Shown: positions 1 through 64,000 of the stretch, piece by piece
How positions within the stretch are numbered: the stretch's first letter is position 1
Layout of the letters: each line of letters starts with the position of its first letter
From: an uncultured archaeon
Lineage (GTDB): Archaea; Thermoproteota; Nitrososphaeria; Nitrososphaerales; Gagatemarchaeaceae
DNA: 64,000 nt
Direction: 5' to 3'
Assembly: GCA_963817525.1 (NCBI GenBank)
Contig: CAWFOU010000008.1
Coordinates: 64,001-128,000, forward strand
The notes under the pieces: generated by a model
What the model was told of the DNA's origin: nothing
The model's input: only the letters and a program-made list of their open reading frames with translations
Database searches by the model: none
Program-made: the position numbers and the translations under genes

Positions 1-575
1 TACTTGTTCTTCCAGCCGTCGCCAAGATAGAGCCCTGCCAACCACGCAAGGCCGTCATCGACGGTCTCAGGAATTCTGGCTTGCTTTCGAACTGCTCCTC
101 GGTGCTGATAGTTGATTCTAGCTGGCGCCCCTCCGGGAAATTCCGAATAGGTGACCAGTAAGTCTTCTTCGCAAAGTTCCAGAGCGTTTTTCCAGACCAA
201 ATCGAGTCCGTACTTCGATGGCGGATGGCTCCTCCAATATGACAGAGTTTTGCTGCCGACACCTAGTAGATCCGAGACGTCGTTGAGGGGGAACCCCTCG
301 TCTATCATGGCCAGGAGGGACTTGTACGCGACCCATTTTCTTGACAACGTCCGCTCGTAGACCGCAAATGGATGGTCCTCGGTTGCCACGGATTCGTAGG
401 AGCCGGCACGCACGCGGAAGACTGGTCTGACTCCTTGATCCTTTCTCGCAATTACGGGAGCCTCAACCACTCGCTTTTGCTCCTCATCGTACGAGTAGAC
501 TGTTTCGCCTGGCCCGACTTCGTCCATGCGTCGCAGGCCACCGGGCGTGTAGACCATGGAATCACCCCGTTCGCA
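1..575 (-). mobile_element. Intein 2 in NuoB (partial), with HTH-like insert and LAGLIDADG motif
   Basis: NuoB similarity stops at AMGA. Then [10 protein letters not shown] (block A), ATEDHPF (block B), [19 protein letters not shown] (HTH-like) and [11 protein letters not shown]-terminus lies outside the window. Confidence 0.88.
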
Positions 576-2063
576 CGCACCCATAGCGATCACCCACTTC
601 GGTTCGGGCATCTGGTCGTAGATCAGCTTGAGCCTAGGGGCGAGCTTGCGCGTCACGGTGCCCATCACTATGATGAGGTCGCACTGCCTGAGGGAGCCGA
701 AGGCCTCCAGGATCCCGAAGCGCTCGGCGTCGAACCTTGAGCCGGCGACGGCCCCGACCTCGACAGAGCAGTTGTGGACTACGGCGTTCGAGACGAGGTA
801 GGTGTTGTCTCCGGTTTCCAGATTGTGGACGGGGCCAGAGTAGTCCACCCGTTCCACCTTTCTGATCGGGACTACGATAAACTCGGGAGTCATCCGGAAA
901 TCCGAAACCTTCCTCTCGGAGGTCAGGGTCGAAATGGTGTAGGAATCATGCGTCATCACATCTCGGCCTAGAATCTTGGAAGCGCCTCCGTTTGCCTTTC
1001 TGTTTATCCTGGCGAAAGTACCGAACCTCGCATAAGCAAGCTGGAGTTGGAGAGCCAGCGTCTTCGATGTGGTATCAGCTTTGGCGAACTCAGGGCCTCT
1101 CTTGTCGGTGATCTCGGCTCCGTCGCCCTGGAGGTAGCCCTGAAGGAATGACCTGAGCAGATCGAGGTCCTTGTGGTACAGGATAAAGTCGGGAATCTTC
1201 TTGTTCTCGGCGAGGTGTCCGCACCATTCATGGAACGCGCGGGCCAGGATGGCCGAGGAGAATCTCACCACGGTTGCCGTGTCCCGTCTCTTCACTTGAG
1301 GGGAATATCCCAATGACTTTGCGATCTCGAAAATCCGGGATCTCAGGTTCACTTCGTCGTGGCTCAGAGAGAAGGAGATGTCGTGCCCTACCGTGTCCCA
1401 TCCTTCGGCGACGAAGATTCCTAAGAGCCAAGCGGTGTCCGTATTGAGGGGGAACTCCAGAGGAGGTTTTTCTCCTCGCCCACGGACTATATTCAGTCCT
1501 CGGCTTGTGGCATAGGACGCTAGTGGGATGGATCGGGAATCGACGAACCCCTTGGGCCGGGGAATCAGCAGGCAGTCGTGAGAGCCCTTTGGGTAGAGGA
1601 ACTTGCCATTCTTCTTCATTGGCTGGGAAGCCACGAGGTCTCCGGCCTTCTTCCATACCTTCTCCGAGAGATAGGCGCCCTTCCCGTAGGAGAGCTGCCT
1701 GCCTACCGTGAGGACGGGATGCTCTGGAGTCGCGAGTATCGGGAGCATCCCGCGGCCCGAAATTTTGACTAGTTCCCCCCGATACTGCCTAGAGAACGTA
1801 TCGACTACGTCCACGAGCCCTGTCATGCCCGTGACCTTGTCTTTGACTGCGTACTGCGAGATCGGCTTGTTGTCTCCCAGGACTATGGTGTCTGGTGGGA
1901 CGCAACACGCCGTCTCCAGGTGGACGGGCCAGAGGCTGTAGAGCCTCCCCCAGTTGGCCATGTAGCGGAGGGGGGCCCCGATGGTGTCTTGGAGGAAGTC
2001 GTTGACCCTTCCCACGAGGACGTTGACCTCCCCGGTCTTCGGGACCTGCGCGGACTCTACCAT
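1..2063 (-). CDS. nuoB: NADH-quinone oxidoreductase subunit B precursor carrying two inteins (3' end runs off the window)
   Basis: Manual translation from ATG 2063 is open to position 1. Exteins read MVESAQ...[16 protein letters not shown] / [19 protein letters not shown]...[38 protein letters not shown], typical NuoB motifs. Directly downstream of nuoA. Confidence 0.95.
771..1904 (-). mobile_element. Intein 1 in NuoB (378 aa) with LAGLIDADG homing endonuclease
   Basis: Block A CVPPDTIV, block B ATPEHPV, endonuclease motifs [10 protein letters not shown] and [10 protein letters not shown], blocks F/G VHNLET...NAVVHN followed by Cys+1 at 770. Confidence 0.93.
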
Positions 2064-2428
2064 ATCTCTCGCTTCCCCGCCAGGTGCACGGTGAGGCCCA
2101 TGGGTATCAGGAGGGCGCCGACGAACACGAGCATCATCCAGCTTGAGAGCTGCCCCAGGGCGAGCGGCTGGTAGGCCACCGCCCAGGCGAAGAGGAACAT
2201 CGCCATGACGTCGAAGACGACGAACAGCAGGAGATAGGCGTAGTACTGCATCATGAAGTGCATCTTCCCCCGTCCTCGGGGGACTTGGCCGGCCTCGAAG
2301 GTCTCGTTCTTTATCGGGTTGGGGCTCTTGGGGGCGAGGATCCTCGGGACGATGAGCATTATGCCGGTGAAGAGGATGCCCACGCCGCCCATAACGAAGA
2401 CGGCCGCAACGTTCCCAAAGATCGCCAA
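2057..2428 (-). CDS. nuoA: NADH-quinone oxidoreductase subunit A
   Basis: Three TM helices, KNETFEAG loop, [13 protein letters not shown] motif. Confidence 0.93.
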
Positions 2429-2549
2429 CCTTGGAACTCTCTAGAAGATTTGGAAAGCCGTCGAGCATATTTAAGGCTTGGCGGGCTTGGCTCTGGTAAC
2501 TCTTCGGCGCATGGGCGATTCTATACCTCTCCAAGATATTTGGGATGTG

Positions 2550-2885
2550 TCAAGTTGCTCTGCGCGCGGGGAGAAGCTCCGCACACCCGAAAGGGGGATG
2601 CCGAGCACAGGACTTACGGTCGGATGGAGAGGGACGTGAATTCACCCCCTCGGACTATCCAGGCGGGGGCGGTCAAGGTTCGACCGTTCCCGTCCCTTGT
2701 CGTAGGACGCTACCGTTTCTACACTGGGGAAGAAGGGCTGGCAGGTGAGGCAATGAAGGGGAACGGGACGACTACCCTAACCCTTCGAGTCGACGCCAGC
2801 AAGGCGACTAGTCGGCATGAGCCGAGGAGTTGCCAGAACCTCGGGGTCGACGGCAGGTCGCGGAGCCCTCGCTCGTCGCTCTTGC
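2550..2885 (+). ncRNA. Candidate structured non-coding RNA or leader (unassigned)
   Basis: Long gap between divergent genes with no credible ORF. Many stems: TGCTC/GAGCA, CCC-GAAA-GGG, GAGGG/CCCTC, CGGTC/GACCG, CCGTTCCC/GGGAACGG, and GTCGAC/GTCGAC enclosing hairpins. Strand is a guess. Confidence 0.35.
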
Positions 2886-2949
2886 CTTTAACCCCGAAAC
2901 GCGGCGAAGCGAAACACATTTAGTGACGGTCCGCTCGGCTTGAAGGAGC

Positions 2950-4167
2950 ATGCGCATTGCGATAGTCGGGTGCGGCGTGGCGGGATCTTACCTGCTCAAC
3001 AGGATACCTCCGGAGCATCAGGTCGAGGCTTTCGAGATGCGCGAGAAAGACAAGTGGTGGGCCGTGTGCGCCTGGGGGACCAGCGCACCCTTCATCTCCG
3101 ACCTCGTCAAGCAGGCGGGGCTGAACTTCGAGGACTACATCCTGTTCAGGGGCAAGAGGATGATAGTCGACCCCGGGAACGGGCACGACACTTTCGACAT
3201 CAAGCTCAACGGCCTCGTGACCTTCGACAAGACGAGGCTCTTTGGTGACATGAAGAAGGGGAAGAACATCCACTGGGGAGCCCACCCCAAGGACGTCAAC
3301 GAGCTGAAGGGCTTCGACATGGTCATCGACGCGACGGGCTTCCACAGGTCGATCCTCGGCAAGCTCGAGCACGACGCGGCGATCCCCTGCTTCGAGGTCG
3401 AGGTCGAGGGCAAGTTCCCCTGGGACGACTTTTACATCAAGCCCTACCCCGGCCTGAGCGGCTACTTCTGGTACTTCCCTCTGGGAGAGGGGAGGGGGCA
3501 CATCGGGGCGGGCGACTTCAAGGCGCAATACAGGGGGGAGATCGAGGCGATGGTCAAGAAGTACGACTGGAAGGTCGTTAGGAGGATCGGGAGGCCGGTG
3601 AGGATCCTCGCCCCGAAGTACATGGGGCCGTTCTACACGGAGCCCAAGTGCCTCGCCTGCGGCAACACGATCAACCAGAAGAAGTTCTTGAAGAGCATCA
3701 AGGAAGGCGCGGCCCAGTCGGCAACCGCGAACTTGAGCTCGAGCGGCCAGGCGACCGCCTTCGCAGGGAGAGGAATCTCCGGAGCGAGCGGAGCCCCACC
3801 CACCAACGGGCACGGCTCGTGCGCGTGCTCGAGCCCCAGGCCGGACGGGCCTTTGGTGGTCGGGGTCGGCGAGAGCATAGGCAGCGTCTACCCGCTCCTG
3901 GGCGAGGGGATAATCCCCAGCATGCAGTGCGTCAACCTCTTCGTCGACCACATGGACGACATGGACGCCTACTCAAAGGCGGTCCTGAAGCACTTTGACA
4001 TCTACGCCAAGGTGTACAACTTCATCAAGGCGAAGATGGACGGGAACTTCTCCATGCTCAGCCAGTTCCCCGACCTCGCCGCGATATATTGGCACATGAG
4101 GAGCAACGAGAGGAGGTATGGCCTCGAGACCCACCTCAGAGACATCCTCAAGGTCGTCAACGTCTAA
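2950..4167 (+). CDS. FAD-dependent oxidoreductase, geranylgeranyl reductase-like, with Cys-bounded insertion
   Basis: IAIVGCGVAG, VIDATG, GYFWYFP and VGESIGSVYPLLGEGI motifs. Confidence 0.85.
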   Translation: MRIAIVGCGVAGSYLLNRIPPEHQVEAFEMREKDKWWAVCAWGTSAPFISDLVKQAGLNFEDYILFRGKRMIVDPGNGHDTFDIKLNGLVTFDKTRLFGDMKKGKNIHWGAHPKDVNELKGFDMVIDATGFHRSILGKLEHDAAIPCFEVEVEGKFPWDDFYIKPYPGLSGYFWYFPLGEGRGHIGAGDFKAQYRGEIEAMVKKYDWKVVRRIGRPVRILAPKYMGPFYTEPKCLACGNTINQKKFLKSIKEGAAQSATANLSSSGQATAFAGRGISGASGAPPTNGHGSCACSSPRPDGPLVVGVGESIGSVYPLLGEGIIPSMQCVNLFVDHMDDMDAYSKAVLKHFDIYAKVYNFIKAKMDGNFSMLSQFPDLAAIYWHMRSNERRYGLETHLRDILKVVNV

Positions 4168-4186
4168 CCATAGAAGCGCCGCGGGG

Positions 4187-4609
4187 GTGCGCGCCCACTC
4201 CGCCGTCCACGTGCTCAAGGGCGCGGTCTCCAACGTGCTCGGCCCCAGGAAGTTCACGTTCGGGGAGGAGGGCGTCTTGAAGTTCCGCTCCGACGCCGAG
4301 CTCGGGCCCCAGGAGGTCGGGAAGATAGAGGCCGCGGCGAACAGGAAGATAGCGGAGGACGCGGAGGTGTCGGAGTTCAGCATGGAGAGGCAGGAGGCCG
4401 AGGGGCACTTCGGCTCCGGGATCTATGACCTCGCCCCCGCGCCGGAGACGGAGACGCTCCTCAGGATGGTGAGGATCCCCGACTGGGACGCGGGCTACTG
4501 CCTCCAGGCGCACGTCGAGAGCACGGGCTCCATAGGGGCGATAAGGGTGGACGGAGCGAGGTTCGACGAGGCGCGGAAGGAGGTGGAGCTCAGGTTCCAC
4601 CTTCTGTGA
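4187..4609 (+). CDS. AlaX-S-like alanyl-tRNA editing protein
   Basis: HSAVHVLKGAV (HxxxH) and CLQAHV (CxxxH) zinc motifs. GTG start chosen to avoid overlap with the upstream gene. Confidence 0.75.
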   Translation: MRAHSAVHVLKGAVSNVLGPRKFTFGEEGVLKFRSDAELGPQEVGKIEAAANRKIAEDAEVSEFSMERQEAEGHFGSGIYDLAPAPETETLLRMVRIPDWDAGYCLQAHVESTGSIGAIRVDGARFDEARKEVELRFHLL

Positions 4610-4665
4610 ACGGCCGCCCGGCGATAGCAAAACAGTATAATGGTGCTCAGAAGGCCCTTGGATTT

Positions 4666-4743
4666 GGGCCCGTAGCTCAGTATGGACAGAGCGAACGCCT
4701 CCTAAGCGTTAGGCCGAGGGTTCAAATCCCACCGGGCCCGCCA
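4666..4743 (+). tRNA. tRNA-Arg(CCT), CCA encoded
   Basis: Acceptor stem GGGCCCG/CGGGCCC, anticodon arm AACGC-CT-CCT-AA-GCGTT, T-loop GGTTCAAATCC; TATA-like GTATAA at about 4636. Confidence 0.97.
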
Positions 4744-5046
4744 AAGCTCAATTTAGACTCCGTTTCACCCAAATCCCCGTGACGATGGGCGTGTTCACCT
4801 CATATGCCTCAATTACGGGGTCTTTTGAATAATGCTCCAAGAAGCGTTTGTACTGATTGAACCTGCATGGAAGAATACGGTGGGCCCAGACTAAGATTGA
4901 TGCAGGCCGGAAGGGGTTTCATAGAAACCTAGCGTATCCTATCGAATTCAGTCACTCGAGTTTCAATAGGTACCGCGAGCCTATTTCCTTCGGCTCCGAT
5001 TGCCAAGCGGAGTTCACTCTAGGCGACTTGGCGTGGGCCGAAGTTC

Positions 5047-5649
5047 TCATCGAGGTTGCCTCTCCGTCTTACCTTTCGCCCATACGTATCTGAAGCTCAC
5101 GACGAAGTACAGGGGCATCGTTACGGCGATTGCGATCAGGTTCGAAATCGCGTAAGGGATAAGCAGGTCGGTCGTGGCAAGATAGAGAATCCCCAGATGC
5201 AAAGCGACGCCTGCCAGACCAAGGATGGTAGACTTTGCGAATCTCCCCGCTCTGCCACCTGATTGCCTGTCCCTGAATGTCCTGGAGTCGTTAAGAAGGA
5301 ACTTGGCGCCATGAACGGTAACGAGCGCTGTCGCGCTGGAGTAGAGGTAGTAAAGGCCGGCTGAGGTTAGGGCAACCAGCAACACCTCGTTGATGATGAA
5401 CCCGACCAACTCCGTGCGCATGTACATCCTGAAGCGAAGTCCATTTCCTACAGAGCCCGCTTGAAGGACCGAACCCGTCCGGGCGGTGGTGCGTGCCGGG
5501 GACGGCCCGCCCTGTTCGGGAGAGGGAACTGGTGGCTTCGGACTTCTCGCCGAGCGTTGGGTCCGCAGTCTCTGAGCAAACGCCCAGTATGCGACCCTCC
5601 CGACGAGGAGCGCCGCGGCCACCACGGCGATTATCTCGAAGGACAACAT
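5047..5649 (-). CDS. GtrA-like membrane protein
   Basis: N-terminal TM, then two GtrA-like hairpins, e.g. FAKSTILGLAGVALHLGIL...ISNLIAI...FRYVW. Confidence 0.6.
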   Translation of the reverse strand: MLSFEIIAVVAAALLVGRVAYWAFAQRLRTQRSARSPKPPVPSPEQGGPSPARTTARTGSVLQAGSVGNGLRFRMYMRTELVGFIINEVLLVALTSAGLYYLYSSATALVTVHGAKFLLNDSRTFRDRQSGGRAGRFAKSTILGLAGVALHLGILYLATTDLLIPYAISNLIAIAVTMPLYFVVSFRYVWAKGKTERQPR

Positions 5650-5658
5650 CTAGGCTCC

Positions 5659-6858
5659 CTACCGAATCTGTGTAGAATTGCGCCCGGGACCAGCCAGAGC
5701 TACGCCAGCCTTCCAAATCCCCCGGATGTTGCGCGTGCACGTTATGTCTGAGGTCGGGTCTCCCTCGACCAGGAGCATATCCGCTCGCAGCCCCGGTCGG
5801 AGACAACCCCTGTCGGGCATTCGGAACGCACGTGCGGGTGCGGAGGTCGCTGAGGTAAGCGCCTGCACAGGGGTCAAGCCCTCCTGGACGAGCAGTTCCA
5901 ACTCGCGATGAAGCGAAGAGCCCCGCGGCAGGCCCACGGGGAAGGGTGACGCGTCCGTCCCTGCCAGAACGGTCACACCCGCCTCGGCAATCAGTTTTAT
6001 GGCTTCGCTCATGCCCTTGCGCAGGTGGTTCAGCTCGGGTCTCGCCGGCCAGAGACGGAGCTTCTGCGGATCGATGAATGGTCTTAGGCGGTCGTCTGCC
6101 AGCATCGGCTCGACCTGAGGTTCGCCGACCTTGGTGTTGAGCAGGCAGACTAGCGTGGGAACTACCACGGTCCCGTGTTCGGCAAGAAAGCGTCCGAAGT
6201 CGGAGCCGGCCGAGTCGCCGGCGATTATGTGAGCCAGGCCGTCTGCTCCTGCCTCAACCGCTCGGCGCGCCTTTTCTTCCTGGAGCGCGTGAACCCAGAC
6301 TTGGATCCCGCGTGCGTGGGCGGCGCGGACAATCGCTTCGAGCGTGTCTTCGGTCAGAGACCCACCCTCGGGGGCGTCGTAGACCACCTTGATGAAGTCG
6401 GAGCCCTCTGCTAGGCGTTCGTTCACCCATGACTCCGCCCCTCCGGGACTGTCTACCGCTGGCATATCCTCTAGCCCGGGGAGTCTCTTCAGAATCGCAT
6501 CACTGGCCACTGCGGGCTGGCTGGCGCCGTATACGTCGGCCAAGTCAGAGCTCCGGGCTGCCAGTGACTTTAGGCCCTTCAGACCCTTCCCCGAGCAGCC
6601 CATGTCAATGACGGTCGCGATGCCCCATATGGCCGCTTCATGGAGGGAGTCGGGTCTCCCCAGAGCGTGAAAGTGCGCGTCGAACAGACCTGGGAGAAGG
6701 GTCATCCCCTCAGCATGGACGATGTCTGTACCGCCATGGACCTCAGGACCACTTCCCACCCCGACTATCCGCCCGTCTCTGACGACTACGCTGGCGTCCT
6801 CTAGGATGTTGACTCCGTCGAAGACCCTGGCGTGCTCGATGACCAGAGATTGCGCCAT
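5659..6858 (-). CDS. Amidohydrolase family protein
   Basis: LLPGLFDAHFH, GSDFIKV, VHA, LAH, AGTDA and G...G..ADMLLVEGDP motifs. Confidence 0.9.
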   Translation of the reverse strand: MAQSLVIEHARVFDGVNILEDASVVVRDGRIVGVGSGPEVHGGTDIVHAEGMTLLPGLFDAHFHALGRPDSLHEAAIWGIATVIDMGCSGKGLKGLKSLAARSSDLADVYGASQPAVASDAILKRLPGLEDMPAVDSPGGAESWVNERLAEGSDFIKVVYDAPEGGSLTEDTLEAIVRAAHARGIQVWVHALQEEKARRAVEAGADGLAHIIAGDSAGSDFGRFLAEHGTVVVPTLVCLLNTKVGEPQVEPMLADDRLRPFIDPQKLRLWPARPELNHLRKGMSEAIKLIAEAGVTVLAGTDASPFPVGLPRGSSLHRELELLVQEGLTPVQALTSATSAPARAFRMPDRGCLRPGLRADMLLVEGDPTSDITCTRNIRGIWKAGVALAGPGRNSTQIR

Positions 6859-6949
6859 ACGAGTTCAGACCCTGCCTTTTCCGTATTAGGCTAGTAGCGC
6901 TCTACCGCGCCTCTCCTGAGAACCTCTATAGGGTGCATGCTGAGCTTGC

Positions 6950-7612
6950 GTGACCATGCGAAGGCTGGTCGTCGAGCTACCGGTTGAGGACGTGATTGGG
7001 AAGGGCTCGCACTCGCCGATGGCGATGATAGACTCGGCGGAGGTAGTCCAGATTTTCAAGCAACGCAGGGGAGAGTTCGAGGGAATAGTGAAGGTGTCTT
7101 TCAAGACGCATCCTCCCCCGAAGCTCAAGGACTTGTTTCCTGGTGTCGAGGCGGAGGCCACGCTGCTCAACGAAAACGACGCGACCGGCGAGCGGGCCTA
7201 CTTCGTCAAGGTCAGGGTCGCGAACCCCAAGCGTCAAGTGTTTTCCTTGGGCGAGGTTTCAGGAGGCTACGTCGCGACTCCCTTTGAGATAAGAGGCGGG
7301 ATGATTAGACTCAACTTCATCGGCAGCGCCCTAGAAGTAAAGAGATTCATGAAGGTCATCGACAAGAAGTGGCCCCACTACAAGGTTGCCTCCCTCACGG
7401 ACGCGAGCTTTTCTCTCGACTCACCGTTGGGAGCTCTGACGGAGAAGCAACGCAGGGTTCTGGTGACGGCCTTCAACCTCGGCTACTACGACATGCCGAG
7501 GAAGGTCGACGGTGAGGAGCTCGCGAGGAGGCTCAACCTTGGGGCCTCCGCTCTGGTGGCGCACAGGAGGAAGGCCGAACGGAGGATTCTCGCGAAGATA
7601 ATCAATGGCTGA
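6950..7612 (+). CDS. Bacterio-opsin activator-type HTH regulator
   Basis: C-terminal LTEKQRRVL..AFNLGYYDMPRK...ELA..L...HRRKAE motif; divergent from the amidohydrolase. Confidence 0.88.
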   Translation: MTMRRLVVELPVEDVIGKGSHSPMAMIDSAEVVQIFKQRRGEFEGIVKVSFKTHPPPKLKDLFPGVEAEATLLNENDATGERAYFVKVRVANPKRQVFSLGEVSGGYVATPFEIRGGMIRLNFIGSALEVKRFMKVIDKKWPHYKVASLTDASFSLDSPLGALTEKQRRVLVTAFNLGYYDMPRKVDGEELARRLNLGASALVAHRRKAERRILAKIING

Positions 7613-7769
7613 GAATAGACGGGAGGCGGTCGGCCACGAATTGCATGAATCGGGCGCCGTTAAGTAATCGGAGCTGGAAATGAGCTAAAATGGGGCCGGA
7701 AGGGATTCTAAACATTACCGACCAGAGGTTTGTGAATCCTTATAGGTAAGAAATTTACTACACCGGAGC

Positions 7770-8033
7770 ATGACTGAAGCATCGGAGCTTCGCACGGTCA
7801 CCGTATCCGAAAAGGGCCAGGTGGCCATCCCTGTCGACATCAGGAGGAGGCTGAACATTCGAAAGGGCCAGACGCTGGTGCTTCAAGTCAGCGACGATAA
7901 GCTGCTGATCGCCAAGTCGGAGGAGGTCTCGAAGAAGATGAGGGACGAGTTTGAGCATCTTCTCAGACTCTCAGAGAGAAGCGCGAAGGAGTTATGGGAG
8001 AACGAGAAGGATGCAGTCTGGGACAGCGCTTGA
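7770..8033 (+). CDS. AbrB/MazE-family antitoxin
   Basis: VSEKGQVAIPVDIRRRLNI.KG motif; overlaps the toxin gene. Confidence 0.88.
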   Translation: MTEASELRTVTVSEKGQVAIPVDIRRRLNIRKGQTLVLQVSDDKLLIAKSEEVSKKMRDEFEHLLRLSERSAKELWENEKDAVWDSA

Positions 8034-8361
8034 GCCGGGGCAGGTGGTGTTGGTGCCCTTCCCATTCACCGACCTATCTGAAGTGAAACGTCGTCCGGTG
8101 CTGGTCCTCTCGAATCGGCGTCACAACAGCAGTTCTCGGGACTTCATCTGCTGTGGGATAACTTCGAACCTGGCAAACAGTCGGAACTCTGTCCTGATAG
8201 ACCCAATGGAGATGGCCGAAGGTTCAATTCCCGTGCAGAGTAGGATCAAGTTCGACAAGGTCTTCACCTTGGAGGGGAGTCTAGTAGTCAAGGCTCTCGG
8301 AAGGGTCTCGAAACACAAGCTAGCCACGGTCAAGCGGGGATTGATTTCTCTTCTTGGTTAG
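8011..8361 (+). CDS. mazF: PemK/MazF-family toxin
   Basis: GQVVLVPFPFTD...KRRPVLVLSN and ITSN motifs. Confidence 0.9.
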   Translation: MQSGTALEPGQVVLVPFPFTDLSEVKRRPVLVLSNRRHNSSSRDFICCGITSNLANSRNSVLIDPMEMAEGSIPVQSRIKFDKVFTLEGSLVVKALGRVSKHKLATVKRGLISLLG

Positions 8362-8493
8362 CATCATAACGGTTACAAAATTCGAACCACACCAACTGGG
8401 GCAGCAGTCTTCAACACATGGCCGATTTTATCCCAAGAGTAATTTCTCCATTATGCAACTTAGAGATTTGGCAGGCTTTCTGGATCGAACGTT

Positions 8494-8582
8494 CGAATCT
8501 ACGGGGGCTCGAACGCTCGGCCCGAGGCACGCGAGCCCGAAAAATGACCGAGGACGGCCACCGAGTCCCACCGGGCCCGCCA
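8494..8582 (+). repeat. Right-end motif plus tRNA-Arg 3' end copy 1 (att-like)
   Basis: 17-nt exact tRNA end at 8566-8582; the preceding 69 nt match 13301-13369 at 58/69 positions. Confidence 0.9.
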
Positions 8583-9084
8583 TCTTTTCACGCTCAACCA
8601 GTTTGTGAAGAGCCGAATTCTTGCCTGGGCCCGCTTAAATTATTAAGCGAATCCTGCGAAATGCGGTCTAGAGATTTTGAACTGTGCGCCCGCGGGATGC
8701 CTGCGACTATCTTCCCCAATTCAACCTCCTCTCAAGACGGTTCAACTGGGATCACAGCTACTGGTGGCCTTTTTCCACAAAGCGTCATCCTGCGAATATA
8801 GTCTTGATGGACTGTCGATTCATGCTTTTTTACCCGTGGCAACCTTGACAGCGGTTGCCACGGAGGAAACACCCTGAACCTGTTGGAGTTTATGAAAGCA
8901 TGACCCTTCAGGGTCCCTCCGCCCCAAAGTAGGACGGGACGGCGGTTTGGGTCCTACCCAAGAGAACGGGGACGGTCGGCGCTGCTGAGACCGAGCCACC
9001 GCCACCGAACAGACCGAGCACCCGTTCCATAGAATAGGTTGATATTGCCCTGCGGCTTTCGTTGGACCATCGGATGGATATGTC

Positions 9085-10272
9085 TTGGCTGCCACTGGAA
9101 GGGCCGCTGTCTTCGTCTCTGCGCTCATCCTCCTGGCCGCGGTAGGGACCGGATTCTACTTTACCCAGACCCTCAACTCCTCTCAGACTGGGACCACCCC
9201 GAGCACAGAGTTTACGCAGACGGGAGTCGTCTCCTCGACCGAGGTCACCAACGCGTCGTTGGGCCTCCGGCTATCTCTCTCGGTAAACGCCACCGTCATC
9301 CCCAGCGAGGACGTGATTGAGATCAACGCCTCCGTGGTCAACACGAGGACGACGGCGAGCAACTTCACGGCGTCCGATGACTGGGCGGCCCCGGGGTTGA
9401 CGGAGGGAGCGTGCAACTATGGCAACGCCACCAACAAGCTGTTCGATCCAATCGGATTGGACGTCTTCAGGGGGGACTACGGGATGGACAACCTTTCGAG
9501 CGCAGGGCAGCCCATAGATTGGTGGCCATTGGTGGAGTGCCCCGCCGACGGGGTCTCGGTAGGGACGCAGTATCTCCCGCTGGAGAACATCACGAGCTAT
9601 TCTCTCCTCCCCGGGAACGACAGCGGAACTTATGCGGGCTACTACGTCGCCTCTACCACCTCCCCGCCCCCCGTGTGTGGGGGCGGGGTCTGCACGTACA
9701 GCCCCAACGTCACGAGGACGTACGCAAAGGGGGTCTTCCCCACGAGGATGGCCTTTGAGCAGACGATAAACGCGGCCAACGGGACGGAGGGCTTCTACAG
9801 CTCGCTGGGCTCGTCCCTCCCTGCGAACTACACCCTGGTTGCGGGCGACGAGTGGGGCCAGCTGACCTTCATCCACTTCCAGGTAGTGGCATCCAACAGC
9901 ATCCCCAAGGTGGGGAGCTTCCTCGCATGGGGAGGGTGCGCGGATTCGTACCGTTTGAATGGGACGGCGTATGCAGAGCCGTGCACGGCCTCGGAGCTAA
10001 GTGGCGCCCACGTCTTCGACTGCGCCAGCGCGGCCGCTTCGCAGGCCGGATGCTCGGTCACGCTCGTCGGTTCGGGCACCTTCCCCGGGTCAGGCCAGGT
10101 CAACTCACCGATCCTGAACAACACGTTAACGGTCTGGTTCCCTTACACCGGTGGGGCTGCCCAGCCCGCTGGGACGAACTGCTACTTCCAAGTGGCGCAC
10201 CACTACACGGGCTCTCCCTACGGGCACTGCTACGCGCTCAACTCGACGGCCTTTGTGATTGGGATGTATTGA
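9085..10272 (+). CDS. Secreted or membrane-anchored Cys-rich glycoprotein, unknown function
   Basis: N-terminal TM, many N-x-S/T sequons, paired cysteines, YTLVAGDEWGQ motif. Confidence 0.75.
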   Translation: MAATGRAAVFVSALILLAAVGTGFYFTQTLNSSQTGTTPSTEFTQTGVVSSTEVTNASLGLRLSLSVNATVIPSEDVIEINASVVNTRTTASNFTASDDWAAPGLTEGACNYGNATNKLFDPIGLDVFRGDYGMDNLSSAGQPIDWWPLVECPADGVSVGTQYLPLENITSYSLLPGNDSGTYAGYYVASTTSPPPVCGGGVCTYSPNVTRTYAKGVFPTRMAFEQTINAANGTEGFYSSLGSSLPANYTLVAGDEWGQLTFIHFQVVASNSIPKVGSFLAWGGCADSYRLNGTAYAEPCTASELSGAHVFDCASAAASQAGCSVTLVGSGTFPGSGQVNSPILNNTLTVWFPYTGGAAQPAGTNCYFQVAHHYTGSPYGHCYALNSTAFVIGMY

Positions 10273-10337
10273 ATTTAAATCAAGAGCTCGGGTTTATCCC
10301 ACCGCCCGCGGCTTCTGACCGCAGGATACGGGTTTCT

Positions 10338-10718
10338 TTGGAAGTTCGAGAGACGAATAGGTCATTGCTTTTTTCGGGTTCATTACTAATCGCTTTCAAC
10401 GTGGTGGTGAACATTCTGGACTTGACAACGACGTTCATTGGTTTCAGAAGAGGCTTGCTCGAACAGAATTTCGAGGCTTCGTTCCTGATGAAAGTTGTTG
10501 GCAACGAGTATCTCGGGGCCATAATCCTAAAGGTGTTATTCTTCTCTTTCTTTGGTCTTGCCTATTATTCCATGAGAGGATTTGAGAAGAAGGATGAACG
10601 GAGACGCGGAGTTGTTTTTGGACTGTTGTTTCTTGACTTCGCGTTGATTTTTACCGCGTTGTGGGTAACTGAGATAGTCGTGGGCAACCTCATCGCTCTA
10701 GGGGTCATTGGCGCTTAG
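10338..10718 (+). CDS. Small membrane protein (DUF5658-like)
   Basis: NILDLTTT...GLLEQN motif followed by TM helices; TTG start. Confidence 0.65.
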   Translation: MEVRETNRSLLFSGSLLIAFNVVVNILDLTTTFIGFRRGLLEQNFEASFLMKVVGNEYLGAIILKVLFFSFFGLAYYSMRGFEKKDERRRGVVFGLLFLDFALIFTALWVTEIVVGNLIALGVIGA

Positions 10719-10729
10719 ATTGAGTTTGC

Positions 10730-11035
10730 TTAAACCGGATGGGGCCGTTCATCCTGTTCCCCCCTTTCTTTGGTGGGAGGGTGGACTTGGAGGCTTGCTT
10801 GAAGCTTCTTCACCGCGGCAATCATGTCCCTGAATGAAAGAGACTCTCCACGGCATAGGAGAACCCACTTGTCTTGGAGGAAAATTCGAAAGTAGTCGGC
10901 CTGAATTAGCGAACGTTGAATGTCCAACTGGTAGGAGTATGTCAGGACCGAGTCAATCAGTATGTTGCCTCTTGGCCTGGCGAAGAACCAATCATCCAAT
11001 TCTTCGTCGTAATGCTCGAATTGATTCCTGAGCAT
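10730..11035 (-). CDS. Hypothetical protein
   Basis: Protein-like ORF filling the gap between two genes; no recognised motif. Confidence 0.35.
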   Translation of the reverse strand: MLRNQFEHYDEELDDWFFARPRGNILIDSVLTYSYQLDIQRSLIQADYFRIFLQDKWVLLCRGESLSFRDMIAAVKKLQASLQVHPPTKERGEQDERPHPV

Positions 11036-11050
11036 GCGATTCCACAGTGA

Positions 11051-11861
11051 GTGAGCGACGACATGCGACCTGAGGAACAAGAGAAGTGGAAGCGAAAAAG
11101 GTTGGGTCGAGCTGCCGACGTGCGGCAGAAGTCTCGCAGCGGACTTTCGCACGTCGCTGTAGCGTTTTTCGCAGTTCTACTTGTCGGGGCAGTTGCGGCT
11201 GGACTGTACCCTACTGGAGTCGCATCCCCCTCCGCAGCCGCTTCGTCCACAAGTTCCTCTACCGGCTTCATCCATACGACTTCGTCCGTAAGCAATGGCT
11301 CAACCACAACCATCGTCGGAGGCAGCGGGGATTCGGGAGAAATAGGTCCCCCTCCTATCATCACGATATTGTTTGGAGCACCCACGATCGACCACCCAAC
11401 GACCACAGCAGTCCCCGCTGACACCATGCTCTGGACCAGCTGGACGCTGAACAGCACCATGACCATAGACGGAGTCCAGTCCGACATCGAGGCTCTACCG
11501 AGCAGTTGGGGCTCTAACCTGATGATAGCCGTCTACGTCGACGGCAAGCTCGCTGGCAACAGCACATACGTAATCGCTCCCAATTACGGCGGTCTCGACA
11601 CGGCGATAATAGACGCACCTGAAAATAATGCGATCCAAGGCGGAATCATGGGAAACGCTGCCCAGCCTGCGGGCGCGGGTAATCTCGATGGCAATCCTCT
11701 CCAATGCATCGGTCGACCCACACTTGAACAGCGGTTCGGTCCCCACTTACGAGGTCACGCTACCTCCTGGCTCTGGGTTCCCTGCTCAGCTGCCTACTCC
11801 GACCACGACGCTTTCCGATTCGGCTGTGGAGATATGGGCGTTCGATGAAACACAGCAGTGA
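11051..11861 (+). pseudogene. Membrane-anchored surface protein with apparent frameshift near 11677
   Basis: TM plus Ser/Thr linker. After QPAGA the natural-looking continuation (VISMAILSNASVDPHLNSGSVPTYEVTLP) is in the frame of ORF 11628-11861. Confidence 0.55.
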
Positions 11862-11943
11862 ACTACAATGGTGACGCTCGACCGGGAAGCTTGCCCGACA
11901 CGCGTAGCCGACCGTCGTTGGTCCGACCGGAACTTGGCTGGGT

Positions 11944-12013
11944 TCGCTTAATATTCTAAGCGACTCCCACCGGGCCCGCCATCATTACTTGCCTAGTGTC
12001 GGATTCGAACTTC
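11944..12013 (+). repeat. tRNA-Arg 3' end copy 2 with upstream hairpin and left-end motif
   Basis: TCGCTTA-6nt-TAAGCGA hairpin, core at 11965-11981, CCTAGTGTCGGATTCGAACTTC at 11992-12013. Confidence 0.9.
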
Positions 12014-12301
12014 GCTGCTGATGCCATCGACCGACGCAGGGGTGTCTCGCGTATTCCTATACATTGGTTGTGCGGATTAGTCTGCCAGGATTCGGGCTTG
12101 GCCTAAATGACTCGCCGAGCCGCGTCGTGCCTGCCGATCCCGCGCGACACCCCACTACTTCCCCCTTGTCGCAATCTAGAAGGGGACGGCCACGTCCCCA
12201 GGGCGGTCGCCCTTCCCGTATCCGGTTTGCTCCGGGATAGCTGCTTTGTCAAGGAACACAGACCTCAGGCCTCAAACCCCTTGGGCCAGCACTACAACCT
12301 G

Positions 12302-12541
12302 ATGGACGATCAGGAACTCAAGGAACTGGAGGCGCGGCGCAGAGTCCGGTATCTCTGGGACGAGGTCGTCCACCTGAGGCGCGTCGCCGAGAACCGCCGC
12401 CGGATCCTCGACCTGACGCGGACCCTGTCGGACTACGACCCCGCGGTCGAAAAGGCGGAGCTCGAGCAGGCGGAGCGCCAACAGGCCTGCGCCTGGATCC
12501 AATATCTTGACCTCAACAGGAAGGTCTACATCTCAACCTGA
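12302..12541 (+). CDS. Small helical hypothetical protein
   Basis: 79-aa ORF from ATG with GC3-rich codons; charged and helical. Confidence 0.55.
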   Translation: MDDQELKELEARRRVRYLWDEVVHLRRVAENRRRILDLTRTLSDYDPAVEKAELEQAERQQACAWIQYLDLNRKVYIST

Positions 12542-12590
12542 CATGAAGGCCAATATCCGTAAATTGAGCCCACTCCCCAAATCCTAAAGG

Positions 12591-13169
12591 ATGAACGTGC
12601 GAGAACGCGAGAGCGTCTTCATCGGTGTGGGCGCCGGCCTGATGTTGATTGTCCTCCTCGTCCTGCAATCCTCCATCGGCAGCGGTCTTCTCAGCACGAG
12701 GACAGTGACTACGACCGCAACGGTGACGACGGAATTACCGGCTGGAGACTACAACCTAGTCGCCAGTGCCTATACAAATCATCTCTCAGTACTCGGCTCC
12801 AAGAACGTATCCGCGCTCCTAGGTGGGTATGAGAACAACTCGACGGTCGAGTGGACGGGAGAGGCGGCGGGACAGCAGGGAAACTATACTGGGGAAGGCA
12901 TTGGTAGACTGCTTACTACCTTCCTACGGTATATGACTAATTTTACCTTGTCAAACGAGACCCAGCCATTAGTGGGCGTTCAGGGAAGATATTGGGTCGT
13001 CAACTCGACTTTTCACTGGGCTGGATATAGCACCGTCGACGGCATCCTAACCGGAACGGTAGCTGCTGAGGATTCGTACGTCCATGTGGGCAATACATGG
13101 TTGATTGCAAGAGAGACGTGGACGTGGCTTTTATTCACCTGTCAATATCCAGATTGTTTTGGCATATGA
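12591..13169 (+). CDS. Membrane-anchored NTF2/SnoaL-like fold protein
   Basis: N-terminal TM and Thr linker; NVSALLGGY...YTG...WLIARETW pattern. Confidence 0.65.
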   Translation: MNVRERESVFIGVGAGLMLIVLLVLQSSIGSGLLSTRTVTTTATVTTELPAGDYNLVASAYTNHLSVLGSKNVSALLGGYENNSTVEWTGEAAGQQGNYTGEGIGRLLTTFLRYMTNFTLSNETQPLVGVQGRYWVVNSTFHWAGYSTVDGILTGTVAAEDSYVHVGNTWLIARETWTWLLFTCQYPDCFGI

Positions 13170-13300
13170 CCGGGAGGCTTATCATGGAAGTTCGGCTATT
13201 TCCTGTCGCAGAAGACGTGGGATCCCACGTGGTTTTTGGCATTCCCCCGCCAGCAGTTCTGAAATGGTTTCGCGAGCCCGGTACTCGATTGGCAGATTGA

Positions 13301-13420
13301 CGAATCTAGCGGGGCTCGAACCCTCGGCCTATGGCATGCGAGCCCGAAAAACGACGGAGGCCGGGCACCAATCCCACCGGGCCCGCCACCAATCCATACC
13401 TAGTGCCGGGTTCGAACTTC
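13301..13420 (+). repeat. Right-end motif, tRNA-Arg 3' end copy 3 and left-end motif
   Basis: Core at 13372-13388 (19-nt match counting the preceding AA). CCTAGTGCCGGGTTCGAACTTC at 13399-13420 is 20/22 identical to 11992-12013. Confidence 0.9.
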
Positions 13421-13481
13421 TTGAGCAGGCTACAGGAAATTTGACATGATTCATATTCATGCACTATCGGACGTTTGAGAG

Positions 13482-14189
13482 TTGGAACCTGAGAGGCCCG
13501 CCGAAGAAACCCCTTACGGGGACCGGCTGATCGACGTCATCAAATCCGCGGAGTGCGATCGGATAGGAGTCATCCTCAGACACTCCGTGAGGGAACAAGG
13601 TCGGAGAGGCGAGGTCGCAAATCCGAATATGGTCGCTGGGTTGATCCCTCACGGGCACAGCGAGTCGAAGAGGTTTGGCGAGTCGCTCCCTGCAGGCTTC
13701 AACCTCGTCGTTGGCTACAGTCCCGTCCCTCGCTGCGTAGAGACGGCCACCGGCATAATGCACGGCTACTCGCACGTGGACTCTGGCAGCATATCAGACG
13801 TCGGAATTGACGATTCCTTGGCCGTGACCCACTTTTTCGCCAAGGACACAAGTGCGATGGAGTCGTATAGGGGAAAGGTGGGAGGACTGCCCTTCCTCAG
13901 AGAATGGCTGGACGGGAGCCTCCCTGTGGGGATGATGAGGCTCCCTTCGGAGGTGAAGCAGTTCGCTGTGAGCAGCGTCATCAGGGACTTGAAGGCAGGT
14001 CGGGCCCCGCTGCTGCGGTTATGGGTAGGGCACGACTACGGGCTGATAGTCCTGATCGAGACGATCTTTGGCGGACGATTCAAGGAAACCAGGTGGATAC
14101 CGTACCTGGACGGCATAGTGTTTTGCCTGAGCAGAGGGGGATTGCTCACCGCAGCCTGGGACGGCGAGATTGTAAGGCTAGAAGCTTGA
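13482..14189 (+). CDS. Histidine phosphatase superfamily protein
   Basis: LRHS, SP..RCVETA and VGHD motifs. Confidence 0.85.
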   Translation: MEPERPAEETPYGDRLIDVIKSAECDRIGVILRHSVREQGRRGEVANPNMVAGLIPHGHSESKRFGESLPAGFNLVVGYSPVPRCVETATGIMHGYSHVDSGSISDVGIDDSLAVTHFFAKDTSAMESYRGKVGGLPFLREWLDGSLPVGMMRLPSEVKQFAVSSVIRDLKAGRAPLLRLWVGHDYGLIVLIETIFGGRFKETRWIPYLDGIVFCLSRGGLLTAAWDGEIVRLEA

Positions 14190-14232
14190 ATCCGACTGCT
14201 TCGGAACGCGTCTTCGAGAGCCGTCGTCACCC

Positions 14233-14745
14233 CTAGCCGGACTTGACTATGACTGTCGCTGACATCCACGAGTGATATTCGCAGTAGTAGTCGTAGGTGC
14301 CGGGCGACGAGAAGGTGAAGGTGTAGGTCCCCCCGGGGACCAGGTTTCCGGAACTTACACTCCCGTTCCCGGACACCGAGGTGACTGTGTGGGCCACGGT
14401 GTCGTCGTTGGTCCAGACGACGGTGTTGTTCACCCCGATCACCACCGTGACCTTGTCCGGCGCGTAGCCCGGCGCGGCGCTTGGGCCTGTTGATGCCCCC
14501 TTGGGGATCTCGACGCTCGTCGCTACTGGGCTGGGAGAGGCTGACGACGCCGAACTTGTGGCCGTGCTGGAGCCTGAAGAGGCCAGCGAGGTCGAGGTGG
14601 TGCTCGGCAAGGGGGTGACTACTGTGAACGGCCCGGACGTGAATGCCAAGTACGTGACCCCGGCCATGACCAAGAGGATTACTACAAACGCCAACAGGAA
14701 GCCGCCGTAGTCGCCAAAAGCCGCCCTTCCTCTCCGGCCACGGAG
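14233..14745 (-). CDS. Membrane-anchored cupredoxin (plastocyanin-like); start uncertain
   Basis: Type-1 Cu ligands in HTVT and YYCEYHSWM; N-terminal TM and Ser/Thr linker. Confidence 0.88.
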   Translation of the reverse strand, partial: LRGRRGRAAFGDYGGFLLAFVVILLVMAGVTYLAFTSGPFTVVTPLPSTTSTSLASSGSSTATSSASSASPSPVATSVEIPKGASTGPSAAPGYAPDKVTVVIGVNNTVVWTNDDTVAHTVTSVSGNGSVSSGNLVPGGTYTFTFSSPGTYDYYCEYHSWMSATVIVKSG

Positions 14746-14979
14746 GGTCGTCGGGCTCTTATTTCCACGGTAGCCCCGGCACGAACTCGCCGGAAAGCTT
14801 CTGGGAATCTTGGCCAGTGGTGGGACGCATCTGCCACCATCTTGCTCTTTCGCGGTCGGAGACACGACGCTATGCCACCCTCGTCGAGAGGGGCGGCGAC
14901 GCTGTCGATTTAAGCGTTCAAGGGGCACGGCGGGGCCGCCTGGCGTTTCGCGACCAAGCCGCATCCGGACGAGGCTGCG

Positions 14980-16404
14980 CTATGGATCGGGCTCGACGCC
15001 ATCCTCGCGGAGGGGAGCATCGTTCGTGGTGGCTTTCTGAGCAATTGCTTCCTTTTCGCCGGGTGGTTCTGATGGATCCGCGCCTCGACCCCTCCTAAGG
15101 TTCGTGATCGAGAGCGACCCTGGGATCTTGTTCCAGAGTAGGAACTTGGCCTCCCAGAGCGACCGGATGACGCCGATCCAGAACACTATGCTCGAGGGGG
15201 TGTTGTCGGTCAGCACGGAGCTGACGCTCTGCGCCCCATAGGGGACGGGGGCGGCGACGGCCACGATAGACGCGTGGTGGAAGAGGTCGTAGTAGCTGAT
15301 TCCAAAGGGGAGGAGGACCTCGGAGACGCCCAGGATTATTATCAGGGTGTTCAGACTGTCGAAGCAGAGGAACTCCCAGTAGCTGTCGCTCACAGGCAGG
15401 AGGACGAAGAAGGGCAGCAGAAGCAGGCTTAGTTGCGGCGGGGAGATGTAGGTCGCGAAGACGTATCCGAACGTCGCGACGAAGGCGAAGACGAGGGGGT
15501 CGCTGGTTGTCCTCCGAAGCCTCATCCACAGCATCCCGGCCAAGAAGGCGGAGAAGACGGCTATGGGGACCACGTGGCGGTATGGTGAGTAGGGGTTGAG
15601 GAGGATCGCACCCATCCAGGAGTCCTCGATGTTCCAGTTGTAGAGGTACTGCCAAGACTGAAACCAGAGGTTCGAGTTGAGGAGCAGGAACGGCGCGTTG
15701 ATGAGGGCGTAGGTCCCCCCGCCCGCGGCCGCCAAGACTACCATCTCCTTCTTCGTCCTCTCCGCGAAGAGGAGGCCGACCGCGGGGACGGCGGTGATGA
15801 AGTTCGTCGCGGCGGAGAGACCGAAGAGCACGCCCGCCCAGAACCGGCTCCCGCCTCTGAGATACAGGCGGATGGCGGCCAGCGTGAAGTAGAGGCCTAT
15901 GATGTACCAGTTCAGGAGGGTCATGATGACGAAGGTCGGGGTTACGACGAAGTACCAGAACATCCTGGCCCGGGATGTCCCCCTCATCTCCGCGAGGCCG
16001 ATCAGCTCCCTGAGGGAGAGGAAGGTCGGGACTGCCAGGACGGCCGAGCTGACGAGGTACGTGTTCCTGAGGAGCTCCCCAGGGAGGAGGGCGGCCAGCC
16101 TCCCCATGGTGTAGAAGAACATCGAGGTCAGGACCGGATATTCGCTGAAGGACTGTATGTAGGGGATGGTGAACTTGCACGGCGCGATGAGAGGGCCGTA
16201 CTCCGACGGCGGCAGGATCTGGCATACCCTCTCCTGGAATAGGTAGGTGAGGCTGGTGTAGACGTTCCCGCCCCCGTAGGGGAGGTGGAGCCAGACGCCG
16301 AAGAGGTAGAGGGCCGCCGCGGTGCAGTAGAGGACTCGCTTGTATCGTCGGTCAGACAGAGCGGCTAGGCGGTCGCTGAGACGGATCTTCCCAACACCTG
16401 TCAT
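14980..16404 (-). CDS. Polytopic membrane protein, GT87/GT-C-like glycosyltransferase
   Basis: EYPVLT motif, about 10 TM helices, PPQ motif near the C-terminus. Confidence 0.7.
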   Translation of the reverse strand: MTGVGKIRLSDRLAALSDRRYKRVLYCTAAALYLFGVWLHLPYGGGNVYTSLTYLFQERVCQILPPSEYGPLIAPCKFTIPYIQSFSEYPVLTSMFFYTMGRLAALLPGELLRNTYLVSSAVLAVPTFLSLRELIGLAEMRGTSRARMFWYFVVTPTFVIMTLLNWYIIGLYFTLAAIRLYLRGGSRFWAGVLFGLSAATNFITAVPAVGLLFAERTKKEMVVLAAAGGGTYALINAPFLLLNSNLWFQSWQYLYNWNIEDSWMGAILLNPYSPYRHVVPIAVFSAFLAGMLWMRLRRTTSDPLVFAFVATFGYVFATYISPPQLSLLLLPFFVLLPVSDSYWEFLCFDSLNTLIIILGVSEVLLPFGISYYDLFHHASIVAVAAPVPYGAQSVSSVLTDNTPSSIVFWIGVIRSLWEAKFLLWNKIPGSLSITNLRRGRGADPSEPPGEKEAIAQKATTNDAPLREDGVEPDP

Positions 16405-16621
16405 GCAAGGCGCTTCTCTTCGAGAAGAATTTTCGCGACGCGACTATATCTGTTTGCCTTCCGCTTCGACGGCGGGCGCCGGTGGAGGCGCGAGCCTCGG
16501 GCTCAGCTGTCGTCGCCGGACTGGCTCTTCTTCTCAGCCCAGCGCTTGGCGATTTCGACTTCAGGGGGCATCTCCCTGGACGTCGCGACGCTCCCGAGGT
16601 AGACGTCGCCAGTGTTCCCGT

Positions 16622-16924
16622 CTATGGAGATGCGGTCCCCCTCGTGGTCTTCTTCAGGACGTAGTCAAAGAACCGATCCGTCGTCCCATCGTCTGAAGTC
16701 CATTCGGCGCGCAGCCTGGTCCTCTTTTCCACCCTCCTGAGCGTCGACAGGAGGGTCCGGTTCAAGTCCTTCGCGCTCTCGCCCTCCATTTCCGCCTCGA
16801 CGATGAACTCGCCGTTCACCTCCTTCACGGAGCCCTTCGCAATCGCTCCCTGCAGGGCGGGCTTCACCGCCTTCGGGCTGGCGCTGCTTACCCGAGCCAC
16901 CAGCTTGAAGCGCCTGTTTGCCAT
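16622..16924 (-). CDS. Small hypothetical protein
   Basis: Clean 100-aa ORF with host-like codon usage. Confidence 0.65.
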   Translation of the reverse strand: MANRRFKLVARVSSASPKAVKPALQGAIAKGSVKEVNGEFIVEAEMEGESAKDLNRTLLSTLRRVEKRTRLRAEWTSDDGTTDRFFDYVLKKTTRGTASP

Positions 16925-16999
16925 GGCAGCGGCGAGGGAGCGCTGGCTAGAAAGGCTTCGCCCCAGGGTGAGCCCGGAATCGCCCCGTCGTGGAGGGCT

Positions 17000-18811
17000 C
17001 TACTGGGACTGGCCGGAGGTGATCAAGAAGGTGAAGTGGAACGAGGGCATGAAAGCGGGATGATCCTGCGGAGTCAGCACAGGGAACCTGTACTCCACGA
17101 CCTGCTGGGCGGTGAACTGCGAGCCACCCCACCACACGGAGGGGTAGACGTCGATGGTGTGTATCCCCGGCCCCCCGGTGGCCACTATGTCGATGGTCAC
17201 GTTGCCTCCGCTGTTGAACCCGCAGCCGTACCCGATGTAGGAGTTGTCATAGTCGGCGGCGACGATGTTGGTGTTGAAGGTGTAGCCGACGCCTTGCATA
17301 ATCACCTGGATCATCGTGCCCTGTGGCCCCTCGGTCGTGCTGAGCTTGGCGCTACGCTGGATGAAGACAGTTCCGTTCGAGTTCTCCGTAAGGTTGCCCG
17401 CGGCGATGTAGTGGATGCCTCCGAGGTCGGAGTGGACTTTCATGATGAAGGAGAACGTCCCGTCCGATGCAGCGGTGACGTTCCTGAGCGGTTCGGCGAC
17501 TGCCTTGTAGCCCAGAAGGTTGCTTCCCTTGTATGTGGTCCAGACCAAGGGAACCTGCGTGTTAGGTGTGAAGCCAGCCCCGCTCACGGTGATGTTGTCC
17601 CCGACGCTGACTATGGTGGGCGAGACGCTGATGCGAGGACCCGTAGTGGCAGTGTTCACGGGAACGGTGATCTGCGGCCTTACGACCGTGGCCACCGGAG
17701 TGAAGGAAACCTCCGGCCCGGTGGATGTCGCGGACGTCGAGCTCGAGGTTGTCGAGGCTTTGGTCGAGGTGGCCGCGTAGAGCCCGATTCCTGCTATCGC
17801 CACGACCAAGATGATGACGACCGCGATCACGACACGCGATATCGCCCTACGCTCACCGGGGTCTTTCCTTGAGACGAAGAACGCGCCGCCCACAAGCGCG
17901 GCCAGCAGCGCGAAGGCGCCAAATGAGGCGGCGTTGTGAGAGACGAATGCGTCGTTGGTGGACTGTGAGGACGATTGGGTCATGACAGTCTCAGGCGTCA
18001 CAGTGAAGTTCGCGTAGAAGGGAACGTAGGGAGGGAAGACGGATTGGGTCTCGGACGACGGCGGGCCCTGCTGAGGGTTCAGATATCCTGGACCCGGGTA
18101 GCCTTGGTAGATTGCTATGTAGTGTATCCCTGGCACTCCCGAAGCATAGATCGTGAAGTTCGTCGCACCGGACGTCGAGAGAGCGGTCATGTATCCGGCT
18201 ATCGAGTTGTCCCAGGAGAGGTAGTAGCTCGTCGAGTACTCCCCGTACCCTAGGCCGGCGGCTATGAAGGTGATCGGTGTACCGTCAGGTCCACTGCTGG
18301 GCGAAAAGTGGAACGAAGGCTCCACGTCGAAGCTCGCCTTGGCAGCAAAGGCGGTCCCGTTGGCAAAGAACGCCTGGATGAAGTGAGAGCCTCCATAATC
18401 AGTCGGGACGGTTATCTGGACAGAAAACGAGCCGCTCGAATTGGTCTGGACAGAACCCAGCATCACCTGGATGGCCGGAGTGCTGATGCCTGTGACCTGT
18501 GGCGTGGGGATGGCTTGGACTACCCAACTGGCCTTCGCGGAGGCCCATTCGAGGTTGAGGCTTGTGTTGGGCGGGAATCCGGTCCCCGCGACGGTCATCT
18601 TCGCACCGACAGTGGCCGCGGTTGGAGAGACTGTTATCGAAGACGATGCGGTCGCCGCGCTCGCCGAACTTGCGAACAGAAAGACGCACAGCAAAACTGC
18701 GGTCCCCGCCATGAAGACGCTCACTGCCTTCGGCTTCCATGAAGGCCACCTCGAAGATTTCATCGCGATGGAAGCGGTTTTGGCTACTATAAATGCCCCC
18801 TCAATTCTCAA
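17000..18811 (-). CDS. Surface protein with internally duplicated beta-rich halves separated by a TM hairpin
   Basis: Signal peptide; repeated motifs in both halves (VSPT..VG...TV.G.GF.PNT, D.GG.H.I, DNS..GY, G.PGIH.I..Y); two central TM helices. Confidence 0.85.
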   Translation of the reverse strand: MRIEGAFIVAKTASIAMKSSRWPSWKPKAVSVFMAGTAVLLCVFLFASSASAATASSSITVSPTAATVGAKMTVAGTGFPPNTSLNLEWASAKASWVVQAIPTPQVTGISTPAIQVMLGSVQTNSSGSFSVQITVPTDYGGSHFIQAFFANGTAFAAKASFDVEPSFHFSPSSGPDGTPITFIAAGLGYGEYSTSYYLSWDNSIAGYMTALSTSGATNFTIYASGVPGIHYIAIYQGYPGPGYLNPQQGPPSSETQSVFPPYVPFYANFTVTPETVMTQSSSQSTNDAFVSHNAASFGAFALLAALVGGAFFVSRKDPGERRAISRVVIAVVIILVVAIAGIGLYAATSTKASTTSSSTSATSTGPEVSFTPVATVVRPQITVPVNTATTGPRISVSPTIVSVGDNITVSGAGFTPNTQVPLVWTTYKGSNLLGYKAVAEPLRNVTAASDGTFSFIMKVHSDLGGIHYIAAGNLTENSNGTVFIQRSAKLSTTEGPQGTMIQVIMQGVGYTFNTNIVAADYDNSYIGYGCGFNSGGNVTIDIVATGGPGIHTIDVYPSVWWGGSQFTAQQVVEYRFPVLTPQDHPAFMPSFHFTFLITSGQSQ

Positions 18812-18883
18812 GAATGAGAATCGTCCCCGGAAGTCGCAGGCAGCCCCCGCGTCCTGCGGAAGGGAAATTGCCCCCCCTAGAAG

Positions 18884-19165
18884 CTATACAGCGAACCCCG
18901 CCACGACAAGCGCAATCAGCACGCAGGACCCGACGAGCAGCGGAATCCTGCGCAGGGGGTCTCCCGTCTTGGTGACCCTGTAGATGTAGGATATCATGGC
19001 GAACGCGATCAGGTCGACCGAAAGGTAGACCGCGAACACTGATTCGCCCGAGGACAGCGAGGTGTCTATCGTCCAGAGCACGAACGCCGAGGCGAACGCG
19101 ACTATTACGAGCAGGGTGACGACCTGGACGCCCAGCATATCGTCCGTCTCTGTCACTGTCTCCAT
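18884..19165 (-). CDS. Small 3-TM membrane protein coupled to cytochrome b
   Basis: ATG overlaps the end of the cytochrome b gene; hydrophobic. Confidence 0.7.
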   Translation of the reverse strand: METVTETDDMLGVQVVTLLVIVAFASAFVLWTIDTSLSSGESVFAVYLSVDLIAFAMISYIYRVTKTGDPLRRIPLLVGSCVLIALVVAGFAV

Positions 19166-20718
19166 CCCACCTCGAGCGCCCTCACTCGCCTCTTTATCAT
19201 GCCGGTGCCAAGGTCTAGGCGATAGAGGAGGTAGACCGTGCCAGCCACGGCTACCGAGAGTCCTAGTAACGACAGCGCGAGCGACCAAAGGAGAGAGAGG
19301 CTGCTCCCCTGCATTATGAGCTGTCCTGCTCCGGTTATGGCGCCGCTGATGCCGAACGTCCCCAGGACCAGCAGACAAACGAAGCTGGATGCGGTCCATA
19401 GCGACGCGGTGTTGAAAGACCTAGTCGCGTAGGGGGCGCCGCCAGCCGCAGGAGGTTGCGCACCCGAGGGGTTGGTTCCGACCGGCATCTTCCGGAAGAT
19501 CAGCTTGTAAGCTCCGGCCGAGACGAACGCCACTATGATTGCGGTCCCGCCCAGCACCAAAACGCCCTGCTCCGTCGGGATGATCTGCCCAGGAGTCAAG
19601 CGTCCCCAGACAGTGAGCACGGCAACCTCGGCCACGAAGATTAGGCCGACCGTAACCCAGTTCCTCCTCGCCTCGATTCGGCGCGTCTTCCCCCTGTCCA
19701 GGAACGGGAGGAGGATCAGGGCCACGAATATGACGGATACGAGGCCGAGGGCGACCGAGAGCCCCGGCCCCTCGAAGACGTCGAACTTCAGGATCTGGTA
19801 GATCCACAGGAAGTACCAATCCGGCTGGGAAGCGTATTGTGCGGCGAGCGTGGGCGTGTATTCGGGCGCCAGGCTGAGCGGGAAGGCGAGAGAGATGAGC
19901 ATCATCGCAGCGCCGAAAAGCGCGGCGAGCTCGAGGAGGTAGATTGTGAGGTCGGGGAAGATCGGGATGAGCTTGCTCTTCTTCGCAGGCAAGGGCATCG
20001 GGCCGGCGACGGGCTCGGAGACGCCGTTGGCCTCGAGCATGTACATCTTCCCGAAGAGAAGGAGGAGCAGGACGCCCGGGAGGACGACAACGTGGAGGTC
20101 GTAGAAGCGCAGGATGGTGCCCGTATCCGTCCCGCTGCCTACGACCAGGAATTGGATCCAGCCAGACAGAGGCTGGGGCAGCGCCGACATCATCCCTATC
20201 CCCACGTCGGTCGCAGACTTTGATACGACCGTCCATGGGAGAAGGTAGCCCGTGAAGCCGAAGCCCAGCGTCACGAAGCCCATGAACATCCCCGTTATCC
20301 ACATCAGCTCTCTCGGCTTCTTGTTGACGGAGACGAAGTATCCCCTCATCATGTGCATGAATGCCAGCATTATCATAGCGTAGGCCGTGTAGAGGTGTAC
20401 GGTCTCGAGGAATCTGCCGTAGCTGACGTTCTGGAAGATGTAGAGGGTCGAGGAGTATGCTTGCAGGGGCGTGGGGATGTAGTAGATCATCATTATCGCC
20501 CCCGTGACTCCCTGGATTGCGAAGGCGACGACGGCAAGAGCGCCGAGCCAGTAGAAGGGGTTGACCGAGTACGTCGGCGCCGGTCGCAAGAGCTCGTACG
20601 AGAGACCCAGCCGGGCGTCGAACCAATGGACGACCCGGGCCAGGGCGCGTTCATGGGCCGGCGCCTCCCCGGAGGGATGGTAGCCGCTATTTGCCTTTTC
20701 GTCTTCTTGCTCTGACAT
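19153..20718 (-). CDS. Cytochrome b of a Rieske/cytb complex (SoxN/SoxC-like, extra C-terminal TMs)
   Basis: Heme ligands HLYTAYAMIMLAFMHM and LHVV, FTGYLLPW, Qo motif PDWY. The second helix-D His appears to be replaced (GKMYM). Confidence 0.93.
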   Translation of the reverse strand: MSEQEDEKANSGYHPSGEAPAHERALARVVHWFDARLGLSYELLRPAPTYSVNPFYWLGALAVVAFAIQGVTGAIMMIYYIPTPLQAYSSTLYIFQNVSYGRFLETVHLYTAYAMIMLAFMHMMRGYFVSVNKKPRELMWITGMFMGFVTLGFGFTGYLLPWTVVSKSATDVGIGMMSALPQPLSGWIQFLVVGSGTDTGTILRFYDLHVVVLPGVLLLLLFGKMYMLEANGVSEPVAGPMPLPAKKSKLIPIFPDLTIYLLELAALFGAAMMLISLAFPLSLAPEYTPTLAAQYASQPDWYFLWIYQILKFDVFEGPGLSVALGLVSVIFVALILLPFLDRGKTRRIEARRNWVTVGLIFVAEVAVLTVWGRLTPGQIIPTEQGVLVLGGTAIIVAFVSAGAYKLIFRKMPVGTNPSGAQPPAAGGAPYATRSFNTASLWTASSFVCLLVLGTFGISGAITGAGQLIMQGSSLSLLWSLALSLLGLSVAVAGTVYLLYRLDLGTGMIKRRVRALEVGWRQ

Positions 20719-20720
20719 TG

Positions 20721-21527
20721 TTATCCGCTCACTAGGGTGCCGCCCTGCAGGTCATCCAGGACGTTGCTTGACCCGGTGTTGTGCCCAAAGATCGTCGGCG
20801 GCCCCATGCCCACCGCGTAGATGTCGCCCGAGTCGTCCATAGAAAGCGTCACCTGGGGCACTGGCCTGGGCGCCGGCCCGCCTATCACGGCGGCGCCGTT
20901 GACGAGGTCATAGACGCTCCCGTGGCAGCAGCAGTATCCCTCGGGTCCGGGCGCCTTGTAAGACGTGGCGCACGCGGGGCCGGTGCCGGTGGGGATGAAG
21001 GCGTAGATGCAGCCCAGGTGCTGACACACGACGCTGAAAGCCACGATGTCGCCGTCGGGGCCGATCCCCCCGCTGGCTTTGACACCGAGCTTCACAAGGA
21101 TGTTGGGGGTCTCCTCTAGGGGGTAGTTGAACGAGACCGGCTGTGAGACCATCAGGGAGCTGATGTTGGCGATCATCAGCGACGGGAACGGAGATGACGT
21201 GGAGGACGTTGTTGTCGTTGACGCAGGGGAAGCGGAAGAAGCCGAGCTGGAGGAAGCGATCGCCGTCTGGTTCCCTACCGGCAATGTGACGGTCTTCGTC
21301 AGGGTTTCGGTGACCGTAGGCGTGTTCGTCTGGGCCTCGGCGGGAGAGGGTGGGTTGGCGGGGGAGAAGAGCGACTTGACGACCGAGACGACGCCAACAA
21401 TCACGGCCACCATCCCCAGCGCGAGGCCTGACCTCAGCAGGTTCCTGCGCGTGATGCTGCTGTCGTCCGGGGCGCCGCCCGTTGACTGGGCGTTCTCCTT
21501 TTTCGAGTCTTCTTCTGCGTCAGTCAC
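20721..21527 (-). CDS. Rieske 2Fe-2S protein (SoxL/SoxF-like) with Tat anchor
   Basis: TRRNLL twin-arginine motif, CQHLGC and CCCHGSVYD boxes, GPAPRP. Confidence 0.95.
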   Translation of the reverse strand: MTDAEEDSKKENAQSTGGAPDDSSITRRNLLRSGLALGMVAVIVGVVSVVKSLFSPANPPSPAEAQTNTPTVTETLTKTVTLPVGNQTAIASSSSASSASPASTTTTSSTSSPFPSLMIANISSLMVSQPVSFNYPLEETPNILVKLGVKASGGIGPDGDIVAFSVVCQHLGCIYAFIPTGTGPACATSYKAPGPEGYCCCHGSVYDLVNGAAVIGGPAPRPVPQVTLSMDDSGDIYAVGMGPPTIFGHNTGSSNVLDDLQGGTLVSG

Positions 21528-21689
21528 GGCGTTCTCCTCTCATCGCTCGCTGTGAGTGCGCAGGCGAGGCTGATGAGCTGCGCCCGGAAGACTCGCGACA
21601 CCGCCAGATCTCCGACGTTCACGCCGGTGGGGTTCGAGAAGGCGGAACCTGAGAAAGCGAGTTTCTCGGCCCTGGGCATCGGCAACCCC

Positions 21690-23057
21690 TCACTTTCTCG
21701 GCCTGGTCACCAGCATCCCGATGATTAGTCCCAGTATGAGCACGATTACAATGCCCGCGTAGACGATCGTGGGTATAGACTGGACGACCTGCGAGAGTGT
21801 CGAGGTCGCCGTGCTCACGGTCGTGCTTATGAAACTGCTGACCGACGTGCTGGTTACGGTCGTGGCTACGCCAGGAGGAGCGGAGGCAAGCGCAAGATTG
21901 ACGACCTGGAGCCCAGTGTTGGGCGGCGACGCGCTGTCTGAGGAGGTCACGGCCACGGCGTAGGTCGCGTTCGCTGGAATCGTGGGAAGAGTCGCCCCGG
22001 CGAACTGGCCCGTCCATGCGCCGTTCGCCCCTGTGTAAGTCAGCTTCACCGTCCCTATGACTCCGCCGGGGTTCTTCGCGCCGCCGCCGAAGGTGTTCGC
22101 CGTGGCGTTCCAAGTGCCCCACCCAATGACAGCCGTCGCCGAGCCGCCGCGCGCGGCGGTGTCAAGGGGAGCGACGAACCCTGTCACGGGTTCTGCGTTC
22201 TTCGGATAAGTGATTGTGGCGACTATGTTGATGCCCTCCCCGGAGGCGATCGCGGCGACTGGCAGGCCCGTCTTCGTGTCGGTGAGCTGCACGCTCGTCG
22301 CGAGCTGCGCGGGGGCGATCGTGAAGGGGCTGCCGGAGTAGGTGTACACGGCGAAGTTGCCGGCCGCGTCAGAGACCTTGACCGTCGGGCTCCACGTTCC
22401 CACGTAGGTGTAGTTCCAGTTGGGCAAGACTGAGTTGTCGAAGAGCTTGGCGCCGGAATCCCAGTTGGCCTTTTCGGTCGTGCCCGCCGGGGTGGTGAAG
22501 TTGATGTTTATCCCCGCGGTATCGTTCGTGAGGGCCACCCCGTTGGAAGCATAGTGGATGTAGAACCTCGGGATCAGCTTACCACCTCTCAAGACGCCCT
22601 GGACATATGAGCAGGTCCCGCCGGTCACCATGTCCATGGTAACGACGAGCTTGTTGGTCCCGTAGAAGCTGGCCGAACCCACGGTCTGCCCGCCCTGGGT
22701 CAGGAAAACGTTGAAAGTCCCCACCTGGTTCACCACTGTCCCAAAGCCGGCGGTGGCGTTCCCGTAGAGGACCGAATCAAGCTGTCCCGAAGCGGTCGCG
22801 GTGAATGGGATCGAGCTCTCAGATCCGCTCGGCTTTTGGACGATGATTGAATAGGAGCCAGCTGCAGGGGCGGTCACGTTTATGGAAGTTGTCATCCCGA
22901 AGTTGATATATCCGGGGCTGGCCGTGATGTACTGTGTCTGAGCGGACGCCGCTGTGAGCGGACCAGTAACCGAAATAACCGACACGAGCAGCAACGCGCT
23001 TGCCGCTATCTGACCCGGCTTCCCGATTCTCAGCCGTTCTCTAATCATGATCTTCAA
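21690..23057 (-). CDS. Cell-surface protein with C-terminal membrane anchor
   Basis: Signal peptide, beta-rich body, Thr/Ser linker, TM helix and RPRK tail. Confidence 0.85.
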   Translation of the reverse strand: MKIMIRERLRIGKPGQIAASALLLVSVISVTGPLTAASAQTQYITASPGYINFGMTTSINVTAPAAGSYSIIVQKPSGSESSIPFTATASGQLDSVLYGNATAGFGTVVNQVGTFNVFLTQGGQTVGSASFYGTNKLVVTMDMVTGGTCSYVQGVLRGGKLIPRFYIHYASNGVALTNDTAGININFTTPAGTTEKANWDSGAKLFDNSVLPNWNYTYVGTWSPTVKVSDAAGNFAVYTYSGSPFTIAPAQLATSVQLTDTKTGLPVAAIASGEGINIVATITYPKNAEPVTGFVAPLDTAARGGSATAVIGWGTWNATANTFGGGAKNPGGVIGTVKLTYTGANGAWTGQFAGATLPTIPANATYAVAVTSSDSASPPNTGLQVVNLALASAPPGVATTVTSTSVSSFISTTVSTATSTLSQVVQSIPTIVYAGIVIVLILGLIIGMLVTRPRK

Positions 23058-23191
23058 GCTACGAACGTGATAAAGAGAATAATAAGCATTCGACGATTCT
23101 CACTATTGAGAATAGGCGGACGCTCGAGCCCTTCCGGTCAGGTGGCGAAACGCGGCTCCTTGCATCAAGGCTTCGCCTGACCCCAGCGCGG

Positions 23192-24127
23192 TCATCTGAA
23201 AATCCTCGTCCCCGCCTTCCCCGCGAGGGCGTCCTCGGCCATCTCAAGGGATGTAATTATCGCCGTCTCTCCACCGGACTCTAAGAACTTGACCGCGCTC
23301 TCGACCTTAGGCCCCATGCTCCCTTCTGGAAACTGGCCCTGCTCGAGGAACTCCTTGCAATCCCGGATAGTCATCTTGTCAACTGGTCTTTGGCCGGGTC
23401 GGTTGTAGTCAAGGTAGACTCTTTCCACATCGGTTAGGATGAGTAGGGTCTCCACGCGAAGGATGCTCCCGAGAAGCGCAGCTGTCCGATCCTTGTCCAA
23501 GACCGCCTCGACGCCCTTGGTTTTTCCTTCCCTGTCCCTCGTCACGGGGATGCCTCCTCCCCCAGCGGCGATTACGACGGTCCCTGACTCGAACAACCCA
23601 AGGATTGTTCGCTCCTCGAGAATCTCGACCGGCGAGGGAGAAGGGACCACCCTCCGATATCCCCTCCCGGCGTCCTCCACCATTGTCCACCCTCTATTTT
23701 TCTTTAGGCTGGGGGCCTCTGCCGAGGAGTAGAAAGGCCCCACGGGCTTTGTGGGGTGCTGGAAGGCGGGGTCCGCGCCGTCCACCAAGACCCGCGTCAC
23801 TACGGTCGCGACGGGAAGGTCAACCCCGTCCGCTTGGAATTCGTCCTGCAGCCCCTGCTGCAGCATGTATCCGATCATCCCCTGGGTCTCCGCCCCGCAG
23901 ACGTCGAGCGGCATCGGAGGCAGCGTGGCCTTGGCGAGCTCGTTCTTCAGCAGGATGTCACCCACTTGGGGCCCGTTCCCATGCGTGATTGCAATCTGGT
24001 CACCCTCCTCGACCAACTTGGCGAGGTGCCTCGCGGTGGCGCGGAGGTTCGCGAACTGCTCCTCGGCAGTCCCCTTCTCCCCGTGCCTCAGTATCGCGTT
24101 GCCTCCGAGGGCAATCAGGACTCTCAT
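23192..24127 (-). CDS. arcC: Carbamate kinase
   Basis: ALGGNA, THGNGPQVG, GYRRVVPSP, GGGGIPV, GSMGPKV. Confidence 0.96.
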   Translation of the reverse strand: MRVLIALGGNAILRHGEKGTAEEQFANLRATARHLAKLVEEGDQIAITHGNGPQVGDILLKNELAKATLPPMPLDVCGAETQGMIGYMLQQGLQDEFQADGVDLPVATVVTRVLVDGADPAFQHPTKPVGPFYSSAEAPSLKKNRGWTMVEDAGRGYRRVVPSPSPVEILEERTILGLFESGTVVIAAGGGGIPVTRDREGKTKGVEAVLDKDRTAALLGSILRVETLLILTDVERVYLDYNRPGQRPVDKMTIRDCKEFLEQGQFPEGSMGPKVESAVKFLESGGETAIITSLEMAEDALAGKAGTRIFR

Positions 24128-24142
24128 GCGCCCGACGCCCGA

Positions 24143-25459
24143 CTAGCCCTTGGACTCCCGTCTGAGGACGCACGTCATGCAGTGCGCGCCGCCGTATCCG
24201 CCCGTTATCTCCTGCAGGGGCAGAGCTGTGGCGTCGACACCGAGGTCGTTGAACTCCTTCTTCCTGGGGAAGAACTGGGCCGAGTCTTTGAGCTGGGCGT
24301 GCTCCTTCTTCGCCTCCGCGAAGAGCTTGGCGTAGCGATGCGGGGCGAGGTTCGCCTGGTACTTCAGGTTCCTCAGGACCTTCTCGACGACGTTCTCCAC
24401 ATCCACGGCCATTATCTTGCGGTCGCTGAGGCAGAGGAAGTTAGAGGCGTAGCACATCTGCTCGAGGGTGGTTATGGGGACGACCGTGAACCCGCGGCCC
24501 ACGAGGTAGTCGTGGATGTTCGGGTTGCCCGACTGGCGCTTGTACCTGCCATTCGAGGACCTTCTGTAGACCTCGACCTTCGCCCGCTTCAGGAGGGGGA
24601 CGCACCCCACTGCGATCCCCTTCCCCGCGATGTTGAGGTAGGTGTCCAGGTGCATGTTGATCATGGGATCTGGCTGGTCGCCCGGGATCAGCGGGTGGGC
24701 TGCCTGGTGGACCACGGCCACCTCGTCGAAGCCAACGCCGTTGGCGAGTATCTGGTTGACCCCGCTCCTGTTGGTCCTGTCCCCTATGCCCAGCATCGCG
24801 AAATCCCCCGCTGGCATGAAGTCACCCCCCTCGAAGGTGCCCGGCCTCTTCACATGGCATGCGATCTTCGCGCCGGCCATCTCCAGGATCGCCCCGGTTA
24901 TCTCGGGCTCCATCTGCCTCTGGGGCTTGGACATGCTCCCGACCATGACGCCGCGGTCTGAGACGGCCTGCTGATCCCTCATGAAGTAGAGGTTGGCGAG
25001 GGGGACGTCGAGAGTGACCCGGGGAAGGACGACCCTCACCCCTTTCCTCTCCTCCAGGGCGACGCTCGGCCTGAGGAGCTGGACGTTGAAGACCGTCTCG
25101 GCGTCGAGCTCGGTTATCCCCTTCCTGAACTCGCGTCTGGCCTCCGCGGCGTCGTCCTTCGGGCCGGTGACCTTCACCGTGTCCGCGGCGTGTTCCTGTG
25201 CCCTCGCGAGGAGCCCCGGGTCGTCTTTCGCGAGGTTGATGTAGAGCCTCTTCAGGCGGTGGACCTTCACGCCCGCCTGGGAGAGGGCGTGCTCGAGCTC
25301 GGTGTGCTCGTAGATGGCCTCGTCCATGCTGAAGGCCCTCTCGTATAGGAAGGAGAAGGGCGCCATCAATCCGAAGAACATCTCGATTCCCGGCCTGTGG
25401 ATGACCACCTCCTTCAGCGGGTCCCACTCGGCTCTCACCGTGGAGTCCATCCGTCTCAC
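24143..25459 (-). CDS. arcA: Arginine deiminase family protein
   Basis: AEWDPLKEV..HRPG, NLYFMRD, FEGGD, MHLDT, GYGGAHCMT. Confidence 0.9.
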   Translation of the reverse strand: MRRMDSTVRAEWDPLKEVVIHRPGIEMFFGLMAPFSFLYERAFSMDEAIYEHTELEHALSQAGVKVHRLKRLYINLAKDDPGLLARAQEHAADTVKVTGPKDDAAEARREFRKGITELDAETVFNVQLLRPSVALEERKGVRVVLPRVTLDVPLANLYFMRDQQAVSDRGVMVGSMSKPQRQMEPEITGAILEMAGAKIACHVKRPGTFEGGDFMPAGDFAMLGIGDRTNRSGVNQILANGVGFDEVAVVHQAAHPLIPGDQPDPMINMHLDTYLNIAGKGIAVGCVPLLKRAKVEVYRRSSNGRYKRQSGNPNIHDYLVGRGFTVVPITTLEQMCYASNFLCLSDRKIMAVDVENVVEKVLRNLKYQANLAPHRYAKLFAEAKKEHAQLKDSAQFFPRKKEFNDLGVDATALPLQEITGGYGGAHCMTCVLRRESKG

Positions 25460-25508
25460 CTTTGGGTCGCCGGCCGGCGGCCGCGCGTCTCGACCTCGAT
25501 GGCTGGAG

Positions 25509-27083
25509 TCATTGCTCCATCACAGCCCGCGTGTTCGCCTTATACGCCCATAGGAAGACCAGGGCGGAGAAGACAGCTATCACCACGAGGTCGTAGGGCA
25601 TAGAGACGTATCCGAGCGGGCCGGGGATCGAGAGGACGCCAGAGGTGATGAAGTTGGTGTCCCCCACAAAGGATATCGCCGTGAGCCCGACCACGTAGAC
25701 CCAGAACCAGGCCTGCCGGCGCCATTCCATCTTCTTGTTCTTCGCGAACAGGTAGAGGGGGAAGCCGATGAGGGTGAGGATCGCCCCTATCAGTGTCAGC
25801 GGCCATGTGGCCCAGTAGATCAGGACGCTCGAAAGGACGAAGCCCAGGAAGGCGAAGACCATCCCTCCGGGGAGCCTGTAGTGGTCGGCGGCGCCCATCT
25901 TCGGGTTCTTCCTGAGTATCGCGAGAGAGACCGAGGCTGCCGCGTATGGGATGAGGGTGGTTATCGAGGCCAGGAGCACGACGTTGGGAAAGAACGGGAA
26001 GAGCACCTGGATTATCCCGGTCAGGACCGAGGCGAAGACGATCGAGATGGCGGGCGTGCTGTACTTGTGGTTCACCCTGTCCATGGGCTTGGGGAAGAGC
26101 CCGTCGTCTGCCATGGCATATGGAATCCGCCCCTGGAAAAGGACCCAGTCACTCCCGGCCCCTGCGGTGCTGATGATCGCGCCTATCGTTATCACCGCCG
26201 CTAGGAGGCCGTAGCCTGCGCCCTTGGCGACGTCGGAGAGTGGGGAGGACAGGCTCCCTATCCCTGTGCTGTAGGACCAGTCGCCCACGCTCATGCCTAG
26301 ACCCGACCAATTGATCATGCCCACGAAGGCGATCCCTATGAGGACGTAGACCGCCACAACGATGGCCATAGTGATTATGATCGCCCGTGGGATGGTCCTG
26401 GACGAGTTCTTCACTTCGGCGCTCGGGATCACGACGGCCTCGAACCCGGTGAACATGAAAACGGCCAAGGCCATCGCGACCGCGATCCCCGACCAACCGA
26501 ACGGCATGAACGGCGCGAAGCTGCTGAAGTTCAGGTAGAACAAGCCCACGACGGCGAAGAGGATGAGAGGGATCAGCTTTGCGACGGTGGTCACGATGCC
26601 GAAGAGCCCTCCCCACTTGACGCCGACGACGTTGATGATTGTGAAGGCGGCGAGCGCGACCAGCGCTATCCCGATCCCGAGGGGCGTAAGGGTAAGCCCG
26701 ACCGCGAGCCCGGGGACGTAGAAGCCGATGTAGGCCACGAAGACGTCTATTATCGCCGCCGTGCCGGTGAATGCGTAGATGAAATAGCCCCAGCCTACGA
26801 GATAACCGGCCGAGTTTCCCAGGGCGAGCCGTGGAATCGCGTAAGGCCCTCCCGTGAGCGGGAACCTCGAGCCCAACTCGGCGTAGATCAGTGCGAGTAT
26901 CGTCATGATGACGCCGACGAAGACTATCGCGAGGGTGAGAGCCGGTCCGGCGTCCGCGCCGTAGGCGGCTATCAGTCCGAAGATTCCCGACCCGATTATG
27001 CCGCCGGTCCCCAGGCCCACCAGGCTCCACAAGCCCAGTTCCTTCTTCAGGGCGGGCTTCTCGGTTTCAGCGGTCGTCGACAT
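25509..27083 (-). CDS. APC family amino acid permease
   Basis: IIGSGIF, YAELGSRFP.TGG, FTGFE; 12 or more TM helices. Confidence 0.93.
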   Translation of the reverse strand: MSTTAETEKPALKKELGLWSLVGLGTGGIIGSGIFGLIAAYGADAGPALTLAIVFVGVIMTILALIYAELGSRFPLTGGPYAIPRLALGNSAGYLVGWGYFIYAFTGTAAIIDVFVAYIGFYVPGLAVGLTLTPLGIGIALVALAAFTIINVVGVKWGGLFGIVTTVAKLIPLILFAVVGLFYLNFSSFAPFMPFGWSGIAVAMALAVFMFTGFEAVVIPSAEVKNSSRTIPRAIIITMAIVVAVYVLIGIAFVGMINWSGLGMSVGDWSYSTGIGSLSSPLSDVAKGAGYGLLAAVITIGAIISTAGAGSDWVLFQGRIPYAMADDGLFPKPMDRVNHKYSTPAISIVFASVLTGIIQVLFPFFPNVVLLASITTLIPYAAASVSLAILRKNPKMGAADHYRLPGGMVFAFLGFVLSSVLIYWATWPLTLIGAILTLIGFPLYLFAKNKKMEWRRQAWFWVYVVGLTAISFVGDTNFITSGVLSIPGPLGYVSMPYDLVVIAVFSALVFLWAYKANTRAVMEQ

Positions 27084-27089
27084 CTTTTG

Positions 27090-27542
27090 TCACTTCACTA
27101 TCAGGACGTCACGCTTGGAGTGGCTCACCACGGAAGAGGAGACGCCCCCCAGCAAGAACCGCTCGAGGCCAGATATCCCCCTTCTGCCCAACACCACTAG
27201 GTCGATCCCCTCGCTCTCGGATAGGTCGAGGATAATCTCCGCGGGGTGCCCGTCCTCCACGGAGCCAGCGACCTTGACTCCGGCTTCCTTAGCTCTCTTG
27301 ACGGCGAGGTCGAGGAGGCTCTTCCCTTCCTTCATGACCTGCTCTTGATAGCCGGGTGGATAGTATGGCGCGCTAGGGCCGTAGACCGTCAGGATGGTGT
27401 TGACGGCCACCACGACCCGCAGGGAGGTCCCGTCAAGGGACGCAAGCGCGATTGCCCGGTCGAGGGCCCGCTTGGCGTTCTCCGAGCCGTCGTAACCGAT
27501 CAGTATCTTCTTGTAGTTCTGCAAATCGTCATCGGTGTTCAT
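27090..27542 (-). CDS. Universal stress protein
   Basis: ILIGYDGSE, DLVVLGRRG, LLGGVS. Confidence 0.93.
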   Translation of the reverse strand: MNTDDDLQNYKKILIGYDGSENAKRALDRAIALASLDGTSLRVVVAVNTILTVYGPSAPYYPPGYQEQVMKEGKSLLDLAVKRAKEAGVKVAGSVEDGHPAEIILDLSESEGIDLVVLGRRGISGLERFLLGGVSSSVVSHSKRDVLIVK

Positions 27543-27549
27543 TGGCGCC

Positions 27550-28125
27550 TCACCCGAAGAGGTTGTTCGTCTGCTCCATCAGGTTGTGAGCCGCGGCCGC
27601 CACACGAGACAGTGGCTTATCCCGGCCCCACATGGTGAAGTTCTCCGAGAGCCACCTTCCGTGAAGCTTCTCGAGAGTGTCCAGGTTGGGCGCTAAATCT
27701 ACGACGATCGCTCCGTTCTCGTCGAGTCTTATCGAGACTCCCGAGAACGTGGTTCTGTAGACTCCGTATCTCTTTCCGGCGGGTGTGACGACCGACTTCT
27801 CGAGGACCATCAGCCCAGCGGCTACAAGCTTGTTCACTCTCCGGTAGCAGGTGCTCAGGGGAAGGTTCTGCGTTGCGCTAATCTCTTCGACGGTCTTTCC
27901 GCTGGCGATGGCCGAGACGAGTATTCGTCTTGAGGACTCGTCTCCCAGAGCGCGAAGGATCGCGTTAGACTCCTTCAGGGCGCGGACAGCGGCGTCCTCG
28001 GACGGGTTGGAAGACTTTTCACTCTCTAGCGTCGAAAAGAGCAACGGGCTCGTTAGCACGGCCTTCAGTCCCCCGATCCCTCCTTCGCTGACGACCGCCC
28101 GGATCTCTCGTGCCATCCTTTCCAC
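27550..28125 (-). CDS. Winged-helix (ArsR-like) regulator
   Basis: ALGDESSRRIL...TVEEIS...LPLSTCYRRV. Confidence 0.8.
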   Translation of the reverse strand: MERMAREIRAVVSEGGIGGLKAVLTSPLLFSTLESEKSSNPSEDAAVRALKESNAILRALGDESSRRILVSAIASGKTVEEISATQNLPLSTCYRRVNKLVAAGLMVLEKSVVTPAGKRYGVYRTTFSGVSIRLDENGAIVVDLAPNLDTLEKLHGRWLSENFTMWGRDKPLSRVAAAAHNLMEQTNNLFG

Positions 28126-28252
28126 CTAGCACGATAGAGAGGGTCTGAAGTATTAGAGGAGGCTTGTACGTTTGTGGCCTCAGGAGGACTCGCTGTGTAC
28201 AGTTGTACGCAGTGGAGCGGGGCCGGGACCCGCATGTGAGCGATCGTGGGCG

Positions 28253-28846
28253 TCAGTGCGATGATTTCTTCTCTGCCTCGGCGGTCACTTCAATCATGCC
28301 TTCAGATACCCTGCTGTTGGCAACCCTGTAGGAGTAGGCCGAGAGCAGCCCAAGCAGGAACTGCTCGGTGCAGCTCGTGGATTCGACGGAGAACCCCGCC
28401 CCGACTATTCGGACGATGATGTTCACCCCCCTGTCGCCTTCCCTTCTCTCGAACTCCAGCCTCTTCACGGGGAGGAGGCCGTCAAGCTCGTCGACTCTCG
28501 CGATGAGCTGCTGGAAGTCCTCGGCGTACATCTGCAAGTAGGCGCCGACCCTCTTCCCTTCGTCAAACCACGACTTCAATAGCCAATCCTTGTCGCTCTG
28601 GAAGGTCCTCACCATCAGCTTCTCCATGAGGTCTCCGGGGAGCGGAATCGCGTCGGTGTCTTTCAGGATCCGGCTCCACCTCCAGGACGAATAGACCTCT
28701 TTCGGCGAGCCCCCATACTTGCAGACTTTCAGGACCGCGTCCAGAGCCTCGTTGGTGAGCGCGTAGAGGCTCTTGTTTTCCTTTGTCGCTTCATCAGCCA
28801 AGAGGTCTGCCGTCTTCTCGTCGACGGCGATGTTTGTCCGAGCCAT
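28253..28846 (-). CDS. Hypothetical protein with ribbon-helix-helix-like N-terminus
   Basis: MARTNIAVDEKTADLLADEATKENKSLYALTNEAL pattern. Confidence 0.65.
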   Translation of the reverse strand: MARTNIAVDEKTADLLADEATKENKSLYALTNEALDAVLKVCKYGGSPKEVYSSWRWSRILKDTDAIPLPGDLMEKLMVRTFQSDKDWLLKSWFDEGKRVGAYLQMYAEDFQQLIARVDELDGLLPVKRLEFERREGDRGVNIIVRIVGAGFSVESTSCTEQFLLGLLSAYSYRVANSRVSEGMIEVTAEAEKKSSH

Positions 28847-28953
28847 GGGAAGGCTCGCGGAGTACGCATTTGTACATAAGTCTATGCAGAATGCATGAGA
28901 ACGTACAGACGGCGAGATATACTTCCTTCGCACCCTTTGGGGTGGCGAACCAG

Positions 28954-29304
28954 ATGGTGGATGAAGGCGCGGCGACGCCACCAGTCGAGCCAAAGCCGCG
29001 GAGAGAGCGCAAGCGGCTGGGCACTCGGGCCGTCGCCTCCGAAGTACGCGAGGCTGCGCTAGCCAAGAGTATGTCGCGGATTCTTCAAGGTTACCTGAAT
29101 GGCAGAAGGCTGGTCACGGTCAAGATCAGGTTGGTCGAAGGGAAGAGCGTCGACGGCTTCCTGAAGATCACCGGCGAGAAGGGCGAGCGCCTTCTGGTGG
29201 ATTTCAAGGCGACCGCGACGCCGCAGGGCCAGGTGTCTTCTCTTCAGGTAGGCGCGAGGAACATCCCTCTCGAGGCGGGCGCGAGCTCCAAGCGGAGTCG
29301 CTAG
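28954..29304 (+). CDS. Basic hypothetical protein
   Basis: ORF fills the gap, divergent from the previous gene. Confidence 0.55.
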   Translation: MVDEGAATPPVEPKPRRERKRLGTRAVASEVREAALAKSMSRILQGYLNGRRLVTVKIRLVEGKSVDGFLKITGEKGERLLVDFKATATPQGQVSSLQVGARNIPLEAGASSKRSR

Positions 29305-29314
29305 CTTCAGGCCA

Positions 29315-31330
29315 TTAGGCTCCGAGCAAGACTCGCACGTCGACCGCGAACGCACCCTCCGTGTTGACGATGACTGGGTTGAGGTCGATCTCTGTGATTT
29401 TGAGATCGACCGTCATCCTTGACAGCCGCTGCATCGCTGCAATAAGCGCGGCTTGGTCGTATCCCCTCTTCCTCGAGCTCAAGATGTCGTAGACCCTGCT
29501 CTCTCGCAGCATCTCCTCGGCCTCGTCCGCTTCGATTGGACCGAGTCGATGGGATGGCCTCCCTATGGCCTCCACGTAGATGCCGCCGGCGGAGACAAGC
29601 ACGGTCGGCCCGAAGCCAGGGTCGTTGAGCCCACCGAGCAAAACCTCCGCCCCCATAATTTGTTGCTGAACCATCACTCGCGGGCAGACTCTCGACAGGT
29701 CGGAGAACGCGCCCCTCGCCCGCTTGGAGTCGGAGACACTCATGACGACGCCGTTGAGCTCCGTCTTGTGGACCGGCTCGTCCGGCGAGATCTTCATCAC
29801 GACCGGATATCCGAGTCTCTCCGCGAGGGCCTCGGCCTCGTCGGGGGAGGCGGCTGTCCCGTATCTTGGGACCTGAATCCCGTACAGCTCAACTAGGAGC
29901 AGGCCGTCGCGGTCTGACAGGACGCGCTTCCCCGAGACGAGGGCCTCGGCGCCGTCCAGCGGGTGGGCTGTCCTGTCCTTCGTCCTCGCGGGGGGGCGCT
30001 TCACGAAGTGGCCTATCGCCCGGACGGCCTCCTCGGGGAACGTGAAGCTGGGGATTCCAGCGGCGTCGAGGACGTCCGCAGCCGCGTCCTCGTCCGTGCC
30101 CATCATGACGCCGACCAAGCTGGACCCCCTGAACCCGACCACCGTCCTGGCGACCTCGACGCAGCTCAGGAGCGGCATGGACTGCATCAGGACCAGCTTC
30201 GTGCAGTCGATTCCCTGGACTTCTGCCAAGGCGGCCCTGTATCTTTCCGCGTTGGCGTCCCCCGACAGGTCCAGCGGGTTCCTGGGCCGGATCTGGGGAG
30301 GCAGGAGGGCGGAGAGCCTCGCGACGGTGGTCTCCGGGAGCGCAGCGAGCCTCAAGGAGCGGCGCTCTATCTCGTCCGTAGCGATGACGCCGTGACCTCC
30401 AGAGTTGGTTACCACGAGGAGGTCAGGCTTTATCACCTCGTCGCCGGTGAGGAGCCTGGCTAGGTCGAGCGAGTCCTCGAGGCTCTCCGCCAGCATCCCG
30501 CCCACGGCGTTGACCGCAGCCCTGAAGACGTCCGCCGAGCCGGCGAGGCTGCCGGTGTGGGTCCTGGCCGCCTCCGACCCCCTCTTCCCGAGCCCTCCCT
30601 TTAGGAAGATGACGGGCTTCCGCCTGGTGGCGTTCGGGACGAGGTCCAGGAACCTCTGCCCGTCGCTGACGCTCTCGAGGTAGACGAAGACTACCCCGGT
30701 GCCCGGGTCGCCAGCCAGGAAGTCCAGGACCTCCGCCTCCGAGACGTCGGCCTGGTTGCCGAGGCTCACGAAGTAGCTTATGCCGGTCCTGCTCCTCTGC
30801 GCCCACTCGAGCATGTACATCCCGAGGCCTCCGCTCTGGGCAACCAGCGCGACTTTGCCCCGAGGGACCTCGGAGAACGCGAAGGTCCCGTTGAAGGCGG
30901 GGGTCACTAGCCCTAGCGTGTTCGGCCCGAAGACCCTGATCCCAGCCTGCCCAGCGATCTTCTTCACCTCTTGCTCGAGCTCGGCGCCGTGCTCGTCCAC
31001 CTCCCTGAATCCGGAGGTGATCACGACGGCACCCTTGACGCCCTTCTTGGCAGCGTCCAGCATGACGCCCGGGACGGCGTCTCTGGGGACCACGACTATC
31101 GCCAGGTCCACATCCTCCTCGATTGCCGTGAGCGAGCCGTAGGCCCTCCGCCCCTCGACGTCCATCGCCGACGAGTTGACCGGGTACAGATTCCCGCTGA
31201 AGGTCGCGAGGAGGTTCCTGAAGACGACGTTCCCGATCTTCTCCTTCCTGTGCGAGGCGCCCACGACGGCGATGCTCCTCGGGTCGAAGAGCCCCCCGAG
31301 AGAGCCGTTCTTTCTCGAATCGTCGGTCAA
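29315..31330 (-). CDS. Acetate/acyl-CoA ligase (ADP-forming), fused alpha-beta
   Basis: PRSIAVVGAS, GPNTLG, AQSGG, SLGNQAD, HTGSLAG, NPLDL, HKTE, DLNP, VDVR. Confidence 0.93.
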   Translation of the reverse strand: MTDDSRKNGSLGGLFDPRSIAVVGASHRKEKIGNVVFRNLLATFSGNLYPVNSSAMDVEGRRAYGSLTAIEEDVDLAIVVVPRDAVPGVMLDAAKKGVKGAVVITSGFREVDEHGAELEQEVKKIAGQAGIRVFGPNTLGLVTPAFNGTFAFSEVPRGKVALVAQSGGLGMYMLEWAQRSRTGISYFVSLGNQADVSEAEVLDFLAGDPGTGVVFVYLESVSDGQRFLDLVPNATRRKPVIFLKGGLGKRGSEAARTHTGSLAGSADVFRAAVNAVGGMLAESLEDSLDLARLLTGDEVIKPDLLVVTNSGGHGVIATDEIERRSLRLAALPETTVARLSALLPPQIRPRNPLDLSGDANAERYRAALAEVQGIDCTKLVLMQSMPLLSCVEVARTVVGFRGSSLVGVMMGTDEDAAADVLDAAGIPSFTFPEEAVRAIGHFVKRPPARTKDRTAHPLDGAEALVSGKRVLSDRDGLLLVELYGIQVPRYGTAASPDEAEALAERLGYPVVMKISPDEPVHKTELNGVVMSVSDSKRARGAFSDLSRVCPRVMVQQQIMGAEVLLGGLNDPGFGPTVLVSAGGIYVEAIGRPSHRLGPIEADEAEEMLRESRVYDILSSRKRGYDQAALIAAMQRLSRMTVDLKITEIDLNPVIVNTEGAFAVDVRVLLGA

Positions 31331-31397
31331 GTAGCCGTCCCCGCCGTTTCGTCCCTGAGGCGGTTAAAACCTAGCGTTGGGCTCCCCCGCTTTGAGG

Positions 31398-32084
31398 CTA
31401 GGGGGTGCAAGCGGGAGCGTAGGACGAGGTCTCCGCGCAGAATGTCCAGGCGAAGACAGACCCGTTGTAGACGGGCAGGTCGTCCGCGCCAACCTGGGCA
31501 GGCTGCCACCTAGCGGTCGCGTTGTAAGTCCAAACGAACCAGGACATGGTCTGGGTGCCGGAGACGCCATCAATCGCCTCGACCAAGTGCTCGGAGAGGG
31601 GTGCCGGGTACCATTGAGCCTGAAGGTCCCCTTTGGCAAGCACGACTGTCTCTGTGTACATGTTCCACCCGGGCTGTGCCTGGGTGCCGTTGTACCAGCG
31701 AGCCGTGCCGTTCCCAAAGTCGAAGAGGATGTCGGCAGAGTACAGCGAGCTCGACGCGGGCTTCAGGCTGAGGTATTCGCTCCAAAGCTGCGAGAGCTGC
31801 GCGCTCGCCTCCTGGTATATCGGAAGCGTGGTGTTCACCACCGAGATGGCCCCGACTAGAAGCGAGAGGGTGGCGTTGTCCAGGGCGAGGGATGCGTTGT
31901 AGCTCGAGGAGAGTCGGTCGTACTGGCCGGTTGCAGACGCGAGCTCGCTGACGTACTCGTCTTTGGACTGGGCGGCCTGCGAATACTCGGTGTAATAGTA
32001 CACTGCGGCGGTCGCGCTCACTATAAGGAGGGCGACCAGGACGATGGCGAGCCCGTAGTTGGTCCTTGCGGACATTCCCGACAT
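31398..32084 (-). CDS. Membrane-anchored protein with DUF4430/transcobalamin C-terminal-like domain
   Basis: TM, coiled coil, FGNGT..W, VEAIDGV...WFVW...W....VGAD. Confidence 0.65.
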   Translation of the reverse strand: MSGMSARTNYGLAIVLVALLIVSATAAVYYYTEYSQAAQSKDEYVSELASATGQYDRLSSSYNASLALDNATLSLLVGAISVVNTTLPIYQEASAQLSQLWSEYLSLKPASSSLYSADILFDFGNGTARWYNGTQAQPGWNMYTETVVLAKGDLQAQWYPAPLSEHLVEAIDGVSGTQTMSWFVWTYNATARWQPAQVGADDLPVYNGSVFAWTFCAETSSYAPACTP

Positions 32085-32133
32085 GGCTGGATTAGCCAGC
32101 CATTATTAAGCGTTCTTCGGGGACACCCGGGCC

Positions 32134-33111
32134 TTATTCCGCCGGCGCAGGGACGATGGGGTAAGCCCCGCACGTGACGCAGAAGCTAGACCTAGGCCTG
32201 ACGTCGGCCCCGCAGCGCGGGCACGTGAGCCCGGTCCTGGCGGTGGCAGAGGGGGGAGGGAAGACCCTCCTGTAGATCGTGTAGTATTCGAGGTGCTCCT
32301 TGTCCCTTATCTCCACCCCGTCCCGGGAGGCGGCGTCCCTCTTTGCGCGGGCGAACTCGCCGTCACCGATCTTGGAGGCGTAGTACCTTGGGAGGTGCGT
32401 GATGCCCGAGCCATACTCGATGGGGGTCTTCACCCTCCAGGCGCTCCTCTTCCCGATGGTCTTCTCGAAGGCGACCCTGAGGATCAGCTTCCCGTACTTC
32501 TTCCCCCCTCTGGAGCCCACGAGCTGCCCAGGCCCAAGGGTCTTGGCGAAGTCGACCACCGACCTGTCGAGGTAGGGAAGGAGTGCGGAGATCCCGAGGG
32601 ACTCGGCCATGGGCTTCGAGGAGAAGCGCATGACCTTCCAAAGGTCCCTGAGCCGCTTCTTCAGCTGCGTGGGCGGCAGGTTGAAGCTGAAGCTATAGCC
32701 CGCGAAGAGCTCGTCCGCTCCGTCGCCCGTCATCACCTGCGAAAACCCCCCGTCTCGGGCGGCCATCATGCCGTGGTAGACGGTGAGGCTGTTCCTGACC
32801 TCCATCGGGTCGAATGTCCTCAAGACCCGGATGACCTCGCCCAGCCTCTCCGGCAGCACCTCGGGCCGAAGCTCCAGTAGTTCCAAGTCCAGGCTCAGCC
32901 TCTTGGCGGTCGACCTCGCGTACGGGATGTCGGGAGCGTCCCAGAGCGGGAAGAAGACGGTGTAGCACTTCGGCTTGGCGCGCGCCACGAGGTGCGCTAT
33001 TATCGTCGTGTCGAGCCCACCCGACAGCAGGATTGAGTCGCCCAGGCTTCTCTTGACGCTGCCACCGATGACCTCCGCGCACTCCGCCGCTGCTTCGTTC
33101 CCGGGCCTCAC
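32134..33111 (-). CDS. Asparagine synthase C-terminal domain protein with C-terminal zinc ribbon
   Basis: LLSGGLDT, TGDGADELFAGY, K.ILR, CPRC/CVTC. Confidence 0.88.
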   Translation of the reverse strand: MRPGNEAAAECAEVIGGSVKRSLGDSILLSGGLDTTIIAHLVARAKPKCYTVFFPLWDAPDIPYARSTAKRLSLDLELLELRPEVLPERLGEVIRVLRTFDPMEVRNSLTVYHGMMAARDGGFSQVMTGDGADELFAGYSFSFNLPPTQLKKRLRDLWKVMRFSSKPMAESLGISALLPYLDRSVVDFAKTLGPGQLVGSRGGKKYGKLILRVAFEKTIGKRSAWRVKTPIEYGSGITHLPRYYASKIGDGEFARAKRDAASRDGVEIRDKEHLEYYTIYRRVFPPPSATARTGLTCPRCGADVRPRSSFCVTCGAYPIVPAPAE

Positions 33112-33941
33112 ACCAGAGTCGCCTGGTTCTTTCCAAGCTCGGAGTCTATCTTCCTGGTGACCTGGTCGAGAAGCTTCCGCTGCTCCGCGCTGGCCGTGCC
33201 GAGCAGATCCATCATCTTCAGGCTGTCCTCAACGGCATATCCGTGGAAGTGGTTGTTGAAGTAGCCGTAGACTTTCTTCGTCTTCGTGGCGATCGCCTCG
33301 ACCTTCTTGCTCCAGCCTGCGAGCTCGTCCCGCCCATACCTGTAGTTGTACCAGGGCCTTCCCCCCCGGCCGTGCCAGCGCACGAAGGCAAAGTCGGCGG
33401 TTGTCGTGGTGTCCGCGGGAAGGAGGGGCTCGTCGACGTTGGTGATCGCCACGTTGTGCTGCCTCAGGAGGTCGAGGGCGTCGGACTTGTCCAGCCAGGA
33501 CTTGTTTCGGAACTCCACGGCGAACGAGACGTCCGTCGGCAGCGCCCCAAGGAAGCCCTGGAGCTTCCTTAGTCCCCCGGAGTAGGTGAAGCTCGGAGGG
33601 AGCTGGACCAGGAGCGGGCCGAGCTTGCCTTCGTCGGCAAGAGGCTTCATGAGGTGGAGGAACCTGAAGAGGTCGTCCTTCGCGCCTCTCTCGAGGTCGA
33701 GGGTCTTCTCGTGGGTGATCAGTTTGGGCAGCTTGGCGCTGAGGACGAAGCCTGGGGGGGTGCTTCTCGCGGCGCCCAGGACCATCCCCTTGCTGGGGTA
33801 GGCGTAGAAGGTGGAGTCGATCTCTACGGTGTCGAAGAACTTCGAATAGTAGGTGAGCTTCTTCTTCTCACCCTTGGGATAGAAGGGGCCCTCCCACTCC
33901 TTGTACGACCATCCGGATGTACCTAGGTGGATTTCCCCCAA
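33108..33941 (-). CDS. DUF72 family protein
   Basis: GTSGWSY..W.G.FYP, VEIDSTFY, QLPPSF, VEFR, R.HG, YFNNH. Confidence 0.93.
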   Translation of the reverse strand: MGEIHLGTSGWSYKEWEGPFYPKGEKKKLTYYSKFFDTVEIDSTFYAYPSKGMVLGAARSTPPGFVLSAKLPKLITHEKTLDLERGAKDDLFRFLHLMKPLADEGKLGPLLVQLPPSFTYSGGLRKLQGFLGALPTDVSFAVEFRNKSWLDKSDALDLLRQHNVAITNVDEPLLPADTTTTADFAFVRWHGRGGRPWYNYRYGRDELAGWSKKVEAIATKTKKVYGYFNNHFHGYAVEDSLKMMDLLGTASAEQRKLLDQVTRKIDSELGKNQATLV

Positions 33942-34067
33942 GGTCTGACTACCAAGCCCTTGGCCATTGATAAGGCAGACAGGGGTACTTCTAGAGTCCC
34001 TCGCTTTCCTGCTTGACCCGCGATTTGTCCTTCAAGATTTATCTACCTTGAGTCTCTCCTCTTTCAC

Positions 34068-34277
34068 ATGGCAAAATACTCCGTGGTCTTTGGTCGTCTA
34101 AATGAGTTTGACACGGAGGAAGATACCGTGACCATCCTCAAGGACGGGGAGGTGATGGAGTACCGGCTAGACATCAGCCTGGAGAACTCCGAAGGGTGGG
34201 AGAAGAAACTACAGGAATTGCTGAACAAGGATGTGACGCTCAAGCTGAAGGACGACCAAGTCTATGACGTGAGCTGA
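34068..34277 (+). CDS. Small acidic hypothetical protein
   Basis: 69-aa ORF with ATG and upstream TTTATCTA. Confidence 0.6.
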   Translation: MAKYSVVFGRLNEFDTEEDTVTILKDGEVMEYRLDISLENSEGWEKKLQELLNKDVTLKLKDDQVYDVS

Positions 34278-34371
34278 CGACACGGTTCCAAGCTCCGGGC
34301 GACGCGAAGGTACTTTTTCCTCTCTCGAACACATTTAAGCGGGCGTCTCATTCTAAGGACGAGACGGAGCC

Positions 34372-35034
34372 CTGAGCGAATCGGAGCAATCCCCAGCAAA
34401 GCCGAGGGCGAGGATCGAGTCGCTTGCGGACCTCATCTTCGGCCTCGCCCTTTCGGTTGGGGCGATATCCCTCGTCAGCAATCCGCCCACCAGCAAAGGG
34501 GCGGTCTACAACGACCTGGCGACCTTCGGGTTCAGCTTCCTCATTCTGATCACGATGTGGCTCCGCTACACACGGATAATGTCGGTGTTCCCAATACAGA
34601 ACAGGAGGGTGAACAACCTCAACATCCTCCTGCTGTTCTGCGTCTCGATAGAGCCTTTCCTCTTCAACCTGGTCAGAAACATGCCGGCCGTAGCCGACCC
34701 GACCGCCTTCGCGGATGCCACATCCCAGCTCTACGCGCTTGACCTGGGCGCGATGTTCGCAATCCTGGGGGGGTTCACGGTCACCCTGGCGGACGAAGAG
34801 AGGAAGCTCATCCCGAAGGCACTGATACGCCAATACAAGATCGAGGGTGTATCCGCCTTCGTCTGCGGGTTGATCTTCGGGTTGTCTGCGCTGCCAGTAT
34901 TCTACGGCATCACGTTGGACGGGGGGGCCCTCAGGTACTACCTATGGGGCGTCCCCTTGGCGCTGATCTGGGTGACAAGGCGCTGGGTTAGCCGCCAGGA
35001 GGACTCGGTCGAGTCGTCCGTGGAAGCGGTTTGA
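34372..35034 (+). CDS. TMEM175 (DUF1211) potassium channel; probable CTG start
   Basis: The in-frame upstream extension contains the signature RIESLADLIFGLALS. An in-frame TAA lies at 34354, with no ATG/GTG/TTG between it and the motif. Confidence 0.8.
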   Translation: MSESEQSPAKPRARIESLADLIFGLALSVGAISLVSNPPTSKGAVYNDLATFGFSFLILITMWLRYTRIMSVFPIQNRRVNNLNILLLFCVSIEPFLFNLVRNMPAVADPTAFADATSQLYALDLGAMFAILGGFTVTLADEERKLIPKALIRQYKIEGVSAFVCGLIFGLSALPVFYGITLDGGALRYYLWGVPLALIWVTRRWVSRQEDSVESSVEAV

Positions 35035-35073
35035 TCTTGAGGGACGGCCAAAGGCTCCCTGTTCGTGGCCAGC

Positions 35074-36066
35074 TCACGTCTCAGAAGGCTTTCCGTCCTT
35101 CCTTGCCTCCAGCAATGCCCTCGTCGCCGGGTCGGTGAGGATGCTCTTTACGAGGGCAGGCCCTTGGTAGACCAGTGCGGTGTAGATCTGCACTGTCGTG
35201 GCGCCGAGCCTCAGGAGGGCGGCTGCGTCGGCGGGGCTATCGATGCCACCGCAAGCGTTGACCTCGAAGGAGGGGCTGACGAACTTTCTGATTCGCCCCA
35301 GTGCGGCCTTCGTGTGCTCGAGGAGGGGCGGGCCGCTCCAGCCTCCCTTCCCGACCGCCATCCGCGCGTCCTCGATGGGGATGGAGTTCGAGGCGGTGAC
35401 GCCGTCGAAGCCGAGCGACTCCCACCTGTTCACCATCCCCATGACCCCTGCGAACTGGGGCTCGTCGATGAACGGGGGCGTCTTCAGATAGGTTGGCTTG
35501 GCCTTTGCGTCCCTGAGGGCCTGGGCGAGCGCCGCGAAGGCGTCGGGCTCCCGCAGGTCCCGGAGATTCGGAGTGTTCGGCGAGCTCAGGTTCAGCTCGA
35601 CGCCCGCGACATGGGGCTGGACCTTGACGTAGCACCCCAACACGTCTTCGGCCGTCTTGCCGCTGATGCTCGCTACGATTGGGACCTTCAACCGCGTCTG
35701 GGATTCGAGAGCGCCGATGAACGCGTCTATGCCGGGGTTGGGAAAACCAAGGGCGTTTACGAGCGTCCTGTCCTCCTTGTTCCTGGCGACCCTAGGCTTC
35801 GGGTTGCCGGGCCACGGCTTCAGCGTGAAGGTCCCGGCCACGAGGTAGCCGAAGCCGAGCCTGGAGAGGCTCTCGAGATGCCTTCCTGTCTTGTCATACC
35901 CGCCGGCCAGGCCCAAAGGGTTCGCGAGCTCGCCGAGGGCCGTCTTGACCGGCATAGGCTCAGCGGATATCCTGGAGGCGAACCTCACCAGGCTCAGCCC
36001 GAGGTTGTGAGCTCTCTCTGGGTCGAGGGCGAACAGGACCGGCTGGGCGAGCCGATACCCGTCCAA
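35074..36066 (-). CDS. pyrD: Dihydroorotate dehydrogenase (quinone, family 2)
   Basis: DPERAH, NPLGLAGGYDK, GNPKPR, NALGFPN, NLSSPNTP, GGWSG, QIYTA. Confidence 0.93.
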   Translation of the reverse strand: MDGYRLAQPVLFALDPERAHNLGLSLVRFASRISAEPMPVKTALGELANPLGLAGGYDKTGRHLESLSRLGFGYLVAGTFTLKPWPGNPKPRVARNKEDRTLVNALGFPNPGIDAFIGALESQTRLKVPIVASISGKTAEDVLGCYVKVQPHVAGVELNLSSPNTPNLRDLREPDAFAALAQALRDAKAKPTYLKTPPFIDEPQFAGVMGMVNRWESLGFDGVTASNSIPIEDARMAVGKGGWSGPPLLEHTKAALGRIRKFVSPSFEVNACGGIDSPADAAALLRLGATTVQIYTALVYQGPALVKSILTDPATRALLEARKDGKPSET

Positions 36067-36110
36067 CTAGGACGACCTCGCCTCAGCGGCTGGGCGCACC
36101 GGGCGGCCGG

Positions 36111-37493
36111 TCACAGGGGCCTCTGCATCTCCCCTTTGCTTCGAGTGTCGACGTGGCCATGGTCCATCACGACGCCGCCCCTGACTATTGTGTAGACGGC
36201 GGCGCCCTTGGCCTTGAACCCCTCGAAGGGGCTGTACTTCGCCTTGCTCTCGAACTTGGCGGGGTCTATCGTCCACTCCTTTTTCGTGTCGACGACGGTA
36301 AAGTCGGCGTCGGCCCCGACCGCGATCCTCCCCTTCTTGGGGTAGAGGCCCCATTTCTTTGCCGGCGCGTCCGAGGTGAGCCGGACGTACCTGGTGAGCG
36401 TGAGGAGGCCTCGGTCGACGCAGGTGAGCATCAGGGCGACGGAGGTCTCGAGGCCCGGGAATCCGGAGGCCTGCTCGAAGATGGAGGCGCCCGAGGTCTT
36501 CTCCTCGATGGTGTGGGGGGCGTGGTCGGTGGCGATCATGTCGACGGTCCCGTCCCTGACGGCGCTCCAGAGGGCGAGCCTGTCCTCCCTCCGTTTCACC
36601 GACGGGTTGCACTTCATCATCGAGCCCTTCGCCGGATAGTCGCCCTTGTCGAGCAGGAGGTATTGGGGGCACGTCTCGGCAGTGACGTCGCTCCCTCGGG
36701 CGCGGGAGAGCTTCGCCTGGCGCACCCCGGCCGCGCCTGCGGCGCTGCTCAGGTGGGCGATGTGCAGGCCGCACCGCGCCTCCCTGCCGAGGGCTATCGC
36801 ACGCCTCACCGCTTTCTCCTCGGCTATCTCCGGTCGGGACTCGTAGTGAGCCAGGGGGTCGACCCGCCCCGACGCCTTCAGCTTCGCGGTGAGGCGCTTG
36901 ATTGTCGAGGCGTCCTCCGCGTGAACGGAGACCCTCCTTCCGGCCCGCCCGACCAGGGCGAGGTCCTCGCGCATCTCTCCCTCCGAAGGCGACGCGACGT
37001 TCCCCGTCGTCTCGGCCATGTAGCACTTGAAGCCTATCACGCCCGCGTCGACCATCGGGGCTATCTCCGGTGCGCTCCCCATCGTGAGTAGGCCGTAGAA
37101 GGCGTAGTCCACCAAGGCCTTCTCGGCCGCCTTCATCTTGGCGCGAAGGGTCTCGACGTCTCCGGTCGGGGGGAAGTTGTTGGGCATGTCGAAGACCGTG
37201 GTCACCCCGCCTGCCGCGGCGGCCGCGGTGCCCGTCCGGAAGTCCTCCTTGTCGGTGGAGCCTGGGTCTCGCATGTGGACGTGGACGTCGATGACACCTG
37301 GGAGGACGACCAGGCCGGACGCGTCGATCACCTTTCTGGCCTTTGGCGCATTGGAGTTAGCGCCGACCCATGAGACCTTCCCGTCCTTCGCGGCGACTGC
37401 GCAGCTCCGGAGCGACGACGACACGGCGACCCTCCCGTTGACGATCACCAGGTCGGCCGAGCTCAAAATACCTGATGGCCCGAAGCCCCGCAC
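36111..37493 (-). CDS. Dihydroorotase/allantoinase family cyclic amidohydrolase
   Basis: DVHVHMRDPG, GGVTT..DMPN, HAED, HIAHLS, TDHAPH; adjacency to pyrD suggests pyrC. Confidence 0.9.
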   Translation of the reverse strand: MRGFGPSGILSSADLVIVNGRVAVSSSLRSCAVAAKDGKVSWVGANSNAPKARKVIDASGLVVLPGVIDVHVHMRDPGSTDKEDFRTGTAAAAAGGVTTVFDMPNNFPPTGDVETLRAKMKAAEKALVDYAFYGLLTMGSAPEIAPMVDAGVIGFKCYMAETTGNVASPSEGEMREDLALVGRAGRRVSVHAEDASTIKRLTAKLKASGRVDPLAHYESRPEIAEEKAVRRAIALGREARCGLHIAHLSSAAGAAGVRQAKLSRARGSDVTAETCPQYLLLDKGDYPAKGSMMKCNPSVKRREDRLALWSAVRDGTVDMIATDHAPHTIEEKTSGASIFEQASGFPGLETSVALMLTCVDRGLLTLTRYVRLTSDAPAKKWGLYPKKGRIAVGADADFTVVDTKKEWTIDPAKFESKAKYSPFEGFKAKGAAVYTIVRGGVVMDHGHVDTRSKGEMQRPL

Positions 37494-37500
37494 TGACTAT

Positions 37501-38259
37501 TTATCGATATTGCGGACGCGGGCTTGTCATCGAGGTCGGCTTTGCTTCTTCGGCCTTGTACCTCTCCTCAAACGGCGCGAGCATGGACAGCAGGTTCGTC
37601 GGGAAGACGGCCGGGTCCGTCAGCTTGGTCCTTTCCTGCTTGAAGCGCGCATATCCCTCGTTGACGCTCGCGCTCAGTCTCTGCGATGAAGACTTACGTC
37701 TCCCGCCACGTTTGATGATCCGCAAGAATCGTATCTCGTCTTGAAACTTCACGAGGGTGGACAGCAAGACCGAGTTCTGCGCGGCGACGGCGACCCTCCC
37801 AAACTCGTAGTAGAGGTCCAAGGTGCCTTCAGGCGTCTGCGAGACGTTCATCGTGCTGTTTCGGAACCAGCCCTGAAGGGATAGCAGGGACAACGAGGTC
37901 GAGTCGTACGCCTCGTCGACCTTTTCCATTTTTGGGAAGAGGGTGTCCCGAATGACCGCTATGACGATGGTCCAGCCTACCGCGACTGCGATCAAGAGCA
38001 CGATGATGTCGAACAGGTAGGCCGTCTTCAGGACGCCGAGCTGGGTCAAGGTGATTGAGGCGGCCGCGATGGCGGCTATCGCCTGCCATACGACGTCGCG
38101 CGTCTTCAGGATGGCGTCGTCCGAGTCCCGCAGCTGCGACGAGAAGCTGTCGTAGTCGGAGCGGTGGACGTCGATGAGGTTCTGGATGACCGAGTCGACG
38201 CGGTTCACGAACCACCTTTTGTTCTCGTCGGACTCTGCCCTGCCCGGCGCCGCGCTCAT
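37501..38259 (-). CDS. Hypothetical 2-TM membrane protein
   Basis: Long ORF in operon context with two TM helices. Confidence 0.7.
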   Translation of the reverse strand: MSAAPGRAESDENKRWFVNRVDSVIQNLIDVHRSDYDSFSSQLRDSDDAILKTRDVVWQAIAAIAAASITLTQLGVLKTAYLFDIIVLLIAVAVGWTIVIAVIRDTLFPKMEKVDEAYDSTSLSLLSLQGWFRNSTMNVSQTPEGTLDLYYEFGRVAVAAQNSVLLSTLVKFQDEIRFLRIIKRGGRRKSSSQRLSASVNEGYARFKQERTKLTDPAVFPTNLLSMLAPFEERYKAEEAKPTSMTSPRPQYR

Positions 38260-38274
38260 CGCACTCGCCGTCGC

Positions 38275-39054
38275 TCACTGGACGAGCTTGCGCAGGACCA
38301 CGGAGGCCGCGACCATCATTAGCACGGTGAAGATGGCGACGACCGCGACGTCTAGGGGGACCTGTGAGTAGTTCCCGGTGAGGAGCATGGAGCGCATCGC
38401 GTCGACCACATAGCTCAGGGGGTTGACCTCCGAGACGTACTGGAGCCACTTTGGCATCAGCGAGATGGGGTAGATGGCGTTGCTCGCGAAGAAGAGGGGC
38501 ATGGTCAGCGCCTGCCCAAAGGCCATCATCCTGCTCTGGGTCCCTAGGAAGGCGCTGAGCGTCATCGAGAAGGCCGTGAAGGCCATAGCGAAGAGCACGA
38601 CCACGAAGAAGACCCCAAGGACGTCTAGGGGGTCGAGCCTGAGGTTGATGCCTAGGATCAGCGTCAGCCCTAGGACGACGATCGCCATGAAGATGCCCCT
38701 CACGCTGGACGCGAGCGTCTTCCCGATAACTACTGAGGCCCTCGGGGCTGGGGTCGAGAGGAGCTTTGTGAGCATCCCCACGTCGCGCTCCCAGATGAGC
38801 CGGACGCCGTAGAGAATGGCGACGAAGAGGACAGACTGGGCTATTATCCCCGAGGACATGAACTGGAGGTAGGTGTAGTCCCCCTCGGTCAACTGGCTCG
38901 ACCTGAGCGCCGTGAGCGCCGACCCGAAGACGACCAGCCAAAGCGCAGGCTGAATCGCTCTCATCCACAGCTCGGAGGAGTCGTGGCGTATCTTCCTCGC
39001 CTCCATCTCGGCGATTGTAAGGGCGGAGGAGACGAACTTGGCCGCGGTAACCAA
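38275..39054 (-). CDS. ABC-2 type transporter permease
   Basis: Six TM helices, ERD.G...KLLSTP, NPLSYVVDAMR. Confidence 0.93.
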   Translation of the reverse strand: MVTAAKFVSSALTIAEMEARKIRHDSSELWMRAIQPALWLVVFGSALTALRSSQLTEGDYTYLQFMSSGIIAQSVLFVAILYGVRLIWERDVGMLTKLLSTPAPRASVVIGKTLASSVRGIFMAIVVLGLTLILGINLRLDPLDVLGVFFVVVLFAMAFTAFSMTLSAFLGTQSRMMAFGQALTMPLFFASNAIYPISLMPKWLQYVSEVNPLSYVVDAMRSMLLTGNYSQVPLDVAVVAIFTVLMMVAASVVLRKLVQ

Positions 39055-39058
39055 TGAC

Positions 39059-40042
39059 CTATCTCGACCTCCTTTGGAAGGTCTTCCTTGCCTCCTTGGT
39101 CTCCCTGAACGAGCCCTTGGCCTCGAGCCCGAGGCTGGTGTACTTCAGGAAGACGTCGTCGAGGCTAGGCGAGCTGAGGGAGATTCCCTTGATTCCCACC
39201 CCCTGGTTCCTCAGATAGTCGATTATCTGCGGCAAAGCGGCTTCCCCGTCGGGGGACACGATCTTGAGGGAGTAGTCGTCGACCTCTGTCACCCGGCCCA
39301 GGTCGGCAGGGACCGTAGAAGGGGGCACGGTGGAGGTCTTCACGGTGACGAGGTCCCCGCCGATGGACCGCTTCAGGTCCTCTGGGGCGCCCGAGATCGC
39401 GATCTTGCCCTGGTTCATGATGGCGAGGCGGTCGCACAACTCGTCCGCCTCCTCCATGTCGTGGGTGGTGATGAAGATCGTGACCCCATAGTCGGAGTTG
39501 AGCCTCTTGATGTATCCCCAGGTCTTGAGCCTGGACGCCGGGTCCAGGCCGATGCTCGGCTCGTCGAGGAAGAGGATCCTCGGCCGGTTGACGAGGGACT
39601 CGGCGATCTCGAGGCGGCGCATCATCCCCCCGGAGAAGTGCTTGACGAGGTCGTCCGCCCTCTCGGAGAGGTCCATGTACTCGAGGGCCTCCTTGATCCT
39701 CTGCCCGCGGTCCGCCTTCTTCACGTCGAAGAGCTTCGAGAATATCAGGAGGTTCTCGTAGGCTGTAAGGTCGCCATCGACCGACACGGACTGAGGGACG
39801 TAGCCCAGCATTGACCTCACCGCGGAGGGGTCTCGGCTCACGTCTGTCCCGAAGATCTTGATCGACCCGGAAGTGGGGACGCCGAGCGTGGTGATCATCC
39901 TTATGGTGGTGGTCTTGCCCGCGCCGTTCGGCCCCAGGAATCCCCACACCTCGCCCTCGTCGACTTCGAAGCTGATGTCGTCTACCGCCTTTATCCCGCC
40001 CGGATAGACCTTTGAGAGGTGCTCGACCTCGATCGCTTTCAT
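39059..40042 (-). CDS. ABC transporter ATP-binding protein (DrrA-like)
   Basis: GPNGAGKTT, FSGGMMRR, LDEP, TTH, SLDDVF. Confidence 0.95.
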   Translation of the reverse strand: MKAIEVEHLSKVYPGGIKAVDDISFEVDEGEVWGFLGPNGAGKTTTIRMITTLGVPTSGSIKIFGTDVSRDPSAVRSMLGYVPQSVSVDGDLTAYENLLIFSKLFDVKKADRGQRIKEALEYMDLSERADDLVKHFSGGMMRRLEIAESLVNRPRILFLDEPSIGLDPASRLKTWGYIKRLNSDYGVTIFITTHDMEEADELCDRLAIMNQGKIAISGAPEDLKRSIGGDLVTVKTSTVPPSTVPADLGRVTEVDDYSLKIVSPDGEAALPQIIDYLRNQGVGIKGISLSSPSLDDVFLKYTSLGLEAKGSFRETKEARKTFQRRSR

Positions 40043-40219
40043 CGATTGCCTTCCAGTTTACGAAGAAATCCGCCGCCTATCTGTATAAACGTATGCTCGG
40101 GACTCCGGATCTCGCCCATCTCCATATGGAAGACTTTATACGCCGGACAGGTCGCAATATCACGCACATCTTGCCCCACTGCAACGGGACGGGACAGGAC
40201 TGCGGGAACTAGAAGCAAT

Positions 40220-40894
40220 ATGACAAAGATAGAGGAAGACGACATTGGGATAGACTCCGTCCTGCTGACGGTCGAGAACCCCGTGAGGCGGAAGATAATC
40301 AAGCAGCTCAGCAAGGAGCCCAGCTACCAGCTCCGCATCTCCAAGGAGCTCGGCTTTAGCCAGCAGCTGGTGGCGAAGCACCTTGAATCCATGGAAGACT
40401 CCGGCGTGGTCTCCTCCCAGATGGAGGCGAGCCCCCACGGCCCGAAAAGGAAGGAGTACCTGCTCAACCGGAGCATTTCGCTTACGATAGACTTCGCGCC
40501 GAACCTCTTCAAGGCGAGGGTCATGGAGTTCGACCCGCTGCCCGAGCTCGACCTGCCTGGAGCGTCCGGGGATGTCTTCAGGATGCTCGCGGAGGTGATG
40601 CAGCGCCCCGAGGAGAACGCCAAGCTAAAGCCCCTGGGCTCGCTCATAAAGGAGATAGACAGCAAGCTCACCCGGATCGAGGACGAAAAGTCCGTCCTGC
40701 TGTACCTGAGGCACCTCGCAATGAAGGAGGTCTCTCGGGCCGTAGGGGGCCATTCAGATGGCGGGTGGGACGCGAAGGTGATCAACCAACTGGTGGACGA
40801 GAACGAGAAGAACCTGCGCGAGACGTTCAGCGGCCTTAGGATGAGTCAAGAGTGGGTTAGGGCCATCCTGGCCGAGCTGGAACAGGGACTATAG
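40220..40894 (+). CDS. ArsR-family transcriptional regulator
   Basis: NPVRRKII..LS.EP.Y...ISKELG.SQQ.V.KHL, GPKRK.Y. Confidence 0.88.
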   Translation: MTKIEEDDIGIDSVLLTVENPVRRKIIKQLSKEPSYQLRISKELGFSQQLVAKHLESMEDSGVVSSQMEASPHGPKRKEYLLNRSISLTIDFAPNLFKARVMEFDPLPELDLPGASGDVFRMLAEVMQRPEENAKLKPLGSLIKEIDSKLTRIEDEKSVLLYLRHLAMKEVSRAVGGHSDGGWDAKVINQLVDENEKNLRETFSGLRMSQEWVRAILAELEQGL

Positions 40895-40966
40895 CCCCGC
40901 CCAGCTCCTTTTCTCATGCTTCCTCCTTGGTAGAATAAAGAGGGGCTTGGCCCCTCGGATGGAAGC

Positions 40967-41134
40967 CTAGAACTGGAAGGTGGACTGTGGAACGCCAAGC
41001 TGAGTCTGGAGGGTGCGTATCCTCTCAGAGTATTCCTTCATCTTGGCATTGTCGTGCTGGACCTTTGCGATCTTGTACGCCTTCCACGCCTTCCGTAGTG
41101 CTCCCCACGTCTGACCCGTTGTGTAGGTGCTCAT
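40967..41134 (-). CDS. 55-aa small protein (below the ORF-track cutoff)
   Basis: MSTYTTGQTWGALRKAWKAYKIAKVQHDNAKMKEYSERIRTLQTQLGVPQSTFQF. I recall similar small proteins in TACK archaea, unverified. Confidence 0.7.
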   Translation of the reverse strand: MSTYTTGQTWGALRKAWKAYKIAKVQHDNAKMKEYSERIRTLQTQLGVPQSTFQF

Positions 41135-41216
41135 GTCAAGATGATATTGATTTCACGTTATTTTGAAATCTGGGTCAATCTTACTAGAGCACATGATACG
41201 AACTACTTCAACCGAT

Positions 41217-41678
41217 TCAGGCGGCTGAATCGCCAGAATCTGGCTTTTGGGGGGTGCTCCCGGGGTCGGGGGAGCGCTGCGCCATCGCGATTATGTCCTG
41301 CTGGATCTGCTCCCTTGTCTTCCCGATCGTGGGGATCCCCAGCTTTCTGGCCGCCTCGATGAGCAGCTGGTCGCCGGTCTTGACGCTGGGCGTAGCGGCG
41401 GTGGGCTGGGGAAGAGAGCGCGTCGGGCCCTGCTGGGAGGCCTGGGGGAGCGCGGCCGCCGCTACGACCGGTGCGGCGGACGAGGATGGGGAAGGGGCAA
41501 AGAAGGGGCTCGTGCCGTTCTGGATGCTGGCCGAGGCCTTTTGGAACTCCTTCGTCGCGTTATCGAACTCCCTCCTGGCCTGCGCGAGCATCCTCGCGAG
41601 CTCCGGAATCTTCTGGGGTCCCCACAGGAAGAATACTAGCAGGATGACGCCGATGCTCGCAAGTGCTACGGGGTCCAT
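41217..41678 (-). CDS. tatA: Twin-arginine translocase TatA/E family subunit
   Basis: TM followed by GPQKIPELAR.L.QA.REF; C-terminal A.KLGI.T.GKT.EQI. Confidence 0.88.
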   Translation of the reverse strand: MDPVALASIGVILLVFFLWGPQKIPELARMLAQARREFDNATKEFQKASASIQNGTSPFFAPSPSSSAAPVVAAAALPQASQQGPTRSLPQPTAATPSVKTGDQLLIEAARKLGIPTIGKTREQIQQDIIAMAQRSPDPGSTPQKPDSGDSAA

Positions 41679-41732
41679 TCCGGTTCGCGACTCGGAAATT
41701 TCCCTCCTTAGCGTCTTATTAAGATTAGCCGG

Positions 41733-42581
41733 CTAGATGGAGCGGAGGAGGAGCCACACGTTGCTTGGGTGCTCCTTTATCCTGCGTACGGAGTACGGGT
41801 ACCACTCCTGGCCGTAGGGCATGTAGTCCACCACCCTGTATCCCTCTTTGGCTAGCTTGACCTTGAGGTCGTCCCGTATCCCCCTGAGCATCTCGAACTC
41901 GAACTTTGTGTTGGGGCTAGAATTGTGGAGCCTCAAGGCCTCCTCGATGGGCCTGGAGTCATGAGTCCCCACGGCGAACCCCTGCCCCCTCTCGAAGAGT
42001 ACGCCGAGGAGCTTGATGTAGTTCTCCGTCACCTGCTGGCGCGAGCGGAAGACCAGCTCTGAGGGCTCCCTGTAGGCCCCCTTCACCAGGCGGACCTTGC
42101 CGCCGATGTCCATGAGGCGCTTGAGGTCGCCTTCGCTTCGCCTGAGGTAGGCCTGGAGGGCGACCCCCACGTTCTTGTTGGCATCCAGAAGCCTAGAGTA
42201 GATGTCCAGGGTCCGCGTCGTCACGGCGGAGCCCTCCATGTCGAGCCAGAGCATGCGCCCCATCCCTCCTGCCTCCTCCACGAGCTGCCGGGCCTTGTCC
42301 TCGACCACCGAATCCTCGAGCACCCCCAGCCCGAACTGGGTCAGCTTCATGGAGACGCACCCGTCGATTCCCCTGGTTTCGATGGCCCGCTGCAGCTTGA
42401 CGTACTCCTGGAAGTGGGACTCGGCGACGCGAGGGTCGGTCACGTCCTCACCGAGGTAGTTCAGGATGGTGCCCAGGCCCTTCGAGTTGGCTTCCTTGGC
42501 CTTGGCGAGGGCCGCCTCCATGTCCTTGCCCGCGATCCAGCGTTTCGCGGCGCCGTACGTCAGGTCTTGAAGTATCCCCAA
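41733..42581 (-). CDS. Monofunctional proline dehydrogenase
   Basis: WIAG, NYLGE, SMKLTQFG, DME, QAYL.R, RLVKGAY.E, THD, Y..RRI.E.P; TTG start chosen. Confidence 0.92.
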   Translation of the reverse strand: MGILQDLTYGAAKRWIAGKDMEAALAKAKEANSKGLGTILNYLGEDVTDPRVAESHFQEYVKLQRAIETRGIDGCVSMKLTQFGLGVLEDSVVEDKARQLVEEAGGMGRMLWLDMEGSAVTTRTLDIYSRLLDANKNVGVALQAYLRRSEGDLKRLMDIGGKVRLVKGAYREPSELVFRSRQQVTENYIKLLGVLFERGQGFAVGTHDSRPIEEALRLHNSSPNTKFEFEMLRGIRDDLKVKLAKEGYRVVDYMPYGQEWYPYSVRRIKEHPSNVWLLLRSI

Positions 42582-42636
42582 AGCTACAGCGAGCCAACCG
42601 TTTTTATCGGGAGATATAAGCAGGGAAACTAGTTCG

Positions 42637-43749
42637 GTGCAGTTGGCCAAGTCTGCAGTACCCAACCTGAAGAGGCGGACCGCCGTCCTCGCCAAGGAGC
42701 TCCGCTTGGCGGGGCTCGCGGGGGCGATAATCGTCCCTGGGCCCAACCTCCTGTACTATACCGGCGTAAGCGCGCACCTCTACGAGCGACCCTTCCTCTT
42801 CTTCGTAGAGAGCGACGGCGAGGCGCATCTCCTCGCCCCCCAGCTTGAGGCGGGGCCCTTCCAGGTCTCCATCCCCATGAAGGTCCACGCGTGGACCGAC
42901 AACCAAGGCCCATCGGGGGCGTTCAGGGAGGTCCTCAAGGACGTCGACGCGAAGGGAACGTGGGGCTGCGAGGGGAAGGTCCCCTTCGGGTTCCTCAATC
43001 ACCTCCTTGCAAAGGGGCTGAAGGTCAAGCCCGCCGAGAGCGTCCTACAGTCGATAAGGGAGGTCAAGGAGCCGGAGGAGCTCGAGCTGCTCAAGAGGTC
43101 CGCAGCCATCCTTTCCGGGTCGGTCCTCAAGGTGCCGGAGGCGCTCCGCGAGGGCACGACGGAGAAGGAGCTTTCCCGCTTCATCTCCGAGGACGCGCTC
43201 GCGAACGGGGCTGACGAGGTGGAGCCCACCATCCAGTCCGGGGCGAGGGCGGCGGACCCCCACTCCGTGACGTCCACGAGGAAGATCGGCCGCGGCGAGA
43301 GCGTGGTCGCCGACGTCGTCAGCTCCTACGCTGGGTACGCGGCGGACATTACGAGGACGTTCGTGCTCGGGAGCGGCGGGGAGGTGGAGAGGACGTACGA
43401 GAGCGTGCTGGCCGCGCAGCGAAAGGCGATAGACGCGGCCGGGGCGGGTGTGGCCACCGGAAGGGTGGACGCCGCTGCGCGGGACTCGCTGAAGAAGGAC
43501 GGCCTGGCGAAGTACTTCATACACAGGACGGGGCACGGGCTGGGGCTGGAGGTCCACGAGGCCCCGTACATCGTCGCGAAGGGGCGGGAGCGCCTCAGGG
43601 CTGGGATGGTCTTCACCGTCGAGCCCGGGGCGTACCTGCCTGGGAAGCTCGGCGTCAGGATAGAGGACGACGTCTCGATATCGAGGGGCGGGCGCGCCGA
43701 GGTGACCACGGAGAAGGTCCCCAAGGAATACGGGTGGTGGAGGAAGTGA
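42637..43749 (+). CDS. Xaa-Pro peptidase (M24)
   Basis: DITRT, HRTGHGLGLEVHE, TVEPG.Y, GVRIED. Confidence 0.95.
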   Translation: MQLAKSAVPNLKRRTAVLAKELRLAGLAGAIIVPGPNLLYYTGVSAHLYERPFLFFVESDGEAHLLAPQLEAGPFQVSIPMKVHAWTDNQGPSGAFREVLKDVDAKGTWGCEGKVPFGFLNHLLAKGLKVKPAESVLQSIREVKEPEELELLKRSAAILSGSVLKVPEALREGTTEKELSRFISEDALANGADEVEPTIQSGARAADPHSVTSTRKIGRGESVVADVVSSYAGYAADITRTFVLGSGGEVERTYESVLAAQRKAIDAAGAGVATGRVDAAARDSLKKDGLAKYFIHRTGHGLGLEVHEAPYIVAKGRERLRAGMVFTVEPGAYLPGKLGVRIEDDVSISRGGRAEVTTEKVPKEYGWWRK

Positions 43750-43753
43750 CCCC

Positions 43754-45445
43754 GTGAGGAACCACGACGTCGCCGAGCTGCTGGACAAGATGGCCCAGGC
43801 CTCGGAGGCAGCCGGCGAGGACAGGTTCAAGGTGATCGCCTACAGGAGGGCGGCGACCGTCATCCGCAACATGGAGCAGGACGTGGAGGACGTGTGGAAG
43901 CAGGGTCAGCTCGAGGAGATCAAGTACGTCGGCAACGCGATAGCGAAGAAGATCGACGAATACCTGAGGACGGGCAAGCTCGAGGCGCTGGACAAAATGG
44001 AGAGGAAGGTTCCCACGGGGGCGCTCGAGCTGATGAAGGTCCCGGGGATCGGGCCTAAGACCGCATACAAGCTGGCGCAGAGCTACCACGTTAAGAGCGT
44101 GGAGGACCTCAGGGTGGGACTGGCATCGGGCGCGCTCACCGAGGCGGTCGGGGCGGTGATGGCCAAGAAGCTGGCCGGGGAGGTCGAGAAGATGAAGGAG
44201 GGCGGCTCCAGGATGCTCCTCGTCGAGGCCTTCAACCTCGCCGCGATGCTGGTAGCGTACTTCGAGGAGAAGGGCATCGACGTCCAGCCCGCCGGGAGCC
44301 TGAGGAGGGGGGCGAACACCGTGGGGGACATCGACATACTGACCACCGACGAGGACGCGAGCGACGCGTTCGTGAGCTACCCGATGGTGGACAGGGTCAT
44401 CGAGAGGGGGCCCACGAGGGTGAGCGTCTTCCTGAAGACGGGGACACAGGTCGACCTCCGCATCGTCAAGAAGGACGAGCTCGGCGCGGCGCTAGTCTAC
44501 TTCACGGGCTCGAAGCAGCACAACATAGAGCTGAGGAACCTGGCCATCGAGAAGGGCTGGAAGCTCAACGAGTACGCCCTCGCTGACGCGAAGACCGGGA
44601 AGGTCGTCGCGGGCAAGACCGAGGAGGAGGTCTACTCCAAGCTCGGGCTGGAGTTCATCCCGCCGGAGCTGAGGGAGGCGAGGGGCGAGGTGGAGGCGGC
44701 GATGGAGGGCAAGCTCCCGCACCTGGTGGAGGTGGGCGACCTGAAGGGCGACCTCCAGATGCACAGCACGTGGAGCGACGGCAGCGCCGAGCTGGAGAGG
44801 ATGGCCCGGGTGGCGATGGACAGCGGCTACGAGTACATCGCGTTCACCGACCACTCGGTCTCAGTGGGCATCGCGAACGGGCTCAACGAGGAGAGGTTCA
44901 GGCGGCAGTGGAAGGCCATAGACGACCTCAACGAGAAGGTGAAGCCGTTCAGGGTGCTGAAGGCCGTCGAGGCTGAGGTGAGGTCGGACGGGAGCCTCGA
45001 CTTTAGCAGGGAGTTCTTCGACCAGTTCGACGTCGTCGGGGCGTCCATACACCAGGCCTACAAGCAGTCGCCCGAGAAGCTCACGGAGAGGGCGGTGATG
45101 GCCCTGGAGCACCCCTCGGTCGACATCCTATTCCACCCCACCAACAGGATAATCGGGAGGCGGGAGGGGAACCCTCTCGACCTCCGCAAGGTCATAAAGA
45201 CGGCCAAGGACAACGGGAAGATGCTCGAGATAGACGGCGCCCCCAACAGGCTCGACCTCGACGAGATCTGGGCGAGGAGGGCGATGCAGGAGGGCGTGAA
45301 GCTCGTCGTGGACTCGGACGCGCACTCGCCCGCGGAGCTCAAGAACGTCCAGTTCGGGGTCGCAGTGGCGAGGAGGGCTTGGCTGGAGTCAAAAAACATA
45401 GCAAATACCCTGCCGCTCCGCGACCTCCTCAGGCTGGTCTCCTAG
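43754..45445 (+). CDS. polX: DNA polymerase X with PHP domain
   Basis: GSLRRG..TVGDIDIL, YFTGSK.HN, LNEY, IPPELRE; PHP motifs MHSTWSDG, TDHS, SDAH. Confidence 0.96.
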   Translation: MRNHDVAELLDKMAQASEAAGEDRFKVIAYRRAATVIRNMEQDVEDVWKQGQLEEIKYVGNAIAKKIDEYLRTGKLEALDKMERKVPTGALELMKVPGIGPKTAYKLAQSYHVKSVEDLRVGLASGALTEAVGAVMAKKLAGEVEKMKEGGSRMLLVEAFNLAAMLVAYFEEKGIDVQPAGSLRRGANTVGDIDILTTDEDASDAFVSYPMVDRVIERGPTRVSVFLKTGTQVDLRIVKKDELGAALVYFTGSKQHNIELRNLAIEKGWKLNEYALADAKTGKVVAGKTEEEVYSKLGLEFIPPELREARGEVEAAMEGKLPHLVEVGDLKGDLQMHSTWSDGSAELERMARVAMDSGYEYIAFTDHSVSVGIANGLNEERFRRQWKAIDDLNEKVKPFRVLKAVEAEVRSDGSLDFSREFFDQFDVVGASIHQAYKQSPEKLTERAVMALEHPSVDILFHPTNRIIGRREGNPLDLRKVIKTAKDNGKMLEIDGAPNRLDLDEIWARRAMQEGVKLVVDSDAHSPAELKNVQFGVAVARRAWLESKNIANTLPLRDLLRLVS

Positions 45446-45487
45446 CCGGCGGAAACGCTTTTGGGGGTTGCTTCCAGCCCGTGAAAT

Positions 45488-45586
45488 GCGGGGGTAGTCA
45501 AGCCTGGCCAACGACGTGGGACTTAAGCCACATGTGAAGAGATCCCATCCCTTTGGGGTTCGTGGGTTCGAATCCCACCCCCCGCA
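45488..45586 (+). tRNA. tRNA-Leu(TAA) with 14-nt intron at position 37/38 (45528-45541)
   Basis: Acceptor stem GCGGGGG/CCCCCGC, anticodon arm TGGGA-CT-TAA-G[intron]A-TCCCA, long variable arm, GGTTCGAATCC. Confidence 0.93.
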
Positions 45587-45665
45587 TAATCTTTCACTTG
45601 CGAGCGATTGACCGCCGTTAGAGGAGACAGCCTTTTAGCATGAGACTTGTCTTTCACCAGCCGGA

Positions 45666-46532
45666 TTGACACTGGGACGATCGGGCACCCTCCTGTTGGT
45701 CGTATTGCTCCTCTCAGGTGGAGGGTCGCTAATCCAGTCAGCAGGCGGTCAGGTATCGGGAGGTTCGGCCAGCGCGGCTGCCTCCCCGCACCCCGAGCCG
45801 CTCTCAGCCGCTTCGACTCCTCTACCATCGAATCTCGCTGGCATCAATGGGACTACCTGGGAGGACAGCTCAGGCGGTACCTGCGCTGAATGCACCTACT
45901 CGGTATACTTGACGGCCGGGGGTGCCTCAACGCCCAATTCTTACTTTCTCGCCATTTGGTACTTGACAGACCCAGCGTGCCCTCCAGCTGTGGAGCAGGA
46001 GTTGGTCCATCTCGACATTGGCGCCAATGGCACCACGTTGAATGACAACTCGGGGGGTAATTCCATCGAACTGTGTACTCGTGCCAGCAACACCATCGTC
46101 CAAGATTGTGGTCAGGATCAGCTTTGGTACGTGAACAACTTCACTCTGACCGTAACCCAGACCAGCATCTCAGGGTGGTACCAAAGTCAATACTGGACCT
46201 GGGACACGGCTTCCAACGGAGCCATAACGAACTGCTCGATTGAGTATTATTTTTCCCAGCCCTTTACTCTCACTCCTGTGTTCAGTTCGACGAGCTTATC
46301 CTCTAGCTCAGCTTCTTCCAGTGCAGCCACATCACAGCAAAACGCGGGAAACACAAACACGCCTGCAGCTCAGACCTCGAGCAGTTCAACGACCGGCTCT
46401 TCCTCCTCCTCGACAACGACATCAACCCATTCCGGCGGCTCCGGACGCCTCGAAGTGGAGATCTTGGTAGCCGCACCCATTCTGTTCGTTTTGCTTGTCG
46501 GGTCATGGTTCTTTCTCAGAAAGAGAAAGTAA
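45666..46532 (+). CDS. Cys-containing surface protein with C-terminal TM anchor
   Basis: Signal peptide, six Cys, Ser/Thr linker, TM helix and RKRK tail. Confidence 0.75.
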   Translation: MTLGRSGTLLLVVLLLSGGGSLIQSAGGQVSGGSASAAASPHPEPLSAASTPLPSNLAGINGTTWEDSSGGTCAECTYSVYLTAGGASTPNSYFLAIWYLTDPACPPAVEQELVHLDIGANGTTLNDNSGGNSIELCTRASNTIVQDCGQDQLWYVNNFTLTVTQTSISGWYQSQYWTWDTASNGAITNCSIEYYFSQPFTLTPVFSSTSLSSSSASSSAATSQQNAGNTNTPAAQTSSSSTTGSSSSSTTTSTHSGGSGRLEVEILVAAPILFVLLVGSWFFLRKRK

Positions 46533-46610
46533 GGTTCGATTCTCCCAATCTGAATCCGAATCGCCTGTCTACAGCATCGTGCGTTAATATAAGAGACTTC
46601 TCGTCTCCGC

Positions 46611-47294
46611 TTGAATCGTATATTGGCGTTTTGCACAAGTTGTGGAAAGGAAATCCCGCAAGACGCGGCTTTCTGCGCTTATTGTGGAAGACCGACGGTT
46701 TCTGCTCCTCAGGTCACTGGGGCCCAGAGCGCAAGTTTCACGCCACCGACATTGACCGGGGCTTCAACTCTTCTGAATACCAGCGATATTGTAATGAGGA
46801 GGAAACTAGTGTCGATGAGGGAGCATTACGACATCGAAGATAGAGGCGGAAGGAAGATTGGGGAAGGGGAAGGCAATTTTGTTCAGGTTCCCGCGAAGTT
46901 CGTTGTCAGCGAGGTGAGTGACTCTTCTGCAAAGACCGAAGTCATGCACATTGATGGTAAAGTACTGTCGTTGAGACATCAGTTTACTTTGTACGACGCG
47001 AGCGGAAATCTGTTGGGAGAATTGAAGAAAAAGCTCGCGAAATTGATAGGACAGGAGTATTGGCTTGAGGTAAACGGAACGGAGTTGATGAGAATATTTG
47101 GGAAATTTACCCAGCATCAATATCAGATGACTGTCAACGGCCAACAGGTAGCCGAAGTGAATCGGAAATGGGTCTCTGCAACGGGTGAATTCGGCTTATC
47201 AATTACCGGCGACGTGGATCCCAGAATTGTTATCGGCTCTGCTATCGTGATCGAACATCTAGAAACGCAGGGGAGCGGAATCAGAATAAATTGA
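46611..47294 (+). CDS. Zinc-ribbon plus LURP-one/scramblase-like domain protein
   Basis: FCTSCG....AFCAYCG followed by tubby-like repeats (MRRKLVSMREHYDIED, GKF..H.Y, VAEV.RKW). Confidence 0.8.
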   Translation: MNRILAFCTSCGKEIPQDAAFCAYCGRPTVSAPQVTGAQSASFTPPTLTGASTLLNTSDIVMRRKLVSMREHYDIEDRGGRKIGEGEGNFVQVPAKFVVSEVSDSSAKTEVMHIDGKVLSLRHQFTLYDASGNLLGELKKKLAKLIGQEYWLEVNGTELMRIFGKFTQHQYQMTVNGQQVAEVNRKWVSATGEFGLSITGDVDPRIVIGSAIVIEHLETQGSGIRIN

Positions 47295-47480
47295 TCTTCT
47301 GATGATTTCGGGTGCCGGCAGTCCTTCGCAAACGGCGACAAGAGGAGAGCCGGCCGAGAGTCGAGCTCCGAAGCCCTCTAAGTATGCGGGCAAGATTTCG
47401 GTCTTGGTATCACACAGACTGTGCTGGGTCGAGATAGCATCGTTGTTTCGCGCCGAGCGCAACGCGAGCTTCATCTCCTC

Positions 47481-48428
47481 TTAGATGAGGGGGATCAGCC
47501 TGTCCTTGATGGCCTCGAGAGGCCAGAGCAACCGGTCGCCGATTATCATGGGTATGAGGTATTCTACGCCGGCGCGGGCATAAGCCCTCAGCTCCTCCGC
47601 GCAGTGCTCGGGTGTCCCCACGATGCATCCCTTCTCTCTGAGCTTCTTCCGATAGCCGTTGGGCGACATCCCCATCCGCTCTGCCTCCTTCTGGACAATC
47701 TGCTCCACCTCGGAGTCGGTCCCCGCCAACAGCAAGGGCTGCGCCGAATAGGTCACCTCGCTCCTGTCGCGCTTCATCTCCTTCCGAACTTCCTCGGCCC
47801 GCTCGACGATTTTTCCGCATAGCTTGGGCTCGGCGACCGTGTTGAGCCCGTCGGCGAGCTCCACGGCGTACCTCGGCAGCGTCCTCGTCCCCGTCGATAC
47901 CCCGACCCAGACGGGAAGGTGGGCCTGCACGGGCTTCGGGTTGCAGGTGGCGTTCGTGATGGAAAAGTGCCTTCCCGCGAAGGACGTGCCGTCCTCCGTC
48001 CACATCATCCTGAGAATCTTCAGCGTCTCCTTGAGCTGCCCCAGGCGGTCGGGAAGCGGAAGAAAGTCGTATCCGTATGCCGCATACTCGGCCTCGTGCC
48101 ACCCCGCGCCGACCCCCATCACGAAGCGGCCATTTGAGATGCGGTCGACGGTCGCGCCCATCTTCGCGAGGTAGGCCGGGTTCCTGTACCCCACGCACGT
48201 GACCATGACGCCAATCCTGAGCCGCTTTGTGTCCCTTGCAAGCGCCGCGAGGGTCGTGTACGCCTCCAGGCAAGGGTCGGAGGCCCGGTCGACCAGGGAG
48301 ACGCCGAGGAGATGGTCGTGCAGCCAGGCCGAGTCGAAGCCCAGCTCCTCGGACTTGGACCAGACCGAGGAGAGCTCGTCGTAGGTGTAACCGCTCTGGC
48401 CCTGCCCGGTCTTTATCCCGAACCTCAT
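47481..48428 (-). CDS. LLM-class (probably F420-dependent) oxidoreductase
   Basis: GFDSAWLHDH, YRNPAYLAK..ATVD.IS.GR, GAGW, PKPVQ. Confidence 0.92.
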   Translation of the reverse strand: MRFGIKTGQGQSGYTYDELSSVWSKSEELGFDSAWLHDHLLGVSLVDRASDPCLEAYTTLAALARDTKRLRIGVMVTCVGYRNPAYLAKMGATVDRISNGRFVMGVGAGWHEAEYAAYGYDFLPLPDRLGQLKETLKILRMMWTEDGTSFAGRHFSITNATCNPKPVQAHLPVWVGVSTGTRTLPRYAVELADGLNTVAEPKLCGKIVERAEEVRKEMKRDRSEVTYSAQPLLLAGTDSEVEQIVQKEAERMGMSPNGYRKKLREKGCIVGTPEHCAEELRAYARAGVEYLIPMIIGDRLLWPLEAIKDRLIPLI

Positions 48429-48494
48429 GGGCGATACGGGCTGGCCGCGCCGATTCCTAATAAGAGGATGTCCCGGGCCGGAAAACGGTTTATT

Positions 48495-49055
48495 ATGCTG
48501 GAAGAGTCGGAGGGGGCAGTGAGCGTGCAGCAACAGCAGGTCGAATGGCTGGTCCTCGTCGACGACAACGACAAGGAGCTGGGCATCGACACGAGGGAGA
48601 ATTGCCACAAGGGTACTGGGAGGAGGCACAGGGCGTTCGTGGTCTTCCTCTTCGACAGGGAGGGGCGGATGCTGCTCCAGAGGAGGAGCATGAAGAAGAA
48701 GCTCTGGCCGGCCTACTGGGACGTCTCGGTGACGAGCCACGTCTACAAAGGGGAGACCTACGAAGGGGCGGGCATCCGGAGGTCGATGCAGGAGCTCAAC
48801 GTGGTCGTTAAGAAGCTCGACCGCAAGCTGGACTATACCTACTTTGCAAAGTTCGGCGACTATTGCGAGAACGAGTTCTGCGTGCTGCTCACCGGGCAGC
48901 TGGACGGCGCGCCAAAGCCAAATCCGGACGAGATAATGGAGACGAAGTACGTGACGATGGACGAGCTGGCCGCGGACATGTCGAAGAACCCCGACAAGTA
49001 TACGCCGTGGTTCAAGATAGCGTTCGAGAAATACACCCAGCGAAAAAAGGAATGA
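48495..49055 (+). CDS. idi: Isopentenyl-diphosphate delta-isomerase type 1 (Nudix fold)
   Basis: CH....HRAF, LLQRRS..K..WP..W, ENEFC, PNPDEI, YTPWF. Confidence 0.85.
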   Translation: MLEESEGAVSVQQQQVEWLVLVDDNDKELGIDTRENCHKGTGRRHRAFVVFLFDREGRMLLQRRSMKKKLWPAYWDVSVTSHVYKGETYEGAGIRRSMQELNVVVKKLDRKLDYTYFAKFGDYCENEFCVLLTGQLDGAPKPNPDEIMETKYVTMDELAADMSKNPDKYTPWFKIAFEKYTQRKKE

Positions 49056-49102
49056 GCCCGCGGCTCACGCTTTTATCGTCTGAGCGGCACCATCGATGAG
49101 GC

Positions 49103-49792
49103 TTGGCTTTCGACCCCGCCATATTCCTCGCCGCCCTGGGGATCACAACCCTGGAGCTCGTCGAGGCGGCCGCGGTCGCACTGGCGCTCTACGCGCAGTC
49201 CCGTAGGGCCGCCGTCTTCCTCTACACGGCGGCGGGGTCGGTCGTCGTCTTCACTCCTATGTTCGTCCTCGGCGCCCTGATCACCCTCCTCCCCGACTAC
49301 GTCGTCAAGCTGACCGCGGGCGCCCTCCTCCTGTACTTCGGGCAGAGGCTGGTCAAGAGCGCCCGCAGGGCGGTGGTCAACGCCAGGAAAGGTTCCAGCT
49401 TCAAGGAGCGCCTTGAGAAGGGAGAACTCGTCACCGCGTTCTCGGTAGGCGTAGTCGAGTCCTTCGAGGCCGCCATCGTCCTCGTCGGGCTCCTTGCGAA
49501 CGGCTTCCAGTCCACGGTCTTTGGGATGGCGGGAGGAATAGGGGTGGTCGTCGTCGCCACCTACGTGCTGCGCGACCAGGCGAGGAAGATGAAGCAGGCG
49601 AACATGAAGGTCGTCGTTTCGGCGCTCCTGCTCTCGTTTGCGACATTCTGGTTCGGCGAGGTCTTAGAGCCGCTGAACGACCTCCTCCTGATCCCGCTCT
49701 TCGTCGTCTACGTCGCAGCGGTATACTCGTTAGCGAACCGCCCCTCCGCCCAGGTCGTGGCGCCTACCGGGACGCCGGCCACGGCGAGCTGA
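49103..49792 (+). CDS. Membrane protein with internal ExxEA repeat (COG4280-like)
   Basis: LELVEAA and VESFEAA in two halves; about seven TM helices. Confidence 0.7.
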   Translation: MAFDPAIFLAALGITTLELVEAAAVALALYAQSRRAAVFLYTAAGSVVVFTPMFVLGALITLLPDYVVKLTAGALLLYFGQRLVKSARRAVVNARKGSSFKERLEKGELVTAFSVGVVESFEAAIVLVGLLANGFQSTVFGMAGGIGVVVVATYVLRDQARKMKQANMKVVVSALLLSFATFWFGEVLEPLNDLLLIPLFVVYVAAVYSLANRPSAQVVAPTGTPATAS

Positions 49793-49924
49793 GGCCAGCG
49801 GAGGAATTGGTTGATCTTCGCGCCGGCGACGTGAACATAGCGTCGCAGACCAGGGCTCGGCGCGGTTAGGACAATTTCCGAGGCGCGGAATTTTGCCGTT
49901 GTTAAGACTATTGGAGGAAGACGG

Positions 49925-51184
49925 CTAGAGGATGGTCGAGACGCCGTACCTCCCCCCGAGGAGACGGCCCTCCTCGAACCTCCGCAGCTTGAATACGGAG
50001 ACATCATAGTCGGGGAAGCCCCCGTCCTTTACCAGCGAGGCGACGATTCGCCCGAACTCGGGAGAAAGCTTGAACCCGTGGCCGCTCAGCCCGACCACGC
50101 AGTACAGGCCGGGGAGGCCCCGCTCCGAGAGCTCGTCTATGATGGGGCTCTGGTCGGGCGTGTTGTCGTAGAGGCCCGCGTATCCGCGTCTGTATGTCCC
50201 TCCATCCGCCATGACGGGGAACGCGGCCGCGGACGACCTGGAAAAGTCGGAGGCCTCCTCGTAGCTGATGCCCTCGTCGTAGGCGTCGGGGTCGGACTCG
50301 CTCCCCGAGGCGTCAAGCTCGTGGGAGAGCGTTCCTACGAAGAAGAGCTCGTTGCCCTCGGGCTTGTAGTAGGCAGAGCGGGGAAAGTCGAAGACGACGG
50401 GCCGCTTGCCCAAGTAGCTGGGAGGCCGGCCGAAGATCGCGACGGGGTGCCTGGACACCTTCAACGGTAGGTCCACGCCCAGCCCCGAGAAGAGGGGCTT
50501 CGACCAGACGCCGGTGGCGAGCACGACGCTCCGGCAGCTCACAGGCCCTCCGGTCGTAGAGATGGAGTATCCTCCTCCGGACGCCGGCGCGCGCCCTATC
50601 TTGGTGACCCTCGTCCCGGTGAGGACCTTCGCGCCTAGGTCGACCGCGGCGGAGGCGAAGGCGCCGGCGGTCGCTGATGGCTCTGCGTAGCCTGCGTGTG
50701 GCTCGTAGGCGAAGAGGGAGAAGGCGCCCGCGTCAAGCATCGGCTCGACGCCCGACGCCGCCAGCTCCTCGGGGCTCATCAGCGTGGAGTCTATCCCGAG
50801 CCTTTTGTGCATGGCCGAGTTCTGGCGGAGCGCCTTGACCGAGGCGTCGTCCGCCCCCACCAGGAGCCCGGTCTCCACATAGCCGGCGCTGCGACCGGGT
50901 AGCTCCCTCCCAAAATCCCTGAAGAAGCGGTAGCTGAGGAGCGCCATCCTGGCCAGCACCTCGGTGCTGTAGTGGGTCCGGACCAGAGCCGTCGACCTGC
51001 TGGTCTGCCCAGCGGCGAGCTGGGGGGCCATGTCGACCAGAAGCGGGGCCTTGACCCCCGCCTTGGCGAGGTGGTAGAGGACGCTGCATCCCGTTGAGCC
51101 TCCCCCGACGACGACGACCTCGCGCTCCTGCAACCTGCTTACCGCCCCTGCGGGCACCTGCTCTCTATTTACTCTTGGGCACAT
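49925..51184 (-). CDS. FAD-dependent amine oxidoreductase (DAO/sarcosine oxidase beta-like)
   Basis: VVGGGSTG, TPD..PII, SGHGFKLSP. Confidence 0.9.
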   Translation of the reverse strand: MCPRVNREQVPAGAVSRLQEREVVVVGGGSTGCSVLYHLAKAGVKAPLLVDMAPQLAAGQTSRSTALVRTHYSTEVLARMALLSYRFFRDFGRELPGRSAGYVETGLLVGADDASVKALRQNSAMHKRLGIDSTLMSPEELAASGVEPMLDAGAFSLFAYEPHAGYAEPSATAGAFASAAVDLGAKVLTGTRVTKIGRAPASGGGYSISTTGGPVSCRSVVLATGVWSKPLFSGLGVDLPLKVSRHPVAIFGRPPSYLGKRPVVFDFPRSAYYKPEGNELFFVGTLSHELDASGSESDPDAYDEGISYEEASDFSRSSAAAFPVMADGGTYRRGYAGLYDNTPDQSPIIDELSERGLPGLYCVVGLSGHGFKLSPEFGRIVASLVKDGGFPDYDVSVFKLRRFEEGRLLGGRYGVSTIL

Positions 51185-51219
51185 TTAGAAAGGGATGCGG
51201 GTGAGGCGCGTGAGGGTAG

Positions 51220-52149
51220 ATGGCCTCCTCAAGGATAACCAGCAGGGCCTACATCATAGACACGGTGGGCATGGGGAACGCTAGCACGATCGCGGTCTAC
51301 GTCGTGAAAGGCGGGAGGAGGACGGCCGTGATAGACTGCGGCTACGCCTCCACCTACGGGAACGTGATGCAAGGCCTCCGCCAGCTCGGGGTGGAGCCCT
51401 CGAAGGTAGACTACCTGATACCGACCCACCTCCACCTCGACCACGCCGGGGCGACAGGCCACCTCCTCAGGCACATGCCCCGCGCTCGGGTGATAGCCCA
51501 CGAGCGGGCGATCCCTCACCTGGTCGACCCCACGAAGCTCGTCGAGAGTGCGACCAGCCTCTTCGGGGAGAAGCTAGTGCAGATGTACGGGAAGCCCCTT
51601 CCGATAGACAAGAACAAGATCAACGCGGTGGGGGAGGAGTCCCACATCGACCTGGGAGGCGCCACCCTCACGACACTCCACGCGCCCGGGCACGCGCCCC
51701 ACCAGATCTCCGTCCTCTTCGAGGAGGAGCACCTCCTCTTCTCCGCGGACGCGGTCGGCATGGTGTTCCCCTCGTTCCCCACCCTGCTGCCCACGACGCC
51801 ACCCCCGAGCCTCGACCCAGTGAAGCTGGTGCAGACGCTCGAGATGCTCCGGCAGACCGACCCCAAGATGATCCTAGTGCCTCACTACGGGGCCAGGAAG
51901 GACGTCGGCGTCGTCATTGACAGGACAAGGGAAAAGACCGAGGAGTGGGTCAGGGAGGTGAAGAGGCTCAACGACACGCACCTGAGCCCCGAGAAGATCG
52001 TGGAAGAGCTGAGGAGGAAGATCACCGAAGAGACGGGCATCCCCCTGGCGGCGTTCCCGAACTACGTCAACGTCATGATCAGGGCGAGCGTCCTCGGGAT
52101 ACTGGCGTACCTCAACCGGGCCAGCTCGAGCACGGCGCCCGAGACCTGA
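51220..52149 (+). CDS. Metallo-beta-lactamase fold hydrolase
   Basis: THLHLDHAG, PGHAPH, PHYG. Confidence 0.92.
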   Translation: MASSRITSRAYIIDTVGMGNASTIAVYVVKGGRRTAVIDCGYASTYGNVMQGLRQLGVEPSKVDYLIPTHLHLDHAGATGHLLRHMPRARVIAHERAIPHLVDPTKLVESATSLFGEKLVQMYGKPLPIDKNKINAVGEESHIDLGGATLTTLHAPGHAPHQISVLFEEEHLLFSADAVGMVFPSFPTLLPTTPPPSLDPVKLVQTLEMLRQTDPKMILVPHYGARKDVGVVIDRTREKTEEWVREVKRLNDTHLSPEKIVEELRRKITEETGIPLAAFPNYVNVMIRASVLGILAYLNRASSSTAPET

Positions 52150-52172
52150 GAGGCGCGTGGAGCGGGAAACCC

Positions 52173-52711
52173 ATGACCACCGAGCGCAGGTTCGCCGCCT
52201 TCAGCAAGGACGCCCTCCCGCCGAGGATGAGCGGCGTCCCCGAGGGCGGGATGTGCATATCGGCCTTCCTGGTCATCTCGAAGAAGGGCGAGCCCGGGAG
52301 CGTCCTGATGGGCAGGATAAACAAGAACGCGGAGTGGGACCACATCGGCGCCTTGAACGGAAAGCGCCTCGAGCGCTTCGCGTCCGGCTGGATGCTGCCG
52401 TCCTCCCACCGGATGCTCTACGAGACCCCGAGGGTGCCGCGAGGAGGATAATGCGGGAGCTGCTAAGCCTGAAGAACCTGAGGCTGCAGGGGCCGCTCAC
52501 CTTCGCGGACACGAGCACGGCCCCATTCTCGGGGATGCCCAACCACTGGGACATCGGGTTCATCTTCACGGCGGAGAGGGAAGCCGTCCCCTCGAGCGGA
52601 GCATGGGACGAACTGAGGTTCGTCGACGTAAACAAGCTGAAGCACGACGAAATCGTGAGGTCGCAGGTGGACGTTCTCACTTACGCGGGCAAGCTGAAGC
52701 TGAAGCAATAG
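52173..52711 (+). pseudogene. Nudix-like protein with single-base frameshift near 52430
   Basis: One frame ends WMLPSSHRMLYETP and another continues EGAARRIMRELL. Joined they give a Nudix-like E.P..AA.R...E box. Confidence 0.7.
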
Positions 52712-52785
52712 GTCGGGAATAGCGGTTCCGGCAGGCCCCCTACGGGGACCCGCCTGTATTGGGCCGCTACGCGGAAAGACTAGTC

Positions 52786-54459
52786 TTAGTCTTCGCCCAT
52801 GTCGCCCATTCCGCCGCCTCCGCCAGGCGGACCGGACGGACCCTTCGACTTGCCGGCTGCGATGACGTCGTCGATGCGCAGTATCATGCAGGCCGCCTCC
52901 GTGGACGACTTGATTATCTGCTCCTTGACGCTGAGCGGCTCGATCACGTTGTCCTTGTACATGTCCTTGACCTTGCCCTCCTTCGCCTCGACTCCGAACC
53001 ACTTGCCTCCCTCGGCGTGCTTCGCCCTTATCTCGGTCATCGTGTCGATGGGGTCAAGGCCCGCGTTGGTCGCGAGGCAGATTGGGATCGTCTCGAGCGC
53101 GTCGGCGAACTTCTGGGCCGCGAGCTGCTCCCTCCCGTTGAGCTTCTCGGTCCACTTCATTAACTGGGTTGCGACCTCTGCCTCGGGGGCGCCGCCTCCG
53201 GCCACGATGGCCGGCTTCTCGACGACGTCCTTCGAGACCATGAGCGCGTCGTGCATCGACCTCTCGGCCTCGTCTACTATCCTCTGCGTCCCTCCCCTGA
53301 TGAGGATGGTGACCGCCTTCGGGTTCTTGCACCCTTCGACGAAGACCCACTTGTCCTGCTCGACCTTCCTCTCCTCGACCAGGTCCGCGTAGCCTAGGTC
53401 CTTGGGGGACAGGTCGTCGAAGTTGTTCGCGATCCTGGCGCCGGTTGCCTTTGCCAGCTTGGTCAGGTCGCTCTCCTTCGCCCTCCGCACCGCGAGGACG
53501 CCCGCCTTGGCGAGGTAGTGCTGCGCGATGTCGTCCATGCCCTTCTGGCAGACGAGGACGTTGGCGCCGATGGCCACGACCTTGTCCGACATGTCCTTGA
53601 GCATGCGAGTCTCCTCGTCCAGGAACTTCTTCATCATGGACGGGTCGCTGATGTTGAGCTTAGCGTCGAACTCCGTCTTCTCGATCTCAAAGGCCGCGTT
53701 GACCAGGGCGATCTTCGCCTTCTCCACCCTCTTCGGCATGCCTGCGTGGACGACCTCCTTGTCGAGGACGATCCCCTTGATGAGCGAGGTGTCCTGGAGC
53801 GAACCGCCGGGCTTCTTCTCGACCTTGATGTTGTCGAGGTCGACCTTGTAGGTGCCAGCGTCGGTCTTCTCGGAGACCTGTAGCACAGCGCTGACTATGA
53901 GCTCGGCGAGTTCCTGGGCCTCCCTGGAGACGAGCTTCGTCTGCATGCTAGTGCGAGCGATCTTGACGAGCCACTCCTTCCCGTTCGGGGGGACCTTCTC
54001 GGCGATGTCGTTGAGTATCTTTATCGCCTGAGCCGCGGCCTTGTTGTAGCCCTCGACGATTATCGTCGGGTGGACTCCTTTGTCGATGAGGATCTCCGCC
54101 TTTTCAAGGAGAGCGCCTGCGAGGATGACCGCTGACGTGGTGCCGTCCCCGACCTCGTTGTCGGTCGCCTTTGAGACCTCGACCAGCATCTTGGCCGCTG
54201 GATGCTGGACGTCAATCTCCTTGAGCATCGTCGCGCCGTCGTTGGTTATCGTGACGTCGCCGAGCGAGTCGACGAGCATCTTGTCCATGCCCCTGGGCCC
54301 TATGGAGCTCTTCACTATCTCGGCGACCAGCTTGGCCGCCTGGATGTTGTTTCTCTGCGCCTCCTTTCCTCTGGACTGGTTGCTTCCTTCCTTGAGAATC
54401 AGGACCGGCTGACCATTGGAGGTCACGCCCTGGATAGCTTGTGTTGACATCTTCTTCAA
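52786..54459 (-). CDS. ths: Thermosome subunit (group II chaperonin)
   Basis: GPRGMDKM, TNDGAT, GDGTT, GGGAPE, ILRIDD. Confidence 0.97.
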   Translation of the reverse strand: MKKMSTQAIQGVTSNGQPVLILKEGSNQSRGKEAQRNNIQAAKLVAEIVKSSIGPRGMDKMLVDSLGDVTITNDGATMLKEIDVQHPAAKMLVEVSKATDNEVGDGTTSAVILAGALLEKAEILIDKGVHPTIIVEGYNKAAAQAIKILNDIAEKVPPNGKEWLVKIARTSMQTKLVSREAQELAELIVSAVLQVSEKTDAGTYKVDLDNIKVEKKPGGSLQDTSLIKGIVLDKEVVHAGMPKRVEKAKIALVNAAFEIEKTEFDAKLNISDPSMMKKFLDEETRMLKDMSDKVVAIGANVLVCQKGMDDIAQHYLAKAGVLAVRRAKESDLTKLAKATGARIANNFDDLSPKDLGYADLVEERKVEQDKWVFVEGCKNPKAVTILIRGGTQRIVDEAERSMHDALMVSKDVVEKPAIVAGGGAPEAEVATQLMKWTEKLNGREQLAAQKFADALETIPICLATNAGLDPIDTMTEIRAKHAEGGKWFGVEAKEGKVKDMYKDNVIEPLSVKEQIIKSSTEAACMILRIDDVIAAGKSKGPSGPPGGGGGMGDMGED

Positions 54460-54565
54460 ATCACCGATTGAGGGTATACAACTTCGAGTTGTATATAAGA
54501 ATTAAGCCCTTGAGCGCAGGGCGATAATCCGCCCCGAACTTCAGCCAGACTCCCCCGAGGTCCCA

Positions 54566-55144
54566 TCACTTTCTAGGGCGGTATCTGACTTGCACTACGC
54601 CGGATTCGTATGTCTTGGCGCTCACGAGTTCGAGTTTGGTTTGGCTTGTAAAGAGCGGCTTTCCCTCGCCTATTGCCACTGGGTGGACCATGAGTATGTA
54701 CTCGTCCACAAGCCCAAGCCTGGCAAACTTTTGGCCAGTACGCACACCACCTGGGACGTATATTTTGCCACCTTTTCTTTGCTTTATCTCGTCTATTACT
54801 TTCACAAACTCCTTGTCACTCTTGGCGACAAGAATCTCAACACCCCGCTCGGCCTTTTCTTCTTTGTTAGAGATGGCAATGGGGTGTAGCTTGTTCACGG
54901 CCTTGGCGATGGCCATCTCCCACGCTTTGGTCTTAACGTTCTTCCCGGCCTCTCTCCAGTATGCGACCATGCCGAGAGCAGTTGGATACCCCATGACCCA
55001 GGTATCCACGCTCTTCACTATCTCAACGATGTCGTTGTTCAGATTTGAGTCGTCACTTGGAGGCGTGAACCAATCCAGGTCGTTGTTGGCGCCCGCTACA
55101 AATCCATCTAGAGTCATGGTCATGTACAAGATTATTTTTTTCAT
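54566..55144 (-). CDS. Dihydrofolate reductase/RibD C-terminal family protein
   Basis: TLDGFVAG, GG, GLVDEY.L.VHP...G.GKPLF; more AT-rich than neighbours. Confidence 0.88.
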   Translation of the reverse strand: MKKIILYMTMTLDGFVAGANNDLDWFTPPSDDSNLNNDIVEIVKSVDTWVMGYPTALGMVAYWREAGKNVKTKAWEMAIAKAVNKLHPIAISNKEEKAERGVEILVAKSDKEFVKVIDEIKQRKGGKIYVPGGVRTGQKFARLGLVDEYILMVHPVAIGEGKPLFTSQTKLELVSAKTYESGVVQVRYRPRK

Positions 55145-55228
55145 CGCATCACCTGGGAGGCACCCCCTCCCCTCTCGGTCTCCCTTGAATACTTGAACCC
55201 TGCCGCTTTTGATAAGAGTTGTGGGCGG

Positions 55229-55534
55229 CTAGCGTACTGGACTCTTCTTCACCCGTGAGAGCTGCTTCTCTATCTCGCCCGCCAGCCCGACGTCCCACTT
55301 GGTGATTCCGCCCTCGTCGTGCGTCTGGATCTTGAGGGTCACGGTCGTCCAGATCACATGGATGTCGGGGTGGTGCTCTTGTGCCTCAGCGATGAGCGCG
55401 ACCTTGTCCACGAACCTGATCCCGGCGAGGAAGGTCGGGAAGCGGAACTCCTTGGTGATGAAGTCCCCATCCCTCGTCCAGCCCGGGAGAGACTCGAGGG
55501 CGCGGTCGACCGCCGAAGCCGAGAGCTTCGCCAT
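55229..55534 (-). CDS. Pterin-4-alpha-carbinolamine dehydratase
   Basis: AE...HHPD and THD.GGIT..D motifs. Confidence 0.92.
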   Translation of the reverse strand: MAKLSASAVDRALESLPGWTRDGDFITKEFRFPTFLAGIRFVDKVALIAEAQEHHPDIHVIWTTVTLKIQTHDEGGITKWDVGLAGEIEKQLSRVKKSPVR

Positions 55535-55625
55535 GGCCGTCTGGCTGTGGTCGCGGTAGTTAAGGAGTCTCGGCTCTGGCAAACGTATTATATCCTGACT
55601 CGGAAGACTGTCTTCGAACGAAGAC

Positions 55626-56030
55626 TTGAACAGACTATCACTCATAGGGGCGATAGGCGCCGTCGGACTGGTCATCCAGATCCTCCTGGGTCTCGGCCTC
55701 GCAGGGAGCTCCAACCCGAAGGGGAGTGCGCTCATCGTCCCCCACCTCGTGATAGGGGTTGCGGGGATAGCCCTGCTCGCCTACCTGGTCTCGGGGATAT
55801 TCCGGGCTGGCAGCTCGGGCGCGGCGAAAGGAATCTACTCGCTGGCGCTCATCCTCACTCTCGCGCAGGTGGCGCTCGGGTTCAGCCTGCTCGCGACGGG
55901 TGGCAGCCAAGGCATACTCATGGCCCACCAGGGGATCGCTTTCCTGATACTCATCCTGCTGGCCGTCGGAGGCGTGGTGTCGGCCAGGAGCAGGAGGGCC
56001 ATGTCGAGCACTGCGGCCGCCCCAACCTAG
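55626..56030 (+). CDS. Small 4-TM membrane protein with two His residues
   Basis: Four hydrophobic segments; Q..LG and His repeated in both halves. Confidence 0.7.
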   Translation: MNRLSLIGAIGAVGLVIQILLGLGLAGSSNPKGSALIVPHLVIGVAGIALLAYLVSGIFRAGSSGAAKGIYSLALILTLAQVALGFSLLATGGSQGILMAHQGIAFLILILLAVGGVVSARSRRAMSSTAAAPT

Positions 56031-56110
56031 AGGCCGTCGCTTCTTTTGAGCCCCTAGCCAACGCCTTTTGACTCCTCTACGATTAAGCAGGGGCACGGCA
56101 TCTTAGCGTC

Positions 56111-56440
56111 GTGAGCGAGAGCCATCGCCGAGCTCAGGTACTCAAGGCGAGCGCCAGCTCTGCCACCCGGGTGATGAAGGAGAGGAGGGCCGTTGCCGGA
56201 CAGCTCGCCGACGCCAAGACGAAGGAGAAGCTCAAGCAGGTCGTAAAGCCGAACTCCCTCACAAAGACTCTGCGAAGGACGGGCATTGCCCTGATCATAA
56301 CGCCCGACCCCATCACGGCGGTCCCCGGGGTGGTGATGCTCGGAGCCTCCTTCGCCACCAGGAAGAGGGAGCCGCTCACCCCGGCCTCCGTCTACGAGGA
56401 GACGCAGAAGATAATCTCCGAGATGGACTCGTTCTTCTAG
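56111..56440 (+). CDS. Hypothetical protein
   Basis: ORF with a G.ALI..PDP.T.VPG motif. Confidence 0.65.
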   Translation: MSESHRRAQVLKASASSATRVMKERRAVAGQLADAKTKEKLKQVVKPNSLTKTLRRTGIALIITPDPITAVPGVVMLGASFATRKREPLTPASVYEETQKIISEMDSFF

Positions 56441-56494
56441 CGATTCCGACGAATCGTTGATAAAGAACGGTTAGCGCTTGCTGCGGCGGGTTCA

Positions 56495-56809
56495 ATGGAG
56501 GTCAAGCCCGTCAACGGTCTAAAGGTCAACTGCATCCCGACCAAGGAGGCTGTCTTCGGGGAGGACGGCGTCGAGGTCAAGAAGGCCTCGTTGCCCGCCG
56601 GCAAGAATCGCGCGGGGGTCCTTACGGGCAGGACGCTCGCAGGCTTCGCCGAGGTCGAGATGACTGCCCTTGACGGAAAGAAGCACTGGTATCCCACGGA
56701 GGAGATGCTCGGCGAGAAGGGGGAGAAGGTGGTCGAGGAGGAGATCGTCATAGAGGAGCCCGCGGACGACGAAGGCGAGGAGTCCTCGGCCGAGGAAGAC
56801 GCCGAGTAG
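56495..56809 (+). CDS. Hypothetical protein with acidic tail
   Basis: Host-like codons; Glu/Asp-rich C-terminus. Confidence 0.7.
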   Translation: MEVKPVNGLKVNCIPTKEAVFGEDGVEVKKASLPAGKNRAGVLTGRTLAGFAEVEMTALDGKKHWYPTEEMLGEKGEKVVEEEIVIEEPADDEGEESSAEEDAE

Positions 56810-56857
56810 CCTCTCCGACGCATCTGTCCTTAAGTAGATTCCTGAAGTGTCTCCCAG

Positions 56858-57718
56858 TTGTCGAGGCCCGAGGTCGGGGAGGTCAGGAGCAAGACCCTTC
56901 TCCGCAGGATGGACTTTGGGAGGAGAGGCGTGGAGTACACTATCAACCTCTATCGGGGCTGCACCCACGCGTGCGTCTACTGCTACGCTCCCTCCCTAGT
57001 CCACGACGAAAGGGAGTGGGGGACGTTCGTAGACGCGAAGGTAGACGCCCCCGCCATCCTGAGGAGGGAGCTCAGGGACGCGGAGAGGGCGCCCGTCTTC
57101 CTTAGCAGCGCCAGCGACCCGTATCAGCCCGTCGAGGCGAGGTACAAGCTCACCAGGCGCTGCCTGCAGGAGCTCCACGCGTTCGGGTTCCCCGTGGTCG
57201 TCCTCACGAGGTCCCCTCTCGTCCTGAGGGACCTCGACCTCCTGAGGAGGATGGAGTGGGTGAGGGTGGGCTGCTCGATCTCGACGGCCGCCGGCAGGGC
57301 CTTCGAGCCCGGGGTCCCGCCGGTGGAGAGGCGGCTGGAGACGCTGCGCAGGCTCGCCGAGGAGGGGATAGAGACGTGGGTCTCGCTCGCCCCCGTCATC
57401 CCGGGGATAGTCACCTTCGAGATTGAGGAGCTGCTCTCGAAGCTCCGCGACGCGCACGTCGGGGCAGTCGCGGCCGGATTGCTCCGGTTCCAAGGCTACG
57501 ACGCCTCCAGGGAGATGTTCGAGGCAGCCACGGGGATGACGGCGGACGAGGCGCTAGAGTCGGGGGAAAGCGTGATCGCCCGGGTAAGGGAGGCCGTCTC
57601 GCGGGCCGGGTTCAAAGGCCCCGACGAGCTCTTCAGATGGGAGCCCCCGAGGGCGCCGAGCCTGGACCAGTTCGTCGGCCTTAGCCTGGAGTCGTCCTTG
57701 CCCGCCGGATCCCGTTGA
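56858..57718 (+). CDS. Radical SAM protein, SPL-like family
   Basis: GCTHACVYCYA, SDPYQP.E, LTRS.LV.RD.DL, APVIPG. Confidence 0.92.
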   Translation: MSRPEVGEVRSKTLLRRMDFGRRGVEYTINLYRGCTHACVYCYAPSLVHDEREWGTFVDAKVDAPAILRRELRDAERAPVFLSSASDPYQPVEARYKLTRRCLQELHAFGFPVVVLTRSPLVLRDLDLLRRMEWVRVGCSISTAAGRAFEPGVPPVERRLETLRRLAEEGIETWVSLAPVIPGIVTFEIEELLSKLRDAHVGAVAAGLLRFQGYDASREMFEAATGMTADEALESGESVIARVREAVSRAGFKGPDELFRWEPPRAPSLDQFVGLSLESSLPAGSR

Positions 57719-58004
57719 GTATCCATCGAGGCCGAATCCACTCTTCTTCGTTGCCTTCTGCGGTCTTGAGCACGACCCTGTCCTCATCCTCGTCGACCAC
57801 CCCGACCACGTCGTGGGATGCCCTGTAGCTCGAGTATTCTCTGTCCGTGATCGCTATCGGCTTGCCCTGCTTGCTGCCTATGCTCCCCATCATGCTCGCC
57901 TTCGAGCCGTCGACCGAGAGATAGAGCGACGCGTTGAGGAACTCCACGTAGACCTGGGCGCTCCTCAGCCTCCGCGGCAGGTCGTGCTTCACCAAGAGCT
58001 TCAT
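57681..58004 (-). CDS. Hypothetical protein
   Basis: ORF with host-like codon usage following the btuF-like gene. Confidence 0.6.
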   Translation of the reverse strand: MKLLVKHDLPRRLRSAQVYVEFLNASLYLSVDGSKASMMGSIGSKQGKPIAITDREYSSYRASHDVVGVVDEDEDRVVLKTAEGNEEEWIRPRWILNGIRRARTTPG

Positions 58005-58036
58005 CGGCGCCTCGAGGAGGGGCTTCGATATTTGTC

Positions 58037-58972
58037 TTACTGAGGGCTCTTGAGGAGCTGGACTCCCACTCTCGTAGCCGCCTCGAGGGGCATGGTGCTC
58101 CCGAAAACTTCAGGGTGGATCATCTTGGACATGAGCTCGAGACCGTCGACGAGCCTAGGGCCTGGCCGTGAGTAGATGGCCGAGCCGTTGGTGGCGAAGA
58201 CGTTCCCGTCCCTGACCGCGGCTAGCGACCGCCACCCCTCGTTCTTGGCGAGGAGAGGGATGTCCTTGGCTGCGCGCGCGGCGTCGAACCCGCACGGCAT
58301 CAGGATGATGACCTCAGGGTCGTAGGCGACCACGCTCTCCCAGGGTATCTTCCGGGAGTCCCGTCCGGCCAGGCCCAGCGCGTCGCTCCCGCCGGCGATC
58401 TCGGCCATCTCCGGGACCCAGTGGCCAGAAGCGAAGACGGGGTCGAACCACTCGGCGCAGAAGACCCTCGGGCGCTCGAGCCCCTCCGCGCCCTCCCGCA
58501 CGCCTTGGATCCTGGCCTCCAGACTCCCGACCAGCTCCTCGGCCGCGGGCTCCGCGTCGCACGCCCTTCCCACGGTAGCGATGTCCTCAAGGACCCCTGC
58601 GAGGCCCCTGGGCTTCAGCGAGACGACCTCGCAGCTCTTCGAGAGCTCGGAGATGGTCGAGAGGACGTCTCGCAGGGAGACCGAGCAGACGTCGCACAGC
58701 TCCTGAGTGATGACGACGTCGGGGGGGTTCTCTCGGAGGAGCGCCTTGTCGATGGTGTAGAGGCCGTGGCCGTGCCTCATGCTGTCCACGACCGCGTCGT
58801 CTATCTCGCGCTGGCTCATCCTGGAGCTGTCGACCAAAGACCTGATTGCGACCGGCTTGCTCCTCGCCTCGGGCGGATAGTCGCACTCGTGAGTCACGCC
58901 GCAGAGCTGGTCGCCCAGGCCCAGCGCGTAGACCATCTCGGTGGCGCTCGGGATGAAGGAGTAGATCCTCAA
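58037..58972 (-). CDS. Cobalamin/Fe-siderophore-binding protein family (no signal peptide)
   Basis: PSATEM..ALG, GVTHECDYP, TQELC.VC, GHWVPEM, RPGPRL. Confidence 0.88.
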   Translation of the reverse strand: MRIYSFIPSATEMVYALGLGDQLCGVTHECDYPPEARSKPVAIRSLVDSSRMSQREIDDAVVDSMRHGHGLYTIDKALLRENPPDVVITQELCDVCSVSLRDVLSTISELSKSCEVVSLKPRGLAGVLEDIATVGRACDAEPAAEELVGSLEARIQGVREGAEGLERPRVFCAEWFDPVFASGHWVPEMAEIAGGSDALGLAGRDSRKIPWESVVAYDPEVIILMPCGFDAARAAKDIPLLAKNEGWRSLAAVRDGNVFATNGSAIYSRPGPRLVDGLELMSKMIHPEVFGSTMPLEAATRVGVQLLKSPQ

Positions 58973-59019
58973 CGCCGGGAGAAAACCTCGGCTCTGCTAG
59001 ATTAACGTTGCCGACGCGG

Positions 59020-60483
59020 TCAGAGTCCCCTCGGACGTTTCGCGGAGGTCCTTGTCATGGCGGCAACGGCGCCCACCACGACGAGCGCGACCAGCCACAG
59101 CGACGCGTCCGGGAACTCGGGGGCGGAGGTCGTGGTGCTGCTGCTCCCGGAGGACAGGGAGGAAGTCCCTGAGGCGCTCCCCAGGTAGACGTAGTTGACG
59201 CTCCCGGGAGAGACCTGCGCGACGCCGTTGGAATAGGCCACGTGGAGGTTGTCCGCGGACTCCGCGGTGTCCTGCCCGAAACTGTAGTACGAGGGGAAAT
59301 AGCTCAGCACCCCGCCGGTCGAGTTGTCGTAGAGGAGCTGCATCGAGGCGCTCATCTGGTTGAAGTTGGTGGACTCCCCGTCGTTCTCGCCTCCGAACAC
59401 GAACTCCGTGTCGTAGAAGGTGCCCTCGGGGGTGGTGCTGTTCCCGGAGACGTAGAAGTACGCGGTGGTCACCGTGGGGTCGTGGATCGTCAGGTCATCG
59501 AACCAGTCCATGGGCGACCCCGGCTCCGAGCCGTTCCTCAGGACCTGCGCGCCCATCTGCACCTGCACTCCCTGCCCCGCCTCGACCGTCTCGTTGATTG
59601 CCAGGGCGAGGTCTAACGGGAGGGAGTACGAAGAGTTGCCGAGCTCTACCCCGTAATAGTACTGCGTCTGCCCCGACTGCGAGTACGAGTACGTCAGGCC
59701 GCCCTCCGACGAAGTGATGGTGACGTTGCTCAGGAAGCCGCTCACGCTGTAGTTCCAGAGGTTGTCGCCGTACGCGATGTGTGAGGCGCCGGTCACAAAG
59801 TCAGGGGTGTTCTGCGCCCAGTATACCTGCTGGGCGCCGCCCTTCTCGTTGACCACGAGGACGGAGTTCAGCTGGAGGGTCGCGCCGGAGACGGTGGAGT
59901 TGGCCAGGTCCGCGGTGGCGTTGTGCGCGAGCAGGGATGCTATGTCCGCGACGCCTACCACCTCGTGAGCCGCCACGCTGTAGGGAGTGACGCTCCCCGA
60001 CGCGTTTTCGAGGCCGAAGGTCGCTATGCCGCTCGGCTCGGGCGCGGTGATCGGCCCGGACTCGTAGGGCGAGTTGGGGTAGAGGTCGTAGTTGTAGGTC
60101 ACGTTGGCGTTGGCCTCGTAGGCGTAGAACACGAGGAAGTAGTCGCCCTTGGGCACGTGCTCGGTGGCCTGGGCGGTCGTCGCGTTCTGGATGTAGACCG
60201 AGTTCGATATGTCGCTCTGGGAGGCGTTGAACGCCGAGAACTGCGAGGAGGACATTAACGCTGTGGTGACAGTTACGTTGCTGCCCACGTCGAAGACCAG
60301 CGAGTTCGTGCTCGCGGCGGCGTCTATGGAGATGTACTCGAAGTAGCCGTCGGGTACGTCCACCTGGAACTCGAGAGGAAGCGCGGAGGACCTGTGTGCG
60401 CTCGCAGCCGGTATGACCGCCAGCATCATCAGCGAGAACAGGGGGACGAGGGAATAGGCCCGATTGGCGCTGCGCGCTTTCAA
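59020..60483 (-). CDS. Thermopsin-like (A5) protease with PEF-CTERM sorting signal
   Basis: P.GIA.FG, LQLN, YWAQN, DNLWN, DTEFVFGG, FG.DTAE; C-terminal APEFP, TM and basic tail. Confidence 0.88.
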   Translation of the reverse strand: MKARSANRAYSLVPLFSLMMLAVIPAASAHRSSALPLEFQVDVPDGYFEYISIDAAASTNSLVFDVGSNVTVTTALMSSSQFSAFNASQSDISNSVYIQNATTAQATEHVPKGDYFLVFYAYEANANVTYNYDLYPNSPYESGPITAPEPSGIATFGLENASGSVTPYSVAAHEVVGVADIASLLAHNATADLANSTVSGATLQLNSVLVVNEKGGAQQVYWAQNTPDFVTGASHIAYGDNLWNYSVSGFLSNVTITSSEGGLTYSYSQSGQTQYYYGVELGNSSYSLPLDLALAINETVEAGQGVQVQMGAQVLRNGSEPGSPMDWFDDLTIHDPTVTTAYFYVSGNSTTPEGTFYDTEFVFGGENDGESTNFNQMSASMQLLYDNSTGGVLSYFPSYYSFGQDTAESADNLHVAYSNGVAQVSPGSVNYVYLGSASGTSSLSSGSSSTTTSAPEFPDASLWLVALVVVGAVAAMTRTSAKRPRGL

Positions 60484-60665
60484 CGCTCGGAAGCTCCCGT
60501 CTTCCGGCTTGTAAACATTGGTCGGGCCTGGTCGTCGGGATTACGAACTTGGATCACGAGGGGGTTGAGTAAGCGTGCACCGGTGGGACACCCTTCGTCA
60601 ATCGCCCAAAACGCATCAGGCAACTAACACAATAAATACTCGGCGCGGGGCGCGGCCATTAGCCC

Positions 60666-62039
60666 ATGACAAAGGTGGGGATCGAGGCTCTTTACGTCTA
60701 CTCGCCCGAGTACTACGTCGACAACGCCGAGCTGGCCCTGGCCAGGGGGAGCGCCCCCAAGCACTTCACCGAGGGGCTGGGGGTCAAGACCTTCGCTGTC
60801 CCTCCGCCCAACGAGGACCAGTCGAGCATGGCGGCGACCGCCGCCCACCGCCTCATGGAGACGTACGGGATCTCGCCGAAGGACATCTTCCGTATAGACA
60901 CGCCAACGGAGAGTGGGCTGGACAGTTCGCGGGCGCTCGTCTCCGACGTGGTGGGGATGCTCGAGCAGGTCTACGGGAACGGGAGCCTCTCCCACGTTTT
61001 GGGATACGAGCAGAAGTTCGCCTGCGTCAGCGGGATGGAGCGCTACCTGGACACGAGCGCCTGGTTCGCGGCTGGCTGGAACACGTCAAAGTACGCCCTG
61101 ATAGTCGCGACAGACGTCGCAAAGTACGACCTCAAGAGCAGGGAGGAGCCTACTCAAGGGGCGGCCGCGGCGGCTGTTCTCGTCGGCAAGGACCCCAGCC
61201 TCTTCGAGATAATCCCAGGCGCGTTCGGGTCCGCCCTCAGGCACGAGAAGGGCGATTTCAAGAAGCCCGGAGGGAGGACGGTCGCGTTGGTCGACGGCAT
61301 GAGGTCGTACGCCTCATACCTGACCGAGATGAAGCTCGCCTGGCTCAACTTCCAGAAGGCCGCCGTTAGAGCGGGGATGGTCAAGCAATCGGGCGACTTT
61401 GCGACGATAGACGGAATCGACAAGGCGATCTATCACAACCCTCACAAGAAGATGGTCATCTCGGCTTACGCTTCGCTGCTGATGCACGAGTGGAGATCCC
61501 TGCCAAGATGGAAAGATGTCGTGTCTACCATAGGTCAGGAGCCCTCGAGGGAGGGGATGGACGACCTCGCCTACTACATGAGCGATGGCTATGGCGACTT
61601 CAGGCGCAAGTTCATGAACTCGAACGCCTTCACCGACGACTTTGAGAAGCGCGTCGGAAGCTCAGTGATAGGCCCGGAGCTGGTCGGGAACTCGTACTCC
61701 GTCTCGGTCTTCGTAGGCCTGGACAGCATGTTCGAAAACGACAAGGACGACCTAGGGGGGAAGAGGGTGGTGCTCTGCGGGTACGGGAGCGGTAGCCACG
61801 CCGTCATCCAGGCCAACACGATCCCCCACGGGTTCAAGGCCGTCTCGAAGAGGCTCGACCTCATGCAGCGGCTCAACTCGAGGAGGAAGCTCTCGATAGA
61901 GGAGTACGAGATGATCCACGAGGGCAGGATGAACCCGAGCGAGTGGCCTCCCGGCGCTTCCAGGCGTTTTGTCCTAAACAGCATCGGTCAGGAGGGGACG
62001 CGTGCCGAAGGCGACAGGCTGTACACGCTCGCGAACTGA
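60666..62039 (+). CDS. Hydroxymethylglutaryl-CoA synthase
   Basis: TES..D, KFACVSG, D.AKYD, EPTQGA, H.P, GNSY, GYGSG. Confidence 0.92.
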   Translation: MTKVGIEALYVYSPEYYVDNAELALARGSAPKHFTEGLGVKTFAVPPPNEDQSSMAATAAHRLMETYGISPKDIFRIDTPTESGLDSSRALVSDVVGMLEQVYGNGSLSHVLGYEQKFACVSGMERYLDTSAWFAAGWNTSKYALIVATDVAKYDLKSREEPTQGAAAAAVLVGKDPSLFEIIPGAFGSALRHEKGDFKKPGGRTVALVDGMRSYASYLTEMKLAWLNFQKAAVRAGMVKQSGDFATIDGIDKAIYHNPHKKMVISAYASLLMHEWRSLPRWKDVVSTIGQEPSREGMDDLAYYMSDGYGDFRRKFMNSNAFTDDFEKRVGSSVIGPELVGNSYSVSVFVGLDSMFENDKDDLGGKRVVLCGYGSGSHAVIQANTIPHGFKAVSKRLDLMQRLNSRRKLSIEEYEMIHEGRMNPSEWPPGASRRFVLNSIGQEGTRAEGDRLYTLAN

Positions 62040-62067
62040 GGGCGGCGGCCGGCGGCCTTCCGCGTCT

Positions 62068-62403
62068 CTAGCCCTTTAGGACCGCGTCGATCTTCTGCTT
62101 GTACATAGAGGCCGGGCCCGCCCCTATGACGGTGGAGGCCACCTGGCCGTTCTTGAAGACGATTATCGTGGGGATGCTCATGATGCCGTACTTCATGGCG
62201 ATGTCGGGGTTCTCGTCGGTGTTGACCTTGGCGAACTTTACCTTCCCGTCATATTCCTTAGATAGCTGCTCTATGATCGGGGAGACCATCCGGCAAGGTC
62301 CGCACCAATCGGCGTAAAAGTCGACTACCGCTGGCGTCTGTGATTTTAGGACTTCCTTCTCGAACTCGGAGGATTTCAAGTGCGGGAGCGTCTTGGTCTC
62401 CAA
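62068..62403 (-). CDS. trxA: Thioredoxin
   Basis: WCGPC active site, SIPT. Confidence 0.96.
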   Translation of the reverse strand: METKTLPHLKSSEFEKEVLKSQTPAVVDFYADWCGPCRMVSPIIEQLSKEYDGKVKFAKVNTDENPDIAMKYGIMSIPTIIVFKNGQVASTVIGAGPASMYKQKIDAVLKG

Positions 62404-62497
62404 TTTGTATTCGCAATCCGCGCGCGTTCAGGCCCCCTTTTATGCCTTTGGAGCGGTTTGCGAGAATCGTGGGAATTTGGCGCGGATGTGGCTTTTC

Positions 62498-63094
62498 TTA
62501 GCTCGAAAGACCGGCCATCTTCAGAACCTCGGCCCGGCGGAAGCATTCGGGCGCGTGGTCGTTTACGATGCCCGTGGCCTGCATCCAAGCGTAGACTATC
62601 ACCGGTCCGACGAACTTGAACCCCCGTCCCTTCAGGAGCTTGGACAGATCCTCCGAGAGGGGCGTGCTTGCGGGGACGAGTCCCGTGCCCTGCAACGGCC
62701 TCCCGCCCGCGGCGCCCCAGACGAACTCCGAAAAGTCCTCCCCCGCGGCCTGCATGGAGTTGTAGACGCGGGCGCCCGCGATGGTCGCCTCGATCTTTGC
62801 CCTCGAGCGCACGATTCCCGGGTCCTCGAGCAGCCGCTCGACGTCCGACTTGCCGAAGCGGGCGACCGGCTCGGGGTCGAAGTCCCTGAAGGCTCTGCGA
62901 AAAGCGTCGCGCTTGCGTAGGATGATCGTCCAAGACAACCCCGCCTGAAATCCCTCTAGCATCAGAGTCTCCCAGAGCTTCCTCCCGTCGCGCTCCGGGA
63001 CGCCCCACTCCTCGTCATGGTAGGCGGGGAGGAGCTGGTCACCCTCCGCCCACGAGCAGCGCCGCGCTGCGTCCTGGCGGGAGGCCTTCCCGAG
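62498..63094 (-). CDS. tag: DNA-3-methyladenine glycosylase I; start codon unclear
   Basis: In-frame upstream of the annotated ATG: RCSW...YHDEEWGVP. Then LEGFQAGLSW, FKFVGP and NDH...C. Confidence 0.9.
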   Translation of the reverse strand, partial: LGKASRQDAARRCSWAEGDQLLPAYHDEEWGVPERDGRKLWETLMLEGFQAGLSWTIILRKRDAFRRAFRDFDPEPVARFGKSDVERLLEDPGIVRSRAKIEATIAGARVYNSMQAAGEDFSEFVWGAAGGRPLQGTGLVPASTPLSEDLSKLLKGRGFKFVGPVIVYAWMQATGIVNDHAPECFRRAEVLKMAGLSS

Positions 63095-63095
63095 G

Positions 63096-63443
63096 TCAGA
63101 GCGAGAACTTGATGCTGGCGTCCTTGTCGAGCTTCTTCAGCTCCGTCATGACATGCTCCTTGTCCTCTTCCGCGGCGACGGTCCTGTAGACCAGACCCTT
63201 CACGGCGCCGTGGTCCCTGAAGGTGTCGAGGTACCACCCGCAGACCAGCATGTCGTGGGGCTGCTTCTTGTTCTTCAAGACCGTGATCGCGTTGTACGGG
63301 GTGGGGTGGTAGATGTGGACGGGGTTGGCCTCGTACTGCCTCTTGACGTCCATCGGTATCATCTGCGCGCCGGTCGGGACCGACTCGAGCCCCGAGACCT
63401 GCGTCCGCTTCTTCGCCCCTCCTCCCGAGAACGGGTTCTTCAT
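63096..63443 (-). CDS. Hypothetical protein
   Basis: Clean 115-aa ORF with host-like codon usage. Confidence 0.7.
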   Translation of the reverse strand: MKNPFSGGGAKKRTQVSGLESVPTGAQMIPMDVKRQYEANPVHIYHPTPYNAITVLKNKKQPHDMLVCGWYLDTFRDHGAVKGLVYRTVAAEEDKEHVMTELKKLDKDASIKFSL

Positions 63444-63563
63444 GCGACGTTCCTGGACGGCGTCGGCGGCAGGCGGTAAAACCTTTCCGTCGGGCCTAGG
63501 GCCGCGACGAGAGGCAACAATCTAATAGTGAGCCACCGGGGAGAAAGTCCGGCAATCCTCACA

Positions 63564-64000
63564 GTGACCGAAGCAGAGGGAAGGGAAGAGCGGCGGCGCG
63601 GCGGACCGGGCGAGGGGCGCTACTTCGTGAGGCAGGCGACGGGCCTGGTGAGGCAGTTCTCCGCGATAGACGTCTTCACTTGGAGCATCATCTTCTTCCC
63701 GTGGCTCACAAGCTGGGCGGGGATCTTCTGGGTCACGCCCGACTACTACCACAACGTCAACTACTACGCGAGCCTCGCTGTGTGGGCCGTCATCGCGATG
63801 GTCATCGTGCTCCTCTACTGGCAGCTCACGACTGCCATGCCACGCTCGGGCGGGGACTATGTCTTCATCTCCAGGGTGCTCTCGAGCCCGGTGGGCTTCG
63901 TCGCGAGCTTCCTGTTCTTCGTGGCCATCCTGATCTCGGCGGGGTCGGGATCCTACTGGGCGTTCTCCGAGGCCGGGACCCAGCTCTCTTTTGCGGGGCC
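63564..64000 (+). CDS. Archaeal APC family permease (partial)
   Basis: Manual translation: FVRQATGLVRQFS...AMPRSGGDYVFISR. Confidence 0.88.
   Translation, partial: MTEAEGREERRRGGPGEGRYFVRQATGLVRQFSAIDVFTWSIIFFPWLTSWAGIFWVTPDYYHNVNYYASLAVWAVIAMVIVLLYWQLTTAMPRSGGDYVFISRVLSSPVGFVASFLFFVAILISAGSGSYWAFSEAGTQLSFAG

Follow-up and report, generated by a model that had tools for sequence, protein, structure and literature searches.

A tandem array of core-bounded, integrase-less modules at a tRNA-Arg(CCT) gene of a soil Nitrososphaerota archaeon

Introduction

In the genome of a soil Nitrososphaerota archaeon, a tRNA-Arg(CCT) gene is followed by a series of gene-bearing segments separated by exact copies of its own 3' end, none of which carries an integrase gene. 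What are these segments, and how did they come to be stacked behind one tRNA? The question reaches beyond this locus: surveys of archaeal integrated mobile elements use the integrase gene as their marker, and modules of 1-4 kb that lack one are therefore invisible to them. Here, we analyse a stretch of 64,000 nucleotides (the window; positions are counted from its first letter) from the source genome G000, a MAG (15 contigs; estimated contamination 8.75%), and compare it with other genomes of the genus and with metagenome contigs.

Results

Four copies of a tRNA 3' end

4666..4743, + strand: tRNA-Arg(CCT) (ARAGORN; Rfam RF00005, 63.9 bits)
4727-4743, + strand: core copy 1, the last 17 nt of tRNA-Arg(CCT)
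8566..8582, + strand: core copy 2, exact 17-mer
11965..11981, + strand: core copy 3, exact 17-mer
13372..13388, + strand: core copy 4, exact 17-mer

Exact copies of the core 17-mer, TCCCACCGGGCCCGCCA, start on the + strand at 4727, 8566, 11965 and 13372, with core-to-core spacings of 3839, 3399 and 1407 bp; recomputed here, these positions and segment lengths agree with an initial annotation of the locus. No fifth copy was found at up to two mismatches, and four matches were reached in 0 of 100 shuffled controls. As direct repeats of the target tRNA's 3' end, the four 17-mers flank the units in the manner characteristic of integrated mobile elements (iMGEs). Upstream of the tRNA gene lie unrelated conserved genes.

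The tRNA itself is unusual, its T stem (GAGGG/CCCAC) containing an A.A mismatch that the Rfam model marks as a non-canonical pair. This mismatch is common to seven subclade genomes and metagenome contig L177 and occurs only in the array-holding subclade; the stem is paired in nine other genomes of the genus, where the 1.9-17.9 kb downstream of each tRNA gene contained no further core and no integrase match.

Gene content of the modules

4744..8565, both strands: module 1, 3822 bp, between cores 1 and 2 (genes by Pfam)
4744-4828: left end L-E of module 1 (blastn likeness to an element of genome G009)
5047-5649, - strand: GtrA-like membrane protein (Pfam)
5659-6858, - strand: amidohydrolase (Pfam)
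6950-7612, + strand: HTH_10 regulator (Pfam)
7693..8582, + strand: MazE/MazF sub-module, including R1 and core copy 2 (blastn)
7770-8033, + strand: MazE (Pfam)
7951-8361, + strand: PemK/MazF (Pfam)
about 8465-8565: right end R1 of module 1 (repeat search, blastn)
8583..11964, both strands: module 2, 3382 bp, between cores 2 and 3
8632-8649: palindrome that, with a T-run, marks left end L-A of module 2
9085-10272, + strand: secreted protein (ORF)
about 10370-10718, + strand: membrane protein (ORF)
10730-11152, - strand: ORF
11051-11848, + strand: ORF
11944-11961: palindrome, right end R2 of module 2
11982..13371, + strand: module 3, 1390 bp, between cores 3 and 4
12107-12541, + strand: ORF
12591-13169, + strand: signal-peptide-like ORF
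13301-13371: right end R1 of module 3
13389..14197, + strand: module 4, about 0.8 kb, right-truncated, with left end L-B
13482-14189, + strand: ORF of module 4, 235 aa
14198..16621, - strand: distal part of the inserted DNA, not closed by a core
14233-14964, - strand: cupredoxin-domain protein (Pfam)
14980-16404, - strand: 474-aa protein
16622..16924, - strand: anchor gene on the far side of the site

Gene content ranges from one to five genes per module, with 4-5 ORFs on both strands in modules 1 and 2. Module 2 is framed by an inverted repeat (8632-8660/11934-11962), and its ORFs gave weak Pfam matches or none. Over 119 nt, the left end of module 3 matches the sequence 3' of a tRNA-Arg(CCG) gene elsewhere in the genome (G000:C1:771077-771194) at 87% identity. 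Pfam and PDB sequence searches returned no match for the 235-aa protein of module 4, which may be histidine-phosphatase-like, to judge from language-model look-alikes only (an Atlas His_Phos_1 lead with a very high score).

The initial annotation had left the fourth segment open-ended; it is instead a truncated copy of a unit, ending at 14197. Beyond it, no core was found at up to four mismatches within 13400-17200, and the distal part may be native DNA that has been rearranged, or else a module that has eroded. The missing right end of module 4 and the 2.4 kb of core-less distal sequence imply that erosion is also under way.

Shared ends on unrelated cargo

The 69 nt preceding core copies 2 and 4 form a common right end (R1), identical in 56 of 70 aligned columns rather than in 58 of 69 positions as first given, although the motif itself is real (79% over 84 nt by repeat search, 85% over 89 nt by blastn). 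The left-end motif described at the same time was reproduced as it stood, with 20 of 22 positions identical between 11992-12013 and 13399-13420, both beginning 10 nt after a core. R1 contains inverted repeats, and R2 is a short palindrome.

R1 was also found elsewhere, as the initial annotation had proposed to check: we counted 11 copies, five in three of 23 genus genomes and six on five metagenome contigs, all of them (11/11) adjoining a core of the CCCAC type, in some cases decayed. These copies terminate at least five unrelated cargos, which share about 90-118 nt of right end. No integrase occurs in any of the R1-ended modules seen, and the metagenome contigs showed no integrase similarity. 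L-A likewise lies 3' of tRNA-Ser(CGA) and of other cores in G000 and its relatives, and G000 alone contains about 16 orphan core junctions whose end types can be recognised. The combinations observed (L-E with R1, L-A with R2, L-B' with R1) amount to a free mixing of left and right end types, unlike what is predicted for one integrase with fixed arm sites. At the same tRNA in G009, an integrase-bearing element has a left end with 81% identity to the L-E of module 1. Copies of R1 diverge at about 20% of positions, and the three distal cores are all perfect.

Could the repeats be chimeric joins, produced by assembly or binning of the MAG? Its 15 contigs and estimated contamination, together with a 12-kb contig-end stretch identical to a contig of another species, invite the question. 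Misassembly was checked as initially suggested: contigs of separate runs extend across core 1 (4161-4863, 4460-4903) and core 4 (13224-13656) with no differences, and independent assemblies contain the same types of junction, namely R1-core-module 4 on L177 and R1-core-L-E in G008, L178 and L179. Since a 17-nt repeat is, moreover, below the usual assembly word size, we regard an artefact as highly improbable.

Recurrence of single modules

Module 4 was found at seven places in six genomes, the six further copies (in five genomes) being 83-87% identical. Similarity begins at the core in six of the seven places; in G006 the core is degenerate and the blastn match starts 39 nt inside. The copies lie behind tRNA-Arg(CCT), tRNA-Arg(TCG) and an intron-bearing tRNA, with unrelated upstream neighbours, and five of the six other copies have in common a right end that extends about 45 nt beyond the point that corresponds to window position 14197, of which the remaining one (G009b) shares only the first bases. 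The ORF is intact in six of seven copies, with a mean dN/dS of 0.18, and frameshifted in G018. Synonymous divergence (dS) is 0.24-0.55, compared with 0.64-0.95 for the adjacent host gene (one host gene only), and the two G009 copies are 91% identical. The module copies are old, with no sign of recent transposition.

The MazE/MazF sub-module of module 1 also stands alone, as a cassette of about 1 kb directly 3' of tRNA-Arg(CCT) in G008, which has a second copy elsewhere in its genome. These copies (G008:C6:124099-124994 and G008:C1:47959-48815) match that of the array at about 81% (blastn), and the two are mutually 81% identical.

Occupancy of the site in relatives

We compared occupancy of the site in the seven subclade genomes that share the variant tRNA (G000, G006, G008, G009, G012, G014 and G018). 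In G012 and G006 the site is empty, with 118 and 187 nt from the tRNA to the anchor gene, and the distal part (14198-16621) is missing from both; the insertion thus spans 4744 to about 16600. Presence/absence polymorphism with an intact empty site, a further mark of an iMGE, is therefore observed here. In G018 the site holds 2.5 kb with no further core, and core-bounded content is different in each of G009, G008, G014 and G000. Content and order at tRNA-Arg(CCT), a comparison for which the initial annotation had called, accordingly differ in every occupied relative. Some cores in relatives have decayed, with two mismatches in G008 and one in G009.

A candidate recombinase outside the window

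Pfam detected no integrase or transposase among the 13 main ORFs of 5047-14964 or in the ORF at 14980-16404, and tblastn of 13 tyrosine recombinases from this genome and genus against the 64-kb window gave no match at E <= 0.01. The earlier statement that no integrase or transposase ORF is recognisable can thus be widened to gene relics, which were absent from every segment and from the window as a whole. ORFs crossing cores 2 and 4 were considered as products of an SSV-type ('suicidal') integrase split and rejected: they change frame between copies and have no integrase similarity.

A family of tyrosine integrases of about 430 aa, undetected by Pfam, occurs in 21 of the 23 genus genomes, with ORFs of 429-441 aa inside arrays of G009 and G012. 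Residues R150, K195, R272, H299 and Y307 are invariant in all nine sequences (9/9), and the family profile matches the archaeal XerA 4a8e (E 5.8e-7). With its predicted R-K-(H/Y)xxR-H-Y catalytic set, this family is a candidate for the cognate recombinase. The initial annotation had asked for such an enzyme: members do lie within the array at the same tRNA-Arg(CCT) in G009 and in G014, and those of G000 lie outside the window. In G014, an N-terminal fragment begins 64 nt past the second core, at the contig end; none of the G000 integrases is close to it, the best being 60% identical over 225 aa. Three full-length copies, as well as fragments, adjoin other cores in G000; for the copy at C7:691916, the close relatives examined (78-89% identical to the G009 copy) adjoin tRNA-Ile or tRNA-Leu in other genomes, not tRNA-Arg(CCT).

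One family member is carried by a 12,000-nt stretch that is 100% identical between G000:C1 and G012:C5 and ends exactly at a core, beyond which the two genomes diverge. In both, the integrase gene is oriented away from the first core of the array. This orientation would suit a dedicated integron-like platform, in which the tRNA end serves as attI, R1, R2 and R3 are folded, attC-like sites, and a resident integrase captures single-gene cassettes for the benefit of the host; small, often one-gene modules that have one core in common and right ends of standard type, and a cargo typical of cassettes (a toxin-antitoxin pair, secreted proteins, single enzymes), would suit it too. Nevertheless, we consider such a platform very unlikely. 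No integrase adjoins the present array, and the one beside the array of G012 and G000 is part of a mobile element, 12 kb or more in length, that two species have in identical form. Both strands carry genes, with up to five per module, and the consensus fold of R1 (five copies) shows no net covariation (penalty +1.64; compensatory change in only 3 of 20 pairs). Integrases found beside such arrays come from mobile elements of the ordinary kind, of which one measures at least 12 kb.

Discussion

Probable accretion at a tRNA gene and the case for movement in trans

On balance, we consider it probable, if with appreciable reserve, that the locus has grown by tandem site-specific accretion at tRNA-Arg(CCT), its non-autonomous modules probably being moved in trans. 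The lineage-specific integrases of about 430 aa would join a circular element to the tRNA gene through recombination at the gene's 3' end, each integration leaving one extra core (...TCCCAC-CGGGCCCGCCA), and repeated integrations would stack elements head to tail. The present stack comprises four core-bounded modules (3.8, 3.4, 1.4 and a truncated 0.8 kb) and the core-less distal part. The modules, which are non-autonomous, retain the cores and the family-typical ends (R1/R2 on the right, L-E/L-A/L-B on the left). Their excision and re-insertion, one at a time or several together, is probably the work of integrases encoded elsewhere in the genome, which would recombine any two cores. This supposes that the family integrases act on these cores and that movement in trans would continue today. 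Strand exchange would take place at or 5' of the 3' strand of the T stem, in which case the last 17 nt of the tRNA would be element-derived, which would explain the A.A mismatch. Where the initial annotation spoke of non-autonomous cassettes with standard ends mobilised in trans, the core-bounded, integrase-less modules and the recurrence of modules and ends stand; movement in trans is what we infer, and no excision circles or empty-site joints were seen in the contigs of four runs (short contigs, about 4x depth).

That lack of joints in read-derived contigs would also be expected of an ordinary eroded island, made of once autonomous elements that have lost their integrase genes by deletion and are now immobile, the shared ends being inherited att arms. 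We hold this to be possible, though doubtful. Loss of the integrase gene after integration is the standard reading of archaeal integrated elements without one in PMC8371274, and the truncated module 4, the core-less distal part, the frameshifted G018 copy, the decayed cores of G008 and G009, the age of the module copies and the L-E that module 1 has in common with the integrase-bearing G009 element all fit it. Simple decay accounts less well for segments without a single integrase relic, for three distal cores that are perfect despite the divergence of R1, and for R1-ended modules that all lack an integrase. Units of 0.8-1.4 kb with one or two genes, furthermore, recur behind different tRNAs and neighbours with ORFs intact and under selection, and whole arrays may have been lost precisely, to judge from clean empty sites that keep the variant tRNA end.

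The accretion that we favour could be part of something more specialised. We suggest, tentatively, a tRNA-anchored cassette system of soil Nitrososphaerota, in which specialised non-autonomous modules would be shuffled by trans-acting integrases and strand exchange would overwrite the tRNA 3' end, leaving the A.A mismatch as a scar. R1 with L-E may then work at the CCCAC core and R2, R3 and L-A at other cores, and modules may shuttle, singly or in blocks, among tRNA genes sharing ...CGGGCCCGCCA 3' ends.

Integrase-less modules are common in the genus, with toxin-antitoxin pairs, secreted proteins and single enzymes as cargo. If integrases move them in trans, these modules add to gene flux in soil Thaumarchaeota by a path that has so far gone uncounted. 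The system would also lend itself to testing, as its core is 17 nt long, its right end about 100 nt, and the integrase family compact, with known catalytic residues. In its mismatched T stem, the host tRNA would preserve a rare and visible trace of the position of strand exchange.

Comparison with known systems

Archaeal iMGEs insert in the 3' part of tRNA genes, duplicate the tRNA end and re-use the site, giving rise to arrays, and some elements lack an integrase (PMC6563490, PMC8371274); their reported sizes are 2.6-140 kb, with a median of 16.8 kb (PMC6563490). The array resembles them in all these respects of site and structure, but here every unit lacks an integrase, which the G009 and G014 arrays at the same tRNA have, and the units are far smaller (0.8-3.8 kb). 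Unrelated cargos, moreover, have a common right end, and single modules stand behind several tRNAs.

CIMEs are att-flanked stretches of DNA without recombination genes that depend on the integrase of another element, beside which they lie in tandem or from which they derive. In streptococci, CIME/ICE accretion is linked to conjugation, and the CIME moves in cis with the neighbouring ICE. The likeness lies in att-flanked units without recombination genes; CIMEs, however, are bacterial and move in cis with an ICE, whereas the present array has no autonomous neighbour, as those of G009 and G014 do. Genomic islands of Dehalococcoides form a head-to-tail stack at ssrA, in which repeats of the gene's 3' end delimit the individual islands, each as a rule with its own recombinase. 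They integrate at this tmRNA gene (PMC3146451) and so are alike in using a small structured-RNA gene, though bacterial.

With integron cassettes the modules have in common small units that end in a recombination site and do not encode their tyrosine recombinase. The initial label of integron-like does not hold, on three counts: there is no platform of integrase, attI and promoter (intI/attI/Pc), genes are oriented in both directions, and modules have one to five genes, some being multi-gene. The site that is repeated is the 3' end of a tRNA, and the attC-like hairpin of R1 lacks covariation support. Were the cassette-system reading true, it would provide an archaeal functional counterpart of the gene shuffling of integrons or CIMEs. 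Mobile elements are well known to integrate in tandem at tRNA genes, and the array is a compact, non-autonomous form of this.

Core-bounded array and its gene content

The 17-mer TCCCACCGGGCCCGCCA (the core), which copies the 3' end of tRNA-Arg(CCT), is present in four exact copies; no further copy was found at up to 2 mismatches, and four matches were reached in none of 100 shuffles.

4666-4743: tRNA-Arg(CCT), ending in core copy 1 (4727)
8566: core copy 2
11965: core copy 3
13372: core copy 4
4744-14197: modules 1-4, the core-bounded segments
13389-14197: module 4, with a 235-codon ORF
16622-16924: anchor gene, on the far side of the site

The 69 nt preceding copies 2 and 4 are identical in 56 of 70 aligned columns, and the 22-mers beginning 10 nt past copies 3 and 4 share 20 of 22 positions. 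Both the array and the two end motifs reported in the initial annotation are real. Left (L) and right (R) end types of the modules combine freely.

Pfam matches among the 13 main ORFs of 5047-14964, together with 14980-16404, were to a GtrA-like domain, amidohydrolase, HTH_10, MazE, PemK and cupredoxin, with none to a recombinase or transposase; the remaining ORFs of the array had no match, or weak ones of unknown function. Thirteen tyrosine recombinases of this genome and genus, used as tblastn queries against the whole window, gave no match at E <= 0.01, in agreement with the earlier view that no integrase or transposase ORF is recognisable.

Two other readings of the repeated cores were tried and rejected. 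One was an SSV-type integrase split in two; here the likeness of the ORFs spanning cores 2 and 4 (8418-8801 and 13105-13449) reflects only that of the DNA, and their frame changes at the core. The other was split or permuted tRNA halves; the copies have no T arm, and an Rfam search of 4000-15000 at E <= 1 detects a single tRNA.

A palindrome, GATTCGCTTAA-N4-6-TTAAGCGAATC, repeatedly adjoins att cores, about 3 nt ahead of the core when in a right end and about 50 nt past it when part of a left end (window 8632-8649 and 11944-11961; source genome G000 C7:151765-151802, the C7:152666 flank, C1:59316, C1:833147 and C1:1151929). It resembles a protein-binding site. Module 2, through its subterminal palindromes, had also prompted a comparison with IS200/IS605-like miniature elements; 17-nt tRNA-derived direct repeats and association with an integrase fit site-specific recombination better. 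Within a right end of type R1, 13311-13342 resembles, in inverted orientation, the variable and T-arm part of the tRNA, 4699-4730 (24/32, 75%); the likeness takes in a hairpin like that of the T arm, mismatched at the same position of its stem.

Occupancy of the site in relatives

The site was compared by blast of window 2000-17000 against 30 relatives and inspection of the fetched loci. Seven genomes have this form of the tRNA.

States of the tRNA-Arg(CCT) site
G000: the array in the window
G012: empty; homolog of the anchor gene 118 nt past the tRNA
G006: empty; tRNA-to-anchor gap of 187 nt
G018: anchor 2.5 kb away, no second core
G009: integrase-bearing segment of 4.6 kb, second core, module 4 copy and third core (1 mismatch), in this order
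G008: toxin-antitoxin cassette of ~1 kb (equivalent to window 7693-8582), preceded by the tRNA and followed by a decayed core
G014: 1.7-kb module closed by R1 and core; an integrase gene begins 64 nt further, at the contig end

By this comparison the insertion in G000 extends from 4744 to ~16600, and content and order differ in every occupied genome. No core closes the distal 2.4 kb of the insertion, which encodes a cupredoxin protein and one of 474 aa.

The MazEF module has the motif ATGGG-C-GGAAGGGAT at its left edge in all three copies (G008:C1, locus L024; window ~7683-7705; G008:C6, locus L018). On G008:C1, where it is found at ~5925 and 6830, it appears again just past the decayed core, as if a second repeat type bounded the toxin-antitoxin unit.

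Recurrence of modules and ends

Seven copies of module 4 from six genomes were inspected: that of the window, two in G009 and one each in G012, G018, G014 and G006. Their upstream neighbours are unrelated throughout, and the tRNA ahead of them is tRNA-Arg(CCT), tRNA-Arg(TCG) or one with an intron to which no tool gives a name. Similarity begins at the core in six of the seven; in G006, where the core is degenerate, the blastn alignment begins 39 nt further in. About 45 nt past window 14197 are common to five of the six other copies, one G009 copy (G009b) sharing only the first few bases, and since other copies extend beyond this point the one in the window is truncated. The ORF is intact in six of seven copies (frameshifted in G018), with a mean dN/dS of 0.18 and dS of 0.24-0.55, against 0.64-0.95 for a single adjacent host gene in the same genomes. 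The module copies are old.

The idea of standard ends shared by unrelated cargo also found support beyond the window: R1 recurs in five copies in 3 of 23 genus genomes and in six more on five metagenome contigs, always next to a core of CCCAC type, intact or decayed, and closes at least five mutually unrelated cargos. No integrase was detected by tblastn on the R1-bearing metagenome contigs. A 14-mer of R1 scanned against genome contigs gave 120 unrelated matches, mostly bacterial. In viral contigs, searched with the 17-mer for episomal forms, the seven loci recovered were three tRNA-Arg(TCG) genes of other organisms and four chance matches, none with an integrase of the array family.

The 9-mer CGGGCCCGC has 86 matches in G000, of which about 16, by reading of their flanks, would be orphan junctions of types R1, R2, R3, L-A, L-B and L-D. 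They are concentrated behind tRNA-Ser(CGA), behind tRNA-Arg(CCG) and in two further intervals, C1:1150515-1153357 and C7:131236-152666. Other core-bounded arrays in this genome lie at C7:984140-1001132, C7:131236-152666, C1:833147-834094 and C1:762843-771194; among them, one has a full integrase adjoining a 26-nt repeated tRNA-like end, one begins at a tRNA and contains an integrase gene with a frameshift, a third consists of a 938-bp module behind tRNA-Ser(CGA), and the fourth is a segment of ~8.3 kb behind tRNA-Arg(CCG).

Outside the array, a stretch of ~110-120 nt at 2727-2847 is repeated at 77-86% identity at several sites in G000 (among them C7:114637 and C11:1215) and in many genus genomes, with no match to an Rfam family. 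It may be a small RNA, a leader or a miniature repeat.

An integrase family missed by Pfam

The arrays of G009 and G012 contain ORFs of 429-441 aa with homologs in the source genome (2.8 Mb in 15 contigs, 95% complete, 8.75% contamination), the integrases of which have close relatives named Nitrososphaerota in their sources. The window corresponds to positions 64001-128000 of contig C8 in G000.

Integrase homologs in G000
C7:691916-693205: 91% identity to the G009 copy
C1:1153337-1154746: adjoins a core
C7:999620-1001041: adjoins a repeated tRNA-like end
Others: one frameshifted copy, and fragments adjoining other cores

These ORFs match nothing in Pfam or NCBIfam, and in PHROGs only phrog_1 'integrase' (E 5e-5). 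They are nevertheless tyrosine recombinases: their full architecture is that of a PF00589-positive paralog, R150, K195, R272, H299 and Y307 are unchanged across nine sequences, and a PDB profile search matches archaeal XerA (4a8e, E 5.8e-7; 5hxy, E 0.0026). Of 23 genus genomes, 21 carry the family; those lacking a match are 90% and 59% complete. The relatives examined, 78-89% identical to the G009 integrase, are located in other genomes beside tRNA-Ile or tRNA-Leu genes (~50-130 nt away), so that the choice of target differs between family members. Around the G000 copy at C7:691916 no flanking repeat of >= 14 nt matches a tRNA end. The G014 integrase at the present core has no close match in G000, the best being 60% identical.

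One member of the family belongs to a stretch of 12,000 nt that is 100% identical between G000 (C1:1153345-1165344) and G012 (C5:1-12000; loci L167 and L025), species-level genomes that differ by ~20% outside it. In both genomes it lies at the end of a contig, and it breaks off precisely at an att core, past which the two differ. Its genes, encoding a 441-aa integrase and ThiF/E1-like, trypsin-like peptidase, M78-Macro and DUF7002 proteins, form a defence-like set. Shared contamination would also yield such identity; because the break falls at the core, very recent transfer of a core-bounded element is favoured.

The tRNA T-stem mismatch

In all seven subclade genomes, empty sites included, and on contig L177, the T stem of tRNA-Arg(CCT) reads GAGGG/CCCAC and contains an A.A mismatch. 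In nine other genus genomes (G015, G007, G010, G016, G003, G005, G011, G013 and G001; loci L190-L199) the syntenic tRNA bears an intron and its T stem is paired (GAGGG/CCCTC in six, GTGCG/CGCAC in two, GCCGG/CCGGC in one); no further core or integrase match was found in the 1.9-17.9 kb available downstream of each. The subclade tRNA has no intron, and its anticodon stem differs from that of other genus members. Several R1 copies have GTGGGCGAG-TCCCAC immediately ahead of the shared part, and an intron-bearing tRNA at G000:C1:1055185 has the natural end ...TCAAATCCCACCGGGCCCGC.

We infer that the mismatch is a scar of element integration. A CCCAC-adapted element would once have recombined with tRNA-Arg(CCT); because strand exchange would have occurred at, or 5' of, the mismatched base, the last 17 nt of the tRNA would be element-derived, and later excision would have left them behind.

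Many intron-bearing tRNAs of G000 escape default settings (24 genes are called without introns allowed, 41 with). When introns are permitted, ARAGORN places a tRNA-Leu(TAA) containing a 14-nt intron at 45487-45587; the Rfam tRNA model gives no hit there at its gathering score.

Assembly, mobility and known systems

The stretch is present in runs of soil metagenomes; the four of one study cover 56-76% of it. Two observations argue against misassembly: cores 1 and 4 are each spanned by contigs of soil runs, and junctions of the same types are found in independent assemblies. No excision or circle joints were seen among short contigs of the four runs, at ~4x depth.

Published accounts of Thaumarchaeota and other archaea describe integration at the 3' ends of tRNA genes, elements arrayed in tandem and, occasionally, elements lacking an integrase, a lack ascribed to gene loss (PMC6563490; PMC8371274); surveyed archaeal integrated elements range from 2.6 to 140 kb (PMC6563490). 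A narrow literature search turned up no account of arrays like this one, made of integrase-less modules.

The array is a tandem accretion island composed wholly of non-autonomous modules, and mobilisation of these modules in trans, as first proposed, is plausible. The label 'functionally integron-like' is not supported: the array does not show the features that define integrons, and the R1 hairpin, considered as a folded attC-like site or small RNA, showed no net covariation in an Alifold analysis of five copies. Bacterial CIMEs are its closest functional analogue, and integron cassettes compare with it more loosely.

Follow-up and report, generated by a model that had tools for sequence, protein, structure and literature searches.

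We interpret the inverted stretch of tRNA sequence at the right end of a small cassette behind a tRNA-Arg(CCT) gene, with moderate confidence, as one arm of an imperfect, tRNA-derived palindrome within a conserved right-end module, which would be a protein-binding arm of an att region carrying a copy of the target half-site. On this interpretation, site-specific recombination would place small cassettes of soil Nitrososphaerales-type archaea at the final 17 nt of tRNA-Arg(CCT), and the module would form an arm of the att region. Binding sites for the integrase and/or a directionality factor, together with bending sites, are predicted at both tRNA-like arms, the palindrome CCTCGnCCCGAGG, the CCGAG motifs, and the A5 tract; the putative sites would be copies of the half-site GGCCGAGGG (variable loop plus T-stem 5' half) recognized by the enzyme in the tRNA gene, and the integrase-less cassettes would depend for their movement on an integrase supplied in trans from elsewhere. 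The feature belongs to a known kind, namely, the att regions of tRNA-targeting integrative elements and integrase-less satellites. An earlier note on this DNA had offered two readings of the inverted segment, a recombinase binding site mimicking the tRNA half-site and a structured, guide-like end that pairs with the target. The former, widened to accessory proteins, is the best supported, because the inverted arm lies in the best-conserved block abutting the recombination joint and the module holds both direct and inverted copies of the tRNA sequence; units related to tRNA-Ile also favor it (see below), and the binding itself is putative.

The window (the whole 64,000-nt stretch of DNA analyzed, taken from a metagenome-assembled genome with 8.75% contamination) contains a single tRNA gene detectable with ARAGORN, the tRNA-Arg(CCT), whose T-stem has one nonstandard pair (GAGGG/CCCAC) that is marked as a mismatch in the Rfam alignment. 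The 17-nt core at the 3' end of this gene occurs in four exact copies in the window, against 0.06 expected, and these indicate the presence of three cassettes (A, B, and C) plus a truncated fourth (Table 1). A previous count of three core copies and two cassettes had missed the exact copy that closes cassette B. The inserted DNA is thus bounded by direct repeats of the tRNA 3' end, as in integrative elements at tRNA sites, and the expectation that att duplication yields direct copies is borne out: the direct repeats of 17 nt represent the att cores, from which the inverted piece, a feature of the arm, is distinct.

Table 1. Positions in the window of the tRNA target, the att cores, the cassettes, and the features within them
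Feature	Position	Strand	Evidence or remark
tRNA-Arg(CCT), integration target	4666..4743	+	ARAGORN; Rfam tRNA 63.9 bits; orthologues in 8 relatives
tRNA stretch copied by the inverted segment (variable loop, T-stem 5' half, first T-loop bases)	4710..4723	+	
att core copy 1, TCCCACCGGGCCCGCCA, tRNA 3' end, 17 nt	4727..4743	+	
Cassette A, composite, without integrase	4744..8565		Pfam; shared ends in relatives
Left direct repeat of nested insertion, GGCCGGAAGGGGTT, reverse complement of tRNA-Ile/Ala-like 3' end	4905..4918	+	
Right direct repeat of nested insertion, GGCCGGAAGGGATT	7694..7707	+	
Module copy A, right end of cassette A	8405..8565	+	nhmmer E = 3e-28
att core copy 2	8566..8582	+	Exact core search
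Cassette B, without integrase, B-type right end	8583..11964		
att core copy 3	11965..11981	+	Exact core search
Cassette C, ends in module copy C	11982..13371		
Module copy C	13216..13371	+	nhmmer E = 9e-21
GGGCTCG ... CGAGCCC inverted repeat, encloses most of the inverted segment	13312..13345	+	Arms 13312-13318 and 13339-13345
att core copy 4	13372..13388	+	Exact core search
Remnant of fourth cassette, with ORF 13482-14189 (235 aa)	13389..14197	+	Homology to G031 cassette

The array between these cores is compositionally distinct, with an ORF GC3 of 0.50 to 0.83 against 0.86 to 0.91 in the flanking genes. When contigs from four DNA runs of one study (depth of about 2 to 6) were compared with positions 4400 to 14600, single contigs were found to span the tRNA/A, A/B, B/C, and C/flank junctions; no joints were seen over this interval in these contigs, whose coverage of it is partial. 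The flanks of tRNA-Arg(CCT) vary among the eight relatives with an orthologous gene, and synteny with relatives did not fix the far boundary of the array. Likewise, in a synteny search for an empty site, the tRNA-adjoining genes of two relatives (G020 and G034) had only paralogues in the window. The remnant of the fourth cassette shares 85.5% amino acid identity with its counterpart at the same tRNA in the related genome G031, where a further core copy closes the element; the homology ends right after the ORF, and the right end is absent from the window.

Cassette A is a composite, comprising an A-type left end (about 4744 to 4850), a nested insertion, a MazE/MazF pair (7770 to 8361), and the module at its right end; its genes were identified with Pfam. 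The nested insertion (2.79 kb, 4919 to 7693) encodes a GtrA-like protein, an amidohydrolase, and an HTH_10 regulator and is flanked by direct repeats of 13 to 14 nt; the corresponding empty site is present in the relative G017. There, a 1.05-kb cassette matches the ends and the MazE/MazF genes of cassette A with 80.5% identity over 899 nt. More generally, the A-type left end (about 100 nt) lies directly 3' of a core in the window, G031, G017 (twice), and the loci L107 and L109, and together with the module it encloses different cargo in different places: 3.8 kb in the window, 1.05 kb in G017, and about 0.85 kb in L109, where a second, diverged copy of the module bounds the cassette. These cassettes therefore show what is expected of integrase-less cassettes mobilized in trans, being att bounded, devoid of a recombinase, and alike at their ends, with differing cargo. 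Cassette C holds two small ORFs (12107 to 12541 and 12591 to 13169) of no known family.

Searches for further copies of the module delimited its distribution. Within the window genome, nhmmer recovered the two window copies alone. BLAST searches over 97 family genomes gave long matches only in the window genome (two copies), G022, and G017, all of them adjoining an orthologous tRNA-Arg(CCT), and among 401 genomes of the order the module was present in these same three genomes, with one additional weak match. A pattern scan of metagenome contigs recovered 14 loci. Thirteen of them are true copies; the remaining one (L111) and two bacterial loci from a scan of genome contigs (L095 and L098) are treated as chance matches (nhmmer E of 0.07 to 0.8). 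The same pattern had no match in viral contigs, and a free viral or plasmid form of the module was accordingly rejected as a candidate. The resulting alignment (A1) comprises 13 distinct copies, namely, the two of the window, those of G022 and G017, and nine from metagenome contigs, and it extends the conserved end, previously put at 84 nt, to about 190 nt. In 11 of the 13 the module lies directly 5' of a core, the exceptions (L102 and L103) being without one. Most copies have unrelated sequences 5' of the module, and the upstream genes differ.

The module has a constant order: a weakly kept 5' part with a conserved TTTTTAT box some 170 nt upstream of the core, the direct arm, the inverted arm, a conserved stretch, a variable linker, and the core. 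The direct arm reproduces, in direct orientation and degenerate form, the part of the tRNA that runs from its variable loop to its discriminator base. Directly after it, the inverted arm (CCCTCGGCC; Ile-type equivalent, CCCTTGGCC) repeats in reverse the variable loop, the T-stem 5' half, and the first T-loop bases, so that the module contains direct and inverted copies of the same tRNA stretch; the highly conserved GGCAyGCGAGCCCGAAAAAyGACsGAGG follows. Column identity is 0.80 in the direct arm, 0.96 in GGGCTCG, 0.87 in the inverted 14-mer, and 0.93 in the next 29 nt, compared with 0.50 to 0.54 in the 5' part and 0.69 in the linker; 38 columns are invariant, among them the A5 tract. The mean tRNA likeness is 11.8/14 for the inverted arm and 9.8/14 for the direct arm, with an arm-to-arm complementarity of 10.6/14, and the palindrome that they form has arms of 13 to 14 bp and a spacer of 12 to 14 bp. 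CCGAG/CTCGG occurs three to four times in 8 of the 13 copies, a number reached by at most 12 of 1,000 shuffles. In copy A the direct arm is at 8483 to 8496 and the inverted arm is at about 8509 to 8522. The 5' half of copy C is decayed, with a direct arm that matches the tRNA at only 4/14 positions and three CCGAG motifs lost; thus, copy C may be inactive. A strict search of the window genome for T-arm-like palindromes of 13 nt with at most one mismatch gave none, against one in the reversed control.

The match that drew attention to this end is in copy C, where GAACCCTCGGCCTA (13318 to 13331, minus strand) is, as first reported, an exact reverse complement (14/14) of the tRNA stretch listed in Table 1. 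It exceeds chance: at up to two mismatches the 14-mer has three matches in the window against 0.73 expected, with the two exact ones being the tRNA and this segment, and in local alignment to the reverse-complemented tRNA the end of copy C outscored all 300 of 300 shuffles. At a complementarity of 75%, the match to the tRNA reaches 32 nt. The diverged paralogue noted near position 8511 was also confirmed; it is GAACGCTCGGCCCG at 8511 to 8524, which matches the tRNA at 11/14 positions with an alignment score reached by 10 of 300 shuffles. Although the end shows significant partial tRNA similarity (the score of the copy C inverted arm being reached by 0 of 300 shuffles), it yields no cloverleaf call as a tRNA gene or pseudogene would, and a minus-strand tRNA at the end was rejected because neither ARAGORN nor Rfam called one on either strand of the module.

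The exactness of the match is peculiar to copy C. Over 15 copies, the 14-mer agrees with the tRNA at 14/14 positions once (copy C), 12/14 twice, 11/14 eight times, and 10/14 four times, so the resemblance is kept elsewhere at the level of the family consensus (about 10 to 12/14), whereas the full match is not. Relative to that consensus, copy C has three clustered changes, two of which create a match to the tRNA and one of which departs from it. As the changes are clustered and one of them leads away from the tRNA, we attribute the last two matching bases to chance and not to conversion, and we infer that the full 14/14 would be a coincidence on top of the consensus match. The inverted stretch also fits other T-arms, such as that of tRNA-Ile(GAT), which points to a likeness to common T-arm sequence that is not target specific. 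In keeping with this picture, copies located at the same tRNA drift to 10 to 12/14 without following the sole tRNA difference seen, that of G017.

None of the cassettes in the window carries an integrase; the related arrays of G031, G022, and L108 do. The window genome has six PF00589 matches, none inside the array, and the nearest lies on the same contig about 45 kb upstream, outside the window. A tblastn search of window positions 1 to 20000 with 10 long ORFs of the six PF00589 loci and the G031 integrase recovered nothing. The G031 array at the same tRNA encodes a 429-aa protein that matched no Pfam, NCBIfam, or PDB entry. However, it has 1,903 homologues under the NCBI name "site-specific integrase [Nitrososphaerota archaeon]" and aligns with a PF00589-positive ORF of the window genome at 26.5% identity over 407 residues (E = 1e-38). 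A 60% identical relative starts about 60 nt after the module and core in G022, a distant relative follows the module and core directly in L108, and a 91% identical copy is present in the window genome at C7:691916-693205. Both the G031 and C7 copies are preceded by a tRNA-Ile-like 3' fragment and then a promoter-like TTAAGAGAATCC box. Since the core preceding the C7 copy is Ile-like and not the Arg core, we regard this copy only as a candidate for the enzyme that would act on the cassettes in trans. A split (SSV-type) integrase running through the core was rejected, as the frame of the module is out of frame with the start of the G022 integrase (coordinates compared by hand) and ends soon after the core in A-type junctions.

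The position of the joint is given by differently occupied sites. Locus L112 and G022 are 98% identical from upstream of the tRNA through the cassette and module and diverge exactly after the core; thus, the core is the joint, and the same integrase-less cassette is found in two arrays. Together with the empty site in G017, these are breaks at the repeat of the kind seen in integrative elements. Archaeal att sites are known to need nucleotides outside the stretch common to attB and attP (PMC8371274), a place that the module would occupy in our preferred reading.

The main rival to that reading, which we consider possible but doubtful, is that the module is a relic with no current function, left by past events at this tRNA: a decaying tRNA 3' half, copied out of place, plus an old element-end stub, with which the cassette ends travel and which would look conserved only through the youth of its copies. 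The 5' half of the module is indeed a degenerate direct copy of tRNA positions 45 to 75, with a similarity that is significant in 6 of 12 copies (reached by 0 of 500 shuffles in three and by 2 to 5 of 500 in the other three) and that extends back to about tRNA position 21 in G022. Moreover, the internal core-like stretch (CTAnnGGGGCTCG) is highly variable, short tRNA-3'-like units form arrays without intervening genes in G084 and G060, arms and stems are broken in copy C and G017, and the loci are accretions with deletions, as witnessed by the truncated fourth cassette and the nested insertion. However, the decay is uneven, with column identities of 0.87 to 0.96 in the inverted-arm block and the next 29 nt against 0.5 to 0.7 in the neighboring parts, and the sequence just upstream is unrelated between copies; thus, selection on the block fits better than uniform youth. 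If the module were nevertheless a relic, the locus would still illustrate clearly how elements accrete, nest, and decay at a tRNA hot spot of an archaeon. Quite improbable, in our judgment, is a cis-regulatory or insulating element, such as an operator of an element regulator or paired transcription stops shielding the joint or adjacent genes, serving something other than recombination. Such a role would suit the conserved TTTTTAT box and the invariant A5/T5 tract (T5 on the plus strand at the module start and on the minus strand at GAAAAA), the short perfect palindrome CCTCGnCCCGAGG, which is typical of dimeric DNA-binding proteins, and the toxin-antitoxin genes directly upstream in copy A and G017; the upstream genes vary, however, whereas it is adjacency to the core that is kept in 11 of the 13 distinct copies. 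The att-arm reading has points against it as well, among them the wide arm spacer of 12 to 14 bp, the decayed copy C, the elements at this core that lack the module, the fit of the inverted stretch to other T-arms, and the mixed agreement seen in units of other genera. Classic tyrosine-recombinase cores have a 6- to 8-bp overlap, narrower than this spacer.

We regard as very improbable that the end acts as a single-stranded structure or guide, i.e., as a folded DNA or RNA end or as an RNA that pairs with the tRNA gene to specify the target. The GGGCTCG/CGAGCCC hairpin on which this was based is present in both window copies and holds most of the inverted segment, but as a fold it is unremarkable, with single-stranded DNA folding z values for the two copies and both strands of +0.35, +0.46, +0.19, and -0.10. 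The arms can pair, with 77.7% pairing in the helix 101-110/131-140 and 94.5% in the GGGCTCG/CGAGCCC helix; a C:G-to-G:C double change occurs in two copies, and a G:C-to-T:A change occurs in one; and in other genera some units have an inverted block that matches their tRNA type. The diverged second copy of L109 keeps the stem solely via G-T pairs. When the direct/inverted-arm stem and the GGGCTCG/CGAGCCC stem were evaluated jointly, written as a pseudoknot, 84.6% of cells were paired, a value reached by 124 of 500 shuffles, and the covariance analysis called for in the earlier note gave 0.054 against 0.043 in shuffles, 109 of 500 of which reached it. RNAalifold returned a 7-bp stem with three inner pairs and a covariation term of +0.5, and G017 disrupts the stem at two positions without compensation. 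In Rfam, the tRNA alone was matched, with no other family at E values of up to 10 (window positions 4000 to 14500) or up to 1 (four further loci). Hence, neither compensatory change beyond that of shuffles nor a fold more stable than theirs, by which a structured RNA would be recognized, was found. A small protein encoded by the module was likewise rejected: one frame is open in all copies, only 5 of 13 have the upstream ATG in that frame, and there is no third-position excess (mean entropies of 0.32, 0.46, and 0.47 at codon positions 1 to 3 of columns 101 to 172). From the lack of covariation, the shuffle-like folding, and the absence of both codon periodicity and an Rfam match, we conclude that the sequence itself is conserved and not a structure. 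Furthermore, tyrosine-type integrases accompany the module family, no match to an IS110-type enzyme was obtained among the scanned ORFs (sets of 10, 10, and 8), and the copies drift at 10 to 12/14 without tracking their target, all of which leaves the guide-like proposal unsupported.

These features invite comparison with known systems. In mobile elements of the IS110/IS1111 kind, bridge or seek RNAs make an element end complementary to its target; the module also carries sequence complementary to the target, but it differs in the lack of such an enzyme in the scanned ORFs, in having no structured-RNA signal, and in a complementarity that, from copy to copy at one tRNA, does not follow the target. 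Integron attC sites and the folded attP of phage CTX are recombination substrates as folded single strands. The window array resembles integrons in its small cassettes that end in an imperfect palindrome by the joint and in its toxin-antitoxin cargo; unlike them, it has no integron integrase or attI beside it and is anchored at a tRNA gene, and its cassettes are multigenic and in both orientations and are conserved at their ends in sequence (38 invariant columns) rather than in fold. Cis-mobilizable elements beside streptococcal ICEs and mobilizable genomic islands are integrase-less, att bounded, and moved in trans. Our cassettes are similarly att flanked and without a recombinase, are stacked with integrase-bearing relatives, and include one that recurs in two arrays; for them, mobility in trans is putative. 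In phage lambda, the arm sites have sequences other than those of the core sites and are not known to copy the target gene. Unlike lambda, the module arm repeats the target tRNA stretch in both orientations. Otherwise, the lambdoid attP is comparable in placing a short core beside a long arm (about 240 bp in lambda and about 190 bp here) that has repeated short motifs and a bend-prone A tract, its arms holding several sites for Int, Xis, and bending proteins (PMC8371274). The closest relatives in kind are the integrated elements of the same phylum: thaumarchaeal elements share with the window insertion at tRNA genes, short att repeats (a median of 17 bp there and 17 bp here), and tandem arrays formed by reuse of the site, and differ from the window cassettes, which are small (0.85 to 3.8 kb) and lack an integrase (PMC6563490). 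The passages of that study compared here describe no end module of about 190 bp and no inverted tRNA-like arm (PMC6563490). In a narrow search confined to the full text of the articles proper, none was found to describe the module, its palindromized target half-site, or a T-arm copied in inverted orientation into the att arm of an archaeal element.

Units of a related layout are built on other tRNA 3' ends, those of the tRNA-Ile kind being in other genera. A search with the pattern CGAAT-N11-CGAACNCNNGNCC gave 13 matches in 11 of the 97 family genomes and none in reversed-pattern controls. Each unit consists of a tRNA 3' piece (T-loop 3' half, T-stem 3' half, and acceptor 3' strand) followed by an inverted piece of T-stem 5' half and variable loop, and an intact tRNA precedes none of 10 of them. 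The 3' piece is of the tRNA-Ile type in six units, four of which have CCCTT in the inverted piece. When compared with the reverse complement of tRNA-Ile, the inverted block agrees at 14/14 positions in G060 (with its own tRNA-Ile(GAT)), 13/14 in G034, and 10/14 in one unit of G084 (G084a); of two CCCAC units, one has CCCTC as in tRNA-Arg(CCT), and the other does not fit. The covariation with the tRNA at other loci that had been put forward as a check is thus seen in part, G060 and G034 following it and G084a and one CCCAC unit departing from it, and it is suggestive that the inverted block may covary with tRNA type across units that are few, mixed, and not phylogenetically independent.

Extended to these units, the att-arm reading leads to a bolder idea that we think unlikely: each element lineage would carry a palindromized T-arm half-site of its target tRNA (Arg in one genus, g1, and Ile elsewhere) as a rewritable address label, such that integrase-less cassettes would be stacked in trans into tRNA-anchored, integron-like arrays in soil Nitrososphaerales. 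Should the block prove to be a target-derived binding site, as the att-arm reading has it, it would provide a testable handle on how thaumarchaeal integrases with 17-bp cores find their tRNA genes and would help explain the stacking and reshuffling of integrase-less cassettes bearing toxin-antitoxin, regulator, and enzyme genes in uncultured soil archaea.

The module is not the sole kind of end that adjoins this core. The integrase-bearing G031 element and cassette B use the same core without it, which indicates that not every element at the site needs the module. A different palindrome, CGCTTAA..TTAAGCG, is found near both ends of cassette B (8632 to 8660 and 11934 to 11962), and G085 and G089 likewise have B-type-like ends next to a core of this kind; thus, palindromes adjoining the core recur, and the module is not obligatory among them.

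Cassette A, an integrase-less stretch between copies of the core (the 17-nt 3' end of the target tRNA-Arg), itself harbors a nested insertion, bounded by direct repeats that correspond, in reverse complement, to a tRNA-Ile/Ala-like 3' end. The corresponding empty site is present in a relative (G017). It thus appears that tRNA-like fragments within the elements can act as secondary sites of insertion.

Coordinates of cassette-associated features in the window
Feature	Positions	Location	Remarks
Nested insertion	4919-7693	Within cassette A	2.79 kb; GtrA-like, amidohydrolase, HTH_10 regulator; without integrase
Direct repeats	4905-4918 and 7694-7707	Bounding the nested insertion in cassette A	13-14 nt
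MazE-like antitoxin	7770-8033	Directly upstream of module copy A
PemK/MazF-like toxin	7951-8361	Directly upstream of module copy A
Palindrome CGCTTAA..TTAAGCG	8632-8660 and 11934-11962	Cassette B

tRNA-like units were also recovered in other arrangements. In G084 (L058, approximately 9660-10000) and G060 (end of L059), three to four short units follow one another without genes, each consisting of a tRNA-3'-like piece and then an inverted T-stem piece; these runs resemble stacked empty cassettes. In the metagenomic loci L102 and L105, the conserved right-end module is directly followed on its 3' side by CTTGAACCCTCGATC, a further inverted T-arm-like piece, rather than by the core, and a variant core lies approximately 100 nt beyond it, an arrangement that possibly reflects an inversion or a different joint.

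The T-arm of the window tRNA-Arg(CCT) (4714-4736) has a GAGGG/CCCAC T-stem with an A-A mismatch. The same mismatched stem is found in six relatives (G020, G034, G031, G022, G017, and G033), and the stem is fully paired in G001 (GTGGG/CCCAC) and G015 (GAGAG/CTCTC). The 3' half of the tRNA-Arg(CCT) T-stem may derive from an integrating element.

The palindrome of cassette B occurs approximately 50 nt in from the left end and again, on the right, immediately ahead of the core; comparable ends occur in G085 and G089. It is similar to the 3' half of the tRNA anticodon stem and also to a TTAAGCGAATCC box found upstream of integrase genes in G022 and G031.

An integrase-family ORF (429 aa) elsewhere in the genome that contains the window (contig C7, 691916-693205; equivalent to L118, 1517-2806) shares 91% identity with an ORF of the tRNA-Arg array in G031. 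Upstream of the C7 ORF lies a tRNA-Ile-like 3' fragment, with no intact tRNA adjoining the gene, and several more paralogues are encoded on contigs C7 and C1.

Positions 13928-13989 gave a subthreshold match to sR7, a family of C/D-box sRNAs, scoring 16.5 bits (E = 4.8) where the gathering score is 37; this stretch falls within the ORF at 13482-14189, and the weak resemblance is probably due to chance. As for toxin-antitoxin cargo, a cassette of G017 encodes a pair homologous to the MazE-like and PemK/MazF-like genes of the window, and an AbrB-like and PIN-like pair is located 3' of the second core in L109.
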